Shown here in pieces: positions 1 to 64,000 of a stretch of 64,000 bases of DNA. This DNA comes from Methanomassiliicoccales archaeon. GTDB lineage: Archaea > Thermoplasmatota > Thermoplasmata > SG8-5. The DNA lies in NCBI GenBank assembly GCA_030612505.1, contig JAUWNU010000001.1, positions 1,233-65,232 on the forward strand, given 5' to 3'. The position numbers and the translations under genes were made by a program. The notes beneath the pieces were generated by a model. The model did not search any database. It saw nothing but the letters and a program-made list of their open reading frames with translations, and was not told the DNA's origin. Numbering within the stretch: the first letter of the stretch is position 1; every line of letters starts with the position of its first letter.

Positions 1-1
1 C

Positions 2-1579
2 GGCTCGGAGATTGCCACGGCCAGTCCCGCAGAGACCATGACATTTACTTTGAGTCAGCAGCATCTGTCGGAGGGCAATGAGAGATCCTACACCGTCCAG
101 GCAGACATCATTGGCTCGGCCATCGAGGGGCGGACCCTGGGGGCCTGCGTTGTCTCTCCTGAAGACATTGTGCTTACGCAAGGGGTTCTCTGGCAGAATA
201 CCCTCACCTGTCCCTATGACCTTGGGTACATTGTTTCTGTGCCGCCGGGTCTTGTCATTGACGGGGGATTCTCGGACTGGGTCACAAGAGACGAGATTGA
301 TCAAATTAACGAGGGGAGCGTCGGCAAGTCCAGCAGGGTTGACATAGAGGACTTTGGAGCGGTTGATGATGGTTCAGGCATTTTCCTTCATTTCTCCACA
401 GTCAGCAATGTACTGGCTGGCGGCCTTATTCCCCACGCGAACAATATCCGGGCGCCGGGAGAAGATACAAGCACAGAACCTTCTGATCCTTCAAACATTG
501 ATTCTGACAGGGACGGCATTCCAGATGCAGAGGAGCAAGCCGGTTACGAGCATGACTTCAATAATGATGGAATACCAGACCAGGAAAGCAGGGTTGACGG
601 CAGGCCGGATGTTGATGCAGATGGCATTGCAGATTATCCCCATGGAGACGATGAATGGCTGGTGTGGGAAGAGAACGGCCAGGTGCTGGCCGAGATATTT
701 ATAGGAGGGGTTGAGAAGCCCCAAGTAACCGGCGAAGATACCGCCAGAATTTACATTGATTCAGATGGCTTGGTAAATACTGGATATTCAATAGGCGGAA
801 TAGGAGCCGACAGAATGGTGGAATTCATTGGAAAACACGGAAAGGTGAACCAGGCAAGCTACAATATATTCGCCGGCAGCCATTCAGGAGTCTGGAACTG
901 GACATTCCTGGAAGAGCCAGCATACATGAAGGACACCAATGAAATTGAAGCTTATGTGACCATTAACACTGGAGCAAGCCCAACGGTATGGTTCGAGGTG
1001 GTAGCCTGGAATGATGACAGGGATGAATCTGATGAGAATATCAATGCGGTTCTGATCACTTACGGCGTCAGGTCAGGGAGCGGTGATGAACTCATGGCGC
1101 CTTCATGGCCGGTAACGGTATATGGCGTGGTATCAAATACAACCGGACCAGCACCGGACGGAACCTGGGTAACGATTGTGGTCAAGGATGGCGGAGGCAC
1201 GCCTGTCGCTTGGTACAATACAACAACATCGACCACTTACGGGGTCCAAGGAAGATTCGTAAAATCCACTATAACAGTTCAGGACGGGTGGACTATCGAG
1301 CTCAATGTGTCCTATGATTGGGAGGGAACCACCTACACTGGCACAAACAGCACCACAGCATCCAGCGGTACTTATGCCTATAATGTGGATGTGAACACAA
1401 CGTCTGTAGTCATTCCGGAATTTGATGCAATCATAGTTCCAATTTTGATGTTTATTCCAATAATAATCATTACTGGCCGTAGGAAGCGCCAGTTATCTGA
1501 AAGAGCAGGCCAAGGCCCGTACAAACAAATAAGTAATACCAATAACAATGTTATTAAGTTAAAGGAGGAAAGAATATGA
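2..1579 (+). CDS. Surface protein, probably 5'-partial (frame is open to the window start, no signal peptide at Met38). It has Asp-rich thrombospondin-type-3-like Ca-binding motifs and a C-terminal TM anchor followed by basic residues.
   Basis: Repeated DxDxDGxxD motifs (DSDRDGIPDAEE, NNDGIPDQ, DVDADGIADYP). Hydrophobic C-terminal helix IVPILMFIPIIIITG followed by RRKRQ. No in-frame stop between position 2 and 38. Confidence 0.55.
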   Translation, partial: GSEIATASPAETMTFTLSQQHLSEGNERSYTVQADIIGSAIEGRTLGACVVSPEDIVLTQGVLWQNTLTCPYDLGYIVSVPPGLVIDGGFSDWVTRDEIDQINEGSVGKSSRVDIEDFGAVDDGSGIFLHFSTVSNVLAGGLIPHANNIRAPGEDTSTEPSDPSNIDSDRDGIPDAEEQAGYEHDFNNDGIPDQESRVDGRPDVDADGIADYPHGDDEWLVWEENGQVLAEIFIGGVEKPQVTGEDTARIYIDSDGLVNTGYSIGGIGADRMVEFIGKHGKVNQASYNIFAGSHSGVWNWTFLEEPAYMKDTNEIEAYVTINTGASPTVWFEVVAWNDDRDESDENINAVLITYGVRSGSGDELMAPSWPVTVYGVVSNTTGPAPDGTWVTIVVKDGGGTPVAWYNTTTSTTYGVQGRFVKSTITVQDGWTIELNVSYDWEGTTYTGTNSTTASSGTYAYNVDVNTTSVVIPEFDAIIVPILMFIPIIIITGRRKRQLSERAGQGPYKQISNTNNNVIKLKEERI

Positions 1580-1959
1580 AAACAACACCCACAAGTAAGC
1601 CAGTTGGAGGGATGTTACAAGTGGAGACGGGAAAGATGTACACCAAGGCTATTAACCGATTTGTTGAAAACATCAAACATGGAAATCACATCGAGAAAAT
1701 AGTATTGTTTGGCAGTGTGGGGAGAGGGAGTGCGCGCGTGGGAAGTGATGTAGATATTCTTGTAATCGGCAAAGATGCCAAAAGAATAAGAAAAAGTGTG
1801 ATAGGCGCCGCCTCAAAAATCTTATTCGAGGAAGGCATAATCGTTGAATGTATTGTGGTGAACCGACAGGAGTATGAACAGAATAAAAAGTACAACCCTG
1901 CGTTTTATGAAGAAACCAACAAAGGGAGGATATTGTATGAACGAGCACCAGCATCTTAA
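1576..1959 (+). CDS. Minimal nucleotidyltransferase (MNT), antitoxin-type partner of the downstream HEPN gene
   Basis: Motif LFGSVGRGSARVGSDVDILV (GS-x9-13-DxD polymerase-beta-type NT fold). GGAGG RBS at 1564-1568. Overlaps the downstream HEPN gene. Confidence 0.8.
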   Translation: MKTTPTSKPVGGMLQVETGKMYTKAINRFVENIKHGNHIEKIVLFGSVGRGSARVGSDVDILVIGKDAKRIRKSVIGAASKILFEEGIIVECIVVNRQEYEQNKKYNPAFYEETNKGRILYERAPAS

Positions 1960-2320
1960 GAAGGCAAGAGAAAAATTAAGAGCTGCAGAAGTTCTGTTTG
2001 ACAGCGATCTATTAGAGGATGCCGCCTCCCGGGCATATTATGCAATGTTTCATGCAGCAAAGGAATATCTCCTTACAAAAGGAGAAAAACCAAGAACCCA
2101 TAGAGGTGTTATCAGCCTGATGTATGATTGGGCGAAAAAGGATGATAACCTTTCTGAAGATTCAATGAAAAGCCTGATGTCTGGCCTTCAGATAAGACTC
2201 GTTTCAGATTACGATATCAAATCCACCCTGGGCAAAGATGAAGTGGAAGAGCTTTTGGACAGTTCCAGGGAATTTGTAGATTATATATGTACTGTCTTGG
2301 AGGTGAATGGTAATGATTAA
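1937..2320 (+). CDS. HEPN domain protein (toxin-type partner of the MNT); start taken at the internal Met MNEHQHL
   Basis: HEPN-like helical signature AASRAYYAMFHAAKEYLLTKGEKPRTHRGV (R-x-x-x-H region). Tandem with and overlapping the MNT gene. Confidence 0.75.
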   Translation: MNEHQHLKKAREKLRAAEVLFDSDLLEDAASRAYYAMFHAAKEYLLTKGEKPRTHRGVISLMYDWAKKDDNLSEDSMKSLMSGLQIRLVSDYDIKSTLGKDEVEELLDSSREFVDYICTVLEVNGND

Positions 2321-2387
2321 TGTTTCTATTGATGCTACAAATGTCCTCAAAAGATATTTAAAGGGGAGAATACAATATAATAAAACA

Positions 2388-2395
2388 AAAGAGGT
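2388..2395 (+). promoter_or_regulatory. Shine-Dalgarno site GAGGTGAG, 7 nt upstream of the FG-GAP protein start. Similar GGAGG sites precede the starts at 1576, 8392 and 10390.
   Basis: Complementary to the archaeal 16S 3' end CCUCC. Recurs at consistent spacing before several genes. Confidence 0.6.
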
Positions 2396-2401
2396 GAGAA
2401 G

Positions 2402-5400
2402 ATGAAATTCAGCACTGACCGGTGGGCGGTCAAATTAGTGAGCTTTGTTATCGTACTATCCATGGTATGCATGACTGCACTGCCATTGGCAACAGGGGAC
2501 GACCTGTTCGAGATTGCCAGTGGTGAAGGTGACTCTGGAGCCGGCACCACATCAAATTTTGGATGGAATGTATCCAAAGCAGGAGACGTGAATGGTGACG
2601 GCATTGATGATTTCATTGTTGGAGCCCCTAATGCGGATTATCTGGCTGTTACAGACTGCGGTGCCGCTTTTATCTACTTTGGATATGACGGTATTCAGGA
2701 CGCTGATTTGAATGCCAGCAATGCCAATGTTTCAATTTACGGTACAGCAGCCAGCGGTCATTTCGGCTGGGATGTGGCCGATGCAGGAGATGTCAATGGC
2801 GGTAATGTTGACATCATAATCGGTGAGCCAGATAATGGAAATGGCAAGGCTTACATTTACTATGGCTCTGGTGCCATGAGTGCGACCATGACCACGGCAG
2901 ATGCCGATGTGACAATAACAGGGGAGGCCAGTGGCGATGATTTTGGAAAAGCAGGACCAGGGGCGGGGAATACCGACGACTCTGGAAATGCCGATGTGAT
3001 TGTGGGAGCGCCGGAGGCAGATTCTGCCAAGGGAGCGGCCTACATTTTCTATGATAGCTCCATGGCTGCAGCAATTGCTGCCGGGAATGCAGATGTTATC
3101 ATGAATGGAAAACATACAGATGGAAAATTCGGCAGTTCTGTTTCATCTGCTGGTAACACGGATGGAGTTGGCGGCACAGAGGTTGTTATAGGGGAGCCTG
3201 GTAGTGATCGGGCATATGTCTATTATCCACCATCTGACCAGACCGCCAATGCCGATGACCCAGTATTTGGGACAGTGGGCAATGATTATACCTACACCCA
3301 GTCGAGTAATAATGGTTATGAGATAATCGAGGAGGAAGCTGGCGCAGGTGGCAGAGTGGATCTATGGGGAACTCATGATATGACAACAGGAATACCTACC
3401 GGATGGTCAGATTATGATGCTGGTGGTTCGGTCAGTGCAAACACATGGTTCGCTCTGGCAGCCCCAACAACCCCGCCGACACAGGGAGATGCTCCAGTTA
3501 TCTGGATAAACTGGGAATTACCGTATAATAATAGAGCACTGGAAACAGAGGCATTTGACTTCGCCACTTACTCGGGTGTGGAAATGAATTTCGAGCACTT
3601 CATGAACGCTGCCTATTTAGATGACTTGCATCTCGAATGGGACAATACTGGAGGAGGTGCTGGTGGAACATGGAACCTGATACAGACATGGACTGCTGAC
3701 GGTACATGGACTGACTGGACAATTCGAAACGCCATTGACTGCAGTGCAGTTGATGGATTGAGCGATGTGCGATTCAGGTTCAGGTATGAGGCGACAGACG
3801 GTAACAGCAACGGAATAGACTACGTAAAAGTGACTGGCAATGAACCAACCACAAGCAAATTAGAACACAAATGGACAATCCCTGTAACCACAGGCGGCAC
3901 GTTCTACATCGAAGCCAATAGAACAGATAAGCTCGAAGGGGATACATTAAACTTCTATTACTCGCTCACAGGCACTGGCACAGTGGGAGATACTGGTGCA
4001 GGATGGGTATCGATGATGAGCCAAATCACGATTCCCACAAATGGTGACCCGAACAGCTACCAGACTTATTCCGATTCAACCCTGGACACTTTCACTGGCA
4101 CGTTATATATCGGTGTTGTTGACGCAGACAGAACAAGTGGACTAACATTGAAGGATGTGCTCTGTGTGGACCATATGTTTGTTCGGGGAATACCATTCAA
4201 GGAGCTTGTGGGTGAAAGAATAACACAGAACACAGATTATACGGCGACGGCGGATTCTGCGGTATCTGGAACAGTAACTCCCTCGACAGATGGTTACCAG
4301 AAAACCCAGGCCACAGATGATGATTATGAATCAATACAGGAAATATCTGTTGCAGCCACATACGACTATGATTATACCACAGACGAATGGTTTACCCAGT
4401 CTGACTCACACACGAACGACCACACAGCCACGCAGGTGCAGGGTGGCAATACAGAGGATATTGTTGAGCTGAGTGTACCTGGTGCCCCTGTACCTACCAC
4501 TGAAACCAGATATATGAGAGGCGACCAGCACACGATCAATACCTTGACAGCTTACCAGCTCGGGACCACGCAGTCCTCCACAGCCCGATCGAGCCTCCTT
4601 GAGCAAACCGGGGCTGGTGGTGGCACAGTTAACTGGGGAATCAGAGTGTGGGGGATAGATAGCGACGGCACCGAGACGGAAATTACATCGGGAACGCCTG
4701 TTGCTCAAGTGAGCAGGGCGACAGCTGGTGAGGGTATACAGTCCAACACCTGGGCCTGCCCCCAGACAGGTATAACTGACACTGACGCCATCGTTGTCAG
4801 AGTTTACGCTGAACTCTCTGGTGTGATAGCCTGGACTGAGCAAGCCGAATTTATCAGTGAGCAATTGGGAGCAACCTTATTAGAGGATGTCACTTGGACA
4901 GTTTATTACTATACCCAGTATGCCACAGTAAGTGGTGGTGCCCCTGGTGGTAGATATACAAGAGGGTGGTTCCATTGGGGAGATGCCGCACACGACTCCA
5001 GGATAGATAACTTCGTGTGGAGCGTTCCTGGCCCAGCTCACTACAGCCTCGAGCAAAAATGGCAGTTCACTGATACGCCTTTGGCAGCTTCGCAATATGA
5101 ATTCCATGCCTTTGTAGGTTGGGATGGTGCTGGTGCTGGAGATGACACATTTGAATACTGGTATTCAACAACAGGCGCAGATCCTGTGGGGGGTGCAGGC
5201 TGGACCCTTATGTTCACTGACTCAACCTCAGCTGTAAACGAGCAGACCTTCGACCTTGACAATGATGGGTATACTGGAGGAGCCTTATATGTCGGGGTTA
5301 TTGACACCGATAGCTCAGGCGATGGTCAAGACACGCTGATTGTTGATTATTTGTATGTGGAAACAGTAATCACACCAGCTTATTCGTCATTAGAACATAA

Positions 5401-8383
5401 ATGGACCTTCGCAGGTGTCACGGCAGGAACCGATACAACATTCTATCTCGAAGCCTATCGCACCAATCTGGATGCCGAGAACATGGAATTCTATTACTCG
5501 ACTTCAGGAAGCGGAAGTGTAAGCACCTGGACACCGATGTTTGATGTGACAGCTACATCAGATCCAGGCCCCCCTGGCCAAACATTTTCAGATGCAATTC
5601 TGGATGCATATACTGGTACGCTCTATGTCGGTGTAATAGATGCCTCATCTGGAGATACAAATCAGGACACAATTTACATTGACCACATGTATTTCAGGGC
5701 ATCTGGCTCAGCATTACCATCGGATTTCGGATTTGATGTTGCCAACATGGGCAATATAAATGACGATGGCAGTGGCACGCCGGACATAGCGATAACCGAC
5801 CCAACTGGCAATAATGGATATACCTATATTTGGGAAGACGGCAATTTCGAAGGCTCATCATCAAGGGAAGATACAGATTTGGCACATTTCACAGCATCTG
5901 GAAGCAGTCTGGCGGACGGAAGCAATCCGAGTAATAACATATTTGCCACATCTGGTGGGGACTTGAATTTGAGTGCTAATATAATCTTTGAAGATGATTT
6001 TGAGGATGACTTTGCAGGGCAGGACCCAGATGATCCACCATGGGGCATACCCACAGAAGACGCTGGTACGAATGTAGAGATAAGCGGCACTGTGAGTCAA
6101 GGTGGTTCTCAGTCCATGATGCTTGACGATGATGCAAGTGCTGATACAACTGGATGTAGCATCGTATCCGATAATTTTGCAGCTACAACGGCAGGTGTGA
6201 TAGAATTCTGGGCCAGATGCACTGACCAGGTAAGCGCCAGTGAACAGTTTGTCATATCCGCCAGAAGTGGTACAACTGATGCAATCCTGGTTGGATTCAT
6301 GGAAGATAGTTTCTGTTATGAGATCGGTACTACAGTCACAATATTTGGTTCATATACACAAAGCCAGTGGTATCATTTTAAGCTTGTATTCGATGCCGCA
6401 ACAGTTACATATGATTATTACATAGATGATGTTTTGAGGTGGGATGATCTTGATTTTACAAATGCTGTGGCTAGCATCAACAACATTGAGATCACAACAA
6501 AACCTTTCAATTTTGTTCCTGATCGTGGTGCCACTCAAGCACTGGGCTACATAGATGATATAATAATATATGAGCCATATGACACCCCAGGCTATTACAC
6601 ATCGTCAACGACCACAGCACCTGGTTACATAACAGCTGTTAAACCATTTTGGAATCTTACAACCCCCGGCGGAACCACAGCCTGGCTCAACATATCAAGG
6701 GATGGCGGCATAACATGGAATCAAAGTGCTTTGACAAATGGCTATTGGTACACCTTCCCAAGTGAGGGTATTGGCAAGGAGCTGTGCTATAAAATTGAGA
6801 TGTCAACCACCAATACCATCACCCCAGTTTTGCAGGATGTCACTCTCTATTACAAATATTGCACACCCGCGAGTATTACATTCACTGGAACTGGTTCTGG
6901 AGACAAGTTCGGCTTCTCGGCAGCTTCAGCTGGAGACATTGATGGTGATGGCATCGATGATTTACTGGTCGGGGCACCTTATAATGATACTGCCGACGGC
7001 ACCAACCCAAATGGCGGGGGCGTATTCGCCTTCTGCGGCGGAGCCTATTTATCTGGCACGATTAGCGCCAGCAATGCCAATTACACCTTCTATGGCGGTA
7101 CAGCAGGTGATATGCTGGGCTATTCAGTTGGAACGATTGGCAACTTCAACAGCCACGGTAATGATGATGTAATAGTCGGAATACCGTTCAACAATTCCAA
7201 TGCTGGCTCTGCGATTGCGCTTTCCATCGCACTGCCAATGAAGACTGCGGTATCCTTCACAGTCGAAGAGCACGGCCTTGAGCCAGAAGCCAAAGTAAAT
7301 ATATCCTGGACAAAGGTAAACGGAGCCACAAAATACAATATTTACCGCTCCGATACTCCGTGGGGATTTGACTTTGGCACACCCGATGCCACTGTGGACG
7401 CGCCAGCCCTTTCATGGGTGGATACAAATGCTCCCAGGAACACTGCCAACCCTCACAACGCCACTTCGTATTATTATGCGGTAAGGGCGGAGAATGCGCT
7501 GGCCGAGAAAGGTCCGTACAAGATATTTGCCATTCACAGGATGGACCTGGTGGACCAATGGAATTTCATCACCTGGTTGTCCAATGAGACCATGGACATT
7601 GAAACTGAAGCATTTGCCAATTTGGAGGCTGATGATGGAGCCAACCCCACCACATTCATTTACGACAAAGTTGAGAGATGGGACCCGGCTAGCCAGGCTG
7701 ATTGGGAATCTTATACCACAGACGGCGATCTCGGCCCCTTCTCTGACATGGCGCCTGGTTATGCCTATGCCATCAATTGCCGGGTTGACGCGGTCTGGAC
7801 TTACGTTGAGGACTGCGGTGTTCCATCCATCTCCACCGCAGATGATTCAGCTCTGGCCGCACCCGGGAGCTTCACGCTGGCGAGGAACGGTGCGAATCCA
7901 AGCCATGTGGACCTCAGCTGGAATACTGTGGCAACCGCAGACCATTACAATATCTACCGCTCTTTCACAAAGTGGGGCTTTGATTTCAACAACCCGATCC
8001 ACAGCACTGCCGACGGTGCGGTGACCAGCTGGACAGATACCACATCCACCCAGGAGAACGGGGCCTACAATGCATCTGTTTATTACTATATCATAAGAAC
8101 CGTGGATGCCAGTGGAGATATCGAGAAGAACCTGAATGCCGCCGCCATGCACAGAATGGACTTCAGGAACGGAATCAACTACATGAGCTGGACACCACAC
8201 GAGACAGTGTCGGAGGAAACGGCACTGGCAAGCCTTGTTCCCTTTGTCGATTACATCTCGGTGGAGCAATGGGATGAATCGACCCAGGTCTTTAACCCGG
8301 CGGTAGCCAACTTCGAAAGGGGATATGGATACGGGATCAATGCAATACAGGCCTGCACCTGGACATATGTAGAATATGCATGA
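2402..8383 (+). CDS. Giant secreted protein (1993 aa) with FG-GAP/integrin-alpha-like repeats, internal repeated beta-sandwich domains, and FN3-like domains at the C-terminus
   Basis: N-terminal signal/TM (KLVSFVIVLSMVCMTALPLA). At least 6 FG-GAP repeats (FGWNVSKAGDVNGDGIDDFIVGAP, FGWDVADAGDVNGGNVDIIIGEP, FGKAGPGAGNTDDSGNADVIVGAP, FGSSVSSAGNTDGVGGTEVVIGEP, FGFSAASAGDIDGDGIDDLLVGAP, LGYSVGTIGNFNSHGNDDVIVGIP). Two FN3-like modules (NISWTKVNGATKYNIYRS and DLSWNTVATADHYNIYRS). RBS GAGGTGAG at 2388-2395. Confidence 0.85.
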   Translation: MKFSTDRWAVKLVSFVIVLSMVCMTALPLATGDDLFEIASGEGDSGAGTTSNFGWNVSKAGDVNGDGIDDFIVGAPNADYLAVTDCGAAFIYFGYDGIQDADLNASNANVSIYGTAASGHFGWDVADAGDVNGGNVDIIIGEPDNGNGKAYIYYGSGAMSATMTTADADVTITGEASGDDFGKAGPGAGNTDDSGNADVIVGAPEADSAKGAAYIFYDSSMAAAIAAGNADVIMNGKHTDGKFGSSVSSAGNTDGVGGTEVVIGEPGSDRAYVYYPPSDQTANADDPVFGTVGNDYTYTQSSNNGYEIIEEEAGAGGRVDLWGTHDMTTGIPTGWSDYDAGGSVSANTWFALAAPTTPPTQGDAPVIWINWELPYNNRALETEAFDFATYSGVEMNFEHFMNAAYLDDLHLEWDNTGGGAGGTWNLIQTWTADGTWTDWTIRNAIDCSAVDGLSDVRFRFRYEATDGNSNGIDYVKVTGNEPTTSKLEHKWTIPVTTGGTFYIEANRTDKLEGDTLNFYYSLTGTGTVGDTGAGWVSMMSQITIPTNGDPNSYQTYSDSTLDTFTGTLYIGVVDADRTSGLTLKDVLCVDHMFVRGIPFKELVGERITQNTDYTATADSAVSGTVTPSTDGYQKTQATDDDYESIQEISVAATYDYDYTTDEWFTQSDSHTNDHTATQVQGGNTEDIVELSVPGAPVPTTETRYMRGDQHTINTLTAYQLGTTQSSTARSSLLEQTGAGGGTVNWGIRVWGIDSDGTETEITSGTPVAQVSRATAGEGIQSNTWACPQTGITDTDAIVVRVYAELSGVIAWTEQAEFISEQLGATLLEDVTWTVYYYTQYATVSGGAPGGRYTRGWFHWGDAAHDSRIDNFVWSVPGPAHYSLEQKWQFTDTPLAASQYEFHAFVGWDGAGAGDDTFEYWYSTTGADPVGGAGWTLMFTDSTSAVNEQTFDLDNDGYTGGALYVGVIDTDSSGDGQDTLIVDYLYVETVITPAYSSLEHKWTFAGVTAGTDTTFYLEAYRTNLDAENMEFYYSTSGSGSVSTWTPMFDVTATSDPGPPGQTFSDAILDAYTGTLYVGVIDASSGDTNQDTIYIDHMYFRASGSALPSDFGFDVANMGNINDDGSGTPDIAITDPTGNNGYTYIWEDGNFEGSSSREDTDLAHFTASGSSLADGSNPSNNIFATSGGDLNLSANIIFEDDFEDDFAGQDPDDPPWGIPTEDAGTNVEISGTVSQGGSQSMMLDDDASADTTGCSIVSDNFAATTAGVIEFWARCTDQVSASEQFVISARSGTTDAILVGFMEDSFCYEIGTTVTIFGSYTQSQWYHFKLVFDAATVTYDYYIDDVLRWDDLDFTNAVASINNIEITTKPFNFVPDRGATQALGYIDDIIIYEPYDTPGYYTSSTTTAPGYITAVKPFWNLTTPGGTTAWLNISRDGGITWNQSALTNGYWYTFPSEGIGKELCYKIEMSTTNTITPVLQDVTLYYKYCTPASITFTGTGSGDKFGFSAASAGDIDGDGIDDLLVGAPYNDTADGTNPNGGGVFAFCGGAYLSGTISASNANYTFYGGTAGDMLGYSVGTIGNFNSHGNDDVIVGIPFNNSNAGSAIALSIALPMKTAVSFTVEEHGLEPEAKVNISWTKVNGATKYNIYRSDTPWGFDFGTPDATVDAPALSWVDTNAPRNTANPHNATSYYYAVRAENALAEKGPYKIFAIHRMDLVDQWNFITWLSNETMDIETEAFANLEADDGANPTTFIYDKVERWDPASQADWESYTTDGDLGPFSDMAPGYAYAINCRVDAVWTYVEDCGVPSISTADDSALAAPGSFTLARNGANPSHVDLSWNTVATADHYNIYRSFTKWGFDFNNPIHSTADGAVTSWTDTTSTQENGAYNASVYYYIIRTVDASGDIEKNLNAAAMHRMDFRNGINYMSWTPHETVSEETALASLVPFVDYISVEQWDESTQVFNPAVANFERGYGYGINAIQACTWTYVEYA

Positions 8384-8391
8384 GGTGACCG

Positions 8392-10221
8392 ATGAGGCTC
8401 AACAGGCTTCTGTCGTTATTTGTCTTTGCTTCATTGATAGCCAGTATGGTCTTTGCTCATGTTCCGAATAATACCAGAGCAGCCCCCTTTACAATCACTG
8501 TACAGGGCAGCGTATTCAATGCCACTGGAGTGCCTGCACCAATAGGGACCGATGTGAACATCACGATTTATGACGGTGCGGTTCTCAATGGCGTATATCA
8601 AGCCAAAGTACTGGATTCCTTTGGCTTTTACTATAATGATTCGGTGAGCGCAGACAACGGCTTTATTATATCTGTCAATGCCAGCTTTGATTCCTTCTTC
8701 GATTATTCCAATGATACTGTAATGGCTGGCGATGCAAACTATGTGATCCACCTGGGCCAGGTAATTTATGGAGCCAGTATATCGGCCCCGGCAGATGATG
8801 AGGGGCTTCCAGGGACAACCATCACCTACATGTTCACTGTCGAAAACGAGGGCAATGTCAAGGACAAATATGACTTAAGTATTCTTTCACAATCCGGCTG
8901 GCCAGTATCCATAATTGATTCATATCAGACAGGTATTCTGATGCCCGGCGAAAGCGTTTTTGTAAATGTCAGCGTCACCATACCGGCGGAAGAACTGGCC
9001 CATGACACAGACACCATCACTCTGCGGGCCGAATCGGTCCTGGACCCAGGAAATGCCGGCACGGCAACGGCAACCACCACGGTACTGCTGTCTCCGGGGG
9101 TGGAGGTTATCCCGTCCCCAACAGCATCTGGCTATCCTGGCGATGCTGTCACAATGATGTTCCAGGTCAAGAATCTGGGCAACGGTCAGGATTCATTTCA
9201 CCTGACCGCTTCAATCGATGACCCGGGCTGGCAGTTCAATATGGAACCCGCCTCGGACACGGCCTTGCTGGCATCAAATAAAAGGGCATATATCAATATT
9301 ACAGTACAAGTGCCAGTAGATTCACTCTACAACGATTATGCCCTGGTCAATCTGAGGGCCGAATCCAATGCCGATTCTTCGGTCTCGGATGAGGAGGACC
9401 AGATGATAAGCACACTTCATGCCGCTGGCCTGGAATTGACAGGCCCGGACTCGGCAATCAAGGGCCACCCTGGCGGAATTGCGCAAGCCACCCTGTCATT
9501 GAAGAACACTGGCAATGGTCCGGACACCTTCACGTTCATTGTGTCCGCCACCCCCGACTGGGATCTAGATATGGCAACCGGCACCCTGGCGGGAGTCAGA
9601 TACGGTGAAGCCAGGAACTTCACTGTTGATTTAATCATTCCGACATCGGCCAGCATTGGAGAAGAGGTGGAAATCGAGGTGACGGCCAGCTCTGCCTCAG
9701 ATGCATCGAAAACCGACTCTGTCACATATATAATTCAAGTGGTTGCCAACAGGGAGCCGGTCGCCGTGATCTCATCCCCTGAGAACGGTGCAAATTACAC
9801 CACCAATGATACTATAGTCTTCAATGGTTCGGCCAGCCATGACCCGGAACACGATGAGCTGGTATTCAACTGGACATCCAGCATTGATGGAAACCTTGGC
9901 ACTTCAGCCGAATTCACTGCCAAACTCACTGCCGGAACCCACATAATCACATTGACGGTGGATGATGGCTTTGGGGGGCGCGACCAGAAAACCGTGACAA
10001 TCACGGTCACGGTGCCAGATGATTCAGGTACCCCTGGCGGCGATTCTCCGAACAACATCTACTTTTTACTGCTGGCCATAATCATAATTACCATAATTGT
10101 ATTTTTCATTGGATCCAGGTTCAGGAAAAAGCCGGAAACTGATGGCGATTATGTTGAACCGTCGGGCGACGAAGCCGAGAGAGAAAAATGGAGGAGGAAG
10201 AGAAATGCCGCCGGAGAATAA
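8392..10221 (+). CDS. Surface protein with CARDB/DUF11-like beta-sandwich repeats, a PKD-like domain and a C-terminal TM anchor
   Basis: N-terminal signal peptide. Repeats with GTTITYMFTVENEGNVKDKYDL, GDAVTMMFQVKNLGNGQDSFHL and GIAQATLSLKNTGNGPDTFTF. PKD-like FNGSASHDPEHDELVFNWTSSIDGN. C-terminal IYFLLLAIIIITIIVFFIGSRFRKK. Confidence 0.8.
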   Translation: MRLNRLLSLFVFASLIASMVFAHVPNNTRAAPFTITVQGSVFNATGVPAPIGTDVNITIYDGAVLNGVYQAKVLDSFGFYYNDSVSADNGFIISVNASFDSFFDYSNDTVMAGDANYVIHLGQVIYGASISAPADDEGLPGTTITYMFTVENEGNVKDKYDLSILSQSGWPVSIIDSYQTGILMPGESVFVNVSVTIPAEELAHDTDTITLRAESVLDPGNAGTATATTTVLLSPGVEVIPSPTASGYPGDAVTMMFQVKNLGNGQDSFHLTASIDDPGWQFNMEPASDTALLASNKRAYINITVQVPVDSLYNDYALVNLRAESNADSSVSDEEDQMISTLHAAGLELTGPDSAIKGHPGGIAQATLSLKNTGNGPDTFTFIVSATPDWDLDMATGTLAGVRYGEARNFTVDLIIPTSASIGEEVEIEVTASSASDASKTDSVTYIIQVVANREPVAVISSPENGANYTTNDTIVFNGSASHDPEHDELVFNWTSSIDGNLGTSAEFTAKLTAGTHIITLTVDDGFGGRDQKTVTITVTVPDDSGTPGGDSPNNIYFLLLAIIIITIIVFFIGSRFRKKPETDGDYVEPSGDEAEREKWRRKRNAAGE

Positions 10222-10300
10222 GAAATTCATTGAGGAGTTCATGGAATGTTGGAAGCGGTTCGAGGCCAGGGATTCGGGTGCTGGGGCGAAAGATACTTAA
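10205..10300 (+). CDS. Small ORF (31 aa, MPPENKKFIEEFMECWKRFEARDSGAGAKDT). Its 3' end is the left copy of the direct repeat flanking the HepT/MntA cassette, and it has a paralog at 11951-12031.
   Basis: ATG-initiated ORF. A C-terminal copy recurs at 11047-11130 without a start codon. Paralog MPPQGKRMSEEFLRAWLDFSTRKTNH at 11951. Confidence 0.3.
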   Translation: MPPENKKFIEEFMECWKRFEARDSGAGAKDT

Positions 10301-10310
10301 TGATGGAAAG
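10240..10310 (+). repeat. Left copy of a approx. 70-bp direct repeat flanking the mntA-hepT cassette
   Basis: GAGTTCATGGAATGTTGGAAGCGGTTCGAGGCCAGGGATTCGGGTGCTGGGGCGAAAGATACTTAATGATGG versus the 11070-11140 copy, with about 6 mismatches. Confidence 0.8.
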
Positions 10311-10389
10311 GTATATTCAATTAAACCAAATGACAGGAAATGATAAATCGCACTCATAACAATATATTTCAAGTGAAGGAGGAACGAGG

Positions 10390-10683
10390 ATGAAAAGCTT
10401 AGAAAAAATACAATCCATCTTATCTACACACAAAGAGGATATAAGGAAGAAGTATGGAGTTAAAGAGATAGGCATCTTTGGCTCCTTTGTGAGAGGTGAG
10501 CAGAAGGAAACAAGTGATGTTGATGTTCTCGTGGATTTTGAAGAAGTGCCTGATCTATTAAAGTTTATAGAGCTGGAAAGGTATCTTGAGGAACTTCTGG
10601 GCATTAAGGCGGACCTTGTGAGAAAACAGGCGATAAGGAAAGAGTTGAAGGATAGGATATTAGGGGAGGCTGGAATGGTATGA
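10390..10683 (+). CDS. mntA: MntA-type nucleotidyltransferase antitoxin
   Basis: GIFGSFVRGEQKETSDVDVLVDF NT motif. RBS GAAGGAGG at 10374-10381. 4-nt overlap with the downstream HepT gene. Confidence 0.85.
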   Translation: MKSLEKIQSILSTHKEDIRKKYGVKEIGIFGSFVRGEQKETSDVDVLVDFEEVPDLLKFIELERYLEELLGIKADLVRKQAIRKELKDRILGEAGMV

Positions 10684-11036
10684 AAAGAGACAATCGCCTC
10701 TACATACAGGATATTTTAGATGGCATTAATAAAATAGAGGAGTTCGTCGGGGACATGAATCTTGAAGAGTTTGCCGATGACGATAAAACCAGCAGTGCGG
10801 TTGTGAGAAAACTTGAAATCATTGGCGAAGCGACCAAGAACGTCCCTGAGGATATAAGGGAAAAATACAAAGAAATTCCCTGGGTTGATATGGCGAGAAT
10901 GAGAGATAAAATCATCCACTTTTATTTTGGCGTTGACCATGAGATCGTCTGGAAGGTTGTAAAAGAGCGGCTTCCGGAGATTAAACCATGGTTAATTGAA
11001 ATTATAAAAAATTGGGGGAACGAGTTAGATAGCTGA
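10680..11036 (+). CDS. hepT: HepT/DUF86 HEPN-family toxin
   Basis: DUF86 signature RDKIIHFYFGVDHEIVW (R-x4-HxY HEPN motif). Translationally coupled to mntA. Confidence 0.85.
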   Translation: MKRDNRLYIQDILDGINKIEEFVGDMNLEEFADDDKTSSAVVRKLEIIGEATKNVPEDIREKYKEIPWVDMARMRDKIIHFYFGVDHEIVWKVVKERLPEIKPWLIEIIKNWGNELDS

Positions 11037-11069
11037 AAAAGTCGATGATAAACGATTTCCTGAGGATTT

Positions 11070-11140
11070 TCTCGAGTGCTGGAAACGGTTCGAGGCCAGG
11101 AATTCGGATGCTGGGGCGAAAGATACTTAATGATGGGAAA
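11070..11140 (+). repeat. Right copy of the direct repeat flanking the mntA-hepT cassette. It carries the functional start of the DUF5678-like gene.
   Basis: TTTCTCGAGTGCTGGAAACGGTTCGAGGCCAGGAATTCGGATGCTGGGGCGAAAGATACTTAATGATGGGAAAG. Confidence 0.8.
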
Positions 11141-11393
11141 GAATATAGTTATGGAAGTGAATGCGATGAGAATAAACGCGCTGAAGAAAAAATACTCGGG
11201 TGAGTGGATGGCGATAAAGGTCACAAAGACTTCGCCAACCGGAGAGCCTCTTGAGGGAGAATTATTGCTCCGAAACCATGACCATGACAAACTATGGAAG
11301 AACTTGCCAAAACATAAAGGATTCAGAATTTACGTCACTTATGCTGGCAAACCCCTTGAAGAAGGATATGCAGCAGCTTTCCAAGTAAAATAA
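11130..11393 (+). CDS. DUF5678-like small protein (start at MMGKNIV; the ORF-track upstream extension is repeat-derived)
   Basis: SGEWMAIKV...GE.L..GEL resembles the DUF5678 family, which is commonly paired with retropepsin-like proteases in archaea. Its start overlaps the stop of the repeat-derived upstream reading frame. Confidence 0.5.
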   Translation: MMGKNIVMEVNAMRINALKKKYSGEWMAIKVTKTSPTGEPLEGELLLRNHDHDKLWKNLPKHKGFRIYVTYAGKPLEEGYAAAFQVK

Positions 11394-11410
11394 GCGATTA
11401 TCGGGGCATA

Positions 11411-11797
11411 ATGATGGATATACCGATAAATGAAGAAGAGCCAATAATCGTGTTAAAAGTGAATTTGACAGGGAAAACAGGTGAATACACGATAGACATG
11501 GCTCTGGATACCGGTGCCACTTATGTGATGATTCCTTGGTGTGTGGCAGAACATTTGGGCTATGAGCCTGCCGTAAGTCCAGAGAGGATTAACATTACTA
11601 CGGCAAGTACAACGGTCAAAGTGCCGCTGATAACGGTCGGGGCTATTGGCATAGGAGACATGACCGTGAAAAACATCAAAGTTGTGGTTCATGATCTGCC
11701 GCATAAAAGCAGGGTAGATGGCCTATTGGGTCTAAGTTACCTGAGAAACTTCGACGTATTCCTAAAATTTAAGAGCAATAAATTAACAATACTTTAA
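11411..11797 (+). CDS. Retropepsin-like (clan AA) aspartic protease
   Basis: Active-site motif MALDTGATYVMIP (hydrophobic-hydrophobic-D-T-G-A). Size of 128 aa fits a single-lobe retropepsin. Confidence 0.75.
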   Translation: MMDIPINEEEPIIVLKVNLTGKTGEYTIDMALDTGATYVMIPWCVAEHLGYEPAVSPERINITTASTTVKVPLITVGAIGIGDMTVKNIKVVVHDLPHKSRVDGLLGLSYLRNFDVFLKFKSNKLTIL

Positions 11798-11950
11798 TCC
11801 TGTAGTTTGATGTTTTTGAATCATCCTTGAGATAGGGAAAGGCCTGGATAATGAGCTGCTTCTGTCCGATACCAGAGTTCAATGCCGAACTGATTGCCAT
11901 ATTCATACCATTGGGAATGTCAGTAATGATTATTAGGAGGAAGAGAAAAT

Positions 11951-12031
11951 ATGCCACCACAGGGTAAGAGGATGAGTGAGGAATTTTTAAGGGCCTGGCT
12001 TGATTTTAGCACTAGAAAAACGAATCATTGA
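11951..12031 (+). CDS. Small ORF (26 aa) paralogous to the 10205-10300 small ORF, immediately upstream of the HTH regulator gene. Could be a leader peptide or uORF.
   Basis: MPPQGKRMSEEFLRAWLDFSTRKTNH. Preceded by AGGAGG at 11934-11939 and followed by a T-run. Confidence 0.25.
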   Translation: MPPQGKRMSEEFLRAWLDFSTRKTNH

Positions 12032-12067
12032 AGCTTTTTTATTTAACCCAATAACGCAAAATGCTTA

Positions 12068-12553
12068 ATGTATAATCGCATACTTGCTGACATGGATTTC
12101 GAGATTACTGTAAGCCGAAATGCGCCGCTGACCTCCCTGGACGACCTGGAAGAGGTTTGCGCTATTTTTCTTAGTAATATCGGGTACTTGCCAAAGGGTT
12201 ATGGCCCCCGTACTGGGGTATCTGAGATAAGGGAGAGCGTTCCGTTCCGCTTGTTTGTGGACTTTTTTTTACTGCGTCGGGACAAAACCTGGCTGGTGGA
12301 AGAACTGGCCCACGAGCTGAAAACCTCCAAACCCACAATTTACAGGCATATCAAGAAGTTGAAGAGCATGGATTTACTGGAAGAAGCTTATCTCGATACT
12401 GAAGCAGGCACACAGCGTAAGGGCTACAAACTGAGATATGGCAGCCTGGGAGATGCCTGGCATTTTGCCGAGGAACATGTTACAGTGGCAATGGCAAATT
12501 ATCGAAAGACTATTGATCATATTCAAACACTGGCAGAGAAAAAGAGGAAGTGA
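12068..12553 (+). CDS. Winged-helix (ArsR/TrmB-like) transcriptional regulator
   Basis: wHTH-like segment LVEELAHELKTSKPTIYRHIKKLKSMDLLEE. Confidence 0.5.
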   Translation: MYNRILADMDFEITVSRNAPLTSLDDLEEVCAIFLSNIGYLPKGYGPRTGVSEIRESVPFRLFVDFFLLRRDKTWLVEELAHELKTSKPTIYRHIKKLKSMDLLEEAYLDTEAGTQRKGYKLRYGSLGDAWHFAEEHVTVAMANYRKTIDHIQTLAEKKRK

Positions 12554-12557
12554 ATAA

Positions 12558-12848
12558 ATGAAGAAAGATGAAGAGGAAGACAATGGCGTGGTTTTAACAC
12601 CCAACTCAAGATACAGAATAAAATCCCTGGAATCCAGGGATAATCCACTGGTCACCAGCGGCAAGTTCATTGGCTACACCGCAATTGGCCATGACGAAGG
12701 CATGGCAATAGAGCTGGACAGCACCCATGATAAGGACAAGGGAAAGATTCGCATTGTGCCTACCCACACCATCATCTCAATAGACATTATCGAGGCAGTG
12801 GAGAAGGAAGAGAAAAAGCAGCAACGTTCCAGCACAATGTACGGGTGA
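12558..12848 (+). CDS. Hypothetical small acidic protein
   Basis: ORF with AGAGGAAG upstream. Ends ...STMYG, like the 13134 protein. Confidence 0.4.
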   Translation: MKKDEEEDNGVVLTPNSRYRIKSLESRDNPLVTSGKFIGYTAIGHDEGMAIELDSTHDKDKGKIRIVPTHTIISIDIIEAVEKEEKKQQRSSTMYG

Positions 12849-12858
12849 ACAATTGGCA

Positions 12859-12965
12859 TGGTCTATGCTTAGTTATCGTTAACAGAGGGTCTGAGTTTGT
12901 ATACAAAAGTGATAGGGTCTTTGCTTGGTTATTGTTAATTAGGGTCTAGGATATGCTGGCAATAA
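12859..12965 (+). repeat. Tandem 27-bp repeat array (about 4 units, same family as 28962-29115), ending in a terminator-like hairpin ATGCTGGCaataaaGCTGCCAGCAT plus T-run
   Basis: Units start with (A/T)GGGTCT and carry the core TATCGTTAA. Confidence 0.7.
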
Positions 12966-12990
12966 AGCTGCCAGCATCTTTCTGTTTTCC
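12948..12990 (+). terminator. Hairpin ATGCTGGCaataaaGCTGCCAGCAT followed by CTTTCTGTTTTCC, downstream of the 12558-12848 gene
   Basis: Perfect 8-9 bp stem plus T-rich tract. Archaeal terminators are mainly oligo-T, so the hairpin may be incidental. Confidence 0.35.
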
Positions 12991-13078
12991 TAACACCCTG
13001 AACCCAAACATAATCCAAACATGTTGCAAACACCCTAGCCCCTAGACCCTGAACCCTATACCCAAACATATTGTAAAC
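12991..13078 (-). repeat. Inverted-orientation copies of the same 27-bp repeat family (CCCTGAACCC/AGACCCT motifs)
   Basis: The reverse complement gives AGGGTCTAGGGGCTAGGGTG... The block CCCTAGACCCTGAACCCT is shared with 63751-63770. Confidence 0.6.
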
Positions 13079-13133
13079 GTCCAGTATCTAAGCCATGTAA
13101 TATTTATATCATGCAATTCATTAGAGGTATTGC

Positions 13134-13454
13134 ATGTCACACATATTCGACACCTCAAGCCTTGAAGGCAAGATTCTTTTACTACTGGTTGAGGTGTATC
13201 CAGTTACCATGAAGGACATATCCAATTATCTCAATGAATCAATGAAAAGAGTGGAGAGGAGCGTCCAGATACTTGCCAAGAAGGGACTGATAGGCCTGGA
13301 GCCTCTGCCAGATGAAATTTTTGTAACACTCACAAGTGGAGATTTTTCGTTCAAGGGAAAAGAAACCGAGCAACTGAAAAAGGTCCGGGAAAAGCTCAAG
13401 AAACAGCAGGACTGGCATCTGCCAGATGATGAAGATAATGTGATGTATGGATAA
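13134..13454 (+). CDS. Small winged-helix DNA-binding protein
   Basis: KILLLLVEVYPVTMKDISNYLNESMKRVERSVQILAKKGLI resembles a MarR/Lrp-like wHTH. Confidence 0.45.
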   Translation: MSHIFDTSSLEGKILLLLVEVYPVTMKDISNYLNESMKRVERSVQILAKKGLIGLEPLPDEIFVTLTSGDFSFKGKETEQLKKVREKLKKQQDWHLPDDEDNVMYG

Positions 13455-13477
13455 TGCTAAAAAGCAGATAGTTGAAC

Positions 13478-13515
13478 GCACTAGCGAATTAATAGCAAGC
13501 GTTCGACGATGGCAT
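13478..13515 (+). other. Conserved hairpin GTTGAACGC-(20-nt loop)-GCGTTCGAC followed by GATGGCATG. The same stem, with a 3-nt loop, is at 29118-29140 beside the 27-bp array.
   Basis: The 9-bp inverted repeat is conserved between the two loci while the loop length differs. Downstream AATGCC(A/G)TACTG is also shared (13530 and 29172). Confidence 0.5.
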
Positions 13516-13699
13516 GGCAACAATCTATTACTAAATTAAATGCCATACTGCTCATGGCAATCTGTAAGTAATAGGTGAATGCATAACTAAATCCAGCAAT
13601 AAAGAGCATTCGTCATGATTGATCAATGTCCAAGTAATCGCAATCAAAAAATTCCGTAATCTTCGTAACTAACAATCTACAAATAGAGAGATTATGGGT

Positions 13700-14248
13700 T
13701 TAATGCATTGACATTTCCATAAACCGCATTTCCCTCTGCTTTGTTTCTAGAAATCTGTAAACTGCAGAATGTTCAGAGCCTTCCAGTATCATTTCCACTG
13801 CCCGTCTGGACGCGTCCATTGACATGAGATCTCCGATTATTGCCACGGTGTTTCCATATATTGATAGTTCTGATTCAGATAGATCTTCGATAATTCGCCT
13901 GGTCTTGCCATTGGTGCCGATTAGTCTGGCGCGGATTCGTGCAACATGTTTGCGTTCCTTGCCAGCAAAGTCCCGGATGTCCACAATAGATAGATACATG
14001 TCTTCATTGGCCAGCTGCATTGCCCTGTCTGGAGAAAAACCTCTGGCTATGGCCGTGACAACATCCCTGGCAGCGAGACCCACCTGTCCTTCCTGAACTT
14101 TTTTTGCCTTGGGTATGACAGTTACCTCACCGATATTTGAGTCTATCTCTAGTTTCACGCCGCAGCTCCGCTCTATCTGGGTCTTGACTTTCCCGTCTGG
14201 GCCAATGAGCACACCAACGCGCTCCTTTGGGATTTTCACATAGAGCAT
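13700..14248 (-). CDS. KH-domain RNA-binding protein (archaeal Dim2/Krr1-like), downstream partner of RIO1
   Basis: KH motifs (IGPDGKVKTQIE, IGTNGKTRRIIE). Conserved archaeal gene order aIF1A-RIO1-KH. Confidence 0.8.
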   Translation of the reverse strand: MLYVKIPKERVGVLIGPDGKVKTQIERSCGVKLEIDSNIGEVTVIPKAKKVQEGQVGLAARDVVTAIARGFSPDRAMQLANEDMYLSIVDIRDFAGKERKHVARIRARLIGTNGKTRRIIEDLSESELSIYGNTVAIIGDLMSMDASRRAVEMILEGSEHSAVYRFLETKQREMRFMEMSMH

Positions 14249-14309
14249 TATTAATCCTCCAGTTTCACAGAAGGCTTAAAATGAAATTCTGTGTAATTTG
14301 TATTCAATT

Positions 14310-15101
14310 TCATTTTTCTTCCTCCAAGATATCCTTCATCAGGTCTTCTACTTCCACCTGGATATCGAACCGTTTAAAATACCTTGCTAAGTTTTTGATA
14401 TCTCGTTCTAGAAACTCTCTAGCCATTGGATGATTTGTTAAAACTGCCTGGCCAACATCGATTATTGTTGGGCCAGATTCGGTCATTAGGATATTGTACT
14501 CGGAGAAATCCGCATGAACCAGGCCGGCTTTCTTATATATTTTCTTGTAATTGTCATATAGAGTATTATACAATTCATCTGGACTTTCAATTTCAACGCT
14601 TCGTAAATGAGGTGCTGGAGTTTCATCAATGCCAATGAATTCCATTACGATAATATTCTTAACGCATGTAATTGGCTTTGGAACTATGATGCCATTGGTG
14701 TGCATTCTTTCCAGATTTCTGAATTCCTTCTGTGCCCATAGATGAATGGTCCTTCTCTTGTTCTTGCCAACACTGCGAAAACGCATATCGCCAGTAATGT
14801 ATTTTTGAATATTATTGAATGTGGAATTTGACATCCTGTAAATCTTCACAGCAACATAGTCGCCATCAATAGTTGTGGCTCTGAAAACATTCCCTTCCTT
14901 GCCAGTGGCAATTGGAAAGTCCAGAGTATCAAAATAGCCCTTTGTGGTGAGGCCGTAGATGGTCATGAGGGTTTCATGGTCAAATACCTCATCGTAGATT
15001 TTTCTGTCCTCTAAATTCTTCTCACGAAAACGATAGGCAAGCACCTTTTTTTCAAGCTCCCTGAGCTTTTTGTCATCAATCTTCATATGACCTTCCAGCA
15101 C
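14310..15101 (-). CDS. rio1: RIO-type serine/threonine protein kinase (Rio1)
   Basis: RIO signature LVHADFSEYNILM, flexible loop and ATP-binding lysine region. Adjacent to aIF-1A. Confidence 0.85.
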   Translation of the reverse strand: MLEGHMKIDDKKLRELEKKVLAYRFREKNLEDRKIYDEVFDHETLMTIYGLTTKGYFDTLDFPIATGKEGNVFRATTIDGDYVAVKIYRMSNSTFNNIQKYITGDMRFRSVGKNKRRTIHLWAQKEFRNLERMHTNGIIVPKPITCVKNIIVMEFIGIDETPAPHLRSVEIESPDELYNTLYDNYKKIYKKAGLVHADFSEYNILMTESGPTIIDVGQAVLTNHPMAREFLERDIKNLARYFKRFDIQVEVEDLMKDILEEEK

Positions 15102-15431
15102 CTAGAAAATATTTATTTCTTCGGGAATGACTCCGCGTCTGGCCAAATTGGATGCCTGTGTCCTTGTGTACCTGTAAATTATATCGGATTTTTCATCCTG
15201 GAATTCCCATGGCCGGATTATGAGCAAATCACCCTCACGAATCCACATTCGTTTCTTCAGCTTACCACGTATTCGGCCCATTCTGGACTTGCCATCAGCG
15301 CATATCACCTTTATTTTGGAAGCACCCATGAGCTGGTCAGCTATGGCGAACATTTCTCGTTTGATCTCCTTGGGCATTGGCGATCTTACCTGTTCGTCAG
15401 GTGTTCCGGGTTTCTTACCTTTATATACCAT
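15102..15431 (-). CDS. eif1a: Translation initiation factor aIF-1A
   Basis: S1-like OB fold RMGRIRGKLKKRMWIREGDLLIIRPWEFQDEKSDIIYRY. Probably leaderless, with the TATA box 24-33 nt upstream. Confidence 0.9.
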   Translation of the reverse strand: MVYKGKKPGTPDEQVRSPMPKEIKREMFAIADQLMGASKIKVICADGKSRMGRIRGKLKKRMWIREGDLLIIRPWEFQDEKSDIIYRYTRTQASNLARRGVIPEEINIF

Positions 15432-15454
15432 TCAGACCCACATAAGACTGGTCT

Positions 15455-15464
15455 AATATAAAAG
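15455..15464 (-). promoter_or_regulatory. TATA box (TTTATATT on the minus strand) for the aIF1A-RIO1-KH operon
   Basis: AT-rich octamer 24-33 nt upstream of the aIF1A start codon, consistent with leaderless archaeal transcription. Confidence 0.5.
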
Positions 15465-15748
15465 ATGTACTGGAGTATTTTTGTGAAATTATCTGCGCTG
15501 GCTCACTGAACATGTCCGAGCAGGATGCGCGAATTCTTTCGGAATTCAAGCCAGTAACACCCATGCGATTTGTGAGTGTTACTGTCGAACCTTCAGGTTT
15601 GCGGATGAAGCGAGGAATGGTTCAGTATCAGGGCTTCTCTGGGTTTTAACCCAGAGAAGTGCTTCCCACTCTAAGAATTCCGTTAGACATCCCTGAATAT
15701 CATTGATGACAGTATAACCAATTTTCATATGTCATTCAATGTAAAACT

Positions 15749-15818
15749 GATAGGGATGCCGCTGCTTTCGGGCGTTAACCCGAAAGCAGACCACCCTTTA
15801 GGGTTGGGGAGCCCTCAC
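15749..15818 (+). repeat. Copy 1 of a approx. 70-nt GC-rich hairpin element (GATAGGGATGCC-GCTGCTTTCGGG-cgttaa-CCCGAAAGCAGACC-ACCCTTTAGGGTTGGGGAGCCCTCA)
   Basis: Near-identical to 27855-27921. The linked motif GAACCTTCAGGTTTGCGGAT at 15586-15606 also recurs at 27761-27781. Confidence 0.7.
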
Positions 15819-16222
15819 CTTTCGCAAAAAGAAATATTCGGTAAAGAAAAACTCCAGGTGAGTCCTGCTCGATAATTTGAATGGCCAGAAAGGTTATTTC
15901 ATTGAAAGAAATATCTTGACTGGGGAAAGAGAATGCGCGGGAAGAAGATACGGGCTCCTGCATCGGGGAAGGCCAGTGTCTGCTATTGTCTTCAGCATAA
16001 CCTCCCTGGGCGCTTTGATGGCATTCGGGTGAAGTGAGAGTTAATTGACCCGAAAATTAATTACGGCACAAAGAAATCTCCTGGTCGAGGAAAGGGCCTC
16101 CAGGTGAGTTTTTGGAAACTTTCAAGATCTCTCTCCAGCCCAGGGGCTCCCTCAAAAACTCGGGGAAAAGGTTTTATTCGTTCCGGCAATGTCTGACCTT
16201 CAATAACTTGGAGTTGACTTGA

Positions 16223-17419
16223 ATGGCAAGGAACATAGTCGTAGAACTACTAAGCGCAAAATACATCGAGACGCAGGATGTGGAGATAGTAGAGAGAAAG
16301 GGTATCGGCCACCCGGACAGTATAGCAGATGGACTGGCTGAGTCTGTATCACGATCATTATGTAAGATGTACATCAAGAAGTACGGTCACATTTTGCATC
16401 ACAATACCGATGAATGTCAGATTGTCGGAGGCCAGAGTGCTCCAAAATTCGGCGCTGGAGTGATTCTTGAGCCAGCCCAGATAATTCTGGTAGGCAGGGC
16501 AACAACCGAGGTTGACGGAGAGCGTCTTCCTTACAGGGCAGTGGCATTAAAGGCAGCCAGGGACTATCTGAAGAAGCATATGACTCACCTGGACGTTGAT
16601 ATTGACGTTACTCTGGAATGCCGTATTGGTCAGGGTTCTGTGGACTTGAGGGGTGTTTATGACACAGGCAAGTTCCTTTCCAATGATACCTCATTCGGCT
16701 GCGGATTCGCCCCTCTCAGCGAGACTGAGCGCATAGTTCTGGAGACAGAGCAGTTTATTAATGGTAGGCTGAAAAAATCCATGCCAGAAGTTGGTGAGGA
16801 TGTCAAAGTCATGGCCTCCAGGATGAAGGATAAAATCAGCATAACAATTGCAGCAGCAATGGTTAGCTCTGAAATTCCGGACAAGAGCCATTACAAGAGC
16901 GTGGTAAAGGAGCTTAATGAGAAGGCACTGGCTCATGCATCACATTTTACAGAAAGAGATTTGCATGTTGATGTCAACACAGCTGACGATTACAAGAAGG
17001 GAAATTATTACCTCACCGTGACCGGTCTTTCAATGGAGAACGGTGATGATGGTTCAGTAGGTCGTGGAAACCGCGCTAATGGTCTAATAACACCATACAG
17101 GCCAATGAGCATGGAAGCCACAGCCGGAAAGAATCCAGTTACCCATGTTGGAAAGATGTACAATATTCTGGCCAATAAGATAGCCGAGGACATTATAAAG
17201 GAGACTAAGGGTGACGTTTTGGAAGTTCATGTGCGCCTGCTTTCACAGATTGGCGCGCCAATCGATAATCCACAGATGGCCAGTGTACAGGTTGTTCTGG
17301 CAGATGGCGTGAAAATGGACAAGGTCAAGAAGGATATGACTGGTGTTGTAGACAATAGCCTGGAAAATATCTCCAATATCACCGACCTTATCGTGAAGGG
17401 CAAAGTCACAACCTTCTGA
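16223..17419 (+). CDS. mat: Archaeal-type S-adenosylmethionine synthetase (methionine adenosyltransferase)
   Basis: N-terminal [21 protein letters not shown] and overall architecture typical of archaeal MAT. About 400 aa. Confidence 0.9.
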
Positions 17420-18018
17420 TGCCCATGTTTGAATTAGAGCTGGCCAGCAGAGGCGGCGCCCCGCTGTTCCAGCCCTTTCACATACTCAAGGCACTGTGGA
17501 TAATTCGGCAGGCTGAAATTATAGGCAGGAAAGAACTATCAGCGAAGCTGGCCATCGGAGAGGGCAGCACTCGCAAACTTATCGCTTACCTTGAAGAAAA
17601 GGACTGGGCCAGTTCAACCAGGCAGGGCATTTCTCTCACATCTTCCGCTAATAAATTGCTTGATGATATTGGCATACTGGCCAGCGAGGTCCATACAGGC
17701 GACCTCACAGTGGATGAACATGATTTTGCAGTACGCCTGAAGAATACCTCTAAGCTAGTAGGAAAAGGCATTGAGCAAAGGGACGAGGCCATGAAGGCTG
17801 GAGCAACCGGCGCAACAACTTTGGTTTACAGGGATAAGCTTGTTCTGTCAGATGACCCCGATACTGATTGCGGCATGCCTGAACTATGTCACAAACTCAC
17901 TGAGATGTTCGAATTGACATCAGGGGATGTGTTGATAGTTGGCTCTGGCCCAACACTGGCATCTGCAGAGGACGGGGCCTTTGCTGCAACAGTATTAACA
18001 CTAATCAATAAAAAATGA
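17419..18018 (+). CDS. Conserved hypothetical protein with an N-terminal wHTH-like region, start-stop overlapped with mat
   Basis: TGATG coupling to mat. ILKALWIIRQAEIIGRKELSAKLAIGEGSTRKLIAYLEE is HTH-like. Confidence 0.5.
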   Translation: MPMFELELASRGGAPLFQPFHILKALWIIRQAEIIGRKELSAKLAIGEGSTRKLIAYLEEKDWASSTRQGISLTSSANKLLDDIGILASEVHTGDLTVDEHDFAVRLKNTSKLVGKGIEQRDEAMKAGATGATTLVYRDKLVLSDDPDTDCGMPELCHKLTEMFELTSGDVLIVGSGPTLASAEDGAFAATVLTLINKK

Positions 18019-18060
18019 AAACAAGAAAAGGTTGCGATTTCTCGCATTATTTGTTCAATA

Positions 18061-18459
18061 TTAGAAAAGGCCACCGACGCCCATTCTTATAGACCATGCT
18101 AGCACATAAAGTCCAAATCCAAATCCTGCTGCTCTAAGCATATGTGAACTTGTACTCTCTGCCAGGTCGGTTCTTGTTATTCCACCTATTATCAACAGAG
18201 TAAGAATGGCTATTATCCCCAAGTCTACTAGTAGTGTTCCCAGGAATCGAATAGCATCTATGTCACCAGTCAGCATTCCAGAAAAGCACATATCCAGAAT
18301 CAAAGCTCCCAATGCTAGCATTCCTGCACTGAGCAAAAGGAACAATCCTAGCTTACCCGGTCCAACAAAATGGTCATGAATATTTGTCGTTTGGCTCTGT
18401 TGTACTGGTTGCTGATACTGTGGCTGGGGTGGTGGTTGTTGATATGTTTGGTCAGTCAT
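18061..18459 (-). CDS. Membrane protein with an N-terminal Q/P-rich tail (QQPPPQPQYQQPVQQ) and 3 TM helices
   Basis: Low-complexity N-terminus plus hydrophobic helices. Paralogous N-terminal style to the 19535 gene. Confidence 0.5.
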   Translation of the reverse strand: MTDQTYQQPPPQPQYQQPVQQSQTTNIHDHFVGPGKLGLFLLLSAGMLALGALILDMCFSGMLTGDIDAIRFLGTLLVDLGIIAILTLLIIGGITRTDLAESTSSHMLRAAGFGFGLYVLAWSIRMGVGGLF

Positions 18460-18642
18460 AATTATCTCTCCATTTTTTACCTTTCATATTCAGATTAAGG
18501 TAATACTTGTAATAAGTTCTAGATATATTAATATTTCTATTGACTAAATAAAAATCAAAAATAATTCCCGTTTTCACTAATCAATAAAAAAATTTAAAAG
18601 TAAGAAGTGCGGAATGTTCCGCATTCATGTCAGTAATTTAAC

Positions 18643-18960
18643 TTACTGGACATTCTTTCCACAGTGTGGGCAGTTGTTGAAGTTCACCGGAATTTGCTGT
18701 CCGCATCCCATGCAGGTCCTCTGTTGTCCCTGTGCTGGTGGTGGCGGTGGTGCTGCTCCTGGTGGTGGTGGCGGCGGTTGCTGATAATACTGTGGGGCCC
18801 TTTCTTCATACTTCACAAAGAAGTAAATTAGAGCGCCTGGCCAACAGAAAATAAGCAGGATAACGAATAATACCCAACTACCTGTAAATTCTTTTCCCAT
18901 ATGTTCACATCTCCTATTTTTTGTGTTTTTACTTGTTTTGGATTTCACAAAAGATTGCAC
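18643..18960 (-). CDS. Single-pass membrane protein with a poly-proline linker and a C-terminal zinc ribbon
   Basis: TM FTGSWVLFVILLIFCWPGALIYFFV, then QQPPPPPPGAAPPPPPAQGQQ, then CMGCGQQIPVNFNNCPHCGK. Confidence 0.65.
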   Translation of the reverse strand: MQSFVKSKTSKNTKNRRCEHMGKEFTGSWVLFVILLIFCWPGALIYFFVKYEERAPQYYQQPPPPPPGAAPPPPPAQGQQRTCMGCGQQIPVNFNNCPHCGKNVQ

Positions 18961-18984
18961 TGATGCTATTAATAACTATCACCT

Positions 18985-19485
18985 TCATTTTATATTGTTC
19001 AGGCCTTCACATTTTGGAAAATTTGGATACTGATTGCATTCTTTGCATGTCTTGAGCATTTTTTTACTATTGAACAGGTTGTAGCCAATAGCAATTGCCA
19101 GGAACATGCCAATCAGTATATATTGCTCTGGTTGTGGGGCCAGCCATATGGAATACAGAATAGATGCCAATGAAATTCCTAAAATAACCCTGGACACAAT
19201 CTGCATGCTTTTTGGAAGTTTGTCCTTATAAACTATCTTTCTTATGGAATTAATCAGGAACATGGCCAGTGCTATGTAGAAAGCCATGAGATACTCAATT
19301 GAATGCAAGTCTGAAAGAAAAAATAGCAAAGCTAGAGCAATTACTGCCGAGGGGTAGATGACAAAACATCCTAGACATAGCCTCCAGCCCCGTATATTCA
19401 AGGTATGACTGGAAAAAATATCACATGAAGGATGATGGGCCAGCAGAAAAGGATTGTTTTTGAAATATTCCTTCAATCGACCCAT
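18985..19485 (-). CDS. Integral membrane protein (4-5 TM), function unknown
   Basis: Hydrophobicity pattern. Lies inside the zinc-ribbon membrane protein cluster. Confidence 0.45.
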   Translation of the reverse strand: MGRLKEYFKNNPFLLAHHPSCDIFSSHTLNIRGWRLCLGCFVIYPSAVIALALLFFLSDLHSIEYLMAFYIALAMFLINSIRKIVYKDKLPKSMQIVSRVILGISLASILYSIWLAPQPEQYILIGMFLAIAIGYNLFNSKKMLKTCKECNQYPNFPKCEGLNNIK

Positions 19486-19534
19486 ATTAGCACTCCGAAC
19501 ATGTTTATATATTCGCCGAATAAGCTATATTCAG

Positions 19535-20170
19535 CTACTGTGCAACCTGCTTGCCGCAGTGTGGACAATTATTGTAACTTGCCGGTATCTGCTGTCCGCA
19601 TCCTGTGCACACCCGGGAACCACTATTTTGCTGATCATGCCCAACCGATGCTTTGCCACAGTGGGGACAGTTGTGGTAATTTGCCAGTATCTGCTGTCCG
19701 CATCCAGTGCATATTCTCTGTGGTGGCGGTGGTGTACCATACCCTGGCGGTGGCGCTCCATATCCTGGCGGTGGTGGCATATAACCTGCCCCTCTTGTTG
19801 CGTTTATCAAATCATCAAATTTCATGTAGGCAATTAAAAGAATAATACCGGGAATCATGTTTATAAATATAAGGCCTACAATCATCCAGATAAGTGTCTT
19901 TGATTTTGCCTGCTCATATTGACCCTGGTCTATCATTTCATTTATCTTAGTGCAATTAATATAGAATAGGAATCCAAGAATCACCGGAATAATACCAACT
20001 ATCAGGAGAGGCCAAAAGATAAGCGCTAGCCAGATCATTATAATCATTCCAATTATAGCCATGATTATTCCAAATATGCCAGCAATATTAACAAGGCTCT
20101 TGATAGAATCCACTTCTGGCGGTGTCATACCATAGGGCATTGGCGGCTGTTGATAGTACTGTCCAGTCAT
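19535..20170 (-). CDS. Membrane protein with a Q/P-rich N-terminus, TM helices, a PPPGYG repeat linker and two tandem C-terminal zinc ribbons. Ends with a TAG stop.
   Basis: CTGCGQQILANYHNCPHCGK and CTGCGQQIPASYNNCPHCGK. The DNA-level duplication is visible at 19561-19620 and 19660-19720. Confidence 0.65.
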   Translation of the reverse strand: MTGQYYQQPPMPYGMTPPEVDSIKSLVNIAGIFGIIMAIIGMIIMIWLALIFWPLLIVGIIPVILGFLFYINCTKINEMIDQGQYEQAKSKTLIWMIVGLIFINMIPGIILLIAYMKFDDLINATRGAGYMPPPPGYGAPPPGYGTPPPPQRICTGCGQQILANYHNCPHCGKASVGHDQQNSGSRVCTGCGQQIPASYNNCPHCGKQVAQ

Positions 20171-20252
20171 TTTATTACCTTCCTAATTTAATCATTATGA
20201 GTTTAAACACATTATATTACAGATATATCAAACTTGCGAAAGCAGGCAATTC

Positions 20253-21011
20253 TTACTTACCCTGTATCTTCTGCAGATTATTTGCCCGTCTATTGTAGTT
20301 CAGGGCTTCTGCTTCATGGTTCTTGCTGCGTTCCAGTAATGCCTTTGCCTTCTGGCGTTTGGCTGCTGCCTTCTGTGTGTTCTTGGCAGAATTTGACATC
20401 CAGCTGCTGGATTTGCTCTTCATCCTTGCTGCTTTGGTCTTGAGTTTCGCAACCCTCACCCTGGTGCGCTCTGCCTTTCCGTCCTCAAGATATTCCAGAT
20501 CTGCCTGTTTATCATCGGCCTTGGCCATTGCATTCTTGCCTTTTTCGATGTATCTTTCGGCTTTACGCCTGGCCTTATTAGAATTTTCCTGGTACTTGAT
20601 CATGGCAGCTTCCTCTGTCATGTATTTTTTGAAAAGCTTTGCTTCCTCCGCACTGTGTTTGGCTGCCCTCTGCCTGAGAATTGTAACATCATGATATTCA
20701 GCAGCCCGCATCTTGTCATGTCTGGTATGGGCAATTTCAGCCTCAATATCTTTTTCCTGTTTTGGCTCTTCAGTCAATTCTTCTGATTCTGATGTGCTGG
20801 GTGTTTCATCTGCCGGCATCAAATAATCATGGGAATATGCTGCTTTCGAGTCATCATTCGAAAGCAGAGCCGCACTCTCCTTTTTCACTGGAGGAAGTTC
20901 TTCTTTCATCTGCGATTGCGAAGTTTCCTCTTCTTTCTTCTTACTGATGGCCTTTCCACCGCCATAGAATATCTCATCTTCCTCTTCCAAATCTGAGCTC
21001 ATAATTATCAA
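20253..21011 (-). CDS. Highly charged K/E/A-rich low-complexity protein (coiled-coil-like), hypothetical
   Basis: Long ORF with biased composition and an acidic N-terminal segment. Confidence 0.4.
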   Translation of the reverse strand: MIIMSSDLEEEDEIFYGGGKAISKKKEEETSQSQMKEELPPVKKESAALLSNDDSKAAYSHDYLMPADETPSTSESEELTEEPKQEKDIEAEIAHTRHDKMRAAEYHDVTILRQRAAKHSAEEAKLFKKYMTEEAAMIKYQENSNKARRKAERYIEKGKNAMAKADDKQADLEYLEDGKAERTRVRVAKLKTKAARMKSKSSSWMSNSAKNTQKAAAKRQKAKALLERSKNHEAEALNYNRRANNLQKIQGK

Positions 21012-21115
21012 GCCTTAATCATGATACCGGATTAAAGCTTTTCCTTTTTCCTCACTTTGATAATTGAAGCTTATAGGTATCAAAGTTAGGAAAAGCGTAA
21101 ATTTGACAACTATAA

Positions 21116-22495
21116 TTATGGATTAATTGTCAAATTTCTGCTTTTTCCTACAACCATGACAGATGCCTCAGCATCGTTAATGATTCTGAGTAATATATCC
21201 CGGCGTATGAAAGGGCTGTTCCAGTTGATGACCACAAGTTGATTGGATTTTGCCCTGACCTTCTGAACGAATTCTATTGTTGGGTCGCCGCGTACAATGT
21301 CTTCAACAACTTCAATACCATATATTCTGGCCATACGCCTGGTGTGTCCTCTAACAATGTCATATTCCACGCTTCCAGAATCATGAATGCACATTGCATA
21401 GAGTTTTGCTCCAGTATCCAGTGCCAGGCTAACTGCGCATCTGGTGCAGCGCTCACCTATCATGCTACTGTCCAGCAAATGAATAACTCGCTCATATTTT
21501 CTGCCCATAGCTATTAAAATTGAGACATCTGTGTCTGCTATTAAGCGCTTAACAAACTTCATTGGCAGTGAGTGGCCAAACATGCCTTGTTTGGCCTGAT
21601 GGACCGCAACAAGGACCCCATCATCCTTTCCAAAGGTTTTCACAAGGGCCATGAATTCTTCCAGCAAGTTGCCGATTATTGGCTTGTATTCGCCTTGAAC
21701 TCTTGCCTTTTCAAGAATTGTCCGGGCCTTGTTCAGCAAGTCATTATCTTCATGGCGATAGACCAGCTGGCAAGCCACTTTGAACCTGGTGCAGAGGAAA
21801 GCAACCTCTTTCAGCCCCTTAATGTCATCTGCAGATTGCAGAAGGTAAACTACCTTGGTTCTGGGGATGTACTGGCTTGAACTACCAGCCAGGGTTTCAA
21901 ATATCTCCACATCAATCTCACCCATAGATACCATGGAAAGAATATCTCCTTCCTTCAGAACCAATGAAGGATTTGGTTTTTGCAAATTTTGACCTTTTCT
22001 CACGGCTGCAATTATGCAATTAGGTGGCAAATTAATGTCCTTGATGCGAGTGCCCAGCACCGGAGACTCTTTGGTTATGACAATATCGGTGATGGTCTCC
22101 ATTGTTGGAAACACCTCTTCGTGAATCGCATTGATAGTTTCATTCACTGGTGAAATTAAGTGTGTAACGCCGGCTTCTTTCAATTTCTGACGATAGCTTT
22201 CATCATGTATTTTTGCTACAATCTTTTTGACTCCAAACTCGCTGGCTACCAATGCTGCCTTCCAATTTACATAGTCCTTGCTTGTAACGAGAATCAGAGC
22301 TTCTGCGGTTTCAATTCCTGCCTTCATGAGTACCTCTGGCTGCTTGCCATCTCCGCCAATGACCTGCCAGTCCGGGTGCTCTCTCCGTATGATAGTGCAT
22401 TTTGCCGGGTCTGCCTCCACCAGAATTGTATTGTCCAGCCTATCCATGAGCTCCATGCCAACTGTGCCAGCTCCCAGGATTATGATATTATTCAT
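21116..22495 (-). CDS. TrkA-N/TrkA-C (RCK) regulatory protein with C-terminal USP-like domains
   Basis: Rossmann IIILGAGTVGMELMDRL (GxGxxG). TrkA-C-like RIKDINLPPNCIIAAVRKGQ. 4-nt overlap with the upstream antiporter gene. Confidence 0.7.
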   Translation of the reverse strand: MNNIIILGAGTVGMELMDRLDNTILVEADPAKCTIIRREHPDWQVIGGDGKQPEVLMKAGIETAEALILVTSKDYVNWKAALVASEFGVKKIVAKIHDESYRQKLKEAGVTHLISPVNETINAIHEEVFPTMETITDIVITKESPVLGTRIKDINLPPNCIIAAVRKGQNLQKPNPSLVLKEGDILSMVSMGEIDVEIFETLAGSSSQYIPRTKVVYLLQSADDIKGLKEVAFLCTRFKVACQLVYRHEDNDLLNKARTILEKARVQGEYKPIIGNLLEEFMALVKTFGKDDGVLVAVHQAKQGMFGHSLPMKFVKRLIADTDVSILIAMGRKYERVIHLLDSSMIGERCTRCAVSLALDTGAKLYAMCIHDSGSVEYDIVRGHTRRMARIYGIEVVEDIVRGDPTIEFVQKVRAKSNQLVVINWNSPFIRRDILLRIINDAEASVMVVGKSRNLTINP

Positions 22496-23712
22496 TGAGC
22501 ATCAGCCCCTGGGAAAGTCTTGCGGAATAGAATTGGCGAGACAATGCTGGTAATAACACCTACCAGAATGATGACACTTTTAAGAGACTGATCAATGAGT
22601 CCCATTTCTTCACCTACTTGTGCGGCTGCGATTATTAGGCTGAGCCTGGCTGCTAGCAAAATACCTATTCCAAGGGCTTTTCTTCTGCCGTATTGAGGGA
22701 TATAAATCATGCTTGGCAATATCTTGACCAGATAGGCAACAATCAATAGCACGGGAATGAACAGAAGTGACTGAGATTCTAATATGCTCTTGAAATCGAA
22801 TGTCAACCCTAAATGAATGAAAAAGAATGGAATAAAGAAGCCGAATCCCAATCCAGAAAGCTGTTTTTCAAGTAACTCGCGCTTTTGAAATATTAAAGTG
22901 AGAACAACGCCTGCCAGGAAAGCCCCCAGTATGGCAATGGATTCTGAACCTTCCTCTCCTAACATGCCGGATATTGCCACAAATATGAACAATATGGCAA
23001 TTGAAGCACGGACTCCTATCTCTGTTGGGTCGTCCATACGGAAAAAGCGAGCCAGCATATTGGGAAATCGCCAGATTGCAGCCCTTCCAACAAGGTAAAT
23101 CGCTATGAATAAGGCAAGCAAGAAGGCCAGGAAAAGCATTGGCAATACTGTTACATTGGCACTGTCACTTCCAAAGCTAAATCCTATGGTGTAAAGCATC
23201 AGCAAGGTCATGGTTGCGAAATCCGCAAAAATAGCAGCCAGTAATATGGCCTGGCCTTCATCTGTTTTGGAAGACCTTCGTTCCCTGAGTGTTGGTACTA
23301 CAACCCCTACGGATGTTGTGCTGAGCACCAGGGCCAGGAAGAATGTATCCACACCAGCCAGTTCTACAAATACTCCTGAAAGAAAGCTGATGGCAAGATA
23401 TGATAGAATAAGAGTTGCCTCAAATAGCATTGCTGCCTTGAGTAGAGTTTTCGGGCCTTGGGAGAATATGATATTCAGGTCGATTTCCAGACCAGCCAGG
23501 AACATCAGGAATATCAGACCAATTAATGAAAGAAATTTAAGAGATTCGCCGAATTCCACAGGCCCATCACCAACAAGCCAACTATACAGTGCCACGCCTA
23601 TTCCCACAATAAGTCCGAAAATTATCTCTCCCACTACTATGGGTATGCCTATGCGCTCGCATACCAGAGGCGCTATGAAGGCCAGCAGGGCAACAATAAC
23701 CAAAATTATCAA
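22492..23712 (-). CDS. Monovalent cation:proton antiporter (CPA/Kef-type Na+/H+ or K+/H+ exchanger)
   Basis: About 12 predicted TM helices. Typical Na_H_exchanger composition. Operon with the TrkA-domain protein. Confidence 0.7.
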   Translation of the reverse strand: MIILVIVALLAFIAPLVCERIGIPIVVGEIIFGLIVGIGVALYSWLVGDGPVEFGESLKFLSLIGLIFLMFLAGLEIDLNIIFSQGPKTLLKAAMLFEATLILSYLAISFLSGVFVELAGVDTFFLALVLSTTSVGVVVPTLRERRSSKTDEGQAILLAAIFADFATMTLLMLYTIGFSFGSDSANVTVLPMLFLAFLLALFIAIYLVGRAAIWRFPNMLARFFRMDDPTEIGVRASIAILFIFVAISGMLGEEGSESIAILGAFLAGVVLTLIFQKRELLEKQLSGLGFGFFIPFFFIHLGLTFDFKSILESQSLLFIPVLLIVAYLVKILPSMIYIPQYGRRKALGIGILLAARLSLIIAAAQVGEEMGLIDQSLKSVIILVGVITSIVSPILFRKTFPGADAQ

Positions 23713-23856
23713 TGGTTCGATATAACTTCCTCCTCACTAAACATGCCAGACATTGTAATGCATTACAGAATATATATTGATTATTACATTATACAAAATG
23801 ACAATTTTGGGAATATACTTATAAACTCATACTGGCTAATGAATATTAGGTATGAT

Positions 23857-24102
23857 ATGAACGAAGAAGCATTAATTAAAATTAAACAGGCATTGGATAA
23901 TTCCATATGCCCCCATGGCTGCAAATGCTATCGAATTAAGCCGGATGAGATATGCAAGGCCAGGGTAACCGATCTAGAAAATCTATTGGAATGCCTTGAG
24001 GATGAACCAGAACACTGCACATTCTCAATGGCCTTCGGCGGCATATATTATTGCAAGTGTCAGGTGAGAATCGAATTGGCAAAAATTTTGAATGAATCAT
24101 GA
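23857..24102 (+). CDS. Small Cys-rich protein (8 Cys; possible metal-binding), start uncertain
   Basis: CPHGCKCY...C..C...CKCQ pattern. The ORF track gives a longer AT-rich N-terminal extension that is probably non-coding. Confidence 0.3.
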   Translation: MNEEALIKIKQALDNSICPHGCKCYRIKPDEICKARVTDLENLLECLEDEPEHCTFSMAFGGIYYCKCQVRIELAKILNES

Positions 24103-24339
24103 TTTAGAAATAATTTCTTCGCTAGCCTTTTTCAGACCGCCAGGGCCTTTAGCCAGTACAAAATTCAACCCAACTTTTTCTGCAACCAGTCTATCGCTTT
24201 CAAAGTCCCCTACAAACCAGGATTTTGCATAGTCAATGTCATACTTATCATTGACCTTGTCGAACATGAAGATTATGGCATGGATGCCTTTTTTGAACGG
24301 TTCTTTTCTTTTAATCATGAGAATACCGAATTTAGCCAA
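24097..24339 (-). pseudogene. Chimeric remnant: 5' end similar to the adjacent membrane-protein gene (MIKRKEPFKKGIHAIIF) fused to a 3' fragment of a gmhB paralog
   Basis: C-terminal FDKVNDKYDIDYAKSWFVGDFESDRLVAEKVGLNFVLAKGPGGLKKASEEI versus GmhB FDQVNEKYDVDYANSWFVGDFESDREIAERMGLRFKLARGDGGLRKAVEEI. About 75 percent nucleotide identity. The HAD catalytic DxD N-terminus is missing. Confidence 0.7.
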
Positions 24340-24766
24340 TTTCTATGCAATCATGGTCATCTGTTTTCACCAAGTCCAATATGAACAAAACGAGATTCAA
24401 TACCTGTATTGCTACGATAATCGTAACCAGGGCGTAAAGCAGCCTTTCATTCTCTATGGTAGCGATGGTAAAAATAAATGCAAATACAAAAGGAATGGCA
24501 AAAGTAGCCCCCGCAAGCCTCACCACTAATTCATATTTCTGGATTTTTTCTTTATCCCGGTTCTTGATATCCAATTTGTAGGCGTAATAAAAACACAGAC
24601 CCATCAGGAAGAGAGAGATAAATACCAATATTACCCAGAACACCTGATTAAAAGAATTGTCTGGGCCAAGCCGAATAAATAAAAAGAGGATACCCAATAA
24701 AACAACACCGTACATGATGATTATGGCATGGATGGCTCTTTTAAAGGGTTCTTTTCTTTCGAACAT
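24332..24766 (-). CDS. Small membrane protein (4 TM), hypothetical
   Basis: N-terminus MFERKEPFKRAIHAIII shared with the chimeric remnant. Hydrophobic helices. Confidence 0.5.
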   Translation of the reverse strand: MFERKEPFKRAIHAIIIMYGVVLLGILFLFIRLGPDNSFNQVFWVILVFISLFLMGLCFYYAYKLDIKNRDKEKIQKYELVVRLAGATFAIPFVFAFIFTIATIENERLLYALVTIIVAIQVLNLVLFILDLVKTDDHDCIEIG

Positions 24767-24802
24767 GGAAATCCTACCTTTGACTTTCTAACCTCGCAAC
24801 TA

Positions 24803-25300
24803 TCAACCTATAATGTTTTTCAGTATTTCTTCAACCGCCTTCCTCAACCCGCCGTCGCCCCTTGCCAGCTTGAACCTCAATCCCATTCTCTCCGCTATCT
24901 CCCGGTCGCTTTCAAAGTCCCCCACAAACCATGAATTTGCATAGTCCACGTCATACTTCTCATTGACCTGGTCGAATAATCCAGTTTCAGGCTTTCTGCA
25001 TTTGCAATTGTCCTCTGGAGCATGGGGACAGTAAAACACTTCCTCCACAATTCCGCCGCCTTCCTCTATCTCGAAAAGCATATTGTTGTGAATGACCTCA
25101 AGTCCCTCTTCTGTCAAGAGTCCCCGGCCAATTGGTGACTGATTGGTAATAATAATAATCTTGTAGCCAGCTCCAGATATTTCTGCTATGGCCTTTATTG
25201 CGCCTTCCAGGAACTCAAATTCTGGCCATGAAAGTACATACTTCCCAAGCTCGAGACGGTTAATGACTCCATCACGGTCCAGAAAGACAAATTTATCCAC
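24803..25300 (-). CDS. gmhB: D-glycero-D-manno-heptose 1,7-bisphosphate phosphatase (HAD-IIIA, GmhB)
   Basis: FLDRDGVIN motif I. HAD-IIIA size (165 aa). Operon with gmhA, hddA and hddC. Confidence 0.8.
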   Translation of the reverse strand: MDKFVFLDRDGVINRLELGKYVLSWPEFEFLEGAIKAIAEISGAGYKIIIITNQSPIGRGLLTEEGLEVIHNNMLFEIEEGGGIVEEVFYCPHAPEDNCKCRKPETGLFDQVNEKYDVDYANSWFVGDFESDREIAERMGLRFKLARGDGGLRKAVEEILKNIIG

Positions 25301-25886
25301 GCCTGGCCAACTCCTCTTCCTTGAGCATTAGAGTTGTCAAATGGTCAACAAGCATGTGTATGTCTTCGGTTTTCTGCATATTGTGAACTGGCACAATGAG
25401 GCATAAATCTACCATATCCTTAATCTTGCCGCCGTCAAAGCCAGTTATTCCCACAGTGGTCCCATCATTCTCGTTTGCATAGCTTATTGCCCGCAGCACA
25501 TTCTCGGAATTTCCGGAGCCAGAGATTCCAACAACAATATCCCCCGGTTCCATGAGATTCTTCAATTGCTCTATGAAAATGTCCTCATAACATGAATCAT
25601 TACCCCATGCCAGCATCTGTGGAATATTATCCGCAAGACTCAGTACCTTAAAACGAGGTACCCCTTCAACAATTGTGCCTTTGGCCAGGTCGCTGGTGAA
25701 GTGAGAAGCTGTTGAAGCACTTCCACCATTGCCGCAAAAAAATATTTTGCGATTATCTGCCCTGGCTTCCATGAAAATGGTGGCCAGTTGGTCAAAAAAA
25801 TCTGCATTATTCACCTTGATATCCTCAAGTATCCGGATAATATCGTTCAGGTAGTCGTTTATAAATTTTTCACGGAATTCATTCAT
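25293..25886 (-). CDS. gmhA: Phosphoheptose (sedoheptulose-7-phosphate) isomerase GmhA (SIS domain)
   Basis: SIS motif FFCGNGGSASTASHFTSDL. About 195 aa. Confidence 0.85.
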   Translation of the reverse strand: MNEFREKFINDYLNDIIRILEDIKVNNADFFDQLATIFMEARADNRKIFFCGNGGSASTASHFTSDLAKGTIVEGVPRFKVLSLADNIPQMLAWGNDSCYEDIFIEQLKNLMEPGDIVVGISGSGNSENVLRAISYANENDGTTVGITGFDGGKIKDMVDLCLIVPVHNMQKTEDIHMLVDHLTTLMLKEEELARRG

Positions 25887-25890
25887 TTTA

Positions 25891-26901
25891 TCAATCTCCG
25901 TTGATTATTGTGGCGCCTTTTTTATCGAAATGGAAGTCCAGCGGGCTTAAACCTTCCTTCACCATGGCCTTGGTAACTGCTTTCTGATGCGGTTTATCAC
26001 AATACACCATGAAGTAACCTCCGCCACCTGCACCTGTGAGCTTACCGCCAAGTGCGCCGTTCTTCTTGGCCAGTTCATACATCTTATCGATTCTGGGATT
26101 AGAAATACCCTTGGCTAGATTTTTCTTGAACTGCCATGATTCGTCCAGAAGTCGCCCGAACTCATTCAGGTCTCCAGACTCTAGAGCCTTCTTAACCTCA
26201 AAAGCTATCTCTTTAATTTTATGAAGTGACTCAACAACTTCTCCCTTATCATCTCTTGTAGATTTATCCTGGCTCTTGAGAATCTTTGAGGACTCGCGGG
26301 TTCTGCCAGTGAAGAAGAGCATGATATCATCCTCCATGCGAACACGAACTTCCCTGGCTATATTGAGAGGTTCAACTTCCACAGTTCCATCTTTATTAAA
26401 TTGCATGAAATTTACACCGCCAAAGGCAGCAGCATACTCATCTTGCTTGCCAATTGGCATCTTCAGTTCATTGTATCCAATATCATATGCCAGTTCAGCT
26501 ATTTCCTGCTTTGTGAGTTTTAATCTCTCAAGCTCATTAATGATATTGATTATATTTACTGTCACAGTGCCAGATGAACCTAATCCAGTGCCCGGCGGAA
26601 TCTCACTTGCCATGAATATATTAAGGCCGCGCTGAACATTAAAATGCTTTAGAACAGCAACTGGAATATCAAGCCCTTTTCCCAGCTTCAGGTCATAAAA
26701 ATCCTTCACAGTATGATGAACCTGCAAATCCGAAGAAATGAGCTGAATTCGGTCATCCAGTCTTATCTCTAGAATGGTGTAAAAATACTTGTTTATGGCT
26801 GCGCTTACAACAACTCCACCATACTTCTCGTAGTATGATGCTAGGTCTGTCCCGCCTCCGCCAAAGCTTATTCTTACTGGTGAACGACTAATCAGTGTCA
26901 T
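25891..26901 (-). CDS. hddA: GHMP kinase, D-glycero-D-manno-heptose 7-phosphate kinase (HddA-type)
   Basis: GHMP motif PPGTGLGSSGTVTV. Context between gmhA and a nucleotidyltransferase. Confidence 0.75.
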   Translation of the reverse strand: MTLISRSPVRISFGGGGTDLASYYEKYGGVVVSAAINKYFYTILEIRLDDRIQLISSDLQVHHTVKDFYDLKLGKGLDIPVAVLKHFNVQRGLNIFMASEIPPGTGLGSSGTVTVNIINIINELERLKLTKQEIAELAYDIGYNELKMPIGKQDEYAAAFGGVNFMQFNKDGTVEVEPLNIAREVRVRMEDDIMLFFTGRTRESSKILKSQDKSTRDDKGEVVESLHKIKEIAFEVKKALESGDLNEFGRLLDESWQFKKNLAKGISNPRIDKMYELAKKNGALGGKLTGAGGGGYFMVYCDKPHQKAVTKAMVKEGLSPLDFHFDKKGATIINGD

Positions 26902-27589
26902 TTATTTCCCTTCTGGCCAGTTCCAGTCCTTCTGGGGTTCCTATATCATAGAACCTCTGGCTGGTCAATAGTCCAAAAAGGCGACCTGTATTTATTAATT
27001 TTGGGAATATGGATTCCTCCAGGGAAAATATACGTCCAGGCGCATAATCCAGTATATCTCTGCTGAAAAGTGAAAGTCCGGCTTCCAGGCCGTTCATTGA
27101 GTCCGGCGAATTCTTCTTGATATAGTCCATTATTCGCCCATCTGGCATTATGCGAGTATTGTTTGGCGCGATATTGTCATTGTTCAGATAAATTGAAATT
27201 ACACCCTGGGCATCATTCTCCTCCTGAACTCTTGCCAGATGCCTTAATTCCAGCGGTAAATAACTATCTCCAAATGCAAAGAAGAATTTTTCGTCAAGCA
27301 AATGCCTGGCATTCAGCAGAGCGCCTCCGGTTCCCAGAGGTTCAAGCTCCACAGAATGAACTATTTCAACACCATGCTGGCTGCCGTCTCCAAAATGCTC
27401 TTCAATATGCTCATGAAGATGGCCGGTGCAGAACACGAATTTCTGAATGCCTTGGGCTTTGAAATATTCAACCAGTATCTCCAGAAAAGGACGCTGGCCG
27501 AAGGGAATCATTGACTTGGGAATGTCATATGTTAATGGATGAAGCCTTGTTCCCAGGCCACCGCAAAGAAATACTGCCTGCTTTACCAT
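26888..27589 (-). CDS. hddC: Sugar-1-phosphate nucleotidyltransferase, D-glycero-D-manno-heptose 1-phosphate guanylyltransferase (HddC-type). Start set at MVKQAVFLCGG; the longer ORF-track N-terminus runs into the repeat element.
   Basis: AVFLCGGLGTRLHPLTYDIPKSMIPF (GGxGTRL signature). About 230 aa. Confidence 0.75.
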   Translation of the reverse strand: MVKQAVFLCGGLGTRLHPLTYDIPKSMIPFGQRPFLEILVEYFKAQGIQKFVFCTGHLHEHIEEHFGDGSQHGVEIVHSVELEPLGTGGALLNARHLLDEKFFFAFGDSYLPLELRHLARVQEENDAQGVISIYLNNDNIAPNNTRIMPDGRIMDYIKKNSPDSMNGLEAGLSLFSRDILDYAPGRIFSLEESIFPKLINTGRLFGLLTSQRFYDIGTPEGLELARREINDTD

Positions 27590-27721
27590 AATATCACTTG
27601 TAAACCACCAGGCCTTAAAATATTTGGCGTTCTTATTCATGCCTGTATGTTTCCAAAAGGCCAGTCGCACACCTAACTTCTCGGAACTATCGGTTCCGAG
27701 TTTATTAAACACGCGCCACAC

Positions 27722-27785
27722 CCTAATACCGCTGCTTTCGGGTATGGCCCGAAAGCAGAGCAACCTTCAGGTTTGCGGATACAGG
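27722..27785 (+). repeat. Partial copy of the hairpin element (GCTGCTTTCGGGtatggCCCGAAAGCAGAG) fused to the GAACCTTCAGGTTTGCGGAT motif
   Basis: Shares both sub-motifs with the 15586-15818 region. Confidence 0.65.
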
Positions 27786-27838
27786 GTGCTCATCAAAATG
27801 ATATATTTCATTTTATTGGATTGGCGTGTTTTTAATAA

Positions 27839-27921
27839 GGGCTCCCAGGTATCCGATAGGGATACCGCTGCTTTCGGGCGTTAACCCGAAAGCAGACCAT
27901 CCTTTAGGGTGGGGAGCCCTC
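27839..27921 (+). repeat. Copy 2 of the approx. 70-nt hairpin element, here embedded in an outer inverted repeat GGGCTCCC...GGGAGCCC
   Basis: GATAGGGATACCGCTGCTTTCGGGCGTTAACCCGAAAGCAGACCATCCTTTAGGGTGGGGAGCCCTCA, more than 90 percent identical to 15749-15818. Confidence 0.7.
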
Positions 27922-27965
27922 ATTTGATTAGAAATGTACGGTATGCGACGATCATTCACGCGTTA

Positions 27966-28916
27966 TTATTTGGAATATACATAGGGATTTTCCAATAGCC
28001 AGCGCACTGTTCTGCGAATCGTTTCCTCAATATTAACCTGTGGTTTCCAGCCATATGCCATAAGCTTCGAAACGTCCAGATGAACAAGGGGAGAATCACC
28101 AATCCAGCCACGCTCTCCTCCAGTGAACTTGTACTCAACATTATTCAGACCTAGCTCATCAGTAATAATGTCTGCCACGCTCTTCACTTCTATGAACTCG
28201 GTCTGGCCGATATTGAATAGCTCGGCATTGCCAGGGGTATTTTCATACCCAGTGAAGAAGCCGTCAATGCAATCGCCGATATAACAATAAGATTTTCTTG
28301 CTGTTCCATCGCCCAGTATTTCCAGCTGGGCAGGGTTAGCTTTCAGCTTTTTCACGAAATCATAGGTCACACCATGGGGGTGCCGCTCTCCCTGAATTGA
28401 AACAAAGCGATACATCCAGCTTTTGATTCCATATGCCTCGGTGAATGCTTCAATAAAGCCCTCGCAGGCCATTTTTGATGCACCATAGAATGAGGTTTGC
28501 CTTGGGTGATAAGTTTCAGGTGTTGGAAATACATCCGGCTCCCCATAAGTTGCCGCTGTTGAACTGAAAATTATCTGTTTCACATCATTGAGCCGCATTG
28601 CCTCCAGAATATTGTAAGTGACTATGATATTCCTGTCTATATCTCGAAAGGTGTCCTCAAGTCCATGACGCACATCAGCATTTGCAGCCAGATGGAATAC
28701 CGCATCAGCATCTTTCAGCGCATCCTTGGTCTTCTCCATGTCTCCCAGGTCGAAATTTAGAAGCTTGACAGCATCTTTGTCCAGGTGATGTTGAATATTT
28801 TCTATATAGCCAGTGCTCATATTATCTATAATTGTAACATCATGCCCCTGCTTGACCAGACGGTCAACAACATGGCTGGCAATGAACCCGCATCCTCCTG
28901 TGACTATTGCTTTCAT
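27966..28916 (-). CDS. NAD-dependent epimerase/dehydratase (extended SDR; UDP-glucose 4-epimerase-like or heptose epimerase)
   Basis: N-terminal MKAIVTGGCGFIASHVVDRL (GxxGxxG), the YxxxK catalytic region, and ITGYENTPGNAELFNIGQ. Confidence 0.8.
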   Translation of the reverse strand: MKAIVTGGCGFIASHVVDRLVKQGHDVTIIDNMSTGYIENIQHHLDKDAVKLLNFDLGDMEKTKDALKDADAVFHLAANADVRHGLEDTFRDIDRNIIVTYNILEAMRLNDVKQIIFSSTAATYGEPDVFPTPETYHPRQTSFYGASKMACEGFIEAFTEAYGIKSWMYRFVSIQGERHPHGVTYDFVKKLKANPAQLEILGDGTARKSYCYIGDCIDGFFTGYENTPGNAELFNIGQTEFIEVKSVADIITDELGLNNVEYKFTGGERGWIGDSPLVHLDVSKLMAYGWKPQVNIEETIRRTVRWLLENPYVYSK

Positions 28917-28961
28917 AATATCATGGGTGAGTAGTTGTTGTGGTTATTATGGATTTCGATG

Positions 28962-29115
28962 TTTAGGGTCTAGCTTAATTAACTCTGATAATGGGTCTAG
29001 GGTCTGCGTTTAGTCATCGTTATTAAGGGTCTGTGCTTAATTATCGTTAGTTAGGGTCTTTGTTTAATTATCGTTAGTAAGGGCCTATGCTTGGCTATCG
29101 TTAGAGAGGGGCTAG
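28962..29115 (+). repeat. Tandem array of about 5 copies of a 27-bp repeat (consensus AGGGTCTNTGNTTAATTATCGTTAGTT) followed by hairpin GTTGAACGCaagGCGTTCGAC
   Basis: Head-to-tail units with no spacers, visible directly in the sequence. The same family occurs at 12859-13078 and 63751-63895. Confidence 0.8.
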
Positions 29116-29378
29116 TTCGTTGAACGCAAGGCGTTCGACAATGGCATGAGAACGCATTCAAAATAAATGGAATGCCGTACTGTTAAAAGTGTTCTGAAAG
29201 CAATTGTTGGGTTCGATGGCTAAATAAAAACAAATGCAGAACCCGACCTGATATGGCTTAAAGCAATCTGCCAGCATAATATCAGAAGGCCCGCAATCAC
29301 ACTTGCGTTAAAAAAACGATTGCGGTGGTGCACAAGTTGGTCTTTTATCCGAAACATATATAATCACGTATATTCGTA

Positions 29379-31697
29379 TTGAATAATACAAGAGGGGAAG
29401 CCATGAGGCAATCTACTTTGCAATTCAAGTGGGCAGTGATATTGACCAGTATTCTAATGATAAGCAGCACACTGGCTGCTGCCATGATAGTTGGTTCCAC
29501 CTCACCAGATGGAGGATTGGAAACCCTAAATGCTGGAGAACCGAACATCTTCTGGATTGGATTCAATGACACTGCAGGAACATCCAGGCTTGACCAGATG
29601 GTTGATGTTGAGAACTGGTATAATTTCACATGTGGATTCAATTACAGCTAGGGCTTTTTCAATTGCGAGATTATTGTAGAGGCCTGGTATGACTGTGGGC
29701 TGGCAGGAAACAGTTCTGCTTACCCACCAGAAACAGAGGACAACCGGAGTCTGGCCTTCAGCCTTCTATACGATGTTGCGACAGTCTCTTACACCATACA
29801 GTACCCGGGAGCAACACCAGGTACCATGGAGATAGCTATAAACGATTCCTGGGACACTGCTGTCATTGACTGGGTGCACCCAACCAACTCCCCAATGGAG
29901 GACATACTTGCACTGACAATACCAATTTACCTGGGACCGCAGATAAGAAATGCAGATGGCAATGGCTTTGGCTCTGGAGATTTAGATTATAATTCAGACC
30001 CAAATAATGCCTTACTGGACATAAACAGCTGGGACTTCGAGATCACTGTAAGGGACTCTGCAAATACTTCACTGGCTTCTTCCAGCTACGGAGAGTTCGG
30101 AATCAACCCGCATTGTGATATTTCTGTTACTGGAAATCCTGTTGGGGAAGCACCACCTGGCACTGCCGCTACTCTCCTGGCAAATCCAACTCATATCACC
30201 TATTCAGCTAACAATGATTATTGGGTCAATGTTTCTGTGACTAATCTTCTGGAAAATGGTGTAGGGCCAGCTTCTATTTCTGCAACCGATGTAGAAGTTC
30301 AAAATTCTGACCCATATGCAACTACTGGTAACTCAGATATATCCGCACAAACATATTTCCCTGGCCCAGGTATTGATATGCAAGTCTGGGGACAGCCAGG
30401 TATTCCAATGAATGCCCCAGGAAATGGAACAATAGCTACTGGCCCCTGGGTATCTGATTACAATGCAGCAATGTATGGGCTAAATGACTATACCCAGCTT
30501 GATTGGTGGATCACGGTTAGTGCAGCTACGCCAGAAGGGGTTTATTATGGAGATATCACAATTACAATAGAAGATTCTAATGGAAACACAGTAATGGACC
30601 AGACTACTCAGATAATTGTCAATGTTGTTTTCCCTCATTTATATTGGATTGGATTCAATGGAACAGGCATGAACTCAAAACTTGACCAGGTTGTAGATAC
30701 TGATAACTGGTACAATTTTACAGTGACTGGCAATTATTCACAGGGTTGGAACGGCCTCCAGGTGGAGATAAGGGCATGGTATGATAATGGTAATATTGGC
30801 TTTATGTCAACATATCCTCCTGTAACTCCTGAAAATAAAAACCTGGCATTCAGTATTACATATGAAGTTTTCAGTGGAATTTGCACTGTATATTATCCAA
30901 TAGGGCCGCAGGTTCAGGTAGGAACAGTCAGTGATGTGATCACATGGATAAATCCAATAAACATAGGAGAAGACTGGCATACTGTCAACATTCCAGTTTA
31001 CCTTGGAAATTCATTGATTTCCGCTGATGGTATGGGCTTCGCCAGTGGTGACCTTGCCTATCACTCTGACCCTAATTTGGCCTTGCAGGATGCTTTCAGC
31101 TGGGACTTTGAGGTCATTCTCAGGGATGCAATCAACCCAACAGCCTTGGACTTAAGCTATGCAGAATTCGGCCTTGACAACTCAACGCCCAGCTTTCCAA
31201 TATCTCTAGACGCTGGCTGGAATCTTATTTCGCTGCCGCTTGAACAGGCAGATGAATATTTGCCATCTGTTCTGAGTTCCATTGACGGCCAGTATGATAT
31301 TGTGAAATACTATGATGCCACTGACCAAAATGACCCATGGAAAACCTACAGAATAGGCGCATCAACCAATGATTTATTTTCAATTGATAGGACAATGGGT
31401 TTCTGGATTCATCTTACAGCAAATAATGGCGACCAGACATTGACGACAGGTATTGAAGGCACTTTCCCACCAGCCGCAGTAACTCTATACGCTGGCTGGA
31501 ATCTTGTTAGTTATCCTTCCATATCCCCGGATACTGTCGCAAATGCCTTATGGGGCACAGGAGCCGATATAGTCGAAGTATTTGACCCTGCAGAGCCTTA
31601 TTTGATAAGAGAGGTAAATGCGGATTATATGATGCAGCCTGGAGAAGGTTATTGGGTTCATGTTCCTGCGGACACAATATGGATGGTTGATTGGTAA
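29379..31697 (+). pseudogene. Secreted protein gene with two approx. 330-aa tandem repeats and a C-terminal GWNL domain, interrupted by a single in-frame TAG at 29649-29651. Either a pseudogene, a sequencing error, or split into ORFs 29379-29651 and 29826-31697.
   Basis: Both ORFs are in the same frame. The N-terminal signal peptide is in ORF1. The repeat motif NIFWIGFNDTAGTSRLDQMVDVENWYNFT (ORF1) matches LYWIGFNGTGMNSKLDQVVDTDNWYNFT (ORF2), and the alignment continues across the stop. Confidence 0.65.
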
Positions 31698-31774
31698 GAT
31701 TATAAGAAATATTTATATAACACCAATCGCAACAGTTAAATACAATACAAAATGGCGCACGTACATACTTATAT

Positions 31775-34700
31775 GTGATTATACATATTATGTCCAATAC
31801 AAAGTTAAAGGTGTTCATAATGGAGAGGAAAGATGTTTTTGTGCGCGGCCTTTCGATTGTTCTTGTAATATCAATGGTTTTTGGTTCAATACCATATTTC
31901 ACAATGGCCTCGGAGACCGTAGGCCAGATTGATATTGAAGTGACTAATCAAGAATTGGCAACCTATAATCTGGCTGTTTCCGAAATAGAGCTCAAGGAGA
32001 TTATTCCTGTTGAGGAAAATCAGGGTTCGCCGGCGCCAAGCCCATTTGCCACATTTGAGATTATGTATGCGGATTCGGCTATTGATCAGGGTGCTGGAGC
32101 AGTGCCCGAGGCAACTGGCACTCCTGATGATGTTCGCTTTTCATTCGGTGGAAATGCAAATTATGTAAGAGCTAGCGGCTCTACCTGGGGAGCTGGAGCA
32201 GGCTCAATCCTGTCAGTGGAAATCGCAGCAGAATGGTCATCTAGTGGTCTGACTGATGATGGTGCAATTATCCAGTATTATGATTCTGGAATTGGCGGCG
32301 TGGGAGCCACAAAGACAGCTGTGGATGCAAACAACTATGCTGTTGATAACACACTCTATCTGGACATAACCGCAGACAAGGCTAGCTGGACCTGGACTGA
32401 TGTGGGTAATGTCAACCCTGAGATATATTACCTCAAAGCCGGAGGCCCGGACGGCGGAACTCTAAGCATTGATGCACTCTGGATACGGGTACAATATGAA
32501 TCCATTTCAATTGACTATGATATCCCTGTGACCGTTGGCTGGAACCTTATAAGCGTTCCTTCGGTACAGGGAAACACCGACATTCTCACAGTACTGGATG
32601 ATGCTGGCGGCGATACTACCTGGGAGAGAGCTTCACATTACAATCCCCTGATAGCTGATAATCTATGGCAGTCCTATTCTATTTTCAAACCACCTACCCT
32701 GAATGAGCTGAACGATGTGAACAATAAGCTTGGCATCTGGGTGGACATAACAGATGTGGGAAGCGATGGCCTTCTCACAGTAAGCGGCAGCCCGCCTTCC
32801 ATGACTGCAATCAATCTCTATGCAGGCTGGAACCTTGTTGGGTATCCCTGCTTGGAAAGCCAGATGGCTATGAATTCACTGGCTGGCGTACCATACGATG
32901 CTCTGGAATGCCATGATGGTGGAGCACCATACCTACTCAGAACAATGCTGAACACAGAAATGATGGTTCCCGGTATTGGTTACTGGATAAAGGTAACCAG
33001 CGATTGTGTATGGAATGTGGGAGACATTACACCACCTACATTTGCAGGTCTTGTTTCTGCCCTGGATGCTGGAACCGGAGGAAGCGTTCTGCTGAACTGG
33101 AATCCGGCAACAGACCCCTCATACCCCATTACCTACAATATTTACATGGCCACAACATCTGGCGGCCAGGACTTTGGAACTCCGGATTATATTACAGACC
33201 TGACAGATTTCCAGGTTGATGGTTTGACAGACAATCAGGACTATTATTTCGTGGTAAGGGCAAAGGACTCTGCTGGCAATGAGGATTCAAACCTGGTTGA
33301 GAAAACAGCAATTCCAACAACACCAGATGCTACAAGCCCCTGGATAACAGCAACTGTTCCTGCAGATGCAGCAACAGGAATCGGCATTGCCCAGTCAATT
33401 ATAATTACCTTTTCAGAATCAATCAATACAGGTACATTCGTTTATTCCTGCGCACCCAACCCAGGCGGTTGGATAGAAACATGGGATACATTTGTGGAAA
33501 CAAATGATAGAGTAACCCTGACCCGCAATGACCTGGCTTTCGACACATTGTACACATTCCAGGTAACAGCAGCGGATGACCTGGCAGGCAATCCCCTGGT
33601 TGCCGGACCGGCACTGAACCCATGGACATTCACGACTATTGCAGCCCCAGACCTTACAGGACCAGTAACTTCTGGAGTATCAGCAACACCCAATCCCACC
33701 GATGGTGCTGGCACAGTCACATTAACAGCAACTGTTGATGATTCAACCACTGGCGGCTCTAATATTGCAGAGGCAGAGTACTTCGTGGATTCAGTAGGCG
33801 CTGACGGAAGTGGAACACTAATGGTAGCCAGTGATGGAAATTTCAACTCTGTGACAGAGGGCGTAACCGCTTCAATTGATGTTTCTGGATGGGCGCTGGG
33901 AACCTACACCTTGTATGTGCACGGACGGGATGCTTCAGGAAACTGGGGTGCTACAGACAGTACAATACTAGATGTCACCAATACACCTGATATCACAAGC
34001 CCCTGGATTGTAATAACAGCACCGGTGGACGGAGCAACTGGCGTATTAATTGGCCAGTCAATTGTAATTACTTTCTCGGAATCAATTAACACAGGCACAT
34101 TCGCCTACACCTGCACACCGAACCCAGGTGGCTGGGGCGAATCCTGGGACGCTGCAGTCGAGACCAATGACAGAGTAACATTAACCCACAGTGACTTTGC
34201 ATTTGACACATTATATGATTTCCAGGTAACAGCGGCAGACGACCTTGCTGGAAATCCCCTGGCAGCCGGACCAGTTCCGAACCCCTGGACATTCACAACC
34301 GAGCTGGAACCGACACCACCACAGGTTGTAGAGCCAACTTCACCTGCAAACGGAGCAATAGATGTGCCAGCCACATCAAACATCCAGATAACTTTCACAG
34401 AGGCCATGAACGAGGCATCTGTGGAATCCTGGTTCAATATTAATCCGGCAACAGCAGGAACATTCTCATGGAATCCAGGCAGTACAATTCTCACTTTCAC
34501 ACCCACAGGAGACCTTGCATTTGACCAGGTATACACCGTGACGATTGACGGTCTGGTGGAGGACCAGGAAGCCGAGACACTGGACGGCGATTATGACGGC
34601 GTTTCCGAGGGAAGCCCGACAGATGATTATGCCTTCTCGTTCACAACGGAAGCGGCACCCACGCCGCCCCAGGTGGTAGAACCGACGAATCCGGCAAACG

Positions 34701-37483
34701 GGGATGTAAACGTTCTAGTTACAGCAGCCATCCAGATACCGTTCACCGAGGCCATGAATGAGGCAAGCACCGAGGCGGCGTTCTCCATCGGCCCGGTTGT
34801 CGCAGGTGCATTCTCCTGGAATGTGGCAAGCGATATAATGACGTTCACGCCGTCCGCCGACCTATCGTATGAAACCACCTACACGGTCACCATTGATGGA
34901 ACCGCCCAGGACCAGCAGGCCGAGACACTGGACGGTGATTATGATGGTGTTTCCGAGGGCTCGCCGACGGACGATTATTCATTCTCATTCACCACGGAGG
35001 CAGCGGTCACACTCCCACAGGTCACGTCCACCATTCCGGTAAACGGTGCCGCGGGCGTTCTGGTGACCGACCCGATAATAATAAACTTCAACATGGCAAT
35101 GTGCGAGGATGGAAACGGCAAGGCACCCTGGGACGCGGGTTGTGTAGAAGGGGCGTTCACGGTAACCTATGGCGCGACCACATTGACCGCAGGAGACTTC
35201 ACGATATCCTGGAACGCAGCAAATGACCAGATCACCTTCATTCCCGTTACTTCCTACCCCTACGGAACAGTGATGAGCGTGACAGTTGACGGCACGGCCT
35301 TGGAAACCACGGAAACGTACACCCTGGACGGGAATTACAATTCAGTATCCGAAGGCTCCCCGATAGATGACTATTCGTGGAGCTTCACCACAGAGCCAGC
35401 ACCCACACCGCCGCAGGTTGTGGAACCGACATCCCCGCCGAATGGAGCGGTTGATGTCTTGATCACATTGGTCATACAGGTAACCTTCACGGAGGCCATG
35501 AACGAGGCAAGCACCGAGGCAGCGTTCTCCATCGGCCCGGTTATCGCAGGCACGTTCTCCTGGAACCCCAGCAGCACTATTCTGACGTTCACGCCATCGG
35601 CCGACCTCGCGTACGATACTGTATATTCGATAATCATCGCTGGAACCGCGCAGGACCAGGAGGCCGAAACACTGGACGGCGATTATGACGGCGTTTCCGA
35701 GGGAAGCCCGACAGATGACTATTCATTCTCGTTCACCACCCAGGCAGCACCCACGCCACCCCAGGTAATCTCCACATCACCCACCGACGGAGCCATTGGC
35801 ATCTCTTTATCCACGACAATCCAGATTACCTTCTCCGAGGCCATGAACGAGGCAAGCACCGAGGCAGCGTTCTCCATCGGCCCGGTTGTGGCCGGTGTGT
35901 TCTCCTGGAACCCAGGCAGCACAATTCTCACGTTCACACCATCCGCCGATCTATCGTATGGAACCACCTACACGGTCACCATCGATGGCACTGCCCAGGA
36001 CCAGCAGGGCGAGACACTGGACGGCGATTATGACGGTGTTTCCGAGGGCGCGCCGACGGACGATTACACATTCGGTTTCACCACCGAGCTTCCGCCGCCC
36101 CCGCAGGTCACCAGCCACTCGCCAACCGATGGGCAGAGCAATGTCCCGCTGAGCGAACCGATCGTGATCAACTTCAACATGGCAATGAGCGAGGATGGCA
36201 ATGGCAAGGCACCCTGGGACGCGGGTTGTGTAGAAGGAGCCTTTAGCATGACCGGCGGACTGACCGCAGGTGACTTCACGATATCCTGGAACGCTGGTGT
36301 CGATCAACTTACTTTGACACCGGAAACCCCATACCCGAGCGGCACGGTCCTGACGGTCACCATAGATGGTACGGCGGAGGAATCCACAGGCACCCAGACA
36401 TTGGACGGTGACTATGACGGCACAAGCGAGGGCAGCCCCACTGACGATTACTCCTGGAGTTTCACCACGGATTCCGGCCCATCAACACCGCCACAGGTCG
36501 TCGAGCCGACCGCACCGTTCAACGGCGAAACCAATGTTGTAGCGAGCACCAACATCGTGATTACATTCACCGAGGCCATGAACGAAGCGTCAGTAGAATC
36601 CTATTTCTCCATCTCGCCAGCAGCAGCAGGGGCATTCTCATGGAACCCCGGAAGCACTATTCTCACCTTCAACCCGAATCCGGACCTGTCCACGACCACC
36701 ACATACACCGTGACCATTGACGGACTGGCAGAGGACCAGGAAGCGGAGACACTGGACGGCGATTATGATGGAACCAGCGAAGGCAGTCCGACAGATGATT
36801 ATTCATTCTCGTTCACAACCGAGGCTGGCTCGGTCAACAGATATGCGGTTTGTGTGGGGATAGACAAGCACGATGACGGCACAACCACTTGTATATACGC
36901 TGACAACGATGGCCAGGATTGGGGGAATGAACTTAATTCCCAGGGGTATTCCGTAAGCTCGCGCCTGAATACCGCTGCTGATAAGGCGGTCATACTGGGA
37001 GATATTGCAGACATGGACACTTCTGAAAATGCTGGTGACTATTGTGCCTTCACATTCGCTGGCCATGGTGGTGTCTCTGGTGGAACCCATTACATCATTT
37101 GTGCGGACTGGGATGGAACATGGGGAACGGTGATCAGCGACAGCGAGTTTGAAGCGGCCTTCTCTGGTTTCAGCAGCATGCATATATTCATATTCTTTGA
37201 CAGCTGCAACAGCGGTGGAATGAGCGAAGTTGCCGCGGCTGGCAGACTCCTGATTACGGCCTGTACGGCCGTCCAGAGCTCCTATGGCGGGGATGCCGCC
37301 ATGCAAAATGGTGTCTGGACCTGGTACTTCGTCGAGGACGGTATCCAGACACAGGGATACACCATAATGGAGGACTGTTTCAACTACGCCGCACCCGAGG
37401 CAAAGAGTTGGTTAACCACCAATTACGGAGTCACCATGGACCCCCAGATATTTGACCAGTACACAGGGGATTTCTATCTTTGA
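31775..37483 (+). CDS. Giant secreted protein (1902 aa): signal/TM, GWNL domain, FN3 domain, about 9 tandem Big_5 (SbsA-type Ig-like) repeats, and a C-terminal caspase-like (clan CD) peptidase domain
   Basis: FN3 at SVLLNWNPATDPSYPITYNIYMA. The Big_5 consensus PTPPQVVEPTSPANGAxDV...IQITFTEAMNEAS...FSWNPGSTILTFTP...YTVTIDG...ETLDGDYDGVSEGSPTDDY repeats about 9 times. The C-terminal region has FAGHGG (His) and FFDSCNSGG (Cys), in caspase-fold dyad order. Confidence 0.85.
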   Translation: MIIHIMSNTKLKVFIMERKDVFVRGLSIVLVISMVFGSIPYFTMASETVGQIDIEVTNQELATYNLAVSEIELKEIIPVEENQGSPAPSPFATFEIMYADSAIDQGAGAVPEATGTPDDVRFSFGGNANYVRASGSTWGAGAGSILSVEIAAEWSSSGLTDDGAIIQYYDSGIGGVGATKTAVDANNYAVDNTLYLDITADKASWTWTDVGNVNPEIYYLKAGGPDGGTLSIDALWIRVQYESISIDYDIPVTVGWNLISVPSVQGNTDILTVLDDAGGDTTWERASHYNPLIADNLWQSYSIFKPPTLNELNDVNNKLGIWVDITDVGSDGLLTVSGSPPSMTAINLYAGWNLVGYPCLESQMAMNSLAGVPYDALECHDGGAPYLLRTMLNTEMMVPGIGYWIKVTSDCVWNVGDITPPTFAGLVSALDAGTGGSVLLNWNPATDPSYPITYNIYMATTSGGQDFGTPDYITDLTDFQVDGLTDNQDYYFVVRAKDSAGNEDSNLVEKTAIPTTPDATSPWITATVPADAATGIGIAQSIIITFSESINTGTFVYSCAPNPGGWIETWDTFVETNDRVTLTRNDLAFDTLYTFQVTAADDLAGNPLVAGPALNPWTFTTIAAPDLTGPVTSGVSATPNPTDGAGTVTLTATVDDSTTGGSNIAEAEYFVDSVGADGSGTLMVASDGNFNSVTEGVTASIDVSGWALGTYTLYVHGRDASGNWGATDSTILDVTNTPDITSPWIVITAPVDGATGVLIGQSIVITFSESINTGTFAYTCTPNPGGWGESWDAAVETNDRVTLTHSDFAFDTLYDFQVTAADDLAGNPLAAGPVPNPWTFTTELEPTPPQVVEPTSPANGAIDVPATSNIQITFTEAMNEASVESWFNINPATAGTFSWNPGSTILTFTPTGDLAFDQVYTVTIDGLVEDQEAETLDGDYDGVSEGSPTDDYAFSFTTEAAPTPPQVVEPTNPANGDVNVLVTAAIQIPFTEAMNEASTEAAFSIGPVVAGAFSWNVASDIMTFTPSADLSYETTYTVTIDGTAQDQQAETLDGDYDGVSEGSPTDDYSFSFTTEAAVTLPQVTSTIPVNGAAGVLVTDPIIINFNMAMCEDGNGKAPWDAGCVEGAFTVTYGATTLTAGDFTISWNAANDQITFIPVTSYPYGTVMSVTVDGTALETTETYTLDGNYNSVSEGSPIDDYSWSFTTEPAPTPPQVVEPTSPPNGAVDVLITLVIQVTFTEAMNEASTEAAFSIGPVIAGTFSWNPSSTILTFTPSADLAYDTVYSIIIAGTAQDQEAETLDGDYDGVSEGSPTDDYSFSFTTQAAPTPPQVISTSPTDGAIGISLSTTIQITFSEAMNEASTEAAFSIGPVVAGVFSWNPGSTILTFTPSADLSYGTTYTVTIDGTAQDQQGETLDGDYDGVSEGAPTDDYTFGFTTELPPPPQVTSHSPTDGQSNVPLSEPIVINFNMAMSEDGNGKAPWDAGCVEGAFSMTGGLTAGDFTISWNAGVDQLTLTPETPYPSGTVLTVTIDGTAEESTGTQTLDGDYDGTSEGSPTDDYSWSFTTDSGPSTPPQVVEPTAPFNGETNVVASTNIVITFTEAMNEASVESYFSISPAAAGAFSWNPGSTILTFNPNPDLSTTTTYTVTIDGLAEDQEAETLDGDYDGTSEGSPTDDYSFSFTTEAGSVNRYAVCVGIDKHDDGTTTCIYADNDGQDWGNELNSQGYSVSSRLNTAADKAVILGDIADMDTSENAGDYCAFTFAGHGGVSGGTHYIICADWDGTWGTVISDSEFEAAFSGFSSMHIFIFFDSCNSGGMSEVAAAGRLLITACTAVQSSYGGDAAMQNGVWTWYFVEDGIQTQGYTIMEDCFNYAAPEAKSWLTTNYGVTMDPQIFDQYTGDFYL

Positions 37484-38824
37484 TCATGAACTAGGCTTGC
37501 GTCTGACAGCGATGAGGATACAAGATATAATGACAATTCCAATGAGGGCTGCCCATAACACCCGGTTGTCAGATCGATTTACACCTTCCGGTCCAATGGT
37601 CCTGTAGACGAGCCAGGTATTATCTGTTGGTTCGGGAAATTGCTCGGCAGTGTTGGTCTCCCAGATAATCATCAAATCGGTATCTAGAGGAAGTAACGCT
37701 GGGCCGCCGAGTAACAATCCCCCTCCATCTCGCCTGTCACCATCCCCGGTTGTGAGTTCGATGGTGCCGCTCCATTCACCATCAACTAATATGCGTATCA
37801 CAATATCAGAATCAGCACCCGTGGTGATGGCCGGGTCATGGGATTGCCAGCAGATATAAAGGGCATCGTCGAACACAGTCATTGTGGGTTTGAAATCGTC
37901 GCCAGAATCGTCCGTCGTGAGTTCGACCAGTGAAGAATTCCAGTGGGAGCCGTCGTAGGCCGCCACGACTATGTCCCAGTCATCACCCGAACTAATAATC
38001 GGATCATTCGTTCTCCATGCCACGCGAAGTTTATCGTCGTGGGTGCATATGGCGGTGTCCGAGTTGTCCTCTGTGCTGGTTGATGTGATATCAGAGATAT
38101 TCTGGCTCCACGAAAAACCATCGAAGGACCGCACGAGAATGTCGCTTCCCTCGTCATTCCCAAAGTTAGTCGTGTAACTCTGCCAGGCCGCATAGGCATT
38201 TCCCTGGAACGTTGTGATGGAAGGGGACCAGTTGTTGCCATTGGTGCCCTCTGACACTACAATCAGTTGCCCCCATTCTCTATTCTCATCCAAACACCTG
38301 GAAACAATGTCATATTGTGAGCCAGTCCACCTCTGCCAGACCACCAGAAGCTTCGAGCCTAGGCTTACGGCCACCGGCATTCTGTCGTTCTGGTCATCGT
38401 TCTCTGGACTCACGAGAATAAGGGTATCGTTATGGCTATTGACCTGTTTCATCACTATCTCGTCGTCTATTCCCGGGTCAACCAATTCAGAATCGCTCTG
38501 CCAGAGTACATAAATCTCACCACAATGTCTTACAAGTTTTGGCATCCCACTGTACCCATCGTCCCAAATAACCAATGGCGGTGACCATTGGCTAGAATAT
38601 TCAGAATACATTATGCATTCTGTGCTGTGACAGTAAGCCGGATCATTGGTGCTCCAAACAAGGTGTCCAGTATTTCCATCATTCAATGCAAAGGGGTCCC
38701 TGTCCATGCCGAGGGCACCGGGCAGGGTGAACTCTGTGACGCCAGTACCACCCACAAAACCAGAACCAATAAACAGCGGACCGGAAATGACCAAAACAAT
38801 GAACAGAAGGACTCGGTACTTCAT
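37484..38824 (-). CDS. Surface-anchored 7-bladed beta-propeller protein (distant BNR/sialidase-fold relative) with a signal peptide and C-terminal TM anchor
   Basis: Seven repeats of W-x-(S/T)-x-D-x5-9-D-x-D-I-V-x10-15-W. C-terminal VLWAALIGIVIISCILIAVRRKPSS. Confidence 0.65.
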   Translation of the reverse strand: MKYRVLLFIVLVISGPLFIGSGFVGGTGVTEFTLPGALGMDRDPFALNDGNTGHLVWSTNDPAYCHSTECIMYSEYSSQWSPPLVIWDDGYSGMPKLVRHCGEIYVLWQSDSELVDPGIDDEIVMKQVNSHNDTLILVSPENDDQNDRMPVAVSLGSKLLVVWQRWTGSQYDIVSRCLDENREWGQLIVVSEGTNGNNWSPSITTFQGNAYAAWQSYTTNFGNDEGSDILVRSFDGFSWSQNISDITSTSTEDNSDTAICTHDDKLRVAWRTNDPIISSGDDWDIVVAAYDGSHWNSSLVELTTDDSGDDFKPTMTVFDDALYICWQSHDPAITTGADSDIVIRILVDGEWSGTIELTTGDGDRRDGGGLLLGGPALLPLDTDLMIIWETNTAEQFPEPTDNTWLVYRTIGPEGVNRSDNRVLWAALIGIVIISCILIAVRRKPSS

Positions 38825-38835
38825 ACGAATACCAC

Positions 38836-39366
38836 CTAGGGAACTCTCTGTTGGCCAGCCAGCTCTTTCAGCTTATCAATACTGGCCAGTGAAATCAATT
38901 CAACATCAATACCGGCAAGTGCTTCTCTTGCTCCTTCTTCCCGGTCAACAATAACAATAGCCTTGTCCACCAGGCCCCTATGTTCTCGGACAGCGGCAAT
39001 GGCCCTTATCAGGCTTCCGGCAGTTGTCACCGTATCCTCAACAAAAAGCACTTTTTCACCGGCTGCCAGTCCCCCTTCAACAATGTTTCCTATGCCATGG
39101 CCTTTTCTATGTTTACGGATCATGAGATAGGGTATGTCAATCTCCAAGGATAGTGCTGCGGCAATTGGCACCGCACCGAGCTCCACGCCTGCTATCTTCT
39201 CAGCATCCCCTATGTATGAACTCATTGCCCTGGCCACCTTTTTCAGAAATTTGGGCTGAGTAATAACTACTCTCAAATCAACATAATAATCACTTTTTCT
39301 GCCTGAAGCCAGAGTAAAATCTCCAAGTTTGAAGGCTCCGGCATCTACAATTTCTTCTTCCAGCAT
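38836..39366 (-). CDS. pyrE: Orotate phosphoribosyltransferase
   Basis: PRPP-binding motif VLFVEDTVTTAGSL. 176 aa of type-I PRTase. Ends with a TAG stop. Confidence 0.85.
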   Translation of the reverse strand: MLEEEIVDAGAFKLGDFTLASGRKSDYYVDLRVVITQPKFLKKVARAMSSYIGDAEKIAGVELGAVPIAAALSLEIDIPYLMIRKHRKGHGIGNIVEGGLAAGEKVLFVEDTVTTAGSLIRAIAAVREHRGLVDKAIVIVDREEGAREALAGIDVELISLASIDKLKELAGQQRVP

Positions 39367-39414
39367 TTATTCACCTACCAGGGCACATCATTTCCCCTTA
39401 TTATAAATTATATA

Positions 39415-39996
39415 TTACCAGGGGACGTCTTTCTTCCCCATTTTAAAACCTATGATGTTCACAACCCTGTGCATTACTGGGATAAGAATTATCAATCCAA
39501 TGAAGCCAGCCAGATAAACGCCGTCAATAAAATTATCATAGAACCAGGTCCACTGAAGCGGCACAATTAAAATCATTGCGCCAATAAAGAAATCATATTG
39601 GTCCATTATTGGGAACTTGGCCCCGCGTTTCTTGCCAATACGGCGCTTTATGAAGCTTCCCAGCATGTCCCCGAACATTGAGCCGAAGGCCAGCAGAAAT
39701 AGAATTGGCAAGGCACAGGTGATGCAGGGATTTATTGTCCAGTTTGGCTGATTCAAAAAGCCCATTATGATTATCTGGATTACTCCCAGAATAACACCGC
39801 TGAGGGTTCCGCCTATAAGTCCATTCCAGGTCTTTCCATCGCCCAGTATTCTGGTGCCGTTCTTCATTGTCTTGCCGAAGTCTACAGGTGTTCCACCACC
39901 GAATAGCACCGCTGCTGAATTGGGTATCAGCATTGGAACCATTAGCCAGACCGCTCTCAGAATTGCCATGACAATTTCCAGAATGTCCATGAGCAT
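39415..39996 (-). CDS. carS: CDP-archaeol synthase (CarS, DUF46 family)
   Basis: Conserved PNSAAVLFGGGTPVDFGK...RILGDGKTWNG motif. 5 TM helices. About 190 aa. Confidence 0.8.
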   Translation of the reverse strand: MLMDILEIVMAILRAVWLMVPMLIPNSAAVLFGGGTPVDFGKTMKNGTRILGDGKTWNGLIGGTLSGVILGVIQIIIMGFLNQPNWTINPCITCALPILFLLAFGSMFGDMLGSFIKRRIGKKRGAKFPIMDQYDFFIGAMILIVPLQWTWFYDNFIDGVYLAGFIGLIILIPVMHRVVNIIGFKMGKKDVPW

Positions 39997-40068
39997 GGTA
40001 ATGTTGAGCCAATTAAAAATAGTTGGGGAATGAAATGTTTAATAGTAGCCAGCGCATTAGGGTCTTAC

Positions 40069-40770
40069 ATGGAGAAAATTCAGACTTACATAGAGGGCTT
40101 TGATGAGGTATTGGACGGCGGAATTCCCCAGGGGCATGTTGTTCTAGTTTGCGGGACCCCTGGTACAATGAAGACCTCAGTGACATACAGCATCATGTAT
40201 GAAAATGCCAAGCAGGCTGGAAAAAAAGGCCTTTATATTTCACTGGAAGAGAGCTATGAGGGTCTGAAAGGGGCAATGCTGGACCTGGGAATGGAAGGCA
40301 TTGACGAACTTCCGGTATTCATGATAGATGTGGGAAAGATCAGGCATGCCCATGTAGGCCAGGAAATGAACAAGAACTGGATAGACATACTCCAGAAATA
40401 TATCAAAAAGAGAGTGGAAGAAAATGACTTTGACATCATAGTTATTGATTCGCTGGCTGCGCTTTATTCCCTTGCGCCACTGAGTAATCCCCGTGCCGAA
40501 TTATTTCATTTTGTACGGTTCCTGAAAGAACTAAGGGCATCGGTCTTCCTTATCTCGGAAATATCCTATGGCTCAACATCCCTGGTATCCCATGACGAGG
40601 ACTTCCTGGTTGACGGAATTATTCATCTTAAAATGCATGAGGTTGGGGAAAGTGACTTCCAGCTGAGAATTAATTGTATTAAGATGAGAAGGACGCAGCA
40701 TACAAGAGGCTGGCATCGTTTGATGCATACTGGTAAAGGGTTTAATGCAACGCCAATTATTTCTGATTGA
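40069..40770 (+). CDS. KaiC-like/RecA-superfamily ATPase (single domain). Start taken at MEKIQTY; the ORF track begins 13 codons upstream.
   Basis: Walker A VLVCGTPGTMKTS. Walker B DIIVIDSLAALY. About 230 aa, like archaeal KaiC/RadA-like paralogs. Confidence 0.75.
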   Translation: MEKIQTYIEGFDEVLDGGIPQGHVVLVCGTPGTMKTSVTYSIMYENAKQAGKKGLYISLEESYEGLKGAMLDLGMEGIDELPVFMIDVGKIRHAHVGQEMNKNWIDILQKYIKKRVEENDFDIIVIDSLAALYSLAPLSNPRAELFHFVRFLKELRASVFLISEISYGSTSLVSHDEDFLVDGIIHLKMHEVGESDFQLRINCIKMRRTQHTRGWHRLMHTGKGFNATPIISD

Positions 40771-40990
40771 AGTTGGTGTAATTTGTATTTAATTGTTATC
40801 CATTTTGCTTGGAGATTGTTTGAATAATGTAAATAAGTCTTACAACCTTAACTATTATCCAGCTATTATCCGGTGCAAGACGATGGCGGCTATGCAAGAG
40901 CTTGAAATGTTTCAACTGTGCCAGAACGTGAACTGTGCTGATAAGACAAAGAATGGTGCCAGTGCAAATCCTCTTGCGGGATTTGTTTTA

Positions 40991-43900
40991 TCAGGGTGGA
41001 ACAGTGAACTCCCATGTATAGTCTAATACATTACCATAAATGTCCTCTGCAACTATTTGACAGACCACAGTAGTTCCAGGAGCAAAACCTGCTTCGTGAT
41101 AGTATGAAACATTGTAACCGTCTGTGATGGGATCTAAATCGTAGAAAACAGAGAATGCGCTGACGTAAAGCCGGATAGTGCTTACTTCCACTCCAAACAT
41201 GTCTGTTATATGAATTGAAATTACAGGTGTTGTATTGGTCGATGCTCCATCTGGTGGAGGATATTCATTTGAATGCTGAGGTGGAATTGTATCGCTTATC
41301 ACAGTCCAAGTGCAGTTGTCTGTGACTTTCACCCAATAACCTTCACCGGCAGTCATTGTGACTGTGGTCAGATCGTAAACATCTCTTATGAGCATTGGTG
41401 CTGTGGAATCATAAACAGCTATACTTCCTACAGGTAATCCAGATAATGCGTCAGAAGCTAGTCTGTCATTGTATGAAGGATAGCCCACAAGGTTATAACC
41501 ATAGTACAAAGGTATCTCAGTAATTATAGGTTTACTTCCCATTACTGCCAATGTAGTATTAGCCGTTGCATGTATCCAAATACCCATTGTATGGTTAATG
41601 TATAGCAGGTTATTTTGATATTCTGGCTTATAGATGTTATAAGATTTCCAATAATCTAATCTTGTATCAAACCACCTTGCACGATCCCACTCGCCTTCTA
41701 TAGTGTAGAATGCAGACCGGATGTATGGATCGAATTGTATATTAGGCAGGGAAATCAGGTTCCAGCCTTCGTGCAATGGTAATAGGAAAGGTTCACTTAA
41801 TATGATTATTACTTCCTTGCTTTGGTTCATATATGCGTTTGGTGTGGCATAACCTATAAGGTTCTCATACGTTGCAGTTGCATAGTGGGGTGTGCTGAGT
41901 GTTCTAGTAATTGAATTCTCCACATATTCTGTACAGATAACCCAGTTAGTTCTTCCATTAATATTCGTGGTTCGTAATTCAACTAAATTGTGAGATGTAT
42001 CATTCACCCAAACGGTTGCATTAGAAGTGGGCTCAAGAGACTCATAGAGAACTTTTACATGGAGGAACCATTGGACTGTAAGATTTGATGAAGCATCCCA
42101 GTATATTGTATTGGTCTTATTGAAGGTTGTATTTAGAGAAACTGGGTGGGAGTCACCACCAATGCTGAAGTCATAACCGGTACTATTTGTAATAGTGGAA
42201 TTTACTATCAGGAAAGAGGAATCATAACAATAGATTGCATCGTTTACAGTGTCTGAAATAATGTTGTTTCTGAGTTCGGTTCTCAGAACGTATTTTATAT
42301 TAATATTCTCCAATACGATTTTTCCCTGCTCGTCAACACTGACATTCAGAGGTATAGTGACATCCCCTAAACCTGTACCTGATACTCTACTGTTCAACAA
42401 GCTTACTAATCCATTGTCTGTTTCATTGATGAAAACGATTTCATTAAATTCACCACTATACACCCAATCCTCAACACCATCATCTCCAATGTCAAGCTTA
42501 ACATTGCTTGAGAAAATGTCATCTCCAAATATTCTCATGTCAACAAAATGAATGTGTGTTGTTTGTTCTTCTTCACACATTTCTTGCCAGGCTACTATGT
42601 TTCCATGAATTGATTGACTAGGATTTGGGCTAATACCTGCTGTCAAAGAAAGAATGGTTGTATTACCATCAGATATGTCATATATGGCAACTCCAAATGG
42701 TCCAGGAACTGCATTGATTATCTGGTAAACTACTTTATCGCCCCAGATTTCCGGTTGCACATTATTATGAGCATTCGTAATCTTAACAGTCTCATTGTTG
42801 GAAAGATTGAACACATAGATATTCCACCAGTTATCCGATGTGACACCATCTTTGTCGCTTTGCCAAGCTATAAAATTATTATGGATACTTGGGGATGTGT
42901 TGATGGTTCCACTGCCAAGTGGGGTAATCCATTTTTCACTGTCATCTCCTCCACCATCTTCAAACACACCATTTAGTCCAAGGTCATATAAGTATATTGC
43001 ATATTCCCAACCTAGATATTTGTGCCATACAATCTTATTCCCAAAGATACAAGGAGCATCATCAATTTCAAGATTATTTGTTATTCTAGTCTCTTCGTTT
43101 GATGTCAGATTATACATATAAATTTCATAATTTCCGTCGCGAGAATCACGCCACACAACTTTATCGTTATGTATACTAGTAGAATAACCTCTGGAAACCT
43201 TGTTGGATAGTTCGGTTACAATATCTGCCGAGATATTATAAGAATATAGGTGATTTTCATATATCCAAACATATTGATCATCCCAAAGAGCACCTTGTAT
43301 TGCCATAATGTTACTTCCCACATCCACTAGATACTCCTCTTCCATAGTTGAAATATTGTAAGTAAAGAGGCTATAAACTCCTTCCCGTTTATCTAACCAG
43401 TATACTCGGTCTTCCCAAACATGTGCATAATGTTGACCCATTCCCGCTGGATTAGAAACTACTTCTACACTAGTTCCTAATGATTCTCCTGAAATCACGA
43501 AAGTTGACTCATCCAAAATAATGGCCCTGTTTGGAACAGTGAGTGTTGGTAGGGGATTAAGATACGACTCTGGATTGAAAAAGCCGAAATCTCTTTTTCT
43601 ACTCCCATCAGAAAGGCAATTTATTGAAAGTTCTGGAGAATAACTAGAATTTTCAAAATATACACCATAACCATTGATTGAAATGATATTATTTGCTATA
43701 TAAGGACCTGATGAACGGGAATATATTCCGTATGCTATGTTCTGGGAGATATTGTTGTTCATAATCGATGGATGTGAGCTATCACAAAATATACCATAGT
43801 TGTTCAATCTTATATTGTTCCCTGTTATATTCATTGGTTCTTCGTTTGAGTTTATGTAGATACCATAACTAAACAAAGATATTGTATTGTTCTCTATGGT

Positions 43901-46900
43901 AGTTTTTGCTGTTCCGTATATGCCTATTCCTCTTTGGGTTCCGGTTCCAGTGATGTTGTTCTCTTGAATTACAGGATAACATGTATAGGTGGTTGAGGTG
44001 GATCCATAAGCATACACTACATGCCCTGTTCCAGATTGTATGAAAGTATTGTTCTTAATGTTCGCTAAGCTATCGTAGCAGTAAATGAGGTTGGATGAGC
44101 TTCCAGAGATATTATTATGGGAAATAGTTGTTGGTCGTTTACCTCCATACATATAGATACCATAGGTGTTGCTTGAGAATATATTGTTGTAACTTATTGA
44201 CGGCCAAGAAGCAAAGAGATAGATGCCATAGGTGTTGCTTGAGGAAATATTGTTTCTTATTACCTCAGTACTAGAAGACCATACCATATAGCAACCATAT
44301 CTGTTTAGGAGTATATTGTTGTCTTCAACGATGGCATGACTACCTTGATCTCTTATACCAGCACCGGATGTATAACCGTATCCATTTGAAGTTATGTTAT
44401 TACCAGCGATTGTTGCACCAGAAGATTGTATATATATCCCACAATTATCATTTGAAGTTATGTTGTTTCCGCTAATTAATGACGTGTCGGATGAAGTACT
44501 CTTAATGCCAACCAGATTTAACTGAATTGTATTGTCGGTTATTGTGCTCTGAGACCACCATCCAGTAAGTATCCCGATGCCATCGTTGGAATTTATATGG
44601 TTCCGTGTTATAATCGCCATTGAACGTATCACAAATATTCCTTGATAATTCAGGGAGATTGTATTGTTATCGACTGTTGAAAGTCCACCTCCCTCTAAAT
44701 ATATTCCACGCACATTGTTTAAAGATATGTTATTGCCATCTCTTAAGACAGGGGACGCCGAGTTGCTATATACTCCATAATTAGTGTTTGAAATAATTGT
44801 ATTACCGATTATACTTGGGCTGGCTAAGATAGCCACAGATATACCGATAGTGTTCCAACCTATGTCATTGTTCTCTATAGTAGGGGCACTGTTATTTACA
44901 TAAATACCTCGTGGGTTTGAGCTTATATTGTTATTGTTGGCGATAATCAATGATGTGGCTGCCTCATTTATTTGTATTCCGTCATTCCAGTTATAATTGA
45001 TATTGTTTGCTTCAATATTTGAGGAACTATCTTTTCCAACCACGATGCCATGATAATTGTCTGTAAGGTTGTTTTTTGTAATATGGGGCGAAGAGTCACC
45101 AATAACAACTATCCCTGACCCTACATCGAAATCAAACATTACAACGAATTTGAAATATTCACCGGAATTATCATCGATAGCAATATTATCAGCAACATCT
45201 TTTGACTGAACCGCAAAATAGTATGTTACACCATGAAGCAAATTCGTAAGAAATACAATGTGGGCTGTGGTCTTTCTCGGGTTCGAAGCTGTTGTTAAGG
45301 GAGGTACATTGTCACCCCAAATTACCGTGCTGTCACTACTTTCGTCAGTGTCCCAGGTGATTGCCACAGTGCCATATGATAATCTTGTGACTGCAATATT
45401 GGAAATAATGGGCATCGTATCGTCGATAATAGCTGTGTCAATAGCTGTTGCCGGACTGCCTGTTCCATCATCTGCATCTTCATATTCAACAGTTATTGTG
45501 TCACCTGATTTTACCTGTAATATATTGTCTGGAGGATTTGAATCTCCATACTCCAATGTCGCACTGCCAGTAAAGTAACTGGAGCCTGAGACCGTCTCTG
45601 TCAAAGTGGACTGTAATAAATCTCCGGTTGGACTGCTCGCGAGGTTAATCATTATGTTTGGTATTGCTGTCAAGTCCGCATCGACCAAGTTTATTCCTGC
45701 TGTTGAGTTTGACTGATATGCCGTTTTATCAAATTCAACAATGCCTTTGCTTGTAGGTGTCCCGTGATAGTTCAGAACAATGGCATAATCCTGGTCAATC
45801 GCAGATGTGGCAGAAATACTATCCTCTAACAAACTTACGGCAATTACTCTTACTATGTAAGTTCCCACCAAAAGCTCCGAAGGATTGATGTACACACATT
45901 CTATATTGTTTATATCATCGTTTTGAATCAGAGATGAATCTGACCAACCGTTTGAAAATTGATTGCCATAATATACCGTACCATCAGGTGCAATCACATC
46001 AAGATCCAGGTTGTTTACCAAGGTCTTAGCTGCATTCGGCGAGCCTGGAGGATCTGTCCAGGCCATTGTGATCTTGAGCGGCTGGGTTGTATCTGTTACT
46101 GTGACCTTATACTCTTGCCATTGTCCGTTTTCCAATAACTGATGGTCATCATGTGTTATTGTGCCTACTGGCTCAAGGGCATTTGTCAGATTCATTCTAC
46201 CCCATCCCTCATTTCCGTTTGGTATATCTGGAGTGCCAATATCATCTGCACTGTTTATCAATACTGCCTTTATCATAGCCGGGCTCGGATCTACTCCGTA
46301 GAGATTTCTGTAGTATTCAATAAACAACGCGGCTCCGCCTGCGACATGTGGACATGCCTGGCTAGTACCTGAACACCACTGATAATCATCATCTATGTTT
46401 TGGTATCCTGCTGCAACCAGGCTTGGGCTTCCATCATGAGTTTGTAAAGAAGCAATCCATGTTCCAGGTGCGACAATGTCTGGTTTAATTCTTCCATCAT
46501 CAGTAAGCCCTCTGCTACTGAAGTAGGCAATTTCATCTGGGTTATCTGCTGCACTGCTCCCCTCTAGTCTGTAATTTTCTGATGCACCCACAGTGATTAC
46601 GTTTTTTGCATTCCCAGGGCTTCCTGTAGAACCTGCACCAGCACTACCTTCATTTCCTGCAGCAAATATCATAGTGTATTCTTGATCTCCAGCAGTATCA
46701 TTGTCAGCGTCTCTAACAAGGGCATCGAATTCAGCATCGTCTAGAGTGTACGCCCCATAACTCCTACTTCCCCAACTGTTACTACCTAGCACTGCTCCAC
46801 GAATAAAAGCATCTTTCACTAATTCTTGATTTGATGGGCCTTCCCAGGAATCTGAATCGCCAAATATCCTCTGAGCCAATATTTTGGCATTTGGTGCAAC

Positions 46901-49900
46901 ACCTAATCCATACAGATAGCTGTTGGTGTCTGTTGTTCCAATTGAAGCGTTACCAGCTACAATCCCTGTACAATGTGTTCCATGTCCATTGATATCTTCA
47001 GCAACACCATCTGTATCATCATCTTCTGTATAGTCAATATATCCTAATACTCTGCCTCGCAGATCTTCATGCATTGTTCCATTTACACCTGTATCGAGAC
47101 CTGTATCAACAATAGAGATATTCACGCCAGTTCCATTGTATCCTAGGCTATTTACATAAGAGCCATAACCTGGGAAAGAGCCGCCAACTATTTCATCAGA
47201 AACTTCGTCAAATATCTCAGGAACCATATAAGGCTCAATCCAATATACCTCCGGAATATGTGCAACTTTTGATACAATATCAGAGTTAATCTGGATTCTC
47301 ATATTGTAATAATCTCTAAATTGCCATTCCTTTAGAACCACGTTGCTCAAAGAAGTGACTTCTGCGACTATATCAGATACAGCATCAGTATTCATTATCA
47401 TAACAGTGACATTTGTAGAATTTTGGAGGTTTCTATTGATTTTTGAGCTGATTTTGTAAGCTGGTTGATATAGGCCGCACCACTGAATGAAAGGCAGATT
47501 TTCCACGCTGGTTTTCGTTGTCTCGTCCATCATTACACCAAATGCATTACTTGGTACAGAGTCATAGACTGTCGCACCTAACCCCTCAATCTGCTCTATC
47601 ATTTCATTTGTAAGAGGTTCGGAGAACTGGACAAGATACAACCCATCAACCCCCGGCGGATAAGCTTCGATTTTAAGATCACTTGAAATTAACGGTTCAC
47701 CTTCAATTGTATCAAATGAGATGGAATCCAGTGATATTTGAGTTTGAGATTGCGGTCTTCTATTGAGTAATTGAAGAAGTGCTGGTGAAGAAAAGATGCT
47801 ACCGCCTGAACCGGGCAATCCTTTTCCACTGTATGTTGTAGCAGAAACAAAGTTATCCGAGATGTATGGCGATCCACCAGAGACAACAATTCCTGCTTGC
47901 CCATTGAAAGTTATTGTGTTTCCAATAATCGGTACGTTAGACAGAATCGAGCTTACTCCAAACCCGGTATTAAATGAGATGTTATTATTGGCAATTTTCG
48001 TGTATTCTGAGAGTAAAAATGGAACTGAAACAGGATTTGCTTTTGAGGATCCTACGAAGATTGTGAATGTTTGGTACGCATCGTTCAGCCACAGATCGAA
48101 AGTCACCGTGCCACCAGTTATGTTAAAGTCCAATGAATCCTCACCGCTTCCTTCATTCATGTTAAAAGATGTCGGATTGCCTATTCCTGCAGTATCGCCT
48201 TCTCCTGTCTCAAAGTCGAAGTAGTTCAAATTCGTAAAGCTCTCGCTTGCAGTTATTGTTCCGTTGAAGTAATCTGTACCTCCGTCGCCACTCATTCTCA
48301 AATGCCAACCAGCATTGTCATGCCAGATGAAATAGCCCACATCTGTTCCGGGAATGTATGTCGGCTCACCATAGGGACTGATCATATTATGGACGCTGGT
48401 GCCATTTCCCTGATTATATTGAATTGTATTGTTTACAATCCTTCCGATGGACGAATCCAGGTATATTCCTTCACCAACATTGTCTTCTATCAGACAATTT
48501 TCGATTATGGGGCTGCTCATGCCCTCGACAAAGATACCGTGCCCGAGGTCTGCCTTGGTCACATTGCTGTTCATGATTGTTGGAGAGGAATCTTTGACGT
48601 AGATGTTGTGTGTGGTTCCTTCCATGATTTTACTGCCAGCGATATTTACTTTACTTCCTTCAAGTGCCTGGATGCCTCCTGGTTTGCTGAGGTCTGAAAT
48701 ATCGCCCCACATCCACCGAACAGAACTGTTATCCGTGACGTTGAGCCACGAATTAGTGAAAAACTTGTATGAAAGAGATTCTTGTTTTGCAACGATAATA
48801 GACCGATCTAAGATATCAAAACTTCCACCATGATTGAGTTTTATCTTGAGCGGTGATTCTAATGGGTCAATCCTGTCTATTCTCAATGTGACATTATCTT
48901 CGAATATCAGTCGTCCGGTAGAATTGATTATCAAATCTCCGCCAAGACCGTATCTGTCCTGCAATCTTATCTCCACATTATTGTATCTCTCTTCTGTGTC
49001 CACGTAATGCGTCGAGTTCCACCAGATAGTTCCACCAATCACCCACACACCTTCCCTGATGACATTATCGCCTTCATTTGCCTCGCCGATTTTGTTCTCG
49101 GGGTCTATGTGAATGTTCAGATAATGGGGGCCTCTGGTCTCGGGAGTCCATTCAAATGTAACAAAATCTTCGGAACCGCTCTCTATCTTGCTGATGGTGG
49201 ATGAGGATAAAAGCGTCTTATCTCCGTTCTCTAATTCATCGTATATATCTACTTGAACATCCTTGGCAGATACTATTCCAGCATTGCTCACGGGAATTTT
49301 TATCCAGCTTGGTTCGCCCTTGATCAAATCGCCTTCTATCTCAATGTATTGTGGTATCGCTGTAAGGTCTGGTGGAAATATCAATCTGGTTTCATCTATC
49401 TTCACAATCGCCCACGTGCCAAATATCTCCGGCAATCTTCCCTTTATCACATAATCTCCTATCTCATCTTTTGTTTCGAGAAGAAGTTCTTCACCAGCTT
49501 CTAAGAAAGCTTGTATATCTTTGTCTTCTGCCAGATTCTTCATTGCAGTTTGATATTTGTTGAGAGCAAGTGAAAATTTATTGTCGATAATTCCCCACCA
49601 ATTATCTCTGCCGAGTTGAATTGTACCTGTAACTCTTATCTCGGCAATGCTTTTCTCCGCATTTGCGATATCTTCAGACATAGGATTATCGACCATTACA
49701 TCTGTAGTTTCAATCAAGTTGTTAATCATAGACCAGACTTCCAGTATCAACATATCTGCGTCTGCCTCGTTGATTGTTCCCTGCTTCTCAAGCAAGGATA
49801 TCTTGTCTACTACCAAAAAGGCAGAATCAACCGCGTGATTTAATGTATTAACTGCCTGTGCTGTCTTCCCATTGTCATAGAAATTATCAGCGAGATTCAA

Positions 49901-50917
49901 TTTACGTTCGATAACATCGAGCAAAGAATTGATTCCTCTTGAGTGTGGTTCTCCCACCTTTTCATCAACAAGGTCTCTGAGATTGATAACTTGCTCTTTT
50001 ACTGATTCTATCATAAATGGAACCGTGACAACAACAATCTCACTGTGCGCGATGTTATTGGTCTCATCTGCTTCATAGAATGTCTCATCTGGGTCAACCA
50101 CTGCAAAAATCATGTATTCTCCTTCAAAGCCAGTAGTATTCCAATTCAGAGAGGCGGTCATCGGCTGAGAAAGTCCGTGAAATGAGGACATACGAGTTCC
50201 GATTTTATTGTCTTCGTCTACAAAATTCAAATAGAAAGAAACATTGACATCCGGGGCACCCTGGGCGGCCGTTATCACAGCAGTAACAGTAATAATTTCA
50301 CCTGCTTCGGGTCTGATATTTGAAAAGCTGACACCCCTCACTGATAAATCCTGTTCAATTCCCAATTCATCAAATTCTTCTTCCGGTGGCGGGGCATCTT
50401 CTGCAAATTCATCAATAGGCATGGAAAATTCTGATAAAGTATCTGGAGAACCCTCGGTAGACAAAAGACTATCAGCTGACGCTATTTTAGAATCCTGGCT
50501 GTTGAAATATAAATCTAATTTCTTCCCGAATCCTATGTGTTCAATAACAAACGTTTCATAAATCGTGCTGCCGTCACTGACCGCAGTAATCTGGATAGTA
50601 TCTCCAACTTCATAACCGCTTGGCAATTCTTCCAATATACATTCATACGCACAAGTTTCGTATACCTCTGCCTTAATGGATTCACCTGTTCTCAGATTTT
50701 CAATAGTAATGTCCACATTGCTTATCAAATTGCCATTCCCATCATAGACAAAACCATAAACATCAAAAGGTGGTATTGGAGCACCATTGTTTCCAGTCAT
50801 TCCTTGTGCCTGAGCTGTTGAGAACGCACTGAATATGAACAACATTACAACCAAACTCGCAAAAATCTTTGTCTTACTACCCACTTCCACACCGTTTCTC
50901 TTCACTTCTGTATTCAT
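40991..50917 (-). CDS. Giant secreted multidomain protein (3308 aa): signal peptide, CarboxypepD_reg-like and CARDB N-terminal module, PbH1 beta-helix repeats, S8 subtilase domain (about 46250-47200), a second long PbH1 repeat block, a PD40-like beta-propeller repeat block, and a C-terminal GWNL domain (about 41270-41800)
   Basis: Subtilase triad motifs VNISIVDTGLD (Asp, about 47100), HGTHCTGIVAGN (His, about 46960) and WCSGTSQACPHVAGGAALF (Ser, about 46350). Dozens of NNISxNxxGIY beta-helix repeats. Propeller repeats such as DKVVWRDSRDGNYEIYMYNL. Confidence 0.85.
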   Translation of the reverse strand: MNTEVKRNGVEVGSKTKIFASLVVMLFIFSAFSTAQAQGMTGNNGAPIPPFDVYGFVYDGNGNLISNVDITIENLRTGESIKAEVYETCAYECILEELPSGYEVGDTIQITAVSDGSTIYETFVIEHIGFGKKLDLYFNSQDSKIASADSLLSTEGSPDTLSEFSMPIDEFAEDAPPPEEEFDELGIEQDLSVRGVSFSNIRPEAGEIITVTAVITAAQGAPDVNVSFYLNFVDEDNKIGTRMSSFHGLSQPMTASLNWNTTGFEGEYMIFAVVDPDETFYEADETNNIAHSEIVVVTVPFMIESVKEQVINLRDLVDEKVGEPHSRGINSLLDVIERKLNLADNFYDNGKTAQAVNTLNHAVDSAFLVVDKISLLEKQGTINEADADMLILEVWSMINNLIETTDVMVDNPMSEDIANAEKSIAEIRVTGTIQLGRDNWWGIIDNKFSLALNKYQTAMKNLAEDKDIQAFLEAGEELLLETKDEIGDYVIKGRLPEIFGTWAIVKIDETRLIFPPDLTAIPQYIEIEGDLIKGEPSWIKIPVSNAGIVSAKDVQVDIYDELENGDKTLLSSSTISKIESGSEDFVTFEWTPETRGPHYLNIHIDPENKIGEANEGDNVIREGVWVIGGTIWWNSTHYVDTEERYNNVEIRLQDRYGLGGDLIINSTGRLIFEDNVTLRIDRIDPLESPLKIKLNHGGSFDILDRSIIVAKQESLSYKFFTNSWLNVTDNSSVRWMWGDISDLSKPGGIQALEGSKVNIAGSKIMEGTTHNIYVKDSSPTIMNSNVTKADLGHGIFVEGMSSPIIENCLIEDNVGEGIYLDSSIGRIVNNTIQYNQGNGTSVHNMISPYGEPTYIPGTDVGYFIWHDNAGWHLRMSGDGGTDYFNGTITASESFTNLNYFDFETGEGDTAGIGNPTSFNMNEGSGEDSLDFNITGGTVTFDLWLNDAYQTFTIFVGSSKANPVSVPFLLSEYTKIANNNISFNTGFGVSSILSNVPIIGNTITFNGQAGIVVSGGSPYISDNFVSATTYSGKGLPGSGGSIFSSPALLQLLNRRPQSQTQISLDSISFDTIEGEPLISSDLKIEAYPPGVDGLYLVQFSEPLTNEMIEQIEGLGATVYDSVPSNAFGVMMDETTKTSVENLPFIQWCGLYQPAYKISSKINRNLQNSTNVTVMIMNTDAVSDIVAEVTSLSNVVLKEWQFRDYYNMRIQINSDIVSKVAHIPEVYWIEPYMVPEIFDEVSDEIVGGSFPGYGSYVNSLGYNGTGVNISIVDTGLDTGVNGTMHEDLRGRVLGYIDYTEDDDTDGVAEDINGHGTHCTGIVAGNASIGTTDTNSYLYGLGVAPNAKILAQRIFGDSDSWEGPSNQELVKDAFIRGAVLGSNSWGSRSYGAYTLDDAEFDALVRDADNDTAGDQEYTMIFAAGNEGSAGAGSTGSPGNAKNVITVGASENYRLEGSSAADNPDEIAYFSSRGLTDDGRIKPDIVAPGTWIASLQTHDGSPSLVAAGYQNIDDDYQWCSGTSQACPHVAGGAALFIEYYRNLYGVDPSPAMIKAVLINSADDIGTPDIPNGNEGWGRMNLTNALEPVGTITHDDHQLLENGQWQEYKVTVTDTTQPLKITMAWTDPPGSPNAAKTLVNNLDLDVIAPDGTVYYGNQFSNGWSDSSLIQNDDINNIECVYINPSELLVGTYIVRVIAVSLLEDSISATSAIDQDYAIVLNYHGTPTSKGIVEFDKTAYQSNSTAGINLVDADLTAIPNIMINLASSPTGDLLQSTLTETVSGSSYFTGSATLEYGDSNPPDNILQVKSGDTITVEYEDADDGTGSPATAIDTAIIDDTMPIISNIAVTRLSYGTVAITWDTDESSDSTVIWGDNVPPLTTASNPRKTTAHIVFLTNLLHGVTYYFAVQSKDVADNIAIDDNSGEYFKFVVMFDFDVGSGIVVIGDSSPHITKNNLTDNYHGIVVGKDSSSNIEANNINYNWNDGIQINEAATSLIIANNNNISSNPRGIYVNNSAPTIENNDIGWNTIGISVAILASPSIIGNTIISNTNYGVYSNSASPVLRDGNNISLNNVRGIYLEGGGLSTVDNNTISLNYQGIFVIRSMAIITRNHINSNDGIGILTGWWSQSTITDNTIQLNLVGIKSTSSDTSLISGNNITSNDNCGIYIQSSGATIAGNNITSNGYGYTSGAGIRDQGSHAIVEDNNILLNRYGCYMVWSSSTEVIRNNISSSNTYGIYLFASWPSISYNNIFSSNTYGIYMYGGKRPTTISHNNISGSSSNLIYCYDSLANIKNNTFIQSGTGHVVYAYGSTSTTYTCYPVIQENNITGTGTQRGIGIYGTAKTTIENNTISLFSYGIYINSNEEPMNITGNNIRLNNYGIFCDSSHPSIMNNNISQNIAYGIYSRSSGPYIANNIISINGYGVYFENSSYSPELSINCLSDGSRKRDFGFFNPESYLNPLPTLTVPNRAIILDESTFVISGESLGTSVEVVSNPAGMGQHYAHVWEDRVYWLDKREGVYSLFTYNISTMEEEYLVDVGSNIMAIQGALWDDQYVWIYENHLYSYNISADIVTELSNKVSRGYSTSIHNDKVVWRDSRDGNYEIYMYNLTSNEETRITNNLEIDDAPCIFGNKIVWHKYLGWEYAIYLYDLGLNGVFEDGGGDDSEKWITPLGSGTINTSPSIHNNFIAWQSDKDGVTSDNWWNIYVFNLSNNETVKITNAHNNVQPEIWGDKVVYQIINAVPGPFGVAIYDISDGNTTILSLTAGISPNPSQSIHGNIVAWQEMCEEEQTTHIHFVDMRIFGDDIFSSNVKLDIGDDGVEDWVYSGEFNEIVFINETDNGLVSLLNSRVSGTGLGDVTIPLNVSVDEQGKIVLENINIKYVLRTELRNNIISDTVNDAIYCYDSSFLIVNSTITNSTGYDFSIGGDSHPVSLNTTFNKTNTIYWDASSNLTVQWFLHVKVLYESLEPTSNATVWVNDTSHNLVELRTTNINGRTNWVICTEYVENSITRTLSTPHYATATYENLIGYATPNAYMNQSKEVIIILSEPFLLPLHEGWNLISLPNIQFDPYIRSAFYTIEGEWDRARWFDTRLDYWKSYNIYKPEYQNNLLYINHTMGIWIHATANTTLAVMGSKPIITEIPLYYGYNLVGYPSYNDRLASDALSGLPVGSIAVYDSTAPMLIRDVYDLTTVTMTAGEGYWVKVTDNCTWTVISDTIPPQHSNEYPPPDGASTNTTPVISIHITDMFGVEVSTIRLYVSAFSVFYDLDPITDGYNVSYYHEAGFAPGTTVVCQIVAEDIYGNVLDYTWEFTVPP

Positions 50918-51062
50918 CTAAATTCCTCCCGACAACAAGATGACTAAAAAACGCCCCCTAACCTGACCCTGATGATGTTATACATGCAAAAAACTTTCTA
51001 TGAAAAAACAGCATGTTAAAAAGTAATATACTGGAAACGATAGAAAATCTAATTAAGAAGTT

Positions 51063-54000
51063 ATGAGTTATATTCATTACATGTGCGGGAAAAGAGTGTC
51101 AGTAATTCTTTCGATTATTCTTGTTATCATTCTTATTTTACCTGTTGTGAATCTTTCAGCAAACAAGCCAGAGCAAAAACCAACTCCTAAAATGAATCCA
51201 GTAAATAATGAAGCTTTCGGTTTTCCACCTGGCTGGTCTGACGACATTCAATTGACTTTCATACCTGGGTTGGGGTCGAATGTACGGGCTTCCATGATAA
51301 CAAATAGGGATGTCATCCACATTGTTTGGGAGAATATGACAGATGGCCATATCGGATACTGCCGTAGCGAGGATGCTGGAAGGACGTGGACAGAGCCTAG
51401 AATCATAACCTCTGGAAATGTGGCAGGGAACCCAAGGATTGCCATAAACGGTTCCCATATACACGTTGTATATGAGAAGGATACTGGCTTCACATCTGAA
51501 ATCATGTATCAGAACAGCACTGACAATGGTGAGACATGGAGTTTACCTGTGATGTTGTCCCTCAATGACGGAGTTTGGTGCGCAATACCAGACATTGCCG
51601 TTGATGGCGATAACATTCATGCGGTATGGGAAGATGAAGATGCAAGCGGACCCGGAATTTATGAGATTATATATCGCAACAGCACAGATGGAGGAAAAAC
51701 TTGGAATTCACAGGTTCAACTAACCAATTATCCAGGAGGTTCTGATGCATCAGCAAAAATCGCCATTAATGAGTCTGTAGTTCATGTGGTCTGGGGAAGG
51801 TTCGTTACTGCCACAGGCAGTTTTGAAACAATGTACCGCCGCAGCCTGGACGGAGGCTCAATCTGGGAAGCTGAAATGCAGATAACAAAACCAGGTTCTG
51901 GACATTCCTATGCCCCTGATCTGGCAGTGAACGGCTCCAATGTTTATGCAATCTGGATGGACAGCAGGGATGGTTCATGGGAAACGTATATCAACACCAG
52001 CTTCGATGATGGCCAGACTTGGAATGGAGAAATAAGGTTGACCGATGTTGATGGCCGCAACTCATTTGGGGCTCATGTAGGTGTCTGGAATGAGACTGTT
52101 TACGTTGTCTGGGGAGACCCGAGGGACGATTACCCATACCCGGAAGCGCATGAAGCCTACATGAATTATAGTTTTGATGGCGGTGTTACCTGGCAGAGTT
52201 CGAATGAGAGATTACAATTTGCTCTGAATAACTCCGGGCCAAATGATATTGCGCTGACAGAGAACTATATACATGTAGTCATGAAAGACAATAGGACAGG
52301 AAAACGAGAAATATATTACAAACGCTACCCCGACTTCCAAACAGATACCACAGCTCCTTCAATAGTTCATACTCCAATCCCAAACACACCTATTGGCCAG
52401 CTGATCAATATAACAGCAAAGGTTTCTGACAATGTGGCACTCTCAGAAGTATGGCTTAACTATACTGGCATTAATGGAACCAATTACAATGTTTCGATGA
52501 CCGGCTGGGATCAGAAAAAGGTCATGGTTTCTGGATTGGGGCAAACACTCTATGCCCAGGATGGTAATTATTCATTTGAGATTCCTGCGCAGAATGGTGT
52601 TGGTGTGGTTAGCTATTACATTTGGGCTGAAGACGTGGAAGGAAATTTTAAAAATTCTCCTTGGGGCGGTAGTTATTTCGTACAGGTAACAGGGCCGCCG
52701 AGCATTGAAGTTACAAATCCCGTAGGTGGAGAAATTTGGACTGGCGGGAGCAATCACCAGATTGAGTTCACCGCTTCAGATTCAGAGGACGACCCTGCCA
52801 ATTTGACCGTCTTCCTGAATTATACCTCCGGTGCTGGCGGAGCGATTGCCATACTTCAAGGGAATCAGACACCTTATTCCTGGACATTGCCTACTATAAA
52901 TGCGATTGATGTGAAGGTCAACGCCACTGTGGTTGACAGAGATGGAAACAAAGCCTACGGTGATTCTGAAATGTTCGAGATTGATACTTCCTTGCCAGAG
53001 GCCGTCTCGACAATGCCAGCCAATGGCACAACAGGAGTTTTCATCTATCAGTCTGTTGTCATCCAGTTTAACGAACCAATGAACACCTCCACCGTTACAG
53101 CGGCACAAACAGGCGGGATCGACCCAGGCAGTTGGTCATGGTTCTGGAATGTGGATAAGGACACGATTACTGGCATACATGATGCGTGGTCTAGGGGAGA
53201 TATTATTGAGATAACTGTTCAACCAAATTATAAAGATGATTCTGATCAGGGAAATGCTAACAGCACATCCTGTGTTTTTTCGTTCACAACCGAAACCAAT
53301 CCGTCACCTGAGATAGTCCACACAAATATTTCAAGTCCGCAGGAACTGGGGGATGAGATTAGAATAAACGCTACAATCACAGATGACAGTACAGTGATGA
53401 ACGCTGTTCTATGGTGGCAAGATATTGATGGTGTTTGGCATGAAAATTATATGAGCAAAAATGGCGATGATTGGGAGTATTGGATTCCTGGCCAGATGGC
53501 AGAAGGAAAAATAAGTTATCAAATCAATGCAACAGACGATTTACAGCAGAAAAATACCACGATAATCTATGAATTTAATGTTGAAGATACAACGCCACCA
53601 GTTATTGTTCATACACCTGTTGAGAGTGTATTAATTAATGAATCAATTAACATCACTTGCCAGGTTAGTGATTTAGGCGGGGCGAATGCTTCAGCGGTGT
53701 ATCTCTTTTACAAATGTGCAGGCGAGACTGATTATACCCAAGTAACGATGAATCCAGGATTTTGGTATGAAATACCAGCACAATCAATTCCAACCACAAT
53801 TGAATATTATCTTCTGGCTTCTGATTTCTATGGTAATAATGCTTCTACCTCTCTTTACTCTTTTGATGTAATTGATACATCCATACCAGATACTACACCG
53901 CCAGTAATTGCCCATACACCTGTTGAAAGCGCTGTTATTGGCGAATCGATAAACATCAGTTGCCAGGTTATTGACCTGGATGGAGTGGATATTGTCTATC

Positions 54001-54605
54001 TGAATTACAAAAATGAAAGTGATGTAAATTTCATCCAAGTAACAATGAATCCTGGCTATTGGTTTGAATTGCCCGCTCATTTTCTGCCAACAATAATCGA
54101 GTATTATATTCAGGCTTTTGACATATCTGGCAACGAGGCAGCAACACAAACTTACAGCTTGGAAATAATTGACCCATCTGTTCCAGATACAATGCCACCA
54201 GAAGTATTGCTAGCAACTCCGACAGGAGATAATTTTCCCATCTCAACGAGTATTTCAGTTGTGTTTAGCGAATATATGAATACGACCTCTGTGGAAGGTG
54301 CAATATCGATTTCGCTAGACATTTCCTTTAGCAGTTCATGGGCTAATAATCAAACTTTAGTTCTATCATTCACTGGCAACCTTTCTTACGACACTACTTA
54401 CACAGTTACAATAGATTCGGGAGCAAAAGACCTGGCAGGAAATACTTTGGCAAGCGATTATTCGTGGCAGTTTACGACATTAGGTGAACCAGAGGTAGTA
54501 CAACCCACAGCATCTAATGATTGGGGCTGGATTGGGATTATAATCTTTCTGATTTCGTTTATTGCTTTAATTCTAATTCATGGAGTTTACAAAGAGGAAT
54601 TGTGA
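51063..54605 (+). CDS. Surface protein paralog 1 (1180 aa): signal peptide, 7 Asp-box (BNR) propeller blades, Ig-like domains, Big_5 domain, C-terminal TM anchor
   Basis: Asp-boxes SEDAGRTWTE, STDNGETWS, STDGGKTWNS, SLDGGSIWEA, SFDDGQTWNG and SFDGGVTWQS. Big_5 segment PPEVLLATPTGDNFPISTSISVVFSEYMNTTSV. Ends GWIGIIIFLISFIALILIHGVYKEEL. Confidence 0.85.
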   Translation: MSYIHYMCGKRVSVILSIILVIILILPVVNLSANKPEQKPTPKMNPVNNEAFGFPPGWSDDIQLTFIPGLGSNVRASMITNRDVIHIVWENMTDGHIGYCRSEDAGRTWTEPRIITSGNVAGNPRIAINGSHIHVVYEKDTGFTSEIMYQNSTDNGETWSLPVMLSLNDGVWCAIPDIAVDGDNIHAVWEDEDASGPGIYEIIYRNSTDGGKTWNSQVQLTNYPGGSDASAKIAINESVVHVVWGRFVTATGSFETMYRRSLDGGSIWEAEMQITKPGSGHSYAPDLAVNGSNVYAIWMDSRDGSWETYINTSFDDGQTWNGEIRLTDVDGRNSFGAHVGVWNETVYVVWGDPRDDYPYPEAHEAYMNYSFDGGVTWQSSNERLQFALNNSGPNDIALTENYIHVVMKDNRTGKREIYYKRYPDFQTDTTAPSIVHTPIPNTPIGQLINITAKVSDNVALSEVWLNYTGINGTNYNVSMTGWDQKKVMVSGLGQTLYAQDGNYSFEIPAQNGVGVVSYYIWAEDVEGNFKNSPWGGSYFVQVTGPPSIEVTNPVGGEIWTGGSNHQIEFTASDSEDDPANLTVFLNYTSGAGGAIAILQGNQTPYSWTLPTINAIDVKVNATVVDRDGNKAYGDSEMFEIDTSLPEAVSTMPANGTTGVFIYQSVVIQFNEPMNTSTVTAAQTGGIDPGSWSWFWNVDKDTITGIHDAWSRGDIIEITVQPNYKDDSDQGNANSTSCVFSFTTETNPSPEIVHTNISSPQELGDEIRINATITDDSTVMNAVLWWQDIDGVWHENYMSKNGDDWEYWIPGQMAEGKISYQINATDDLQQKNTTIIYEFNVEDTTPPVIVHTPVESVLINESINITCQVSDLGGANASAVYLFYKCAGETDYTQVTMNPGFWYEIPAQSIPTTIEYYLLASDFYGNNASTSLYSFDVIDTSIPDTTPPVIAHTPVESAVIGESINISCQVIDLDGVDIVYLNYKNESDVNFIQVTMNPGYWFELPAHFLPTIIEYYIQAFDISGNEAATQTYSLEIIDPSVPDTMPPEVLLATPTGDNFPISTSISVVFSEYMNTTSVEGAISISLDISFSSSWANNQTLVLSFTGNLSYDTTYTVTIDSGAKDLAGNTLASDYSWQFTTLGEPEVVQPTASNDWGWIGIIIFLISFIALILIHGVYKEEL

Positions 54606-54674
54606 GTTAGTCTCTTTTCAATCATTAGTGAATCCGAGCGGATTCGCATTCGGCGGTAAGAACGCTTACTACTT

Positions 54675-55229
54675 TCATCCAAATTCATCCAATTCTTCTT
54701 CCGGTGGCGGGACATCTTCTGCAAATTCATCAATGGGCGCGGAGAATTCCGATAAATTATCTGGAGTGCCCTCGGTAGACAAAAGACTCTCAGTTGATGT
54801 TATTTTAGAGTCCTGGCTGTTGAAATGTAAATCCAATTTAGTCCCGAATCCTATACGTTCAACAATAAATGTTTCATAAATTGTGGTGTCATCATTAACC
54901 GCAGTAATCTGGATAGTGTCTCCAATTTCATAGCCGCTCGGCAATTCTTCTAAATCACATTCATATGCACAAGTCTCATAGACATTTGCCTCAAGCGTCT
55001 CAGTGGTTCTAAGGTTTTCAATTGCAATCTCAACATCGTAAACAGGATTGCCGTTCTCGTCATAGATTTGCCCATAAAGCACATAAGGCGGTGTCGGCAC
55101 TCCTTCATTTTCTGCCACTCCCTGCGCCTGAGCGGTTGAGAATGCACTGAATATGAACAGTGCCACAATTAAGCTCGCAATAGTCTTTGTTCTAGCCCCC
55201 ATGATATTTGATTTTGTATTTTTCGTCAT
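54675..55229 (-). CDS. Secreted CarboxypepD_reg-like domain protein (184 aa), a truncated paralog of the giant protein's N-terminal module
   Basis: Signal ASLIVALFIFSAFSTAQAQG. YGQIYDENGNPVYDVEIAIENLRTTETLEANVYETCAYECDLEELPSGYEIGDTIQITAV aligns with the first 180 residues of the 40991-50917 protein. Terminates after the acidic linker PPPEEELDEFG. Confidence 0.75.
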   Translation of the reverse strand: MTKNTKSNIMGARTKTIASLIVALFIFSAFSTAQAQGVAENEGVPTPPYVLYGQIYDENGNPVYDVEIAIENLRTTETLEANVYETCAYECDLEELPSGYEIGDTIQITAVNDDTTIYETFIVERIGFGTKLDLHFNSQDSKITSTESLLSTEGTPDNLSEFSAPIDEFAEDVPPPEEELDEFG

Positions 55230-55405
55230 TTTCCTACCCCCTGATATGATGGTTAATATTGCAAGGGCAATCGCATTGGTGAGATATAAAATCTTGTGAA
55301 TGCACGATAATATTGTGTAAAGAAAAAGGATGTTTTTATGACGAAAACCTATAGTTTGTAGTTAAAGAGACAAAAGTATTTTAGGAATGATGCGAATGGA
55401 GATTT

Positions 55406-58400
55406 GTGTTGAAAAAATCGATAGGAAGAAAACGGCAGATCTTTCTAGTATCTGCAACTACATTCGTAATCATTACCTTGTTATTGAGTTCTATGGTAGT
55501 TATAATTTTCCCTCAAAATACTGCCAAACAGATTGATAATGTGATTAATACATTTCCACCGGGTTGGACAGATGACATTCAAATGACCCTCTTAACAGAA
55601 TTGGGCTCTCAAATAAGACCCGCTCTTGCATCTGAAGGAGAGGTTATTCATTTAATCTGGGAAAATAGGTCAAGTATCCATAAATTGGAATATAGACGAA
55701 GCAATGATGCGGGAAGGACATGGACAGAAACTAGAATGATTACTTCGGGGGAAGTGGGTAATCAGAAAATAGCCATTAATGGATCTCAGATTCATGTCGT
55801 TTATGAAAAGGACTTTGGTATCGGTTTAGAAATAGTATATCAAAATAGTACGGACAACGGGGATACCTGGAATGCTCCTGTGATGTTAACTCCCAATGAT
55901 GGAATTTGGACCCAGCTCCCTGATATTGCGGTTATCAATGACACGATTCATATAGTCTGGGAAGATGAAGGCACAAGTGCTCCTGGAAGTTGTGAAATAT
56001 TCTATCGCAACAGCACAGATGGAGGAATATCTTGGAATCCAACGATTCAACTCACAAATTACCCTGGGGGGTCAGATACCGAGGCAAAAATCGCTGTTAA
56101 CGGCTCTATAGTTCATATAACCTGGGGTAGATTTGTTACGGGGACGGGGACGTTTGAAGCAATGTATCGACGAAGCCTAGATGGAGGTTCAACCTGGGAG
56201 GCAGAAAAGCAGATAAGCCTACCAGGATCTGGACATTCTGAGCCTAGCGACCTCGCCGTGAATGGCTCCAGCGTTTACACAATATGGATGGACAGCAGGG
56301 ATGGATCGTGGGAGACATATATTAACTCCAGCTTTGATAACGGCCAGACTTGGAATGGCGAAATGAGACTGACCGATGCCGATGGTCGGAACTCATTTGG
56401 CGCACATGTTGGTACATGGGATCAAACTGTTTATGTTGTCTGGGGAGACCCAAGAGACGATTATCCGTACCCAGAAGCGCACGAAGCGTACATGAACTAC
56501 AGTTTTGACGGCGGTGTAACCTGGCAGAGTTCGAATGAAAGATTACAATTTGCCCTGAATAATTCCGGGCCTGGTGACATTGCCCTAACAGAAAACTCTG
56601 TACATGTAGTCATGACAGATAATAGAACAGGAAAAAAGGAAATTTATTACAAACGTTATCCTGATTTCCCAGCAGATATTGCGTCACCATCTATAATCCA
56701 TACACCCACCTCAAGCACACCTATAGGCCAATCAATCAATATCACAGCCAAAGTTACTGATAATGTGGCCCTCGCAGATGTCTGGTTGAATTATACCAGC
56801 GTGAATGGGACAAATAACAATGTTTCTATGACTGGCTGGAATCAGAAAGAAGTCATGGTCTCGGGGTTGGGACAAACACTCTATGCCCAGGATGGTAATT
56901 ATTCGTTTGAGATTCCTGCTCAGCAAAGTGCTGGTGTCATGAATTATTATATTTGGACAAATGATACCAGTGGAAATGAAAACTGGATTGGGACTTATCA
57001 GGTTCAAATTTTTGACATGACCAAGCCAATAATCAATCATGTTCCTGTAGCTTCTTCAAAAATAAACGAGCCGATTGATATAGGTGTAAATGTGACTGAT
57101 AACGGCGAGGTTGCGAATGTAACTCTATACTATGAAAATGTGGGCGTTACGACCTATACAGCCGTTGACATGACTCCCGTATCCGGCAATTGGGCTGCAA
57201 CAATCCCAGCACAAAATGAAACTGGCTTGGCTCATTACTTCATATGGGCGAACGATACGTCTGGGAATAATGTAACTGATCCATTAATGGGAAGCCATGC
57301 GGTTCAGATAACTGGGCCCCCGAGCATTGGGGTTACAAATCCAGTAGGTGGTGAGGATTGGACTGGCGGGAGCAAGCATTTGATAGAGTTTGTTGCGTCT
57401 GATACTGAGGATAATTCCGAGAATTTGACGGTGTTCCTGAATTATACATTTACTACTGGCCAAGGTGATATTGCCATCTCGATAAAAGGGGATGAATCTC
57501 CATATCTTTGGACGTTGCCAAATATCGATGCGACTGATGTTGTTGTAAATGCCACAGTTGTTGATTCTGATGGGAATAAAACCTATGATGATTCGCCAAT
57601 ATTTACGATAGATTCTTCACCGCCAGAAGTAATTTCGACTAATCCAGTAAATAATACAACAGGTATTTCTATTTTCCAGCCGATAGTAATTCAGTTCAAT
57701 GAAAAAATGAATATATCTTCGGCTGTTGTAAATCAAACGAATGGTACTGACCCTGGTGGTTGGTTTTGGTTCTGGAATCAGGACAAGGATACAATTACAG
57801 GGATTCATGATGCCTGGCTCAGAGGAGATAATGTAGAGATAACAGTCCAGATAGGATACAAGGATGATTCTGAACCTGGAAACATCAATAACACTGCTTA
57901 TGTTTTTTCATTCACAACTGAAACAAACCCTTCGCCTGAGATAAACCATATGAATATTTCAGTCCCACAGGAATTGGGTGATGCAATAAGAATTAATGCA
58001 ACAATCACAGATGATGGCACAGTGATGAACGGTGTTCTTTGGTGGCAGGATGTTGATGACATCTGGCATGAGAATTATATGGATAAAGATGGTGATGATT
58101 GGGAGTACACCATACATGCTCAAATGGCTGTGGGTAAAGTCAAATATCAAATCAATGCAACCGATGACTTTGAGCAGAAAAATTCAACTATTATTTACGA
58201 GTTCGATATTAGAGATTCAACGCCTCCAGTTATTATCCATACGCCTGTTGAAAGTGCAGTTATTGGTGAGGCGATAAACATCACCTGTGAGATTATTGAT
58301 TTAAGCGAGGTGAATATAGCATACATGACATCTGGGGTGTTTTTTGTTTACAGATACGAAGGCGACACTGGCTTCACATATGGAGTGATGAACCCGGGTT

Positions 58401-58957
58401 ATTGGTATGAATTACCAGAACATTCTGCGCCAGCCACAATCGAGTATTACATCCAGGCATCTGACATTTATGGCAACGTTGCTTCAACACAACTTTACAC
58501 TTTAGAAATAATCGCCCCATCTTTCCCAGATACTATACCGCCAGAGATATTGCTCGCAACTCCAACTGGTGATAATATTCCAATATCAACGGAGATTTCA
58601 ATAGTGTTTAACGAAGCTATGAATCAATCTTCCGTGGAAAACGCAATCTCGATTTCACCGACAATAACTGGTATCAGTTACACGTGGCTGAACAATCAGA
58701 CATTAGTTATTGATATTTCAGGTATTCTTTCATACAATTCAACTTACACAGTTATGATAGATACAGGAACAAAAGACCTGGCTGGAAATACTTTGGAGAA
58801 CGATTATTCATGGCAATTTACGACGGTTGAAGAACCGGAGATTATTCAACAACCAGCGTCAAATAATTGGGGGTGGATTGGGATTATTATATTTTTGGCT
58901 ACAATAATAATGTTGATGTTGTTCTATCAGTTTAACAAGGAAAAAGAGCTGGAATAA
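55406..58957 (+). CDS. Surface protein paralog 2 (1183 aa), same architecture as 51063-54605
   Basis: Asp-boxes SNDAGRTWTE, STDNGDTWN, STDGGISWNP, SLDGGSTWEA, SFDNGQTWNG and SFDGGVTWQS. C-terminal GWIGIIIFLATIIMLMLFYQF anchor. Confidence 0.85.
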   Translation: MLKKSIGRKRQIFLVSATTFVIITLLLSSMVVIIFPQNTAKQIDNVINTFPPGWTDDIQMTLLTELGSQIRPALASEGEVIHLIWENRSSIHKLEYRRSNDAGRTWTETRMITSGEVGNQKIAINGSQIHVVYEKDFGIGLEIVYQNSTDNGDTWNAPVMLTPNDGIWTQLPDIAVINDTIHIVWEDEGTSAPGSCEIFYRNSTDGGISWNPTIQLTNYPGGSDTEAKIAVNGSIVHITWGRFVTGTGTFEAMYRRSLDGGSTWEAEKQISLPGSGHSEPSDLAVNGSSVYTIWMDSRDGSWETYINSSFDNGQTWNGEMRLTDADGRNSFGAHVGTWDQTVYVVWGDPRDDYPYPEAHEAYMNYSFDGGVTWQSSNERLQFALNNSGPGDIALTENSVHVVMTDNRTGKKEIYYKRYPDFPADIASPSIIHTPTSSTPIGQSINITAKVTDNVALADVWLNYTSVNGTNNNVSMTGWNQKEVMVSGLGQTLYAQDGNYSFEIPAQQSAGVMNYYIWTNDTSGNENWIGTYQVQIFDMTKPIINHVPVASSKINEPIDIGVNVTDNGEVANVTLYYENVGVTTYTAVDMTPVSGNWAATIPAQNETGLAHYFIWANDTSGNNVTDPLMGSHAVQITGPPSIGVTNPVGGEDWTGGSKHLIEFVASDTEDNSENLTVFLNYTFTTGQGDIAISIKGDESPYLWTLPNIDATDVVVNATVVDSDGNKTYDDSPIFTIDSSPPEVISTNPVNNTTGISIFQPIVIQFNEKMNISSAVVNQTNGTDPGGWFWFWNQDKDTITGIHDAWLRGDNVEITVQIGYKDDSEPGNINNTAYVFSFTTETNPSPEINHMNISVPQELGDAIRINATITDDGTVMNGVLWWQDVDDIWHENYMDKDGDDWEYTIHAQMAVGKVKYQINATDDFEQKNSTIIYEFDIRDSTPPVIIHTPVESAVIGEAINITCEIIDLSEVNIAYMTSGVFFVYRYEGDTGFTYGVMNPGYWYELPEHSAPATIEYYIQASDIYGNVASTQLYTLEIIAPSFPDTIPPEILLATPTGDNIPISTEISIVFNEAMNQSSVENAISISPTITGISYTWLNNQTLVIDISGILSYNSTYTVMIDTGTKDLAGNTLENDYSWQFTTVEEPEIIQQPASNNWGWIGIIIFLATIIMLMLFYQFNKEKELE

Positions 58958-58996
58958 GCTATCCCCAGATATTCCATCAACGCTTTCTCTCGTTCT

Positions 58997-59932
58997 TTAA
59001 TATTTCTGGCAAGTTATCTTGTCTATTAGAAATGGAACTGTTAATACCACGATTTCACTGTGCGCGATGTTGTTGGTTTCATCTGCCTCATAAAATATCT
59101 CATCTGGGTCAACCACTGCAAAGATTATATGTTCTCCTTCAAAACCAGTGCTGTTCCAGTTCAAAGAGGCGGCCATTGGTTGAGAAAGTCCGTGGAATGA
59201 AGACATACAAGTTCCGATATGATTGGCTTCGCCTACGAGATTCAAATAGAAAGAAACATTGACATCAGGAGTACCCCGATTGGCGGTTATCACAGCAGTG
59301 ACAGTAACTATTTCACCTTCTTCTGGTCTGATATTTGAAAAACTGACACCTCTTACAGACAGGTCTTGTTCAATTCCAATATTATCTAACTCTTCTTCCG
59401 ATGGCTGGGCATCTTCTGGATATTCATCAATAGGCATGGAGAATTCTGATAAAGAATCTGGAGAACCCTCGGTAGACAAAATGCTATTCGATGCTGCTAT
59501 TTTAGACTCCTGGCTGTTGAAATATAAATCCAATTTCTTCCCGAATCCTATGTGTTCAACAACAAACGTTTCATAAATTGTGCTGCCGTCACTAACCGCG
59601 GTAATCTGGATAGTGTCACCGAGTTCATAACCGCTAGGCAATTCTTCCAATATACATTCATACGCACACGTTTCATAGACCTCTGCTTCAAGCGTCTCAG
59701 CGGTTCTCAGATTTTCAATAGTAATGTCCACGTTGCATATCAAATAGCCATCTCCATCATGGATAAAACCATAAACATCAAAAGGTGGTATCGGAGCACC
59801 ATTGTTTCCAGTCATTCCTTGTGCCTGAGCTGTCGAGAACGCACTGAATATGAACAGTGCCACAATCATACTCGCAAAAATCTTTGTCTTATTACCCACT
59901 TCCACACCGTTTCTCTCTATTTCTGTTGTCAT
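58997..59932 (-). CDS. Secreted CarboxypepD_reg-like plus CARDB protein (311 aa), a paralog of the giant protein's N-terminal 300 residues
   Basis: About 85 percent identical to residues 1-300 of the 40991-50917 protein, including the CARDB motif FAVVDPDEIFYEADETNNIAHSEIVV. Ends 39 bp from the convergent neighbour. Confidence 0.8.
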   Translation of the reverse strand: MTTEIERNGVEVGNKTKIFASMIVALFIFSAFSTAQAQGMTGNNGAPIPPFDVYGFIHDGDGYLICNVDITIENLRTAETLEAEVYETCAYECILEELPSGYELGDTIQITAVSDGSTIYETFVVEHIGFGKKLDLYFNSQESKIAASNSILSTEGSPDSLSEFSMPIDEYPEDAQPSEEELDNIGIEQDLSVRGVSFSNIRPEEGEIVTVTAVITANRGTPDVNVSFYLNLVGEANHIGTCMSSFHGLSQPMAASLNWNSTGFEGEHIIFAVVDPDEIFYEADETNNIAHSEIVVLTVPFLIDKITCQKY

Positions 59933-60098
59933 TTGAAATCCTCCTAACCTTATGGTGACTAAAAATCCGTCCCCCGACCTGACTGAGATATTGTCATAAG
60001 TTTAAAAAACTATCTTATAGAAAAACAACATGTTAAAAAATATTATGCTTGAAAGATAGAAAACATAATTATAGAAGTTACGAGTTATATTCGTTAAC

Positions 60099-63000
60099 AT
60101 GTATGGGAAAGGAAGAGTGCCGGCTATTCTATCGCTTATTCTTGTTATCATCCTTACTTTACCTGTTCTGAATCTTTCGGCTAGTGATTCAGAACCAAAT
60201 CCAATTCCAACGGCAGAACTAGTAAATAACGAATCTTTAGGTTTTCCTTCAGGTTGGACTGACGACATTCAAATGACACTCTTACCTGGATTGGGAACCC
60301 ATGTATGGCCTGTTATTGCAACAAATGGAGATACAATCCATCTCGTATGGGAAAATAGGACTAGTACTCATAGTATAGGATATAGACGTAGTGAAGATGC
60401 AGGAAGGACTTGGACAGAATCTAAAATAATAACTTCTGGAGAAGTAGGTAATCCAAGAATAGCTATTAATGGCTCTAATATCCATCTTGTGTATATGCAA
60501 GACACCGGCATCACATCTGAAATCATGTATCAGAATAGCACTGATAATGGTGAGACATGGAGTTTACCTGTGATGTTGTCCCTCGATGACGGAGTCTGGT
60601 GTGCGATACCAGACATTGCTGTTGATGGCGATAACATCCATGTTGTTTGGGAGGATGAAGATGCAAGTGGACCCGGAAGTTATGAGATTATATATCGCAA
60701 CAGCACGAACGGAGGAATATCATGGAACCCGACAATCCAACTCACAAATTATCCTGGGGGGTCTGATGCATCCGCAAAAATCGCCGTTAATGGGTCTTTA
60801 GTTCATGTGGTCTGGGGAAGGTTCGTTACTGCTTCAGGCAGTTTTGAAACGATGTATCGCCGCAGCCTAGACGGAGGTTCAACCTGGGAGGCTGAAATGC
60901 AGATAACAAAACCAGGCTCAGGACATTCCTATGCTCCTGATCTCGCCGTGAACGGCTCCAGCATTTATGCAATCTGGATGGACAGCAGGAATGGAGCATG
61001 GGAGACTTATATCAACATTAGTTACGATGATGGTGTTTCATGGAATGGTGGTATTGCTTTGAGCGACATAGACGGAGAGTTTTCGTGGGTTCCAATAGTA
61101 GATGTCTGGAATCAAACAGTTTATGTCATGTGGACAGATCGAAGGGATGACTACCCTTATACCGATGCACAAGAAATCTACATGAACTACAGTTTTGACA
61201 GCGGCGTTACCTGGCAGGATGAAAATAAAAGATTGACATTAGCTCTAAACAATTCTGCTGTAAACGACATTGTGGTTACCGAAGACTATATACATGTAGT
61301 TTCTGTCGATAATAAAACAGGAAAACGGGAAATTTATTACAAACGGTATCCCGATTTCCCAGCAGACACCACACCTCCGACAATCATTCACACACCCATA
61401 ACTGGCACACCTATAGGCCAATCAATTAACATATCATGTCAGGTTTCCGATAATGTAGCGCTTTCTGAAGTATGGCTGAATTATACTGGTGTGAACGGAA
61501 CGAATTACAATGTATCAATGACTGGCTGGAACCTGAAAAAAGTCATGGTATCTGGGCTGGGGCAAACACTCTATGCCCAGGATGGTAATTATTCGCTTGA
61601 GATTCCCGCCCAAAATGGTGTGGGTGTGCTTAGTTATTTTATCTGGACAAATGACACAAGCGATAATGATAACTGGACTGTGACATATCAGGTTCAAATA
61701 TTTGACATAACCAAACCAACAATCAATCATGTTCCTGTAGCTTCTTCAAAAATAAACGAACCAATTGATATTGTTGTAAATGTGACCGATAACGGCGAGG
61801 TTGCAAATGTAACTCTATACTACGAAAATGTGGGTGATATAACTTACACAGCAGTTGATATGACTCTGATTTCTGGTGACTGGACTGCAACAATCCCTGC
61901 ACAAACTGTGACAGGCTTAGCCCATTATTTCATATGGGCGAATGACACATCTGGAAATAATATTACATCGCCAGTAATGGGAGATTATGCGATACAGATA
62001 ACGGGGCCTCCGAGCATTGATATTACTAATCTAATTGGAGACGAGGATTGGACTGGCGGTAGCAATCATCAGATTGAGTTTAGTGCAACAGATACGGAAG
62101 ATTCGCCTGCTGTTTTAGATGTGTTTTTGAACTATACTTCGAGTGCTGGCAACGGTGTTATCGCATCGATAAAAGGTAATGATTCACCTTATGATTGGAC
62201 GTTGCCAACTATTAACGCAACTGATGTTATAGTCAATGCTACTGTTATTGATTTGGATGGGAATAAATCATACGACGATTCACTGGAATTTATGATTGAT
62301 TCTTCACCGCCAAAAGTAATCTCCACCAATCCTGTTAACAACACAACAGGCAATTCTATCTTCCAGCCTATTGTTATTCAGTTCAATGAACCTATGAATA
62401 TTTCTTCGGTTACTGTCAATCAGACAAATGGTACTGACCCAGGGGGTTGGAATTGGTACTGGAATGAGGATAAAGATGTGATTACAGGCATTCACAATCC
62501 TTGGGAAAGGGGAAGATACATTGAAATGACCGCCCAGCCAAATTATTCTGATAATTCCAATCCTGGAAATTCTAACAACACAACCTATGTTTTCTCATTC
62601 ACAACCGAAACCAATCCTTCGCCTGAGATAATCCATACGAACATTTCAAGCCCGCAGGAATTGGGTGATGAAATGAGAATCAATACGACAATCACAGACG
62701 ATGGAGAAGTGATGAATGCTGTTCTTTGGTGGCAGGGTGTTGATGATGTCTGGCATGAGAATTTTATGGACAAAAATGGTGATGATTGGGAATATTTCAT
62801 ACCTGGCCAGGTGACAGAAGGAAAAGTAAAGTATCAGATAAATGCGACAGATGATTTACAACAGAAGAATACGACAATAATTTATGAGTTTGATATTGAG
62901 GATACGACACCGCCAGTTATTGTTCACACACCTGTTGAGAGTGCTGTTGTTGGTGAGGCGATAAACATAACTTGCCAGATTACTGATTTGGGTGGTGTGG

Positions 63001-63623
63001 ATGTTGTAAATCTATATTACAAAAATGAGAGTGCTTCAAATTTCACACAGGTAACTATGAATCAGGGTTATTGGTTTGAATTATCTGCTCAGACCGTGCC
63101 GAATACAATCGAGTATTACATACACGCTTTCGACATCTATGGCAATGATGTTGCAACACAAACTTACACTTTGGAAATAATTGATACATTTGTTCCAGAT
63201 ACCACACCGCCAAAGGTTTTGTTTGTTTCACCAACTGGCAATAATGTACCAATTTCTACGAGCATTTCAATCGTGTTTAACGAAGCTATGAATCAAACTT
63301 CTGTGGAAAATGCAATATCAGTTTCACCAACAATAACCGGTATCGGTTACACATGGCTGAATAATCAAACATTAACTATTGAAATATCAGGCAATCTAAG
63401 TTACAATACTACTTATACAGTTTCGATTGGCACAGGAGCAAAAGACCTATGTAGAAATACTTTGGAGAACGATTATTCATGGCAATTCACGACAGCAGAG
63501 GAACCTGAAATAGTACAAACGCCAGCGTCTAATGATTGGGGATGGATTGGAATTATTATCTTTCTGATTACGATAATAGTATTGTTAGTCCTGTCCCCAC
63601 AAATGCAAGATAAACCGAAATAG
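60099..63623 (+). CDS. Surface protein paralog 3 (1174 aa), same architecture as 51063-54605
   Basis: Asp-boxes SEDAGRTWTE, STDNGETWS, STNGGISWNP, SLDGGSTWEA, SYDDGVSWNG and SFDSGVTWQD. Big_5 segment. C-terminal GWIGIIIFLITIIVLLVL anchor. Confidence 0.85.
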   Translation: MYGKGRVPAILSLILVIILTLPVLNLSASDSEPNPIPTAELVNNESLGFPSGWTDDIQMTLLPGLGTHVWPVIATNGDTIHLVWENRTSTHSIGYRRSEDAGRTWTESKIITSGEVGNPRIAINGSNIHLVYMQDTGITSEIMYQNSTDNGETWSLPVMLSLDDGVWCAIPDIAVDGDNIHVVWEDEDASGPGSYEIIYRNSTNGGISWNPTIQLTNYPGGSDASAKIAVNGSLVHVVWGRFVTASGSFETMYRRSLDGGSTWEAEMQITKPGSGHSYAPDLAVNGSSIYAIWMDSRNGAWETYINISYDDGVSWNGGIALSDIDGEFSWVPIVDVWNQTVYVMWTDRRDDYPYTDAQEIYMNYSFDSGVTWQDENKRLTLALNNSAVNDIVVTEDYIHVVSVDNKTGKREIYYKRYPDFPADTTPPTIIHTPITGTPIGQSINISCQVSDNVALSEVWLNYTGVNGTNYNVSMTGWNLKKVMVSGLGQTLYAQDGNYSLEIPAQNGVGVLSYFIWTNDTSDNDNWTVTYQVQIFDITKPTINHVPVASSKINEPIDIVVNVTDNGEVANVTLYYENVGDITYTAVDMTLISGDWTATIPAQTVTGLAHYFIWANDTSGNNITSPVMGDYAIQITGPPSIDITNLIGDEDWTGGSNHQIEFSATDTEDSPAVLDVFLNYTSSAGNGVIASIKGNDSPYDWTLPTINATDVIVNATVIDLDGNKSYDDSLEFMIDSSPPKVISTNPVNNTTGNSIFQPIVIQFNEPMNISSVTVNQTNGTDPGGWNWYWNEDKDVITGIHNPWERGRYIEMTAQPNYSDNSNPGNSNNTTYVFSFTTETNPSPEIIHTNISSPQELGDEMRINTTITDDGEVMNAVLWWQGVDDVWHENFMDKNGDDWEYFIPGQVTEGKVKYQINATDDLQQKNTTIIYEFDIEDTTPPVIVHTPVESAVVGEAINITCQITDLGGVDVVNLYYKNESASNFTQVTMNQGYWFELSAQTVPNTIEYYIHAFDIYGNDVATQTYTLEIIDTFVPDTTPPKVLFVSPTGNNVPISTSISIVFNEAMNQTSVENAISVSPTITGIGYTWLNNQTLTIEISGNLSYNTTYTVSIGTGAKDLCRNTLENDYSWQFTTAEEPEIVQTPASNDWGWIGIIIFLITIIVLLVLSPQMQDKPK

Positions 63624-63750
63624 GTTCATGCGCCCCGACCAGGGTTTTGTCGAAGAAGCTTGCTTCGAGATGTAGATCAATCATTGGATGGGTTTGAAAG
63701 AATGAGGGGGCTGATTGGTGCAAGAAACCGGATGCAGGCAGGCCGTCCTG

Positions 63751-63895
63751 GACCCTGAACCCTAGACCCTCTCTAACGATAACCAAACACAGACCCTCAA
63801 TAACAATAACCAAACACAGACCCTTACTAACGATAATTAAACGCAGCCCCTTACTAACAACAATTAATCATAGCCCCTATATTAGAGCATAAAAT
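63751..63895 (-). repeat. Tandem array of about 4-5 copies of the 27-bp repeat family in reverse orientation (CTCTAACGATAACCAAACACAGACCCT units)
   Basis: The reverse complement matches the 28962-29115 consensus AGGGTCTGTGTTTGGTTATCGTTAGAG. Confidence 0.75.
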
Positions 63896-63907
63896 AATTG
63901 TAAAAGT

Positions 63908-64000
63908 TATTTCTTGGCTGGCGGCTTCTTCTTGGTGGACTTCTTAGCCTGTGTCTTGGACTCTGTCAGGCCTGCCTTGTATTTTTCATACTTTTCCCTT
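63908..64000 (-). CDS. 3' end (Lys-rich C-terminal tail ...TESKTQAKKSTKKKPPAKK) of a minus-strand gene that continues beyond the window
   Basis: Open reading frame running to the window edge with a TAA stop (TTA at 63908-63910 on the plus strand). Function cannot be assigned from 30 residues. Confidence 0.3.

Follow-up and report, generated by a model that had tools for sequence, protein, structure and literature searches.

The gene at positions 40991 to 50917 encodes a giant protein of 3308 amino acids that is probably a Sec-exported, cell-surface-associated, multidomain subtilase of an uncultured Thermoplasmata archaeon; this explanation, together with the mechanism we infer for it below, is the one we favor. 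Its unusual features are only three: the position of the protease module in the middle of the chain, a conserved partner gene, and a tail domain that lacks annotation. In what follows, the window is the whole 64,000-nucleotide stretch of DNA analyzed, and residue numbers refer to the giant protein.

Gene integrity and host

40991..50917, minus strand: whole gene, 3308 codons plus stop, a single ATG-to-stop open reading frame (ORF)

The ORF is intact, with conservation over its full length. Interruption would have counted against the preliminary description of this DNA; the ORF is uninterrupted from ATG to stop, and database records contain the same protein, letter for letter, on the 68.7-kb NCBI contig and on the ENA-assembled contig NODE_486 (28.8 kb), although these two contigs may share source reads. 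The protein is collinear with the 3205-amino-acid P0005 from another sample (43% identity and 4% gaps over 3259 columns in one BLASTP alignment).

These observations bear on the possibility that the gene is an assembly artifact or a decaying multigene fusion that is not expressed as a single protein. The sequence is metagenome derived and rich in repeats, and a nearby duplication of the 5' end of the gene could mislead assemblers. Against this stand the identical protein on the ENA-assembled contig, the collinearity of P0005, three further proteins of 2793 to 3080 amino acids with the same order of parts, and the divergence of the duplicated copies, which are about 80% identical in DNA and thus too different for misjoins. 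Together they largely refute an artifact, which we regard as most improbable. Many antisense ORFs had also been noted, and we counted 16 plus-strand ORFs of at least 60 amino acids inside the gene; nothing suggested that any of them is coding.

Proteins in the same cluster as the giant protein (at least 90% identity) bear the name Thermoplasmata archaeon. Exact 48-mers gave zero matches to the genomes that represent species in GTDB, so this genome is not one of them. Scans of the window for tRNAs and Rfam families were both empty. A full-length word-index search returned only the protein itself, and orphan status was considered but rejected when an exhaustive HMMER search found many relatives.

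Protease module

The domain order in the preliminary description was right. From the N terminus, the protein has a signal peptide, two CARDB domains, a first beta-helix block, the S8 domain, a second beta-helix block, a propeller, and a domain named for its GWNL motif. The protease module itself occupies residues 1092 to 1925, in the order two predicted I9-like prodomains, KP-43-type S8 domain, jelly roll, Ig, and FN3.

47231..47644, minus strand: two tandem beta-alpha-beta-beta-alpha-beta units, residues 1092-1229 (AF2 secondary structure and pLDDT)
46193..47167, minus strand: S8 catalytic domain, residues 1251-1575 (Pfam, phmmer, and Foldseek)
47105-47107, 46982-46984, and 46361-46363, minus strand: catalytic codons of D1271, H1312, and S1519, respectively
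45818..46192, minus strand: beta jelly roll, residues 1576-1700, directly after the S8 domain, the arrangement seen in KP-43
45143..45775, minus strand: Ig-like and FN3-like domains, residues 1715-1925, which complete the conserved module

Pfam Peptidase_S8 (PF00082) matched residues 1262 to 1573 over the whole profile (positions 1-288 of 288; E 2.7e-48, 165.2 bits versus a cutoff of 21.8). The triad has the order Asp-His-Ser within S8 motifs: VDTG at 1270 (D1271), HGTHC at 1312 (H1312), and GTSQACPH at 1517 (S1519). The oxyanion residue N1422 lies in AAGNEG at 1419, aligned with the faagNeg motif of KP-43. A complete triad had been proposed from the motifs, and alignment with solved subtilases bore this out residue for residue, as phmmer against KP-43 (1wmd; E 3.5e-78) lined up the D, H, N, and S residues. 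The triad is invariant in alignments A1 and A2, and triad plus oxyanion Asn are invariant across the giant protein and its four embedded-type relatives (below). The 1wmd alignment spans chain residues 15 to 419 of 434, with a Foldseek TM-score of 0.93 (normalized to 1wmd) and an rmsd of 2.4 Å. By alignment and model, the S8 domain is of the KP-43 type, with a fused jelly roll and the full set of catalytic residues, and is apparently in working order.

The check for a prodomain proposed in the preliminary description turned up two units ahead of S8. In the AF2 model of the protease region (pLDDT 85), they span residues ~1092-1149 and ~1168-1229, both modeled at high pLDDT. Pfam Inhibitor_I9 had no match to this region, and Foldseek matched it to the pro-forms of Tk-SP and Tk-subtilisin. 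On the basis of the model, we read the two units, which directly precede S8, as I9-like prodomains. They are followed at residues 1231 to 1237 by a low-confidence or disordered linker in the AF2 model, the presumed autoprocessing site. At the other end of the module, residues 1715 to 1925 are all-beta in AF2 and gave a Pur_ac_phosph_N/FN3-like match (E 0.003); Ig and FN3 domains accompany S8 in most homologues.

Comparison with known subtilases

KP-43 from Bacillus sp. KSM-KP43 (1wmd) and SubHal (5fax) are subtilases to which a beta-barrel or jelly roll is fused at the C terminus. The catalytic domain and jelly roll of KP-43 align end to end with the giant protein (~38% identity in the Foldseek alignment), the D-H-N-S arrangement is the same, and both proteins have a long pro-region, predicted in the giant protein. 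They differ in the residue beside the catalytic Ser, which is Gln in the giant protein (GTSQACPH) and Met in KP-43 (GTSMATP). They also differ in setting: KP-43 is a mature secreted enzyme of 434 residues, whereas its counterpart occupies residues ~1251-1700 of 3308, with about 1050 residues before the prodomains and about 1600 after the KP-43-like unit.

Like the giant protein, Tk-SP of Thermococcus kodakarensis (3afg and 9ues) is an archaeal secreted S8 protein with a jelly roll and, as predicted for the giant protein, a propeptide; in Tk-SP the propeptide is N-terminal and the jelly roll C-terminal. It matches with its pro form included (sequence E 3.6e-29; Foldseek E 3e-30). Unlike the giant protein, it has a single propeptide, about 660 residues, and no repeat arms, and identity is 23 to 26%. 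PrtP, ScpA, and SpyCEP are large, surface-anchored, multidomain S8 enzymes with FN3/Ig spacers, a build that the giant protein probably shares (Foldseek E ~1e-20), but they belong to another S8 subgroup, with an N-terminal protease, LPXTG anchoring, and 13 to 14% identity in Foldseek alignments. A PA-domain insert is a defining feature of bacterial cell-envelope proteinases and C5a peptidases such as these three, and none was seen in the giant protein. Two named types of S8 protein were rejected on model scores: mycosin (76 bits versus a cutoff of 279) and dentilisin PrtP (38 bits versus 300).

Size and module position among relatives

The preliminary description called giant surface proteases of this architecture unusual. 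As stated, this does not stand; the rarity lies in where the module sits. The exhaustive HMMER search found 32,610 relatives of the pro-S8-jelly roll-Ig-FN3 module at E<1e-3. Many of the best 145 representatives are 2000 to 4400 amino acids long (38 of at least 2000 and 10 of at least 3000), and because large relatives are this common, size is not unusual. In these 145, S8 starts at a median residue of 262, and the module is N-terminal in nearly all; the start lies beyond residue 600 in only four other representatives (P0005, P0006, P0008, and P0016). In the giant protein and these four, which we call the embedded type, S8 starts at residues 971 to 1325, behind a CARDB/beta-helix arm of about 1000 amino acids. 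A GTDB scan with alignment A1 gave 80 loci that share the module only, with the full architecture in none.

These relatives belong to an unnamed family of large S8-module proteins in Verrucomicrobiota, Thermoplasmata, Methanophagales, Poseidoniales, and others, whose members carry the same module at 35 to 57% identity, are annotated merely as "S8 family serine peptidase," and in some cases end in GWNL. Family members have the module straight after the signal peptide, whereas in the embedded type the beta-helix arm comes first and a BNR gene usually lies alongside.

N-terminal arm, beta-helices, and propeller

50807..50917, minus strand: Sec-type signal peptide, residues 1-37 (read by eye from sequence)
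50513..50776, minus strand: small beta-sandwich with a CAYEC motif, residues 48-135, weakly CarboxypepD_reg-like
50018..50353, minus strand: CARDB domain 1, residues 189-300 (Pfam CARDB, E 3.9e-07 in a segment search)
49373..50017, minus strand: family-less region, residues 301-515, which aligns with P0005
49058..49372, minus strand: CARDB domain 2, residues 516-620 (best stretch for Pfam CARDB)
47813..49042, minus strand: right-handed beta-helix block 1, residues 626-1035 (Beta_helix/NosD, E 6e-17 for the segment)
47993-48382, minus strand: insert of ~130 amino acids splitting block 1, residues 846-975, motif WHDNAGWH
43598..45130, minus strand: beta-helix block 2, residues 1930-2440, ~22 coils of 22-23 residues each
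42518..43435, minus strand: seven-bladed beta-propeller, residues 2495-2800 (TIGR04275, TolB, and blade starts)
41798..42517, minus strand: unassigned region, residues 2801-3040, with a few further beta-helix-like coils and many N-x-S/T sequons, conserved in P0005

The putative signal peptide, identified by eye, has a basic n-region, a hydrophobic core (IFASLVVMLFIFSAFS), and the junction AQA|QG; P0005 and both small paralogous ORFs near the giant gene keep a signal-like N terminus. For the beta-sandwich, the CarboxypepD_reg search that had been suggested gave only a weak match, below cutoff, in the giant protein (Pfam E 0.008) and E 3.5e-05 in P0005. An acidic linker (residues 136-188) precedes CARDB domain 1, and residues 301 to 515 had no match in a Pfam search. 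P0005 and P0016 both keep the WHDNAGWH insert. When metagenomes were scanned with alignment A5, which covers beta-helix 1 and the insert, only distant copies of this insert turned up, in soil metagenomes, and further embedded-type genes did not.

Across the protein, Pfam Beta_helix matched seven stretches (E 9e-63), a NosD-type beta-helix and two CARDB domains were also matched, and para_beta_helix (TIGR03804) scored above its cutoff. By motif count, about 22 coils lie between residues 1949 and 2430 of block 2, and block 1 has fewer. The models that matched the beta-helix blocks were the generic Beta_helix and NosD ones only, and no catalytic (lyase or hydrolase) signature was found there. NosD itself was rejected as an assignment (TIGR04247, 54.3 bits versus a cutoff of 300), the common element being the generic beta-helix repeat only. 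Methanogen beta-helix "adhesin-like proteins" and NosD-type proteins have long right-handed beta-helix repeats, as the giant protein does; to our knowledge, an embedded subtilase has not been reported for the adhesin-like proteins.

The repeats described earlier as PD40-like do form a propeller, with blades that begin, by motif, at residues 2500, 2544, 2582, 2624, 2678, 2724, and 2770. The matching models were TIGR04275 (beta_prop_Msarc; 80.3 bits in three stretches versus a cutoff of 85) and, weakly, the TolB propeller TIGR02800 (E 3.4e-08, 32.8 bits versus 343). The PD40 label thus fits only loosely, as Pfam PD40 had no match at E<=1.

GWNL domain and C terminus

41261..41797, minus strand: GWNL domain, residues 3041-3219, all-beta with an internal two-fold repeat
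40994..41242, minus strand: extra C-terminal segment, residues 3226-3308, absent from P0005, which ends with GWNL

The GWNL motif lies at residue 3051 in a conserved domain of about 170 amino acids, whose two halves read GWNLISxP...MGIW and GYNLVGYP...GYWV. Searches with Pfam, PDB-sequence profiles, and Foldseek against PDB were all without a match, and a word-index search gave one match only; homologues were collected with a locally built HMM. The domain is usually C-terminal: about 25 homologues, as well as surface proteins unrelated to them, have it ending within 3 residues of the chain end. It is internal in the 3308-amino-acid protein, in P0008, and in the product of ORF 31775-37483. The L086 BNR proteins have GWNL in place of Big_5 and a transmembrane tail. 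GWNL and a C-terminal transmembrane helix showed zero co-occurrence, which points the expected way but is not significant, since an overlap of no more than ~1.7 among 252 is expected. Residues 3226 to 3308 matched no Pfam or other family; we read them as Ig-like from their sequence pattern only.

Partner gene and surface-protein island

50918..51062, no strand: shared divergent intergenic region between the giant gene and the BNR gene
51063..54605, plus strand: divergent partner of 1180 amino acids, with a BNR/Asp-box propeller, Ig domains, Big_5, and a C-terminal transmembrane helix
54675..55229, minus strand: 184-amino-acid ORF, paralogue of giant residues 12-186 (72% identity)
58997..59932, minus strand: 311-amino-acid ORF, paralogue of giant residues 1-309 (83% identity)

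A GGAGG sequence lies 8 nucleotides upstream of the ATG of the giant gene, and the intergenic region was duplicated along with the 5' end of that gene. The 184- and 311-amino-acid ORFs are conserved 5' fragments of the giant gene that arose by tandem duplication, making a tandem triplication within the island. Homologues of the BNR partner adjoin P0001, P0005, P0006, and P0008 (34 to 50% identity). A BNR neighbor is present in 4 of 5 embedded-type contexts versus 0 of 80 ordinary S8-module loci, so the association is based on four contexts. Similarity of the partner to sialidases is at the level of Asp-boxes only (NanB, E 0.0035), and its BNR_2 match is partial.

The giant gene sits in a low-GC3 island of surface proteins, and a syntenic relative lacks the island, whose far end lies past position 64000 of the window. 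Its neighbors encode an FG-GAP protein (1993 amino acids), a protein with nine Big_5 domains and a caspase-like domain (1902 amino acids), and three BNR proteins. No toxin, immunity, secretion-system, or defense genes were found nearby.

This setting is relevant to three other explanations. In the first, the product is mainly a structural or adhesive coat protein, whose rods, CARDB domains, and propeller would serve as glycocalyx or adhesin while S8 would process the protein itself and neighboring surface proteins rather than feed the cell. The ~70% of the chain made up of noncatalytic repeat and binding domains, the giant surface-protein neighbors, and the variation of the island among relatives, as is usual for cell-surface islands, all fit such a coat, as does the proposal that secreted peptidases may remodel the envelope in nonproteolytic archaea (PMC9123169). 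Yet neither an adhesion ligand nor an S-layer motif was identified, and the protease module is kept across thousands of proteins with differing tails, which suggests that the protease is the functional core. We consider a coat function possible but doubtful.

The second explanation is an antagonistic or predatory weapon, in which the protease, pectate-lyase-like beta-helices, and a sialidase-like BNR partner would attack the glycoprotein envelopes of neighbors. Consistent with this, a protease gene is paired with the gene of a glycosidase-like propeller, and it lies in a low-GC3 island that varies between strains; in addition, a preprint reports a link between giant genes and the breakdown of cell walls by predatory bacteria. 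However, the beta-helices have no lyase or hydrolase motifs, the sialidase likeness of the partner goes no further than its Asp-boxes, and toxin, immunity, and secretion-system genes are absent from the neighborhood, making a weapon very unlikely. The third, an IteS-like antiphage S8 peptidase or another defense protein, has a negligible chance of being correct. The weak NCBIfam match to IteS_antiphage (E 1.7e-05) reaches 23 bits versus a cutoff of 900 and reflects the generic S8 core only; moreover, the protein has a signal peptide and extracellular-type domains, and defense genes do not adjoin it.

Proposed mechanism and significance

In the favored reading, a surface-associated subtilase, the prodomains would chaperone folding of S8 after export, and S8 would then cleave the polypeptide that carries it at its boundary with the prodomains (around residues 1231 to 1245). 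Because about 1050 residues stand upstream of the prodomains, this cut would yield two large surface pieces: the CARDB/beta-helix arm and a protease-beta-helix-propeller-GWNL piece of about 2070 residues. The beta-helix rods and the propeller may act as spacers and binding surfaces, probably for glycans, and GWNL may tether the protein to the cell envelope, as suggested by its usual place at the C terminus and by its standing in for the transmembrane tail in the L086 proteins. The protease would degrade extracellular protein or glycoprotein together with the membrane-anchored BNR propeller partner.

A bolder version, which we think unlikely, is that the protein is a self-cleaving polyprotein, in which the internal tandem prodomains would cause S8 to divide the chain into two giant surface subunits. 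With the dedicated, co-inherited BNR-propeller membrane protein, these would make up an archaeal surface machine, encoded by two genes, that breaks down glycoproteins or mediates contact between cells. The machine would be held at the envelope by GWNL as an undescribed Thermoplasmatota anchoring fold that replaces a C-terminal transmembrane helix.

Secreted S8A peptidases are common in metagenome-assembled genomes of sedimentary Thermoplasmata, and the same study warns that secreted-peptidase genes are no predictor of protein catabolism (PMC9123169). These abundant archaea have yet to be cultured, and a part for them in protein turnover is deduced from the peptidases that they secrete. Our results do not overturn current understanding and are more a helpful refinement than a surprise: one such peptidase forms the core of a conserved module, to which evolution has joined very different giant tails. 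In a small subfamily, the module and its prodomains lie in the middle of the chain, which predicts autoproteolytic splitting and can be tested. The GWNL domain and the co-inherited BNR partner, both unannotated, could help archaeal surface proteomes to be annotated better.

The giant gene and its domain layout

The giant S8 protein is encoded on the minus strand (40991..50917) by a single ATG-to-stop frame of 3308 codons, with GGAGG 8 nt upstream of the ATG. A frame open for 9.9 kb in DNA of 40% G+C is not there by chance, and it runs uninterrupted, as the preliminary description had read it. The 16 plus-strand ORFs of at least 60 aa inside the gene show no sign of coding, in keeping with the earlier view that they are spurious. 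We found the identical protein in the NCBI record (68.7-kb contig) and in an ENA-assembled contig (ERZ4219663 NODE_486, 28.8 kb). That the gene is an assembly artefact is very improbable; conservation of the protein in its homologues counts as ruling out mis-assembly.

Domains were assigned by Pfam and NCBIfam searches of the whole chain and ten slices, by motif positions, and by an AF2 model (residues 1040-1930, pLDDT 85).

Domain layout of the giant protein (residues)
1-37, signal-peptide-like N-terminus
48-135, small beta-sandwich, weakly CarboxypepD_reg-like
136-188, acidic linker
189-300, CARDB 1
301-515, region without domain assignment
516-620, CARDB 2
626-1035, beta-helix block 1, with a ~130-aa domain inserted at 846-975
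~1092-1149 and ~1168-1229, two predicted beta-alpha-beta-beta-alpha-beta units (AF2)
1231-1237, low-confidence linker
1251-1575, S8 domain
1576-1700, jelly roll
1715-1925, Ig-like and FN3-like domains
1930-2440, beta-helix block 2, ~22 coils
~2495-2800, seven-bladed propeller
2801-3040, no domain assignment; a few more beta-helix-like coils read from sequence
3041-3219, GWNL domain
3226-3308, extra C-terminal segment, no family match

A C-terminal hydrophobic anchor is absent (hydropathy maximum 0.88 in the last 50 residues). The block 1 insert (window 47993-48382, minus strand; motif YFIWHDNAGWH) had no match in the Pfam search. It is kept in two homologues, P0005 and P0016, and many soil-metagenome contigs carry remote versions of it at 22-38% identity.

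A KP-43-type protease

The giant covers the entire Pfam Peptidase_S8 profile (165 bits). Its closest PDB sequence is KP-43, an oxidatively stable alkaline protease (1wmd, E 3.5e-78), followed by SubHal and the archaeal Tk-SP (the latter E 3.6e-29). The alignment extends through the C-terminal beta-barrel of KP-43, and Foldseek placed the AF2 model on 1wmd with a TM of 0.93 and an rmsd of 2.4 A; the model also matched the pro-forms of Tk-SP and Tk-subtilisin. The triad read in the preliminary description holds in alignment, as D1271, H1312, and S1519 fall on the catalytic residues of KP-43. The same three residues and N1422, which likewise aligns with a catalytic residue, do not vary among the five embedded-type proteins, those with the module mid-chain behind a ~1000-aa beta-helix arm. 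Structure prediction, suggested earlier as a way to look for a pro-domain, places two putative I9-like units before the S8 domain.

The catalytic Ser is followed by Gln1520 (GTSQACPH; window 46358-46360, minus strand), where KP-43 and classical subtilisins have Met, the residue at which subtilisins are sensitive to oxidation. The module family has Gln as its consensus here (GGTSQAGPH). We also considered an IteS-like defence peptidase, but the protein scored 23 bits against a curated cutoff of 900, and the chance of this reading is vanishingly small.

Relatives and rarity of the embedded arrangement

A word-index search with the full-length giant gave an orphan-like outcome, a sensitivity artefact that an exhaustive HMMER search overturned: residues 1060-2000 matched 32,610 proteins at E<1e-3, of which 4,178 pass E<1e-30. 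When giant segments were mapped onto the best 150 representatives, the conserved part was a module of pro-region, S8 domain, jelly roll, Ig, and FN3. Size and position were counted in the 145 of these with an S8 domain. Thirty-eight are at least 2000 aa long and 10 at least 3000 aa, and the S8 domain starts at a median of residue 262. It starts beyond residue 600 in only four, P0005 (3205 aa), P0006 (3076 aa), P0008 (3080 aa), and P0016 (2793 aa).

P0005, from JGI metagenome 3300063141, aligns with the giant in a single BLASTP segment (43% identity, 4% gaps, 3259 columns) and has all its domains except the last C-terminal segment; Pfam finds CARDB and beta-helix blocks in it. In P0006 and P0008, beta-helix blocks flank the S8 domain on both sides (Pfam). 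A scan of 185,579 GTDB species representatives returned many module relatives. The best matches, in a Thermoplasmata MAG (43%) and a Methanophagales MAG (51%), cover part of the module, and many from Verrucomicrobiota and Poseidoniales rank behind them; the two closest relatives carry the module near the N-terminus. Single extra domains aside, the scan gave no match outside giant residues ~1040-1930.

From the length and S8-start counts and the GTDB scan, the size of the giant is ordinary for the module family and its mid-chain pro-S8 is rare. The preliminary description was confirmed in its observation and borne out only in part in its interpretation, which had held giant surface proteases of such architecture to be unusual. 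The giant is a KP-43-type subtilase module embedded mid-chain in an archaeal surface protein, and it has few such relatives.

On a Methanophagales MAG contig (L004), an ORF (3-1703) upstream of the S8 gene (1703-5455) ends in a sequence that nearly repeats the beginning of the S8 protein's pro-region (ILLKAISFDTCMGEPSLPENLYIS versus ILLKAIGFNSSEGEPSLPENLYISEY), perhaps through local duplication or an assembly quirk.

A flexible island with repeated 5' ends

The window encodes a CDP-archaeol synthase, an archaeal-type AdoMet synthetase, and a KaiC-like ATPase. Cluster mates of the AdoMet synthetase and CarS at ≥90% identity are named 'Thermoplasmata archaeon' in GenBank (MCK5024886.1, MCK5024765.1). 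The exact window DNA had no match among GTDB species representatives, and tRNA and Rfam scans of the window returned no feature.

L083, a JGI contig of a relative with ~81% DNA identity, is syntenic through the epimerase, Big_5/caspase-like protein, PRTase, CarS, and KaiC, and continues with topoisomerase I. Missing from it are the giant gene and all three BNR units (window 40771-64000 versus L083 10703 onward), at least 23 kb up to the window end, a lower bound as the far end lies outside the window. GC3 is 0.35-0.39 in island genes and 0.41-0.55 in core genes. The giant-gene region is a flexible surface-protein island.

Within it, a ~4.5-kb unit occurs in three tandem copies (70-81% DNA identity), each comprising the giant gene 5' end, the divergent intergenic region, and a BNR/Big_5/TM gene (~1180 aa).

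Triplicated unit and 5' fragment ORFs (window coordinates)
50007-54557, unit copy
54678-58897, unit copy
59022-63572, unit copy
58997..59932, minus strand, fragment ORF, 311 aa, 83% identity to giant residues 1-309
54675..55229, minus strand, fragment ORF, 184 aa, 72% identity to giant residues 12-186

Both fragment ORFs are intact, keep the upstream region, and stop within 25 nt of the homology boundary. They comprise the signal peptide, small beta-sandwich, and acidic linker, with or without CARDB. Pairwise dN/dS is 0.22-0.32, the fragment-versus-fragment pair included. The fragments appear to be maintained, and are probably expressed, as predicted small secreted proteins.

The window overall is rich in giant envelope proteins. 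A 1902-aa protein (31775-37483, plus strand) has nine Big_5 stretches (E 1.9e-122), GWNL close to the N-terminus, and a caspase-like Peptidase_C14 domain at the C-terminus (E 1e-05); its L083 counterpart is shorter (1404 aa). A 1993-aa protein (2402-8383, plus strand) has FG-GAP repeats, and a 609-aa protein (8392-10221, plus strand) has NPCBM_assoc, PKD, and Ig-like domains.

A BNR partner gene

Divergent from the giant gene lies the BNR partner (51063-54605, plus strand; 1180 aa), which has Ig-like domains and Big_5 besides its BNR/Asp-box propeller and a TM helix at the C-terminus. Sialidase likeness of the BNR proteins is limited to the Asp-boxes (E 0.0035). BNR homologues adjoin embedded-type giants in four of five contexts, the window included (three of the four other genes), at L002 5120-9706, L085 10294-12297, and L086 133-4130 on the compared contigs.

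BNR homologues beside the other embedded-type genes
P0005, divergent, 47-50% identity over ~640 aa
P0008, immediately downstream, 40-42% identity
P0006, two divergent copies, 34-38% identity

P0016 has none on its short contig, and none occurs at 80 GTDB loci of ordinary module genes (flanks up to 10 kb, phmmer E<1e-5). The BNR partner is co-inherited with the embedded-type giant, and the pair looks like a two-gene cassette.

The GWNL domain

We built a local HMM from the three window copies of this ~170-aa domain.

GWNL copies (window coordinates)
41261-41797, minus strand, in the giant
32510-33050, plus strand, in ORF 31775-37483
~31180-31697, plus strand, in ORF 29826-31697

The HMM found GWNL in ~25 module proteins, within 3 residues of the C-terminus in almost all; the giant itself has ~85 residues beyond it. 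The domain is also C-terminal in unrelated surface proteins of L002 and L083, and both BNR proteins of L086 end in it in place of the Big_5 and TM tail. The domain shows a two-fold internal repeat (GWNLxSxP...MGxW and GWNLVGYP...GYWV), and its AF2 model is all-beta (pLDDT 83). Neither Pfam nor PDB sequences matched, and Foldseek against the PDB gave nothing significant (best E 0.18). Among 252 homologues, 22 end in GWNL and 19 in a tail that resembles a TM segment or a sorting signal; no protein combines the two, weak support given an expected overlap of only ~1.7. GWNL is a probable envelope-attachment module.

Proposed function

The giant has an N-terminus of secretion type and an S8 domain of KP-43 type that is catalytically complete, with two putative I9-like units modeled ahead of it; its chain is conserved throughout. 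By analogy with established subtilase biology, the pro-domains would chaperone folding and the protein would cut its own chain where the pro-region meets the S8 domain. With ~1050 residues ahead of the pro-domains, this cut would split the giant in two, an N-terminal CARDB/beta-helix arm and a ~2070-residue protease-beta-helix-propeller-GWNL part. The beta-helices and propeller would most simply be spacers and binding surfaces. Self-processing would also be the protease's task in a structural or adhesive coat protein, a reading we consider rather unlikely; an antagonistic, envelope-degrading weapon is improbable.

Sedimentary Thermoplasmata widely encode secreted S8A peptidases, whose presence alone is no proof of protein catabolism (PMC9123169), so a nutritional role is the leading guess for the giant. 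The pairing with BNR genes suggests that its substrates may be glycoproteins or that the two proteins may form a surface complex.
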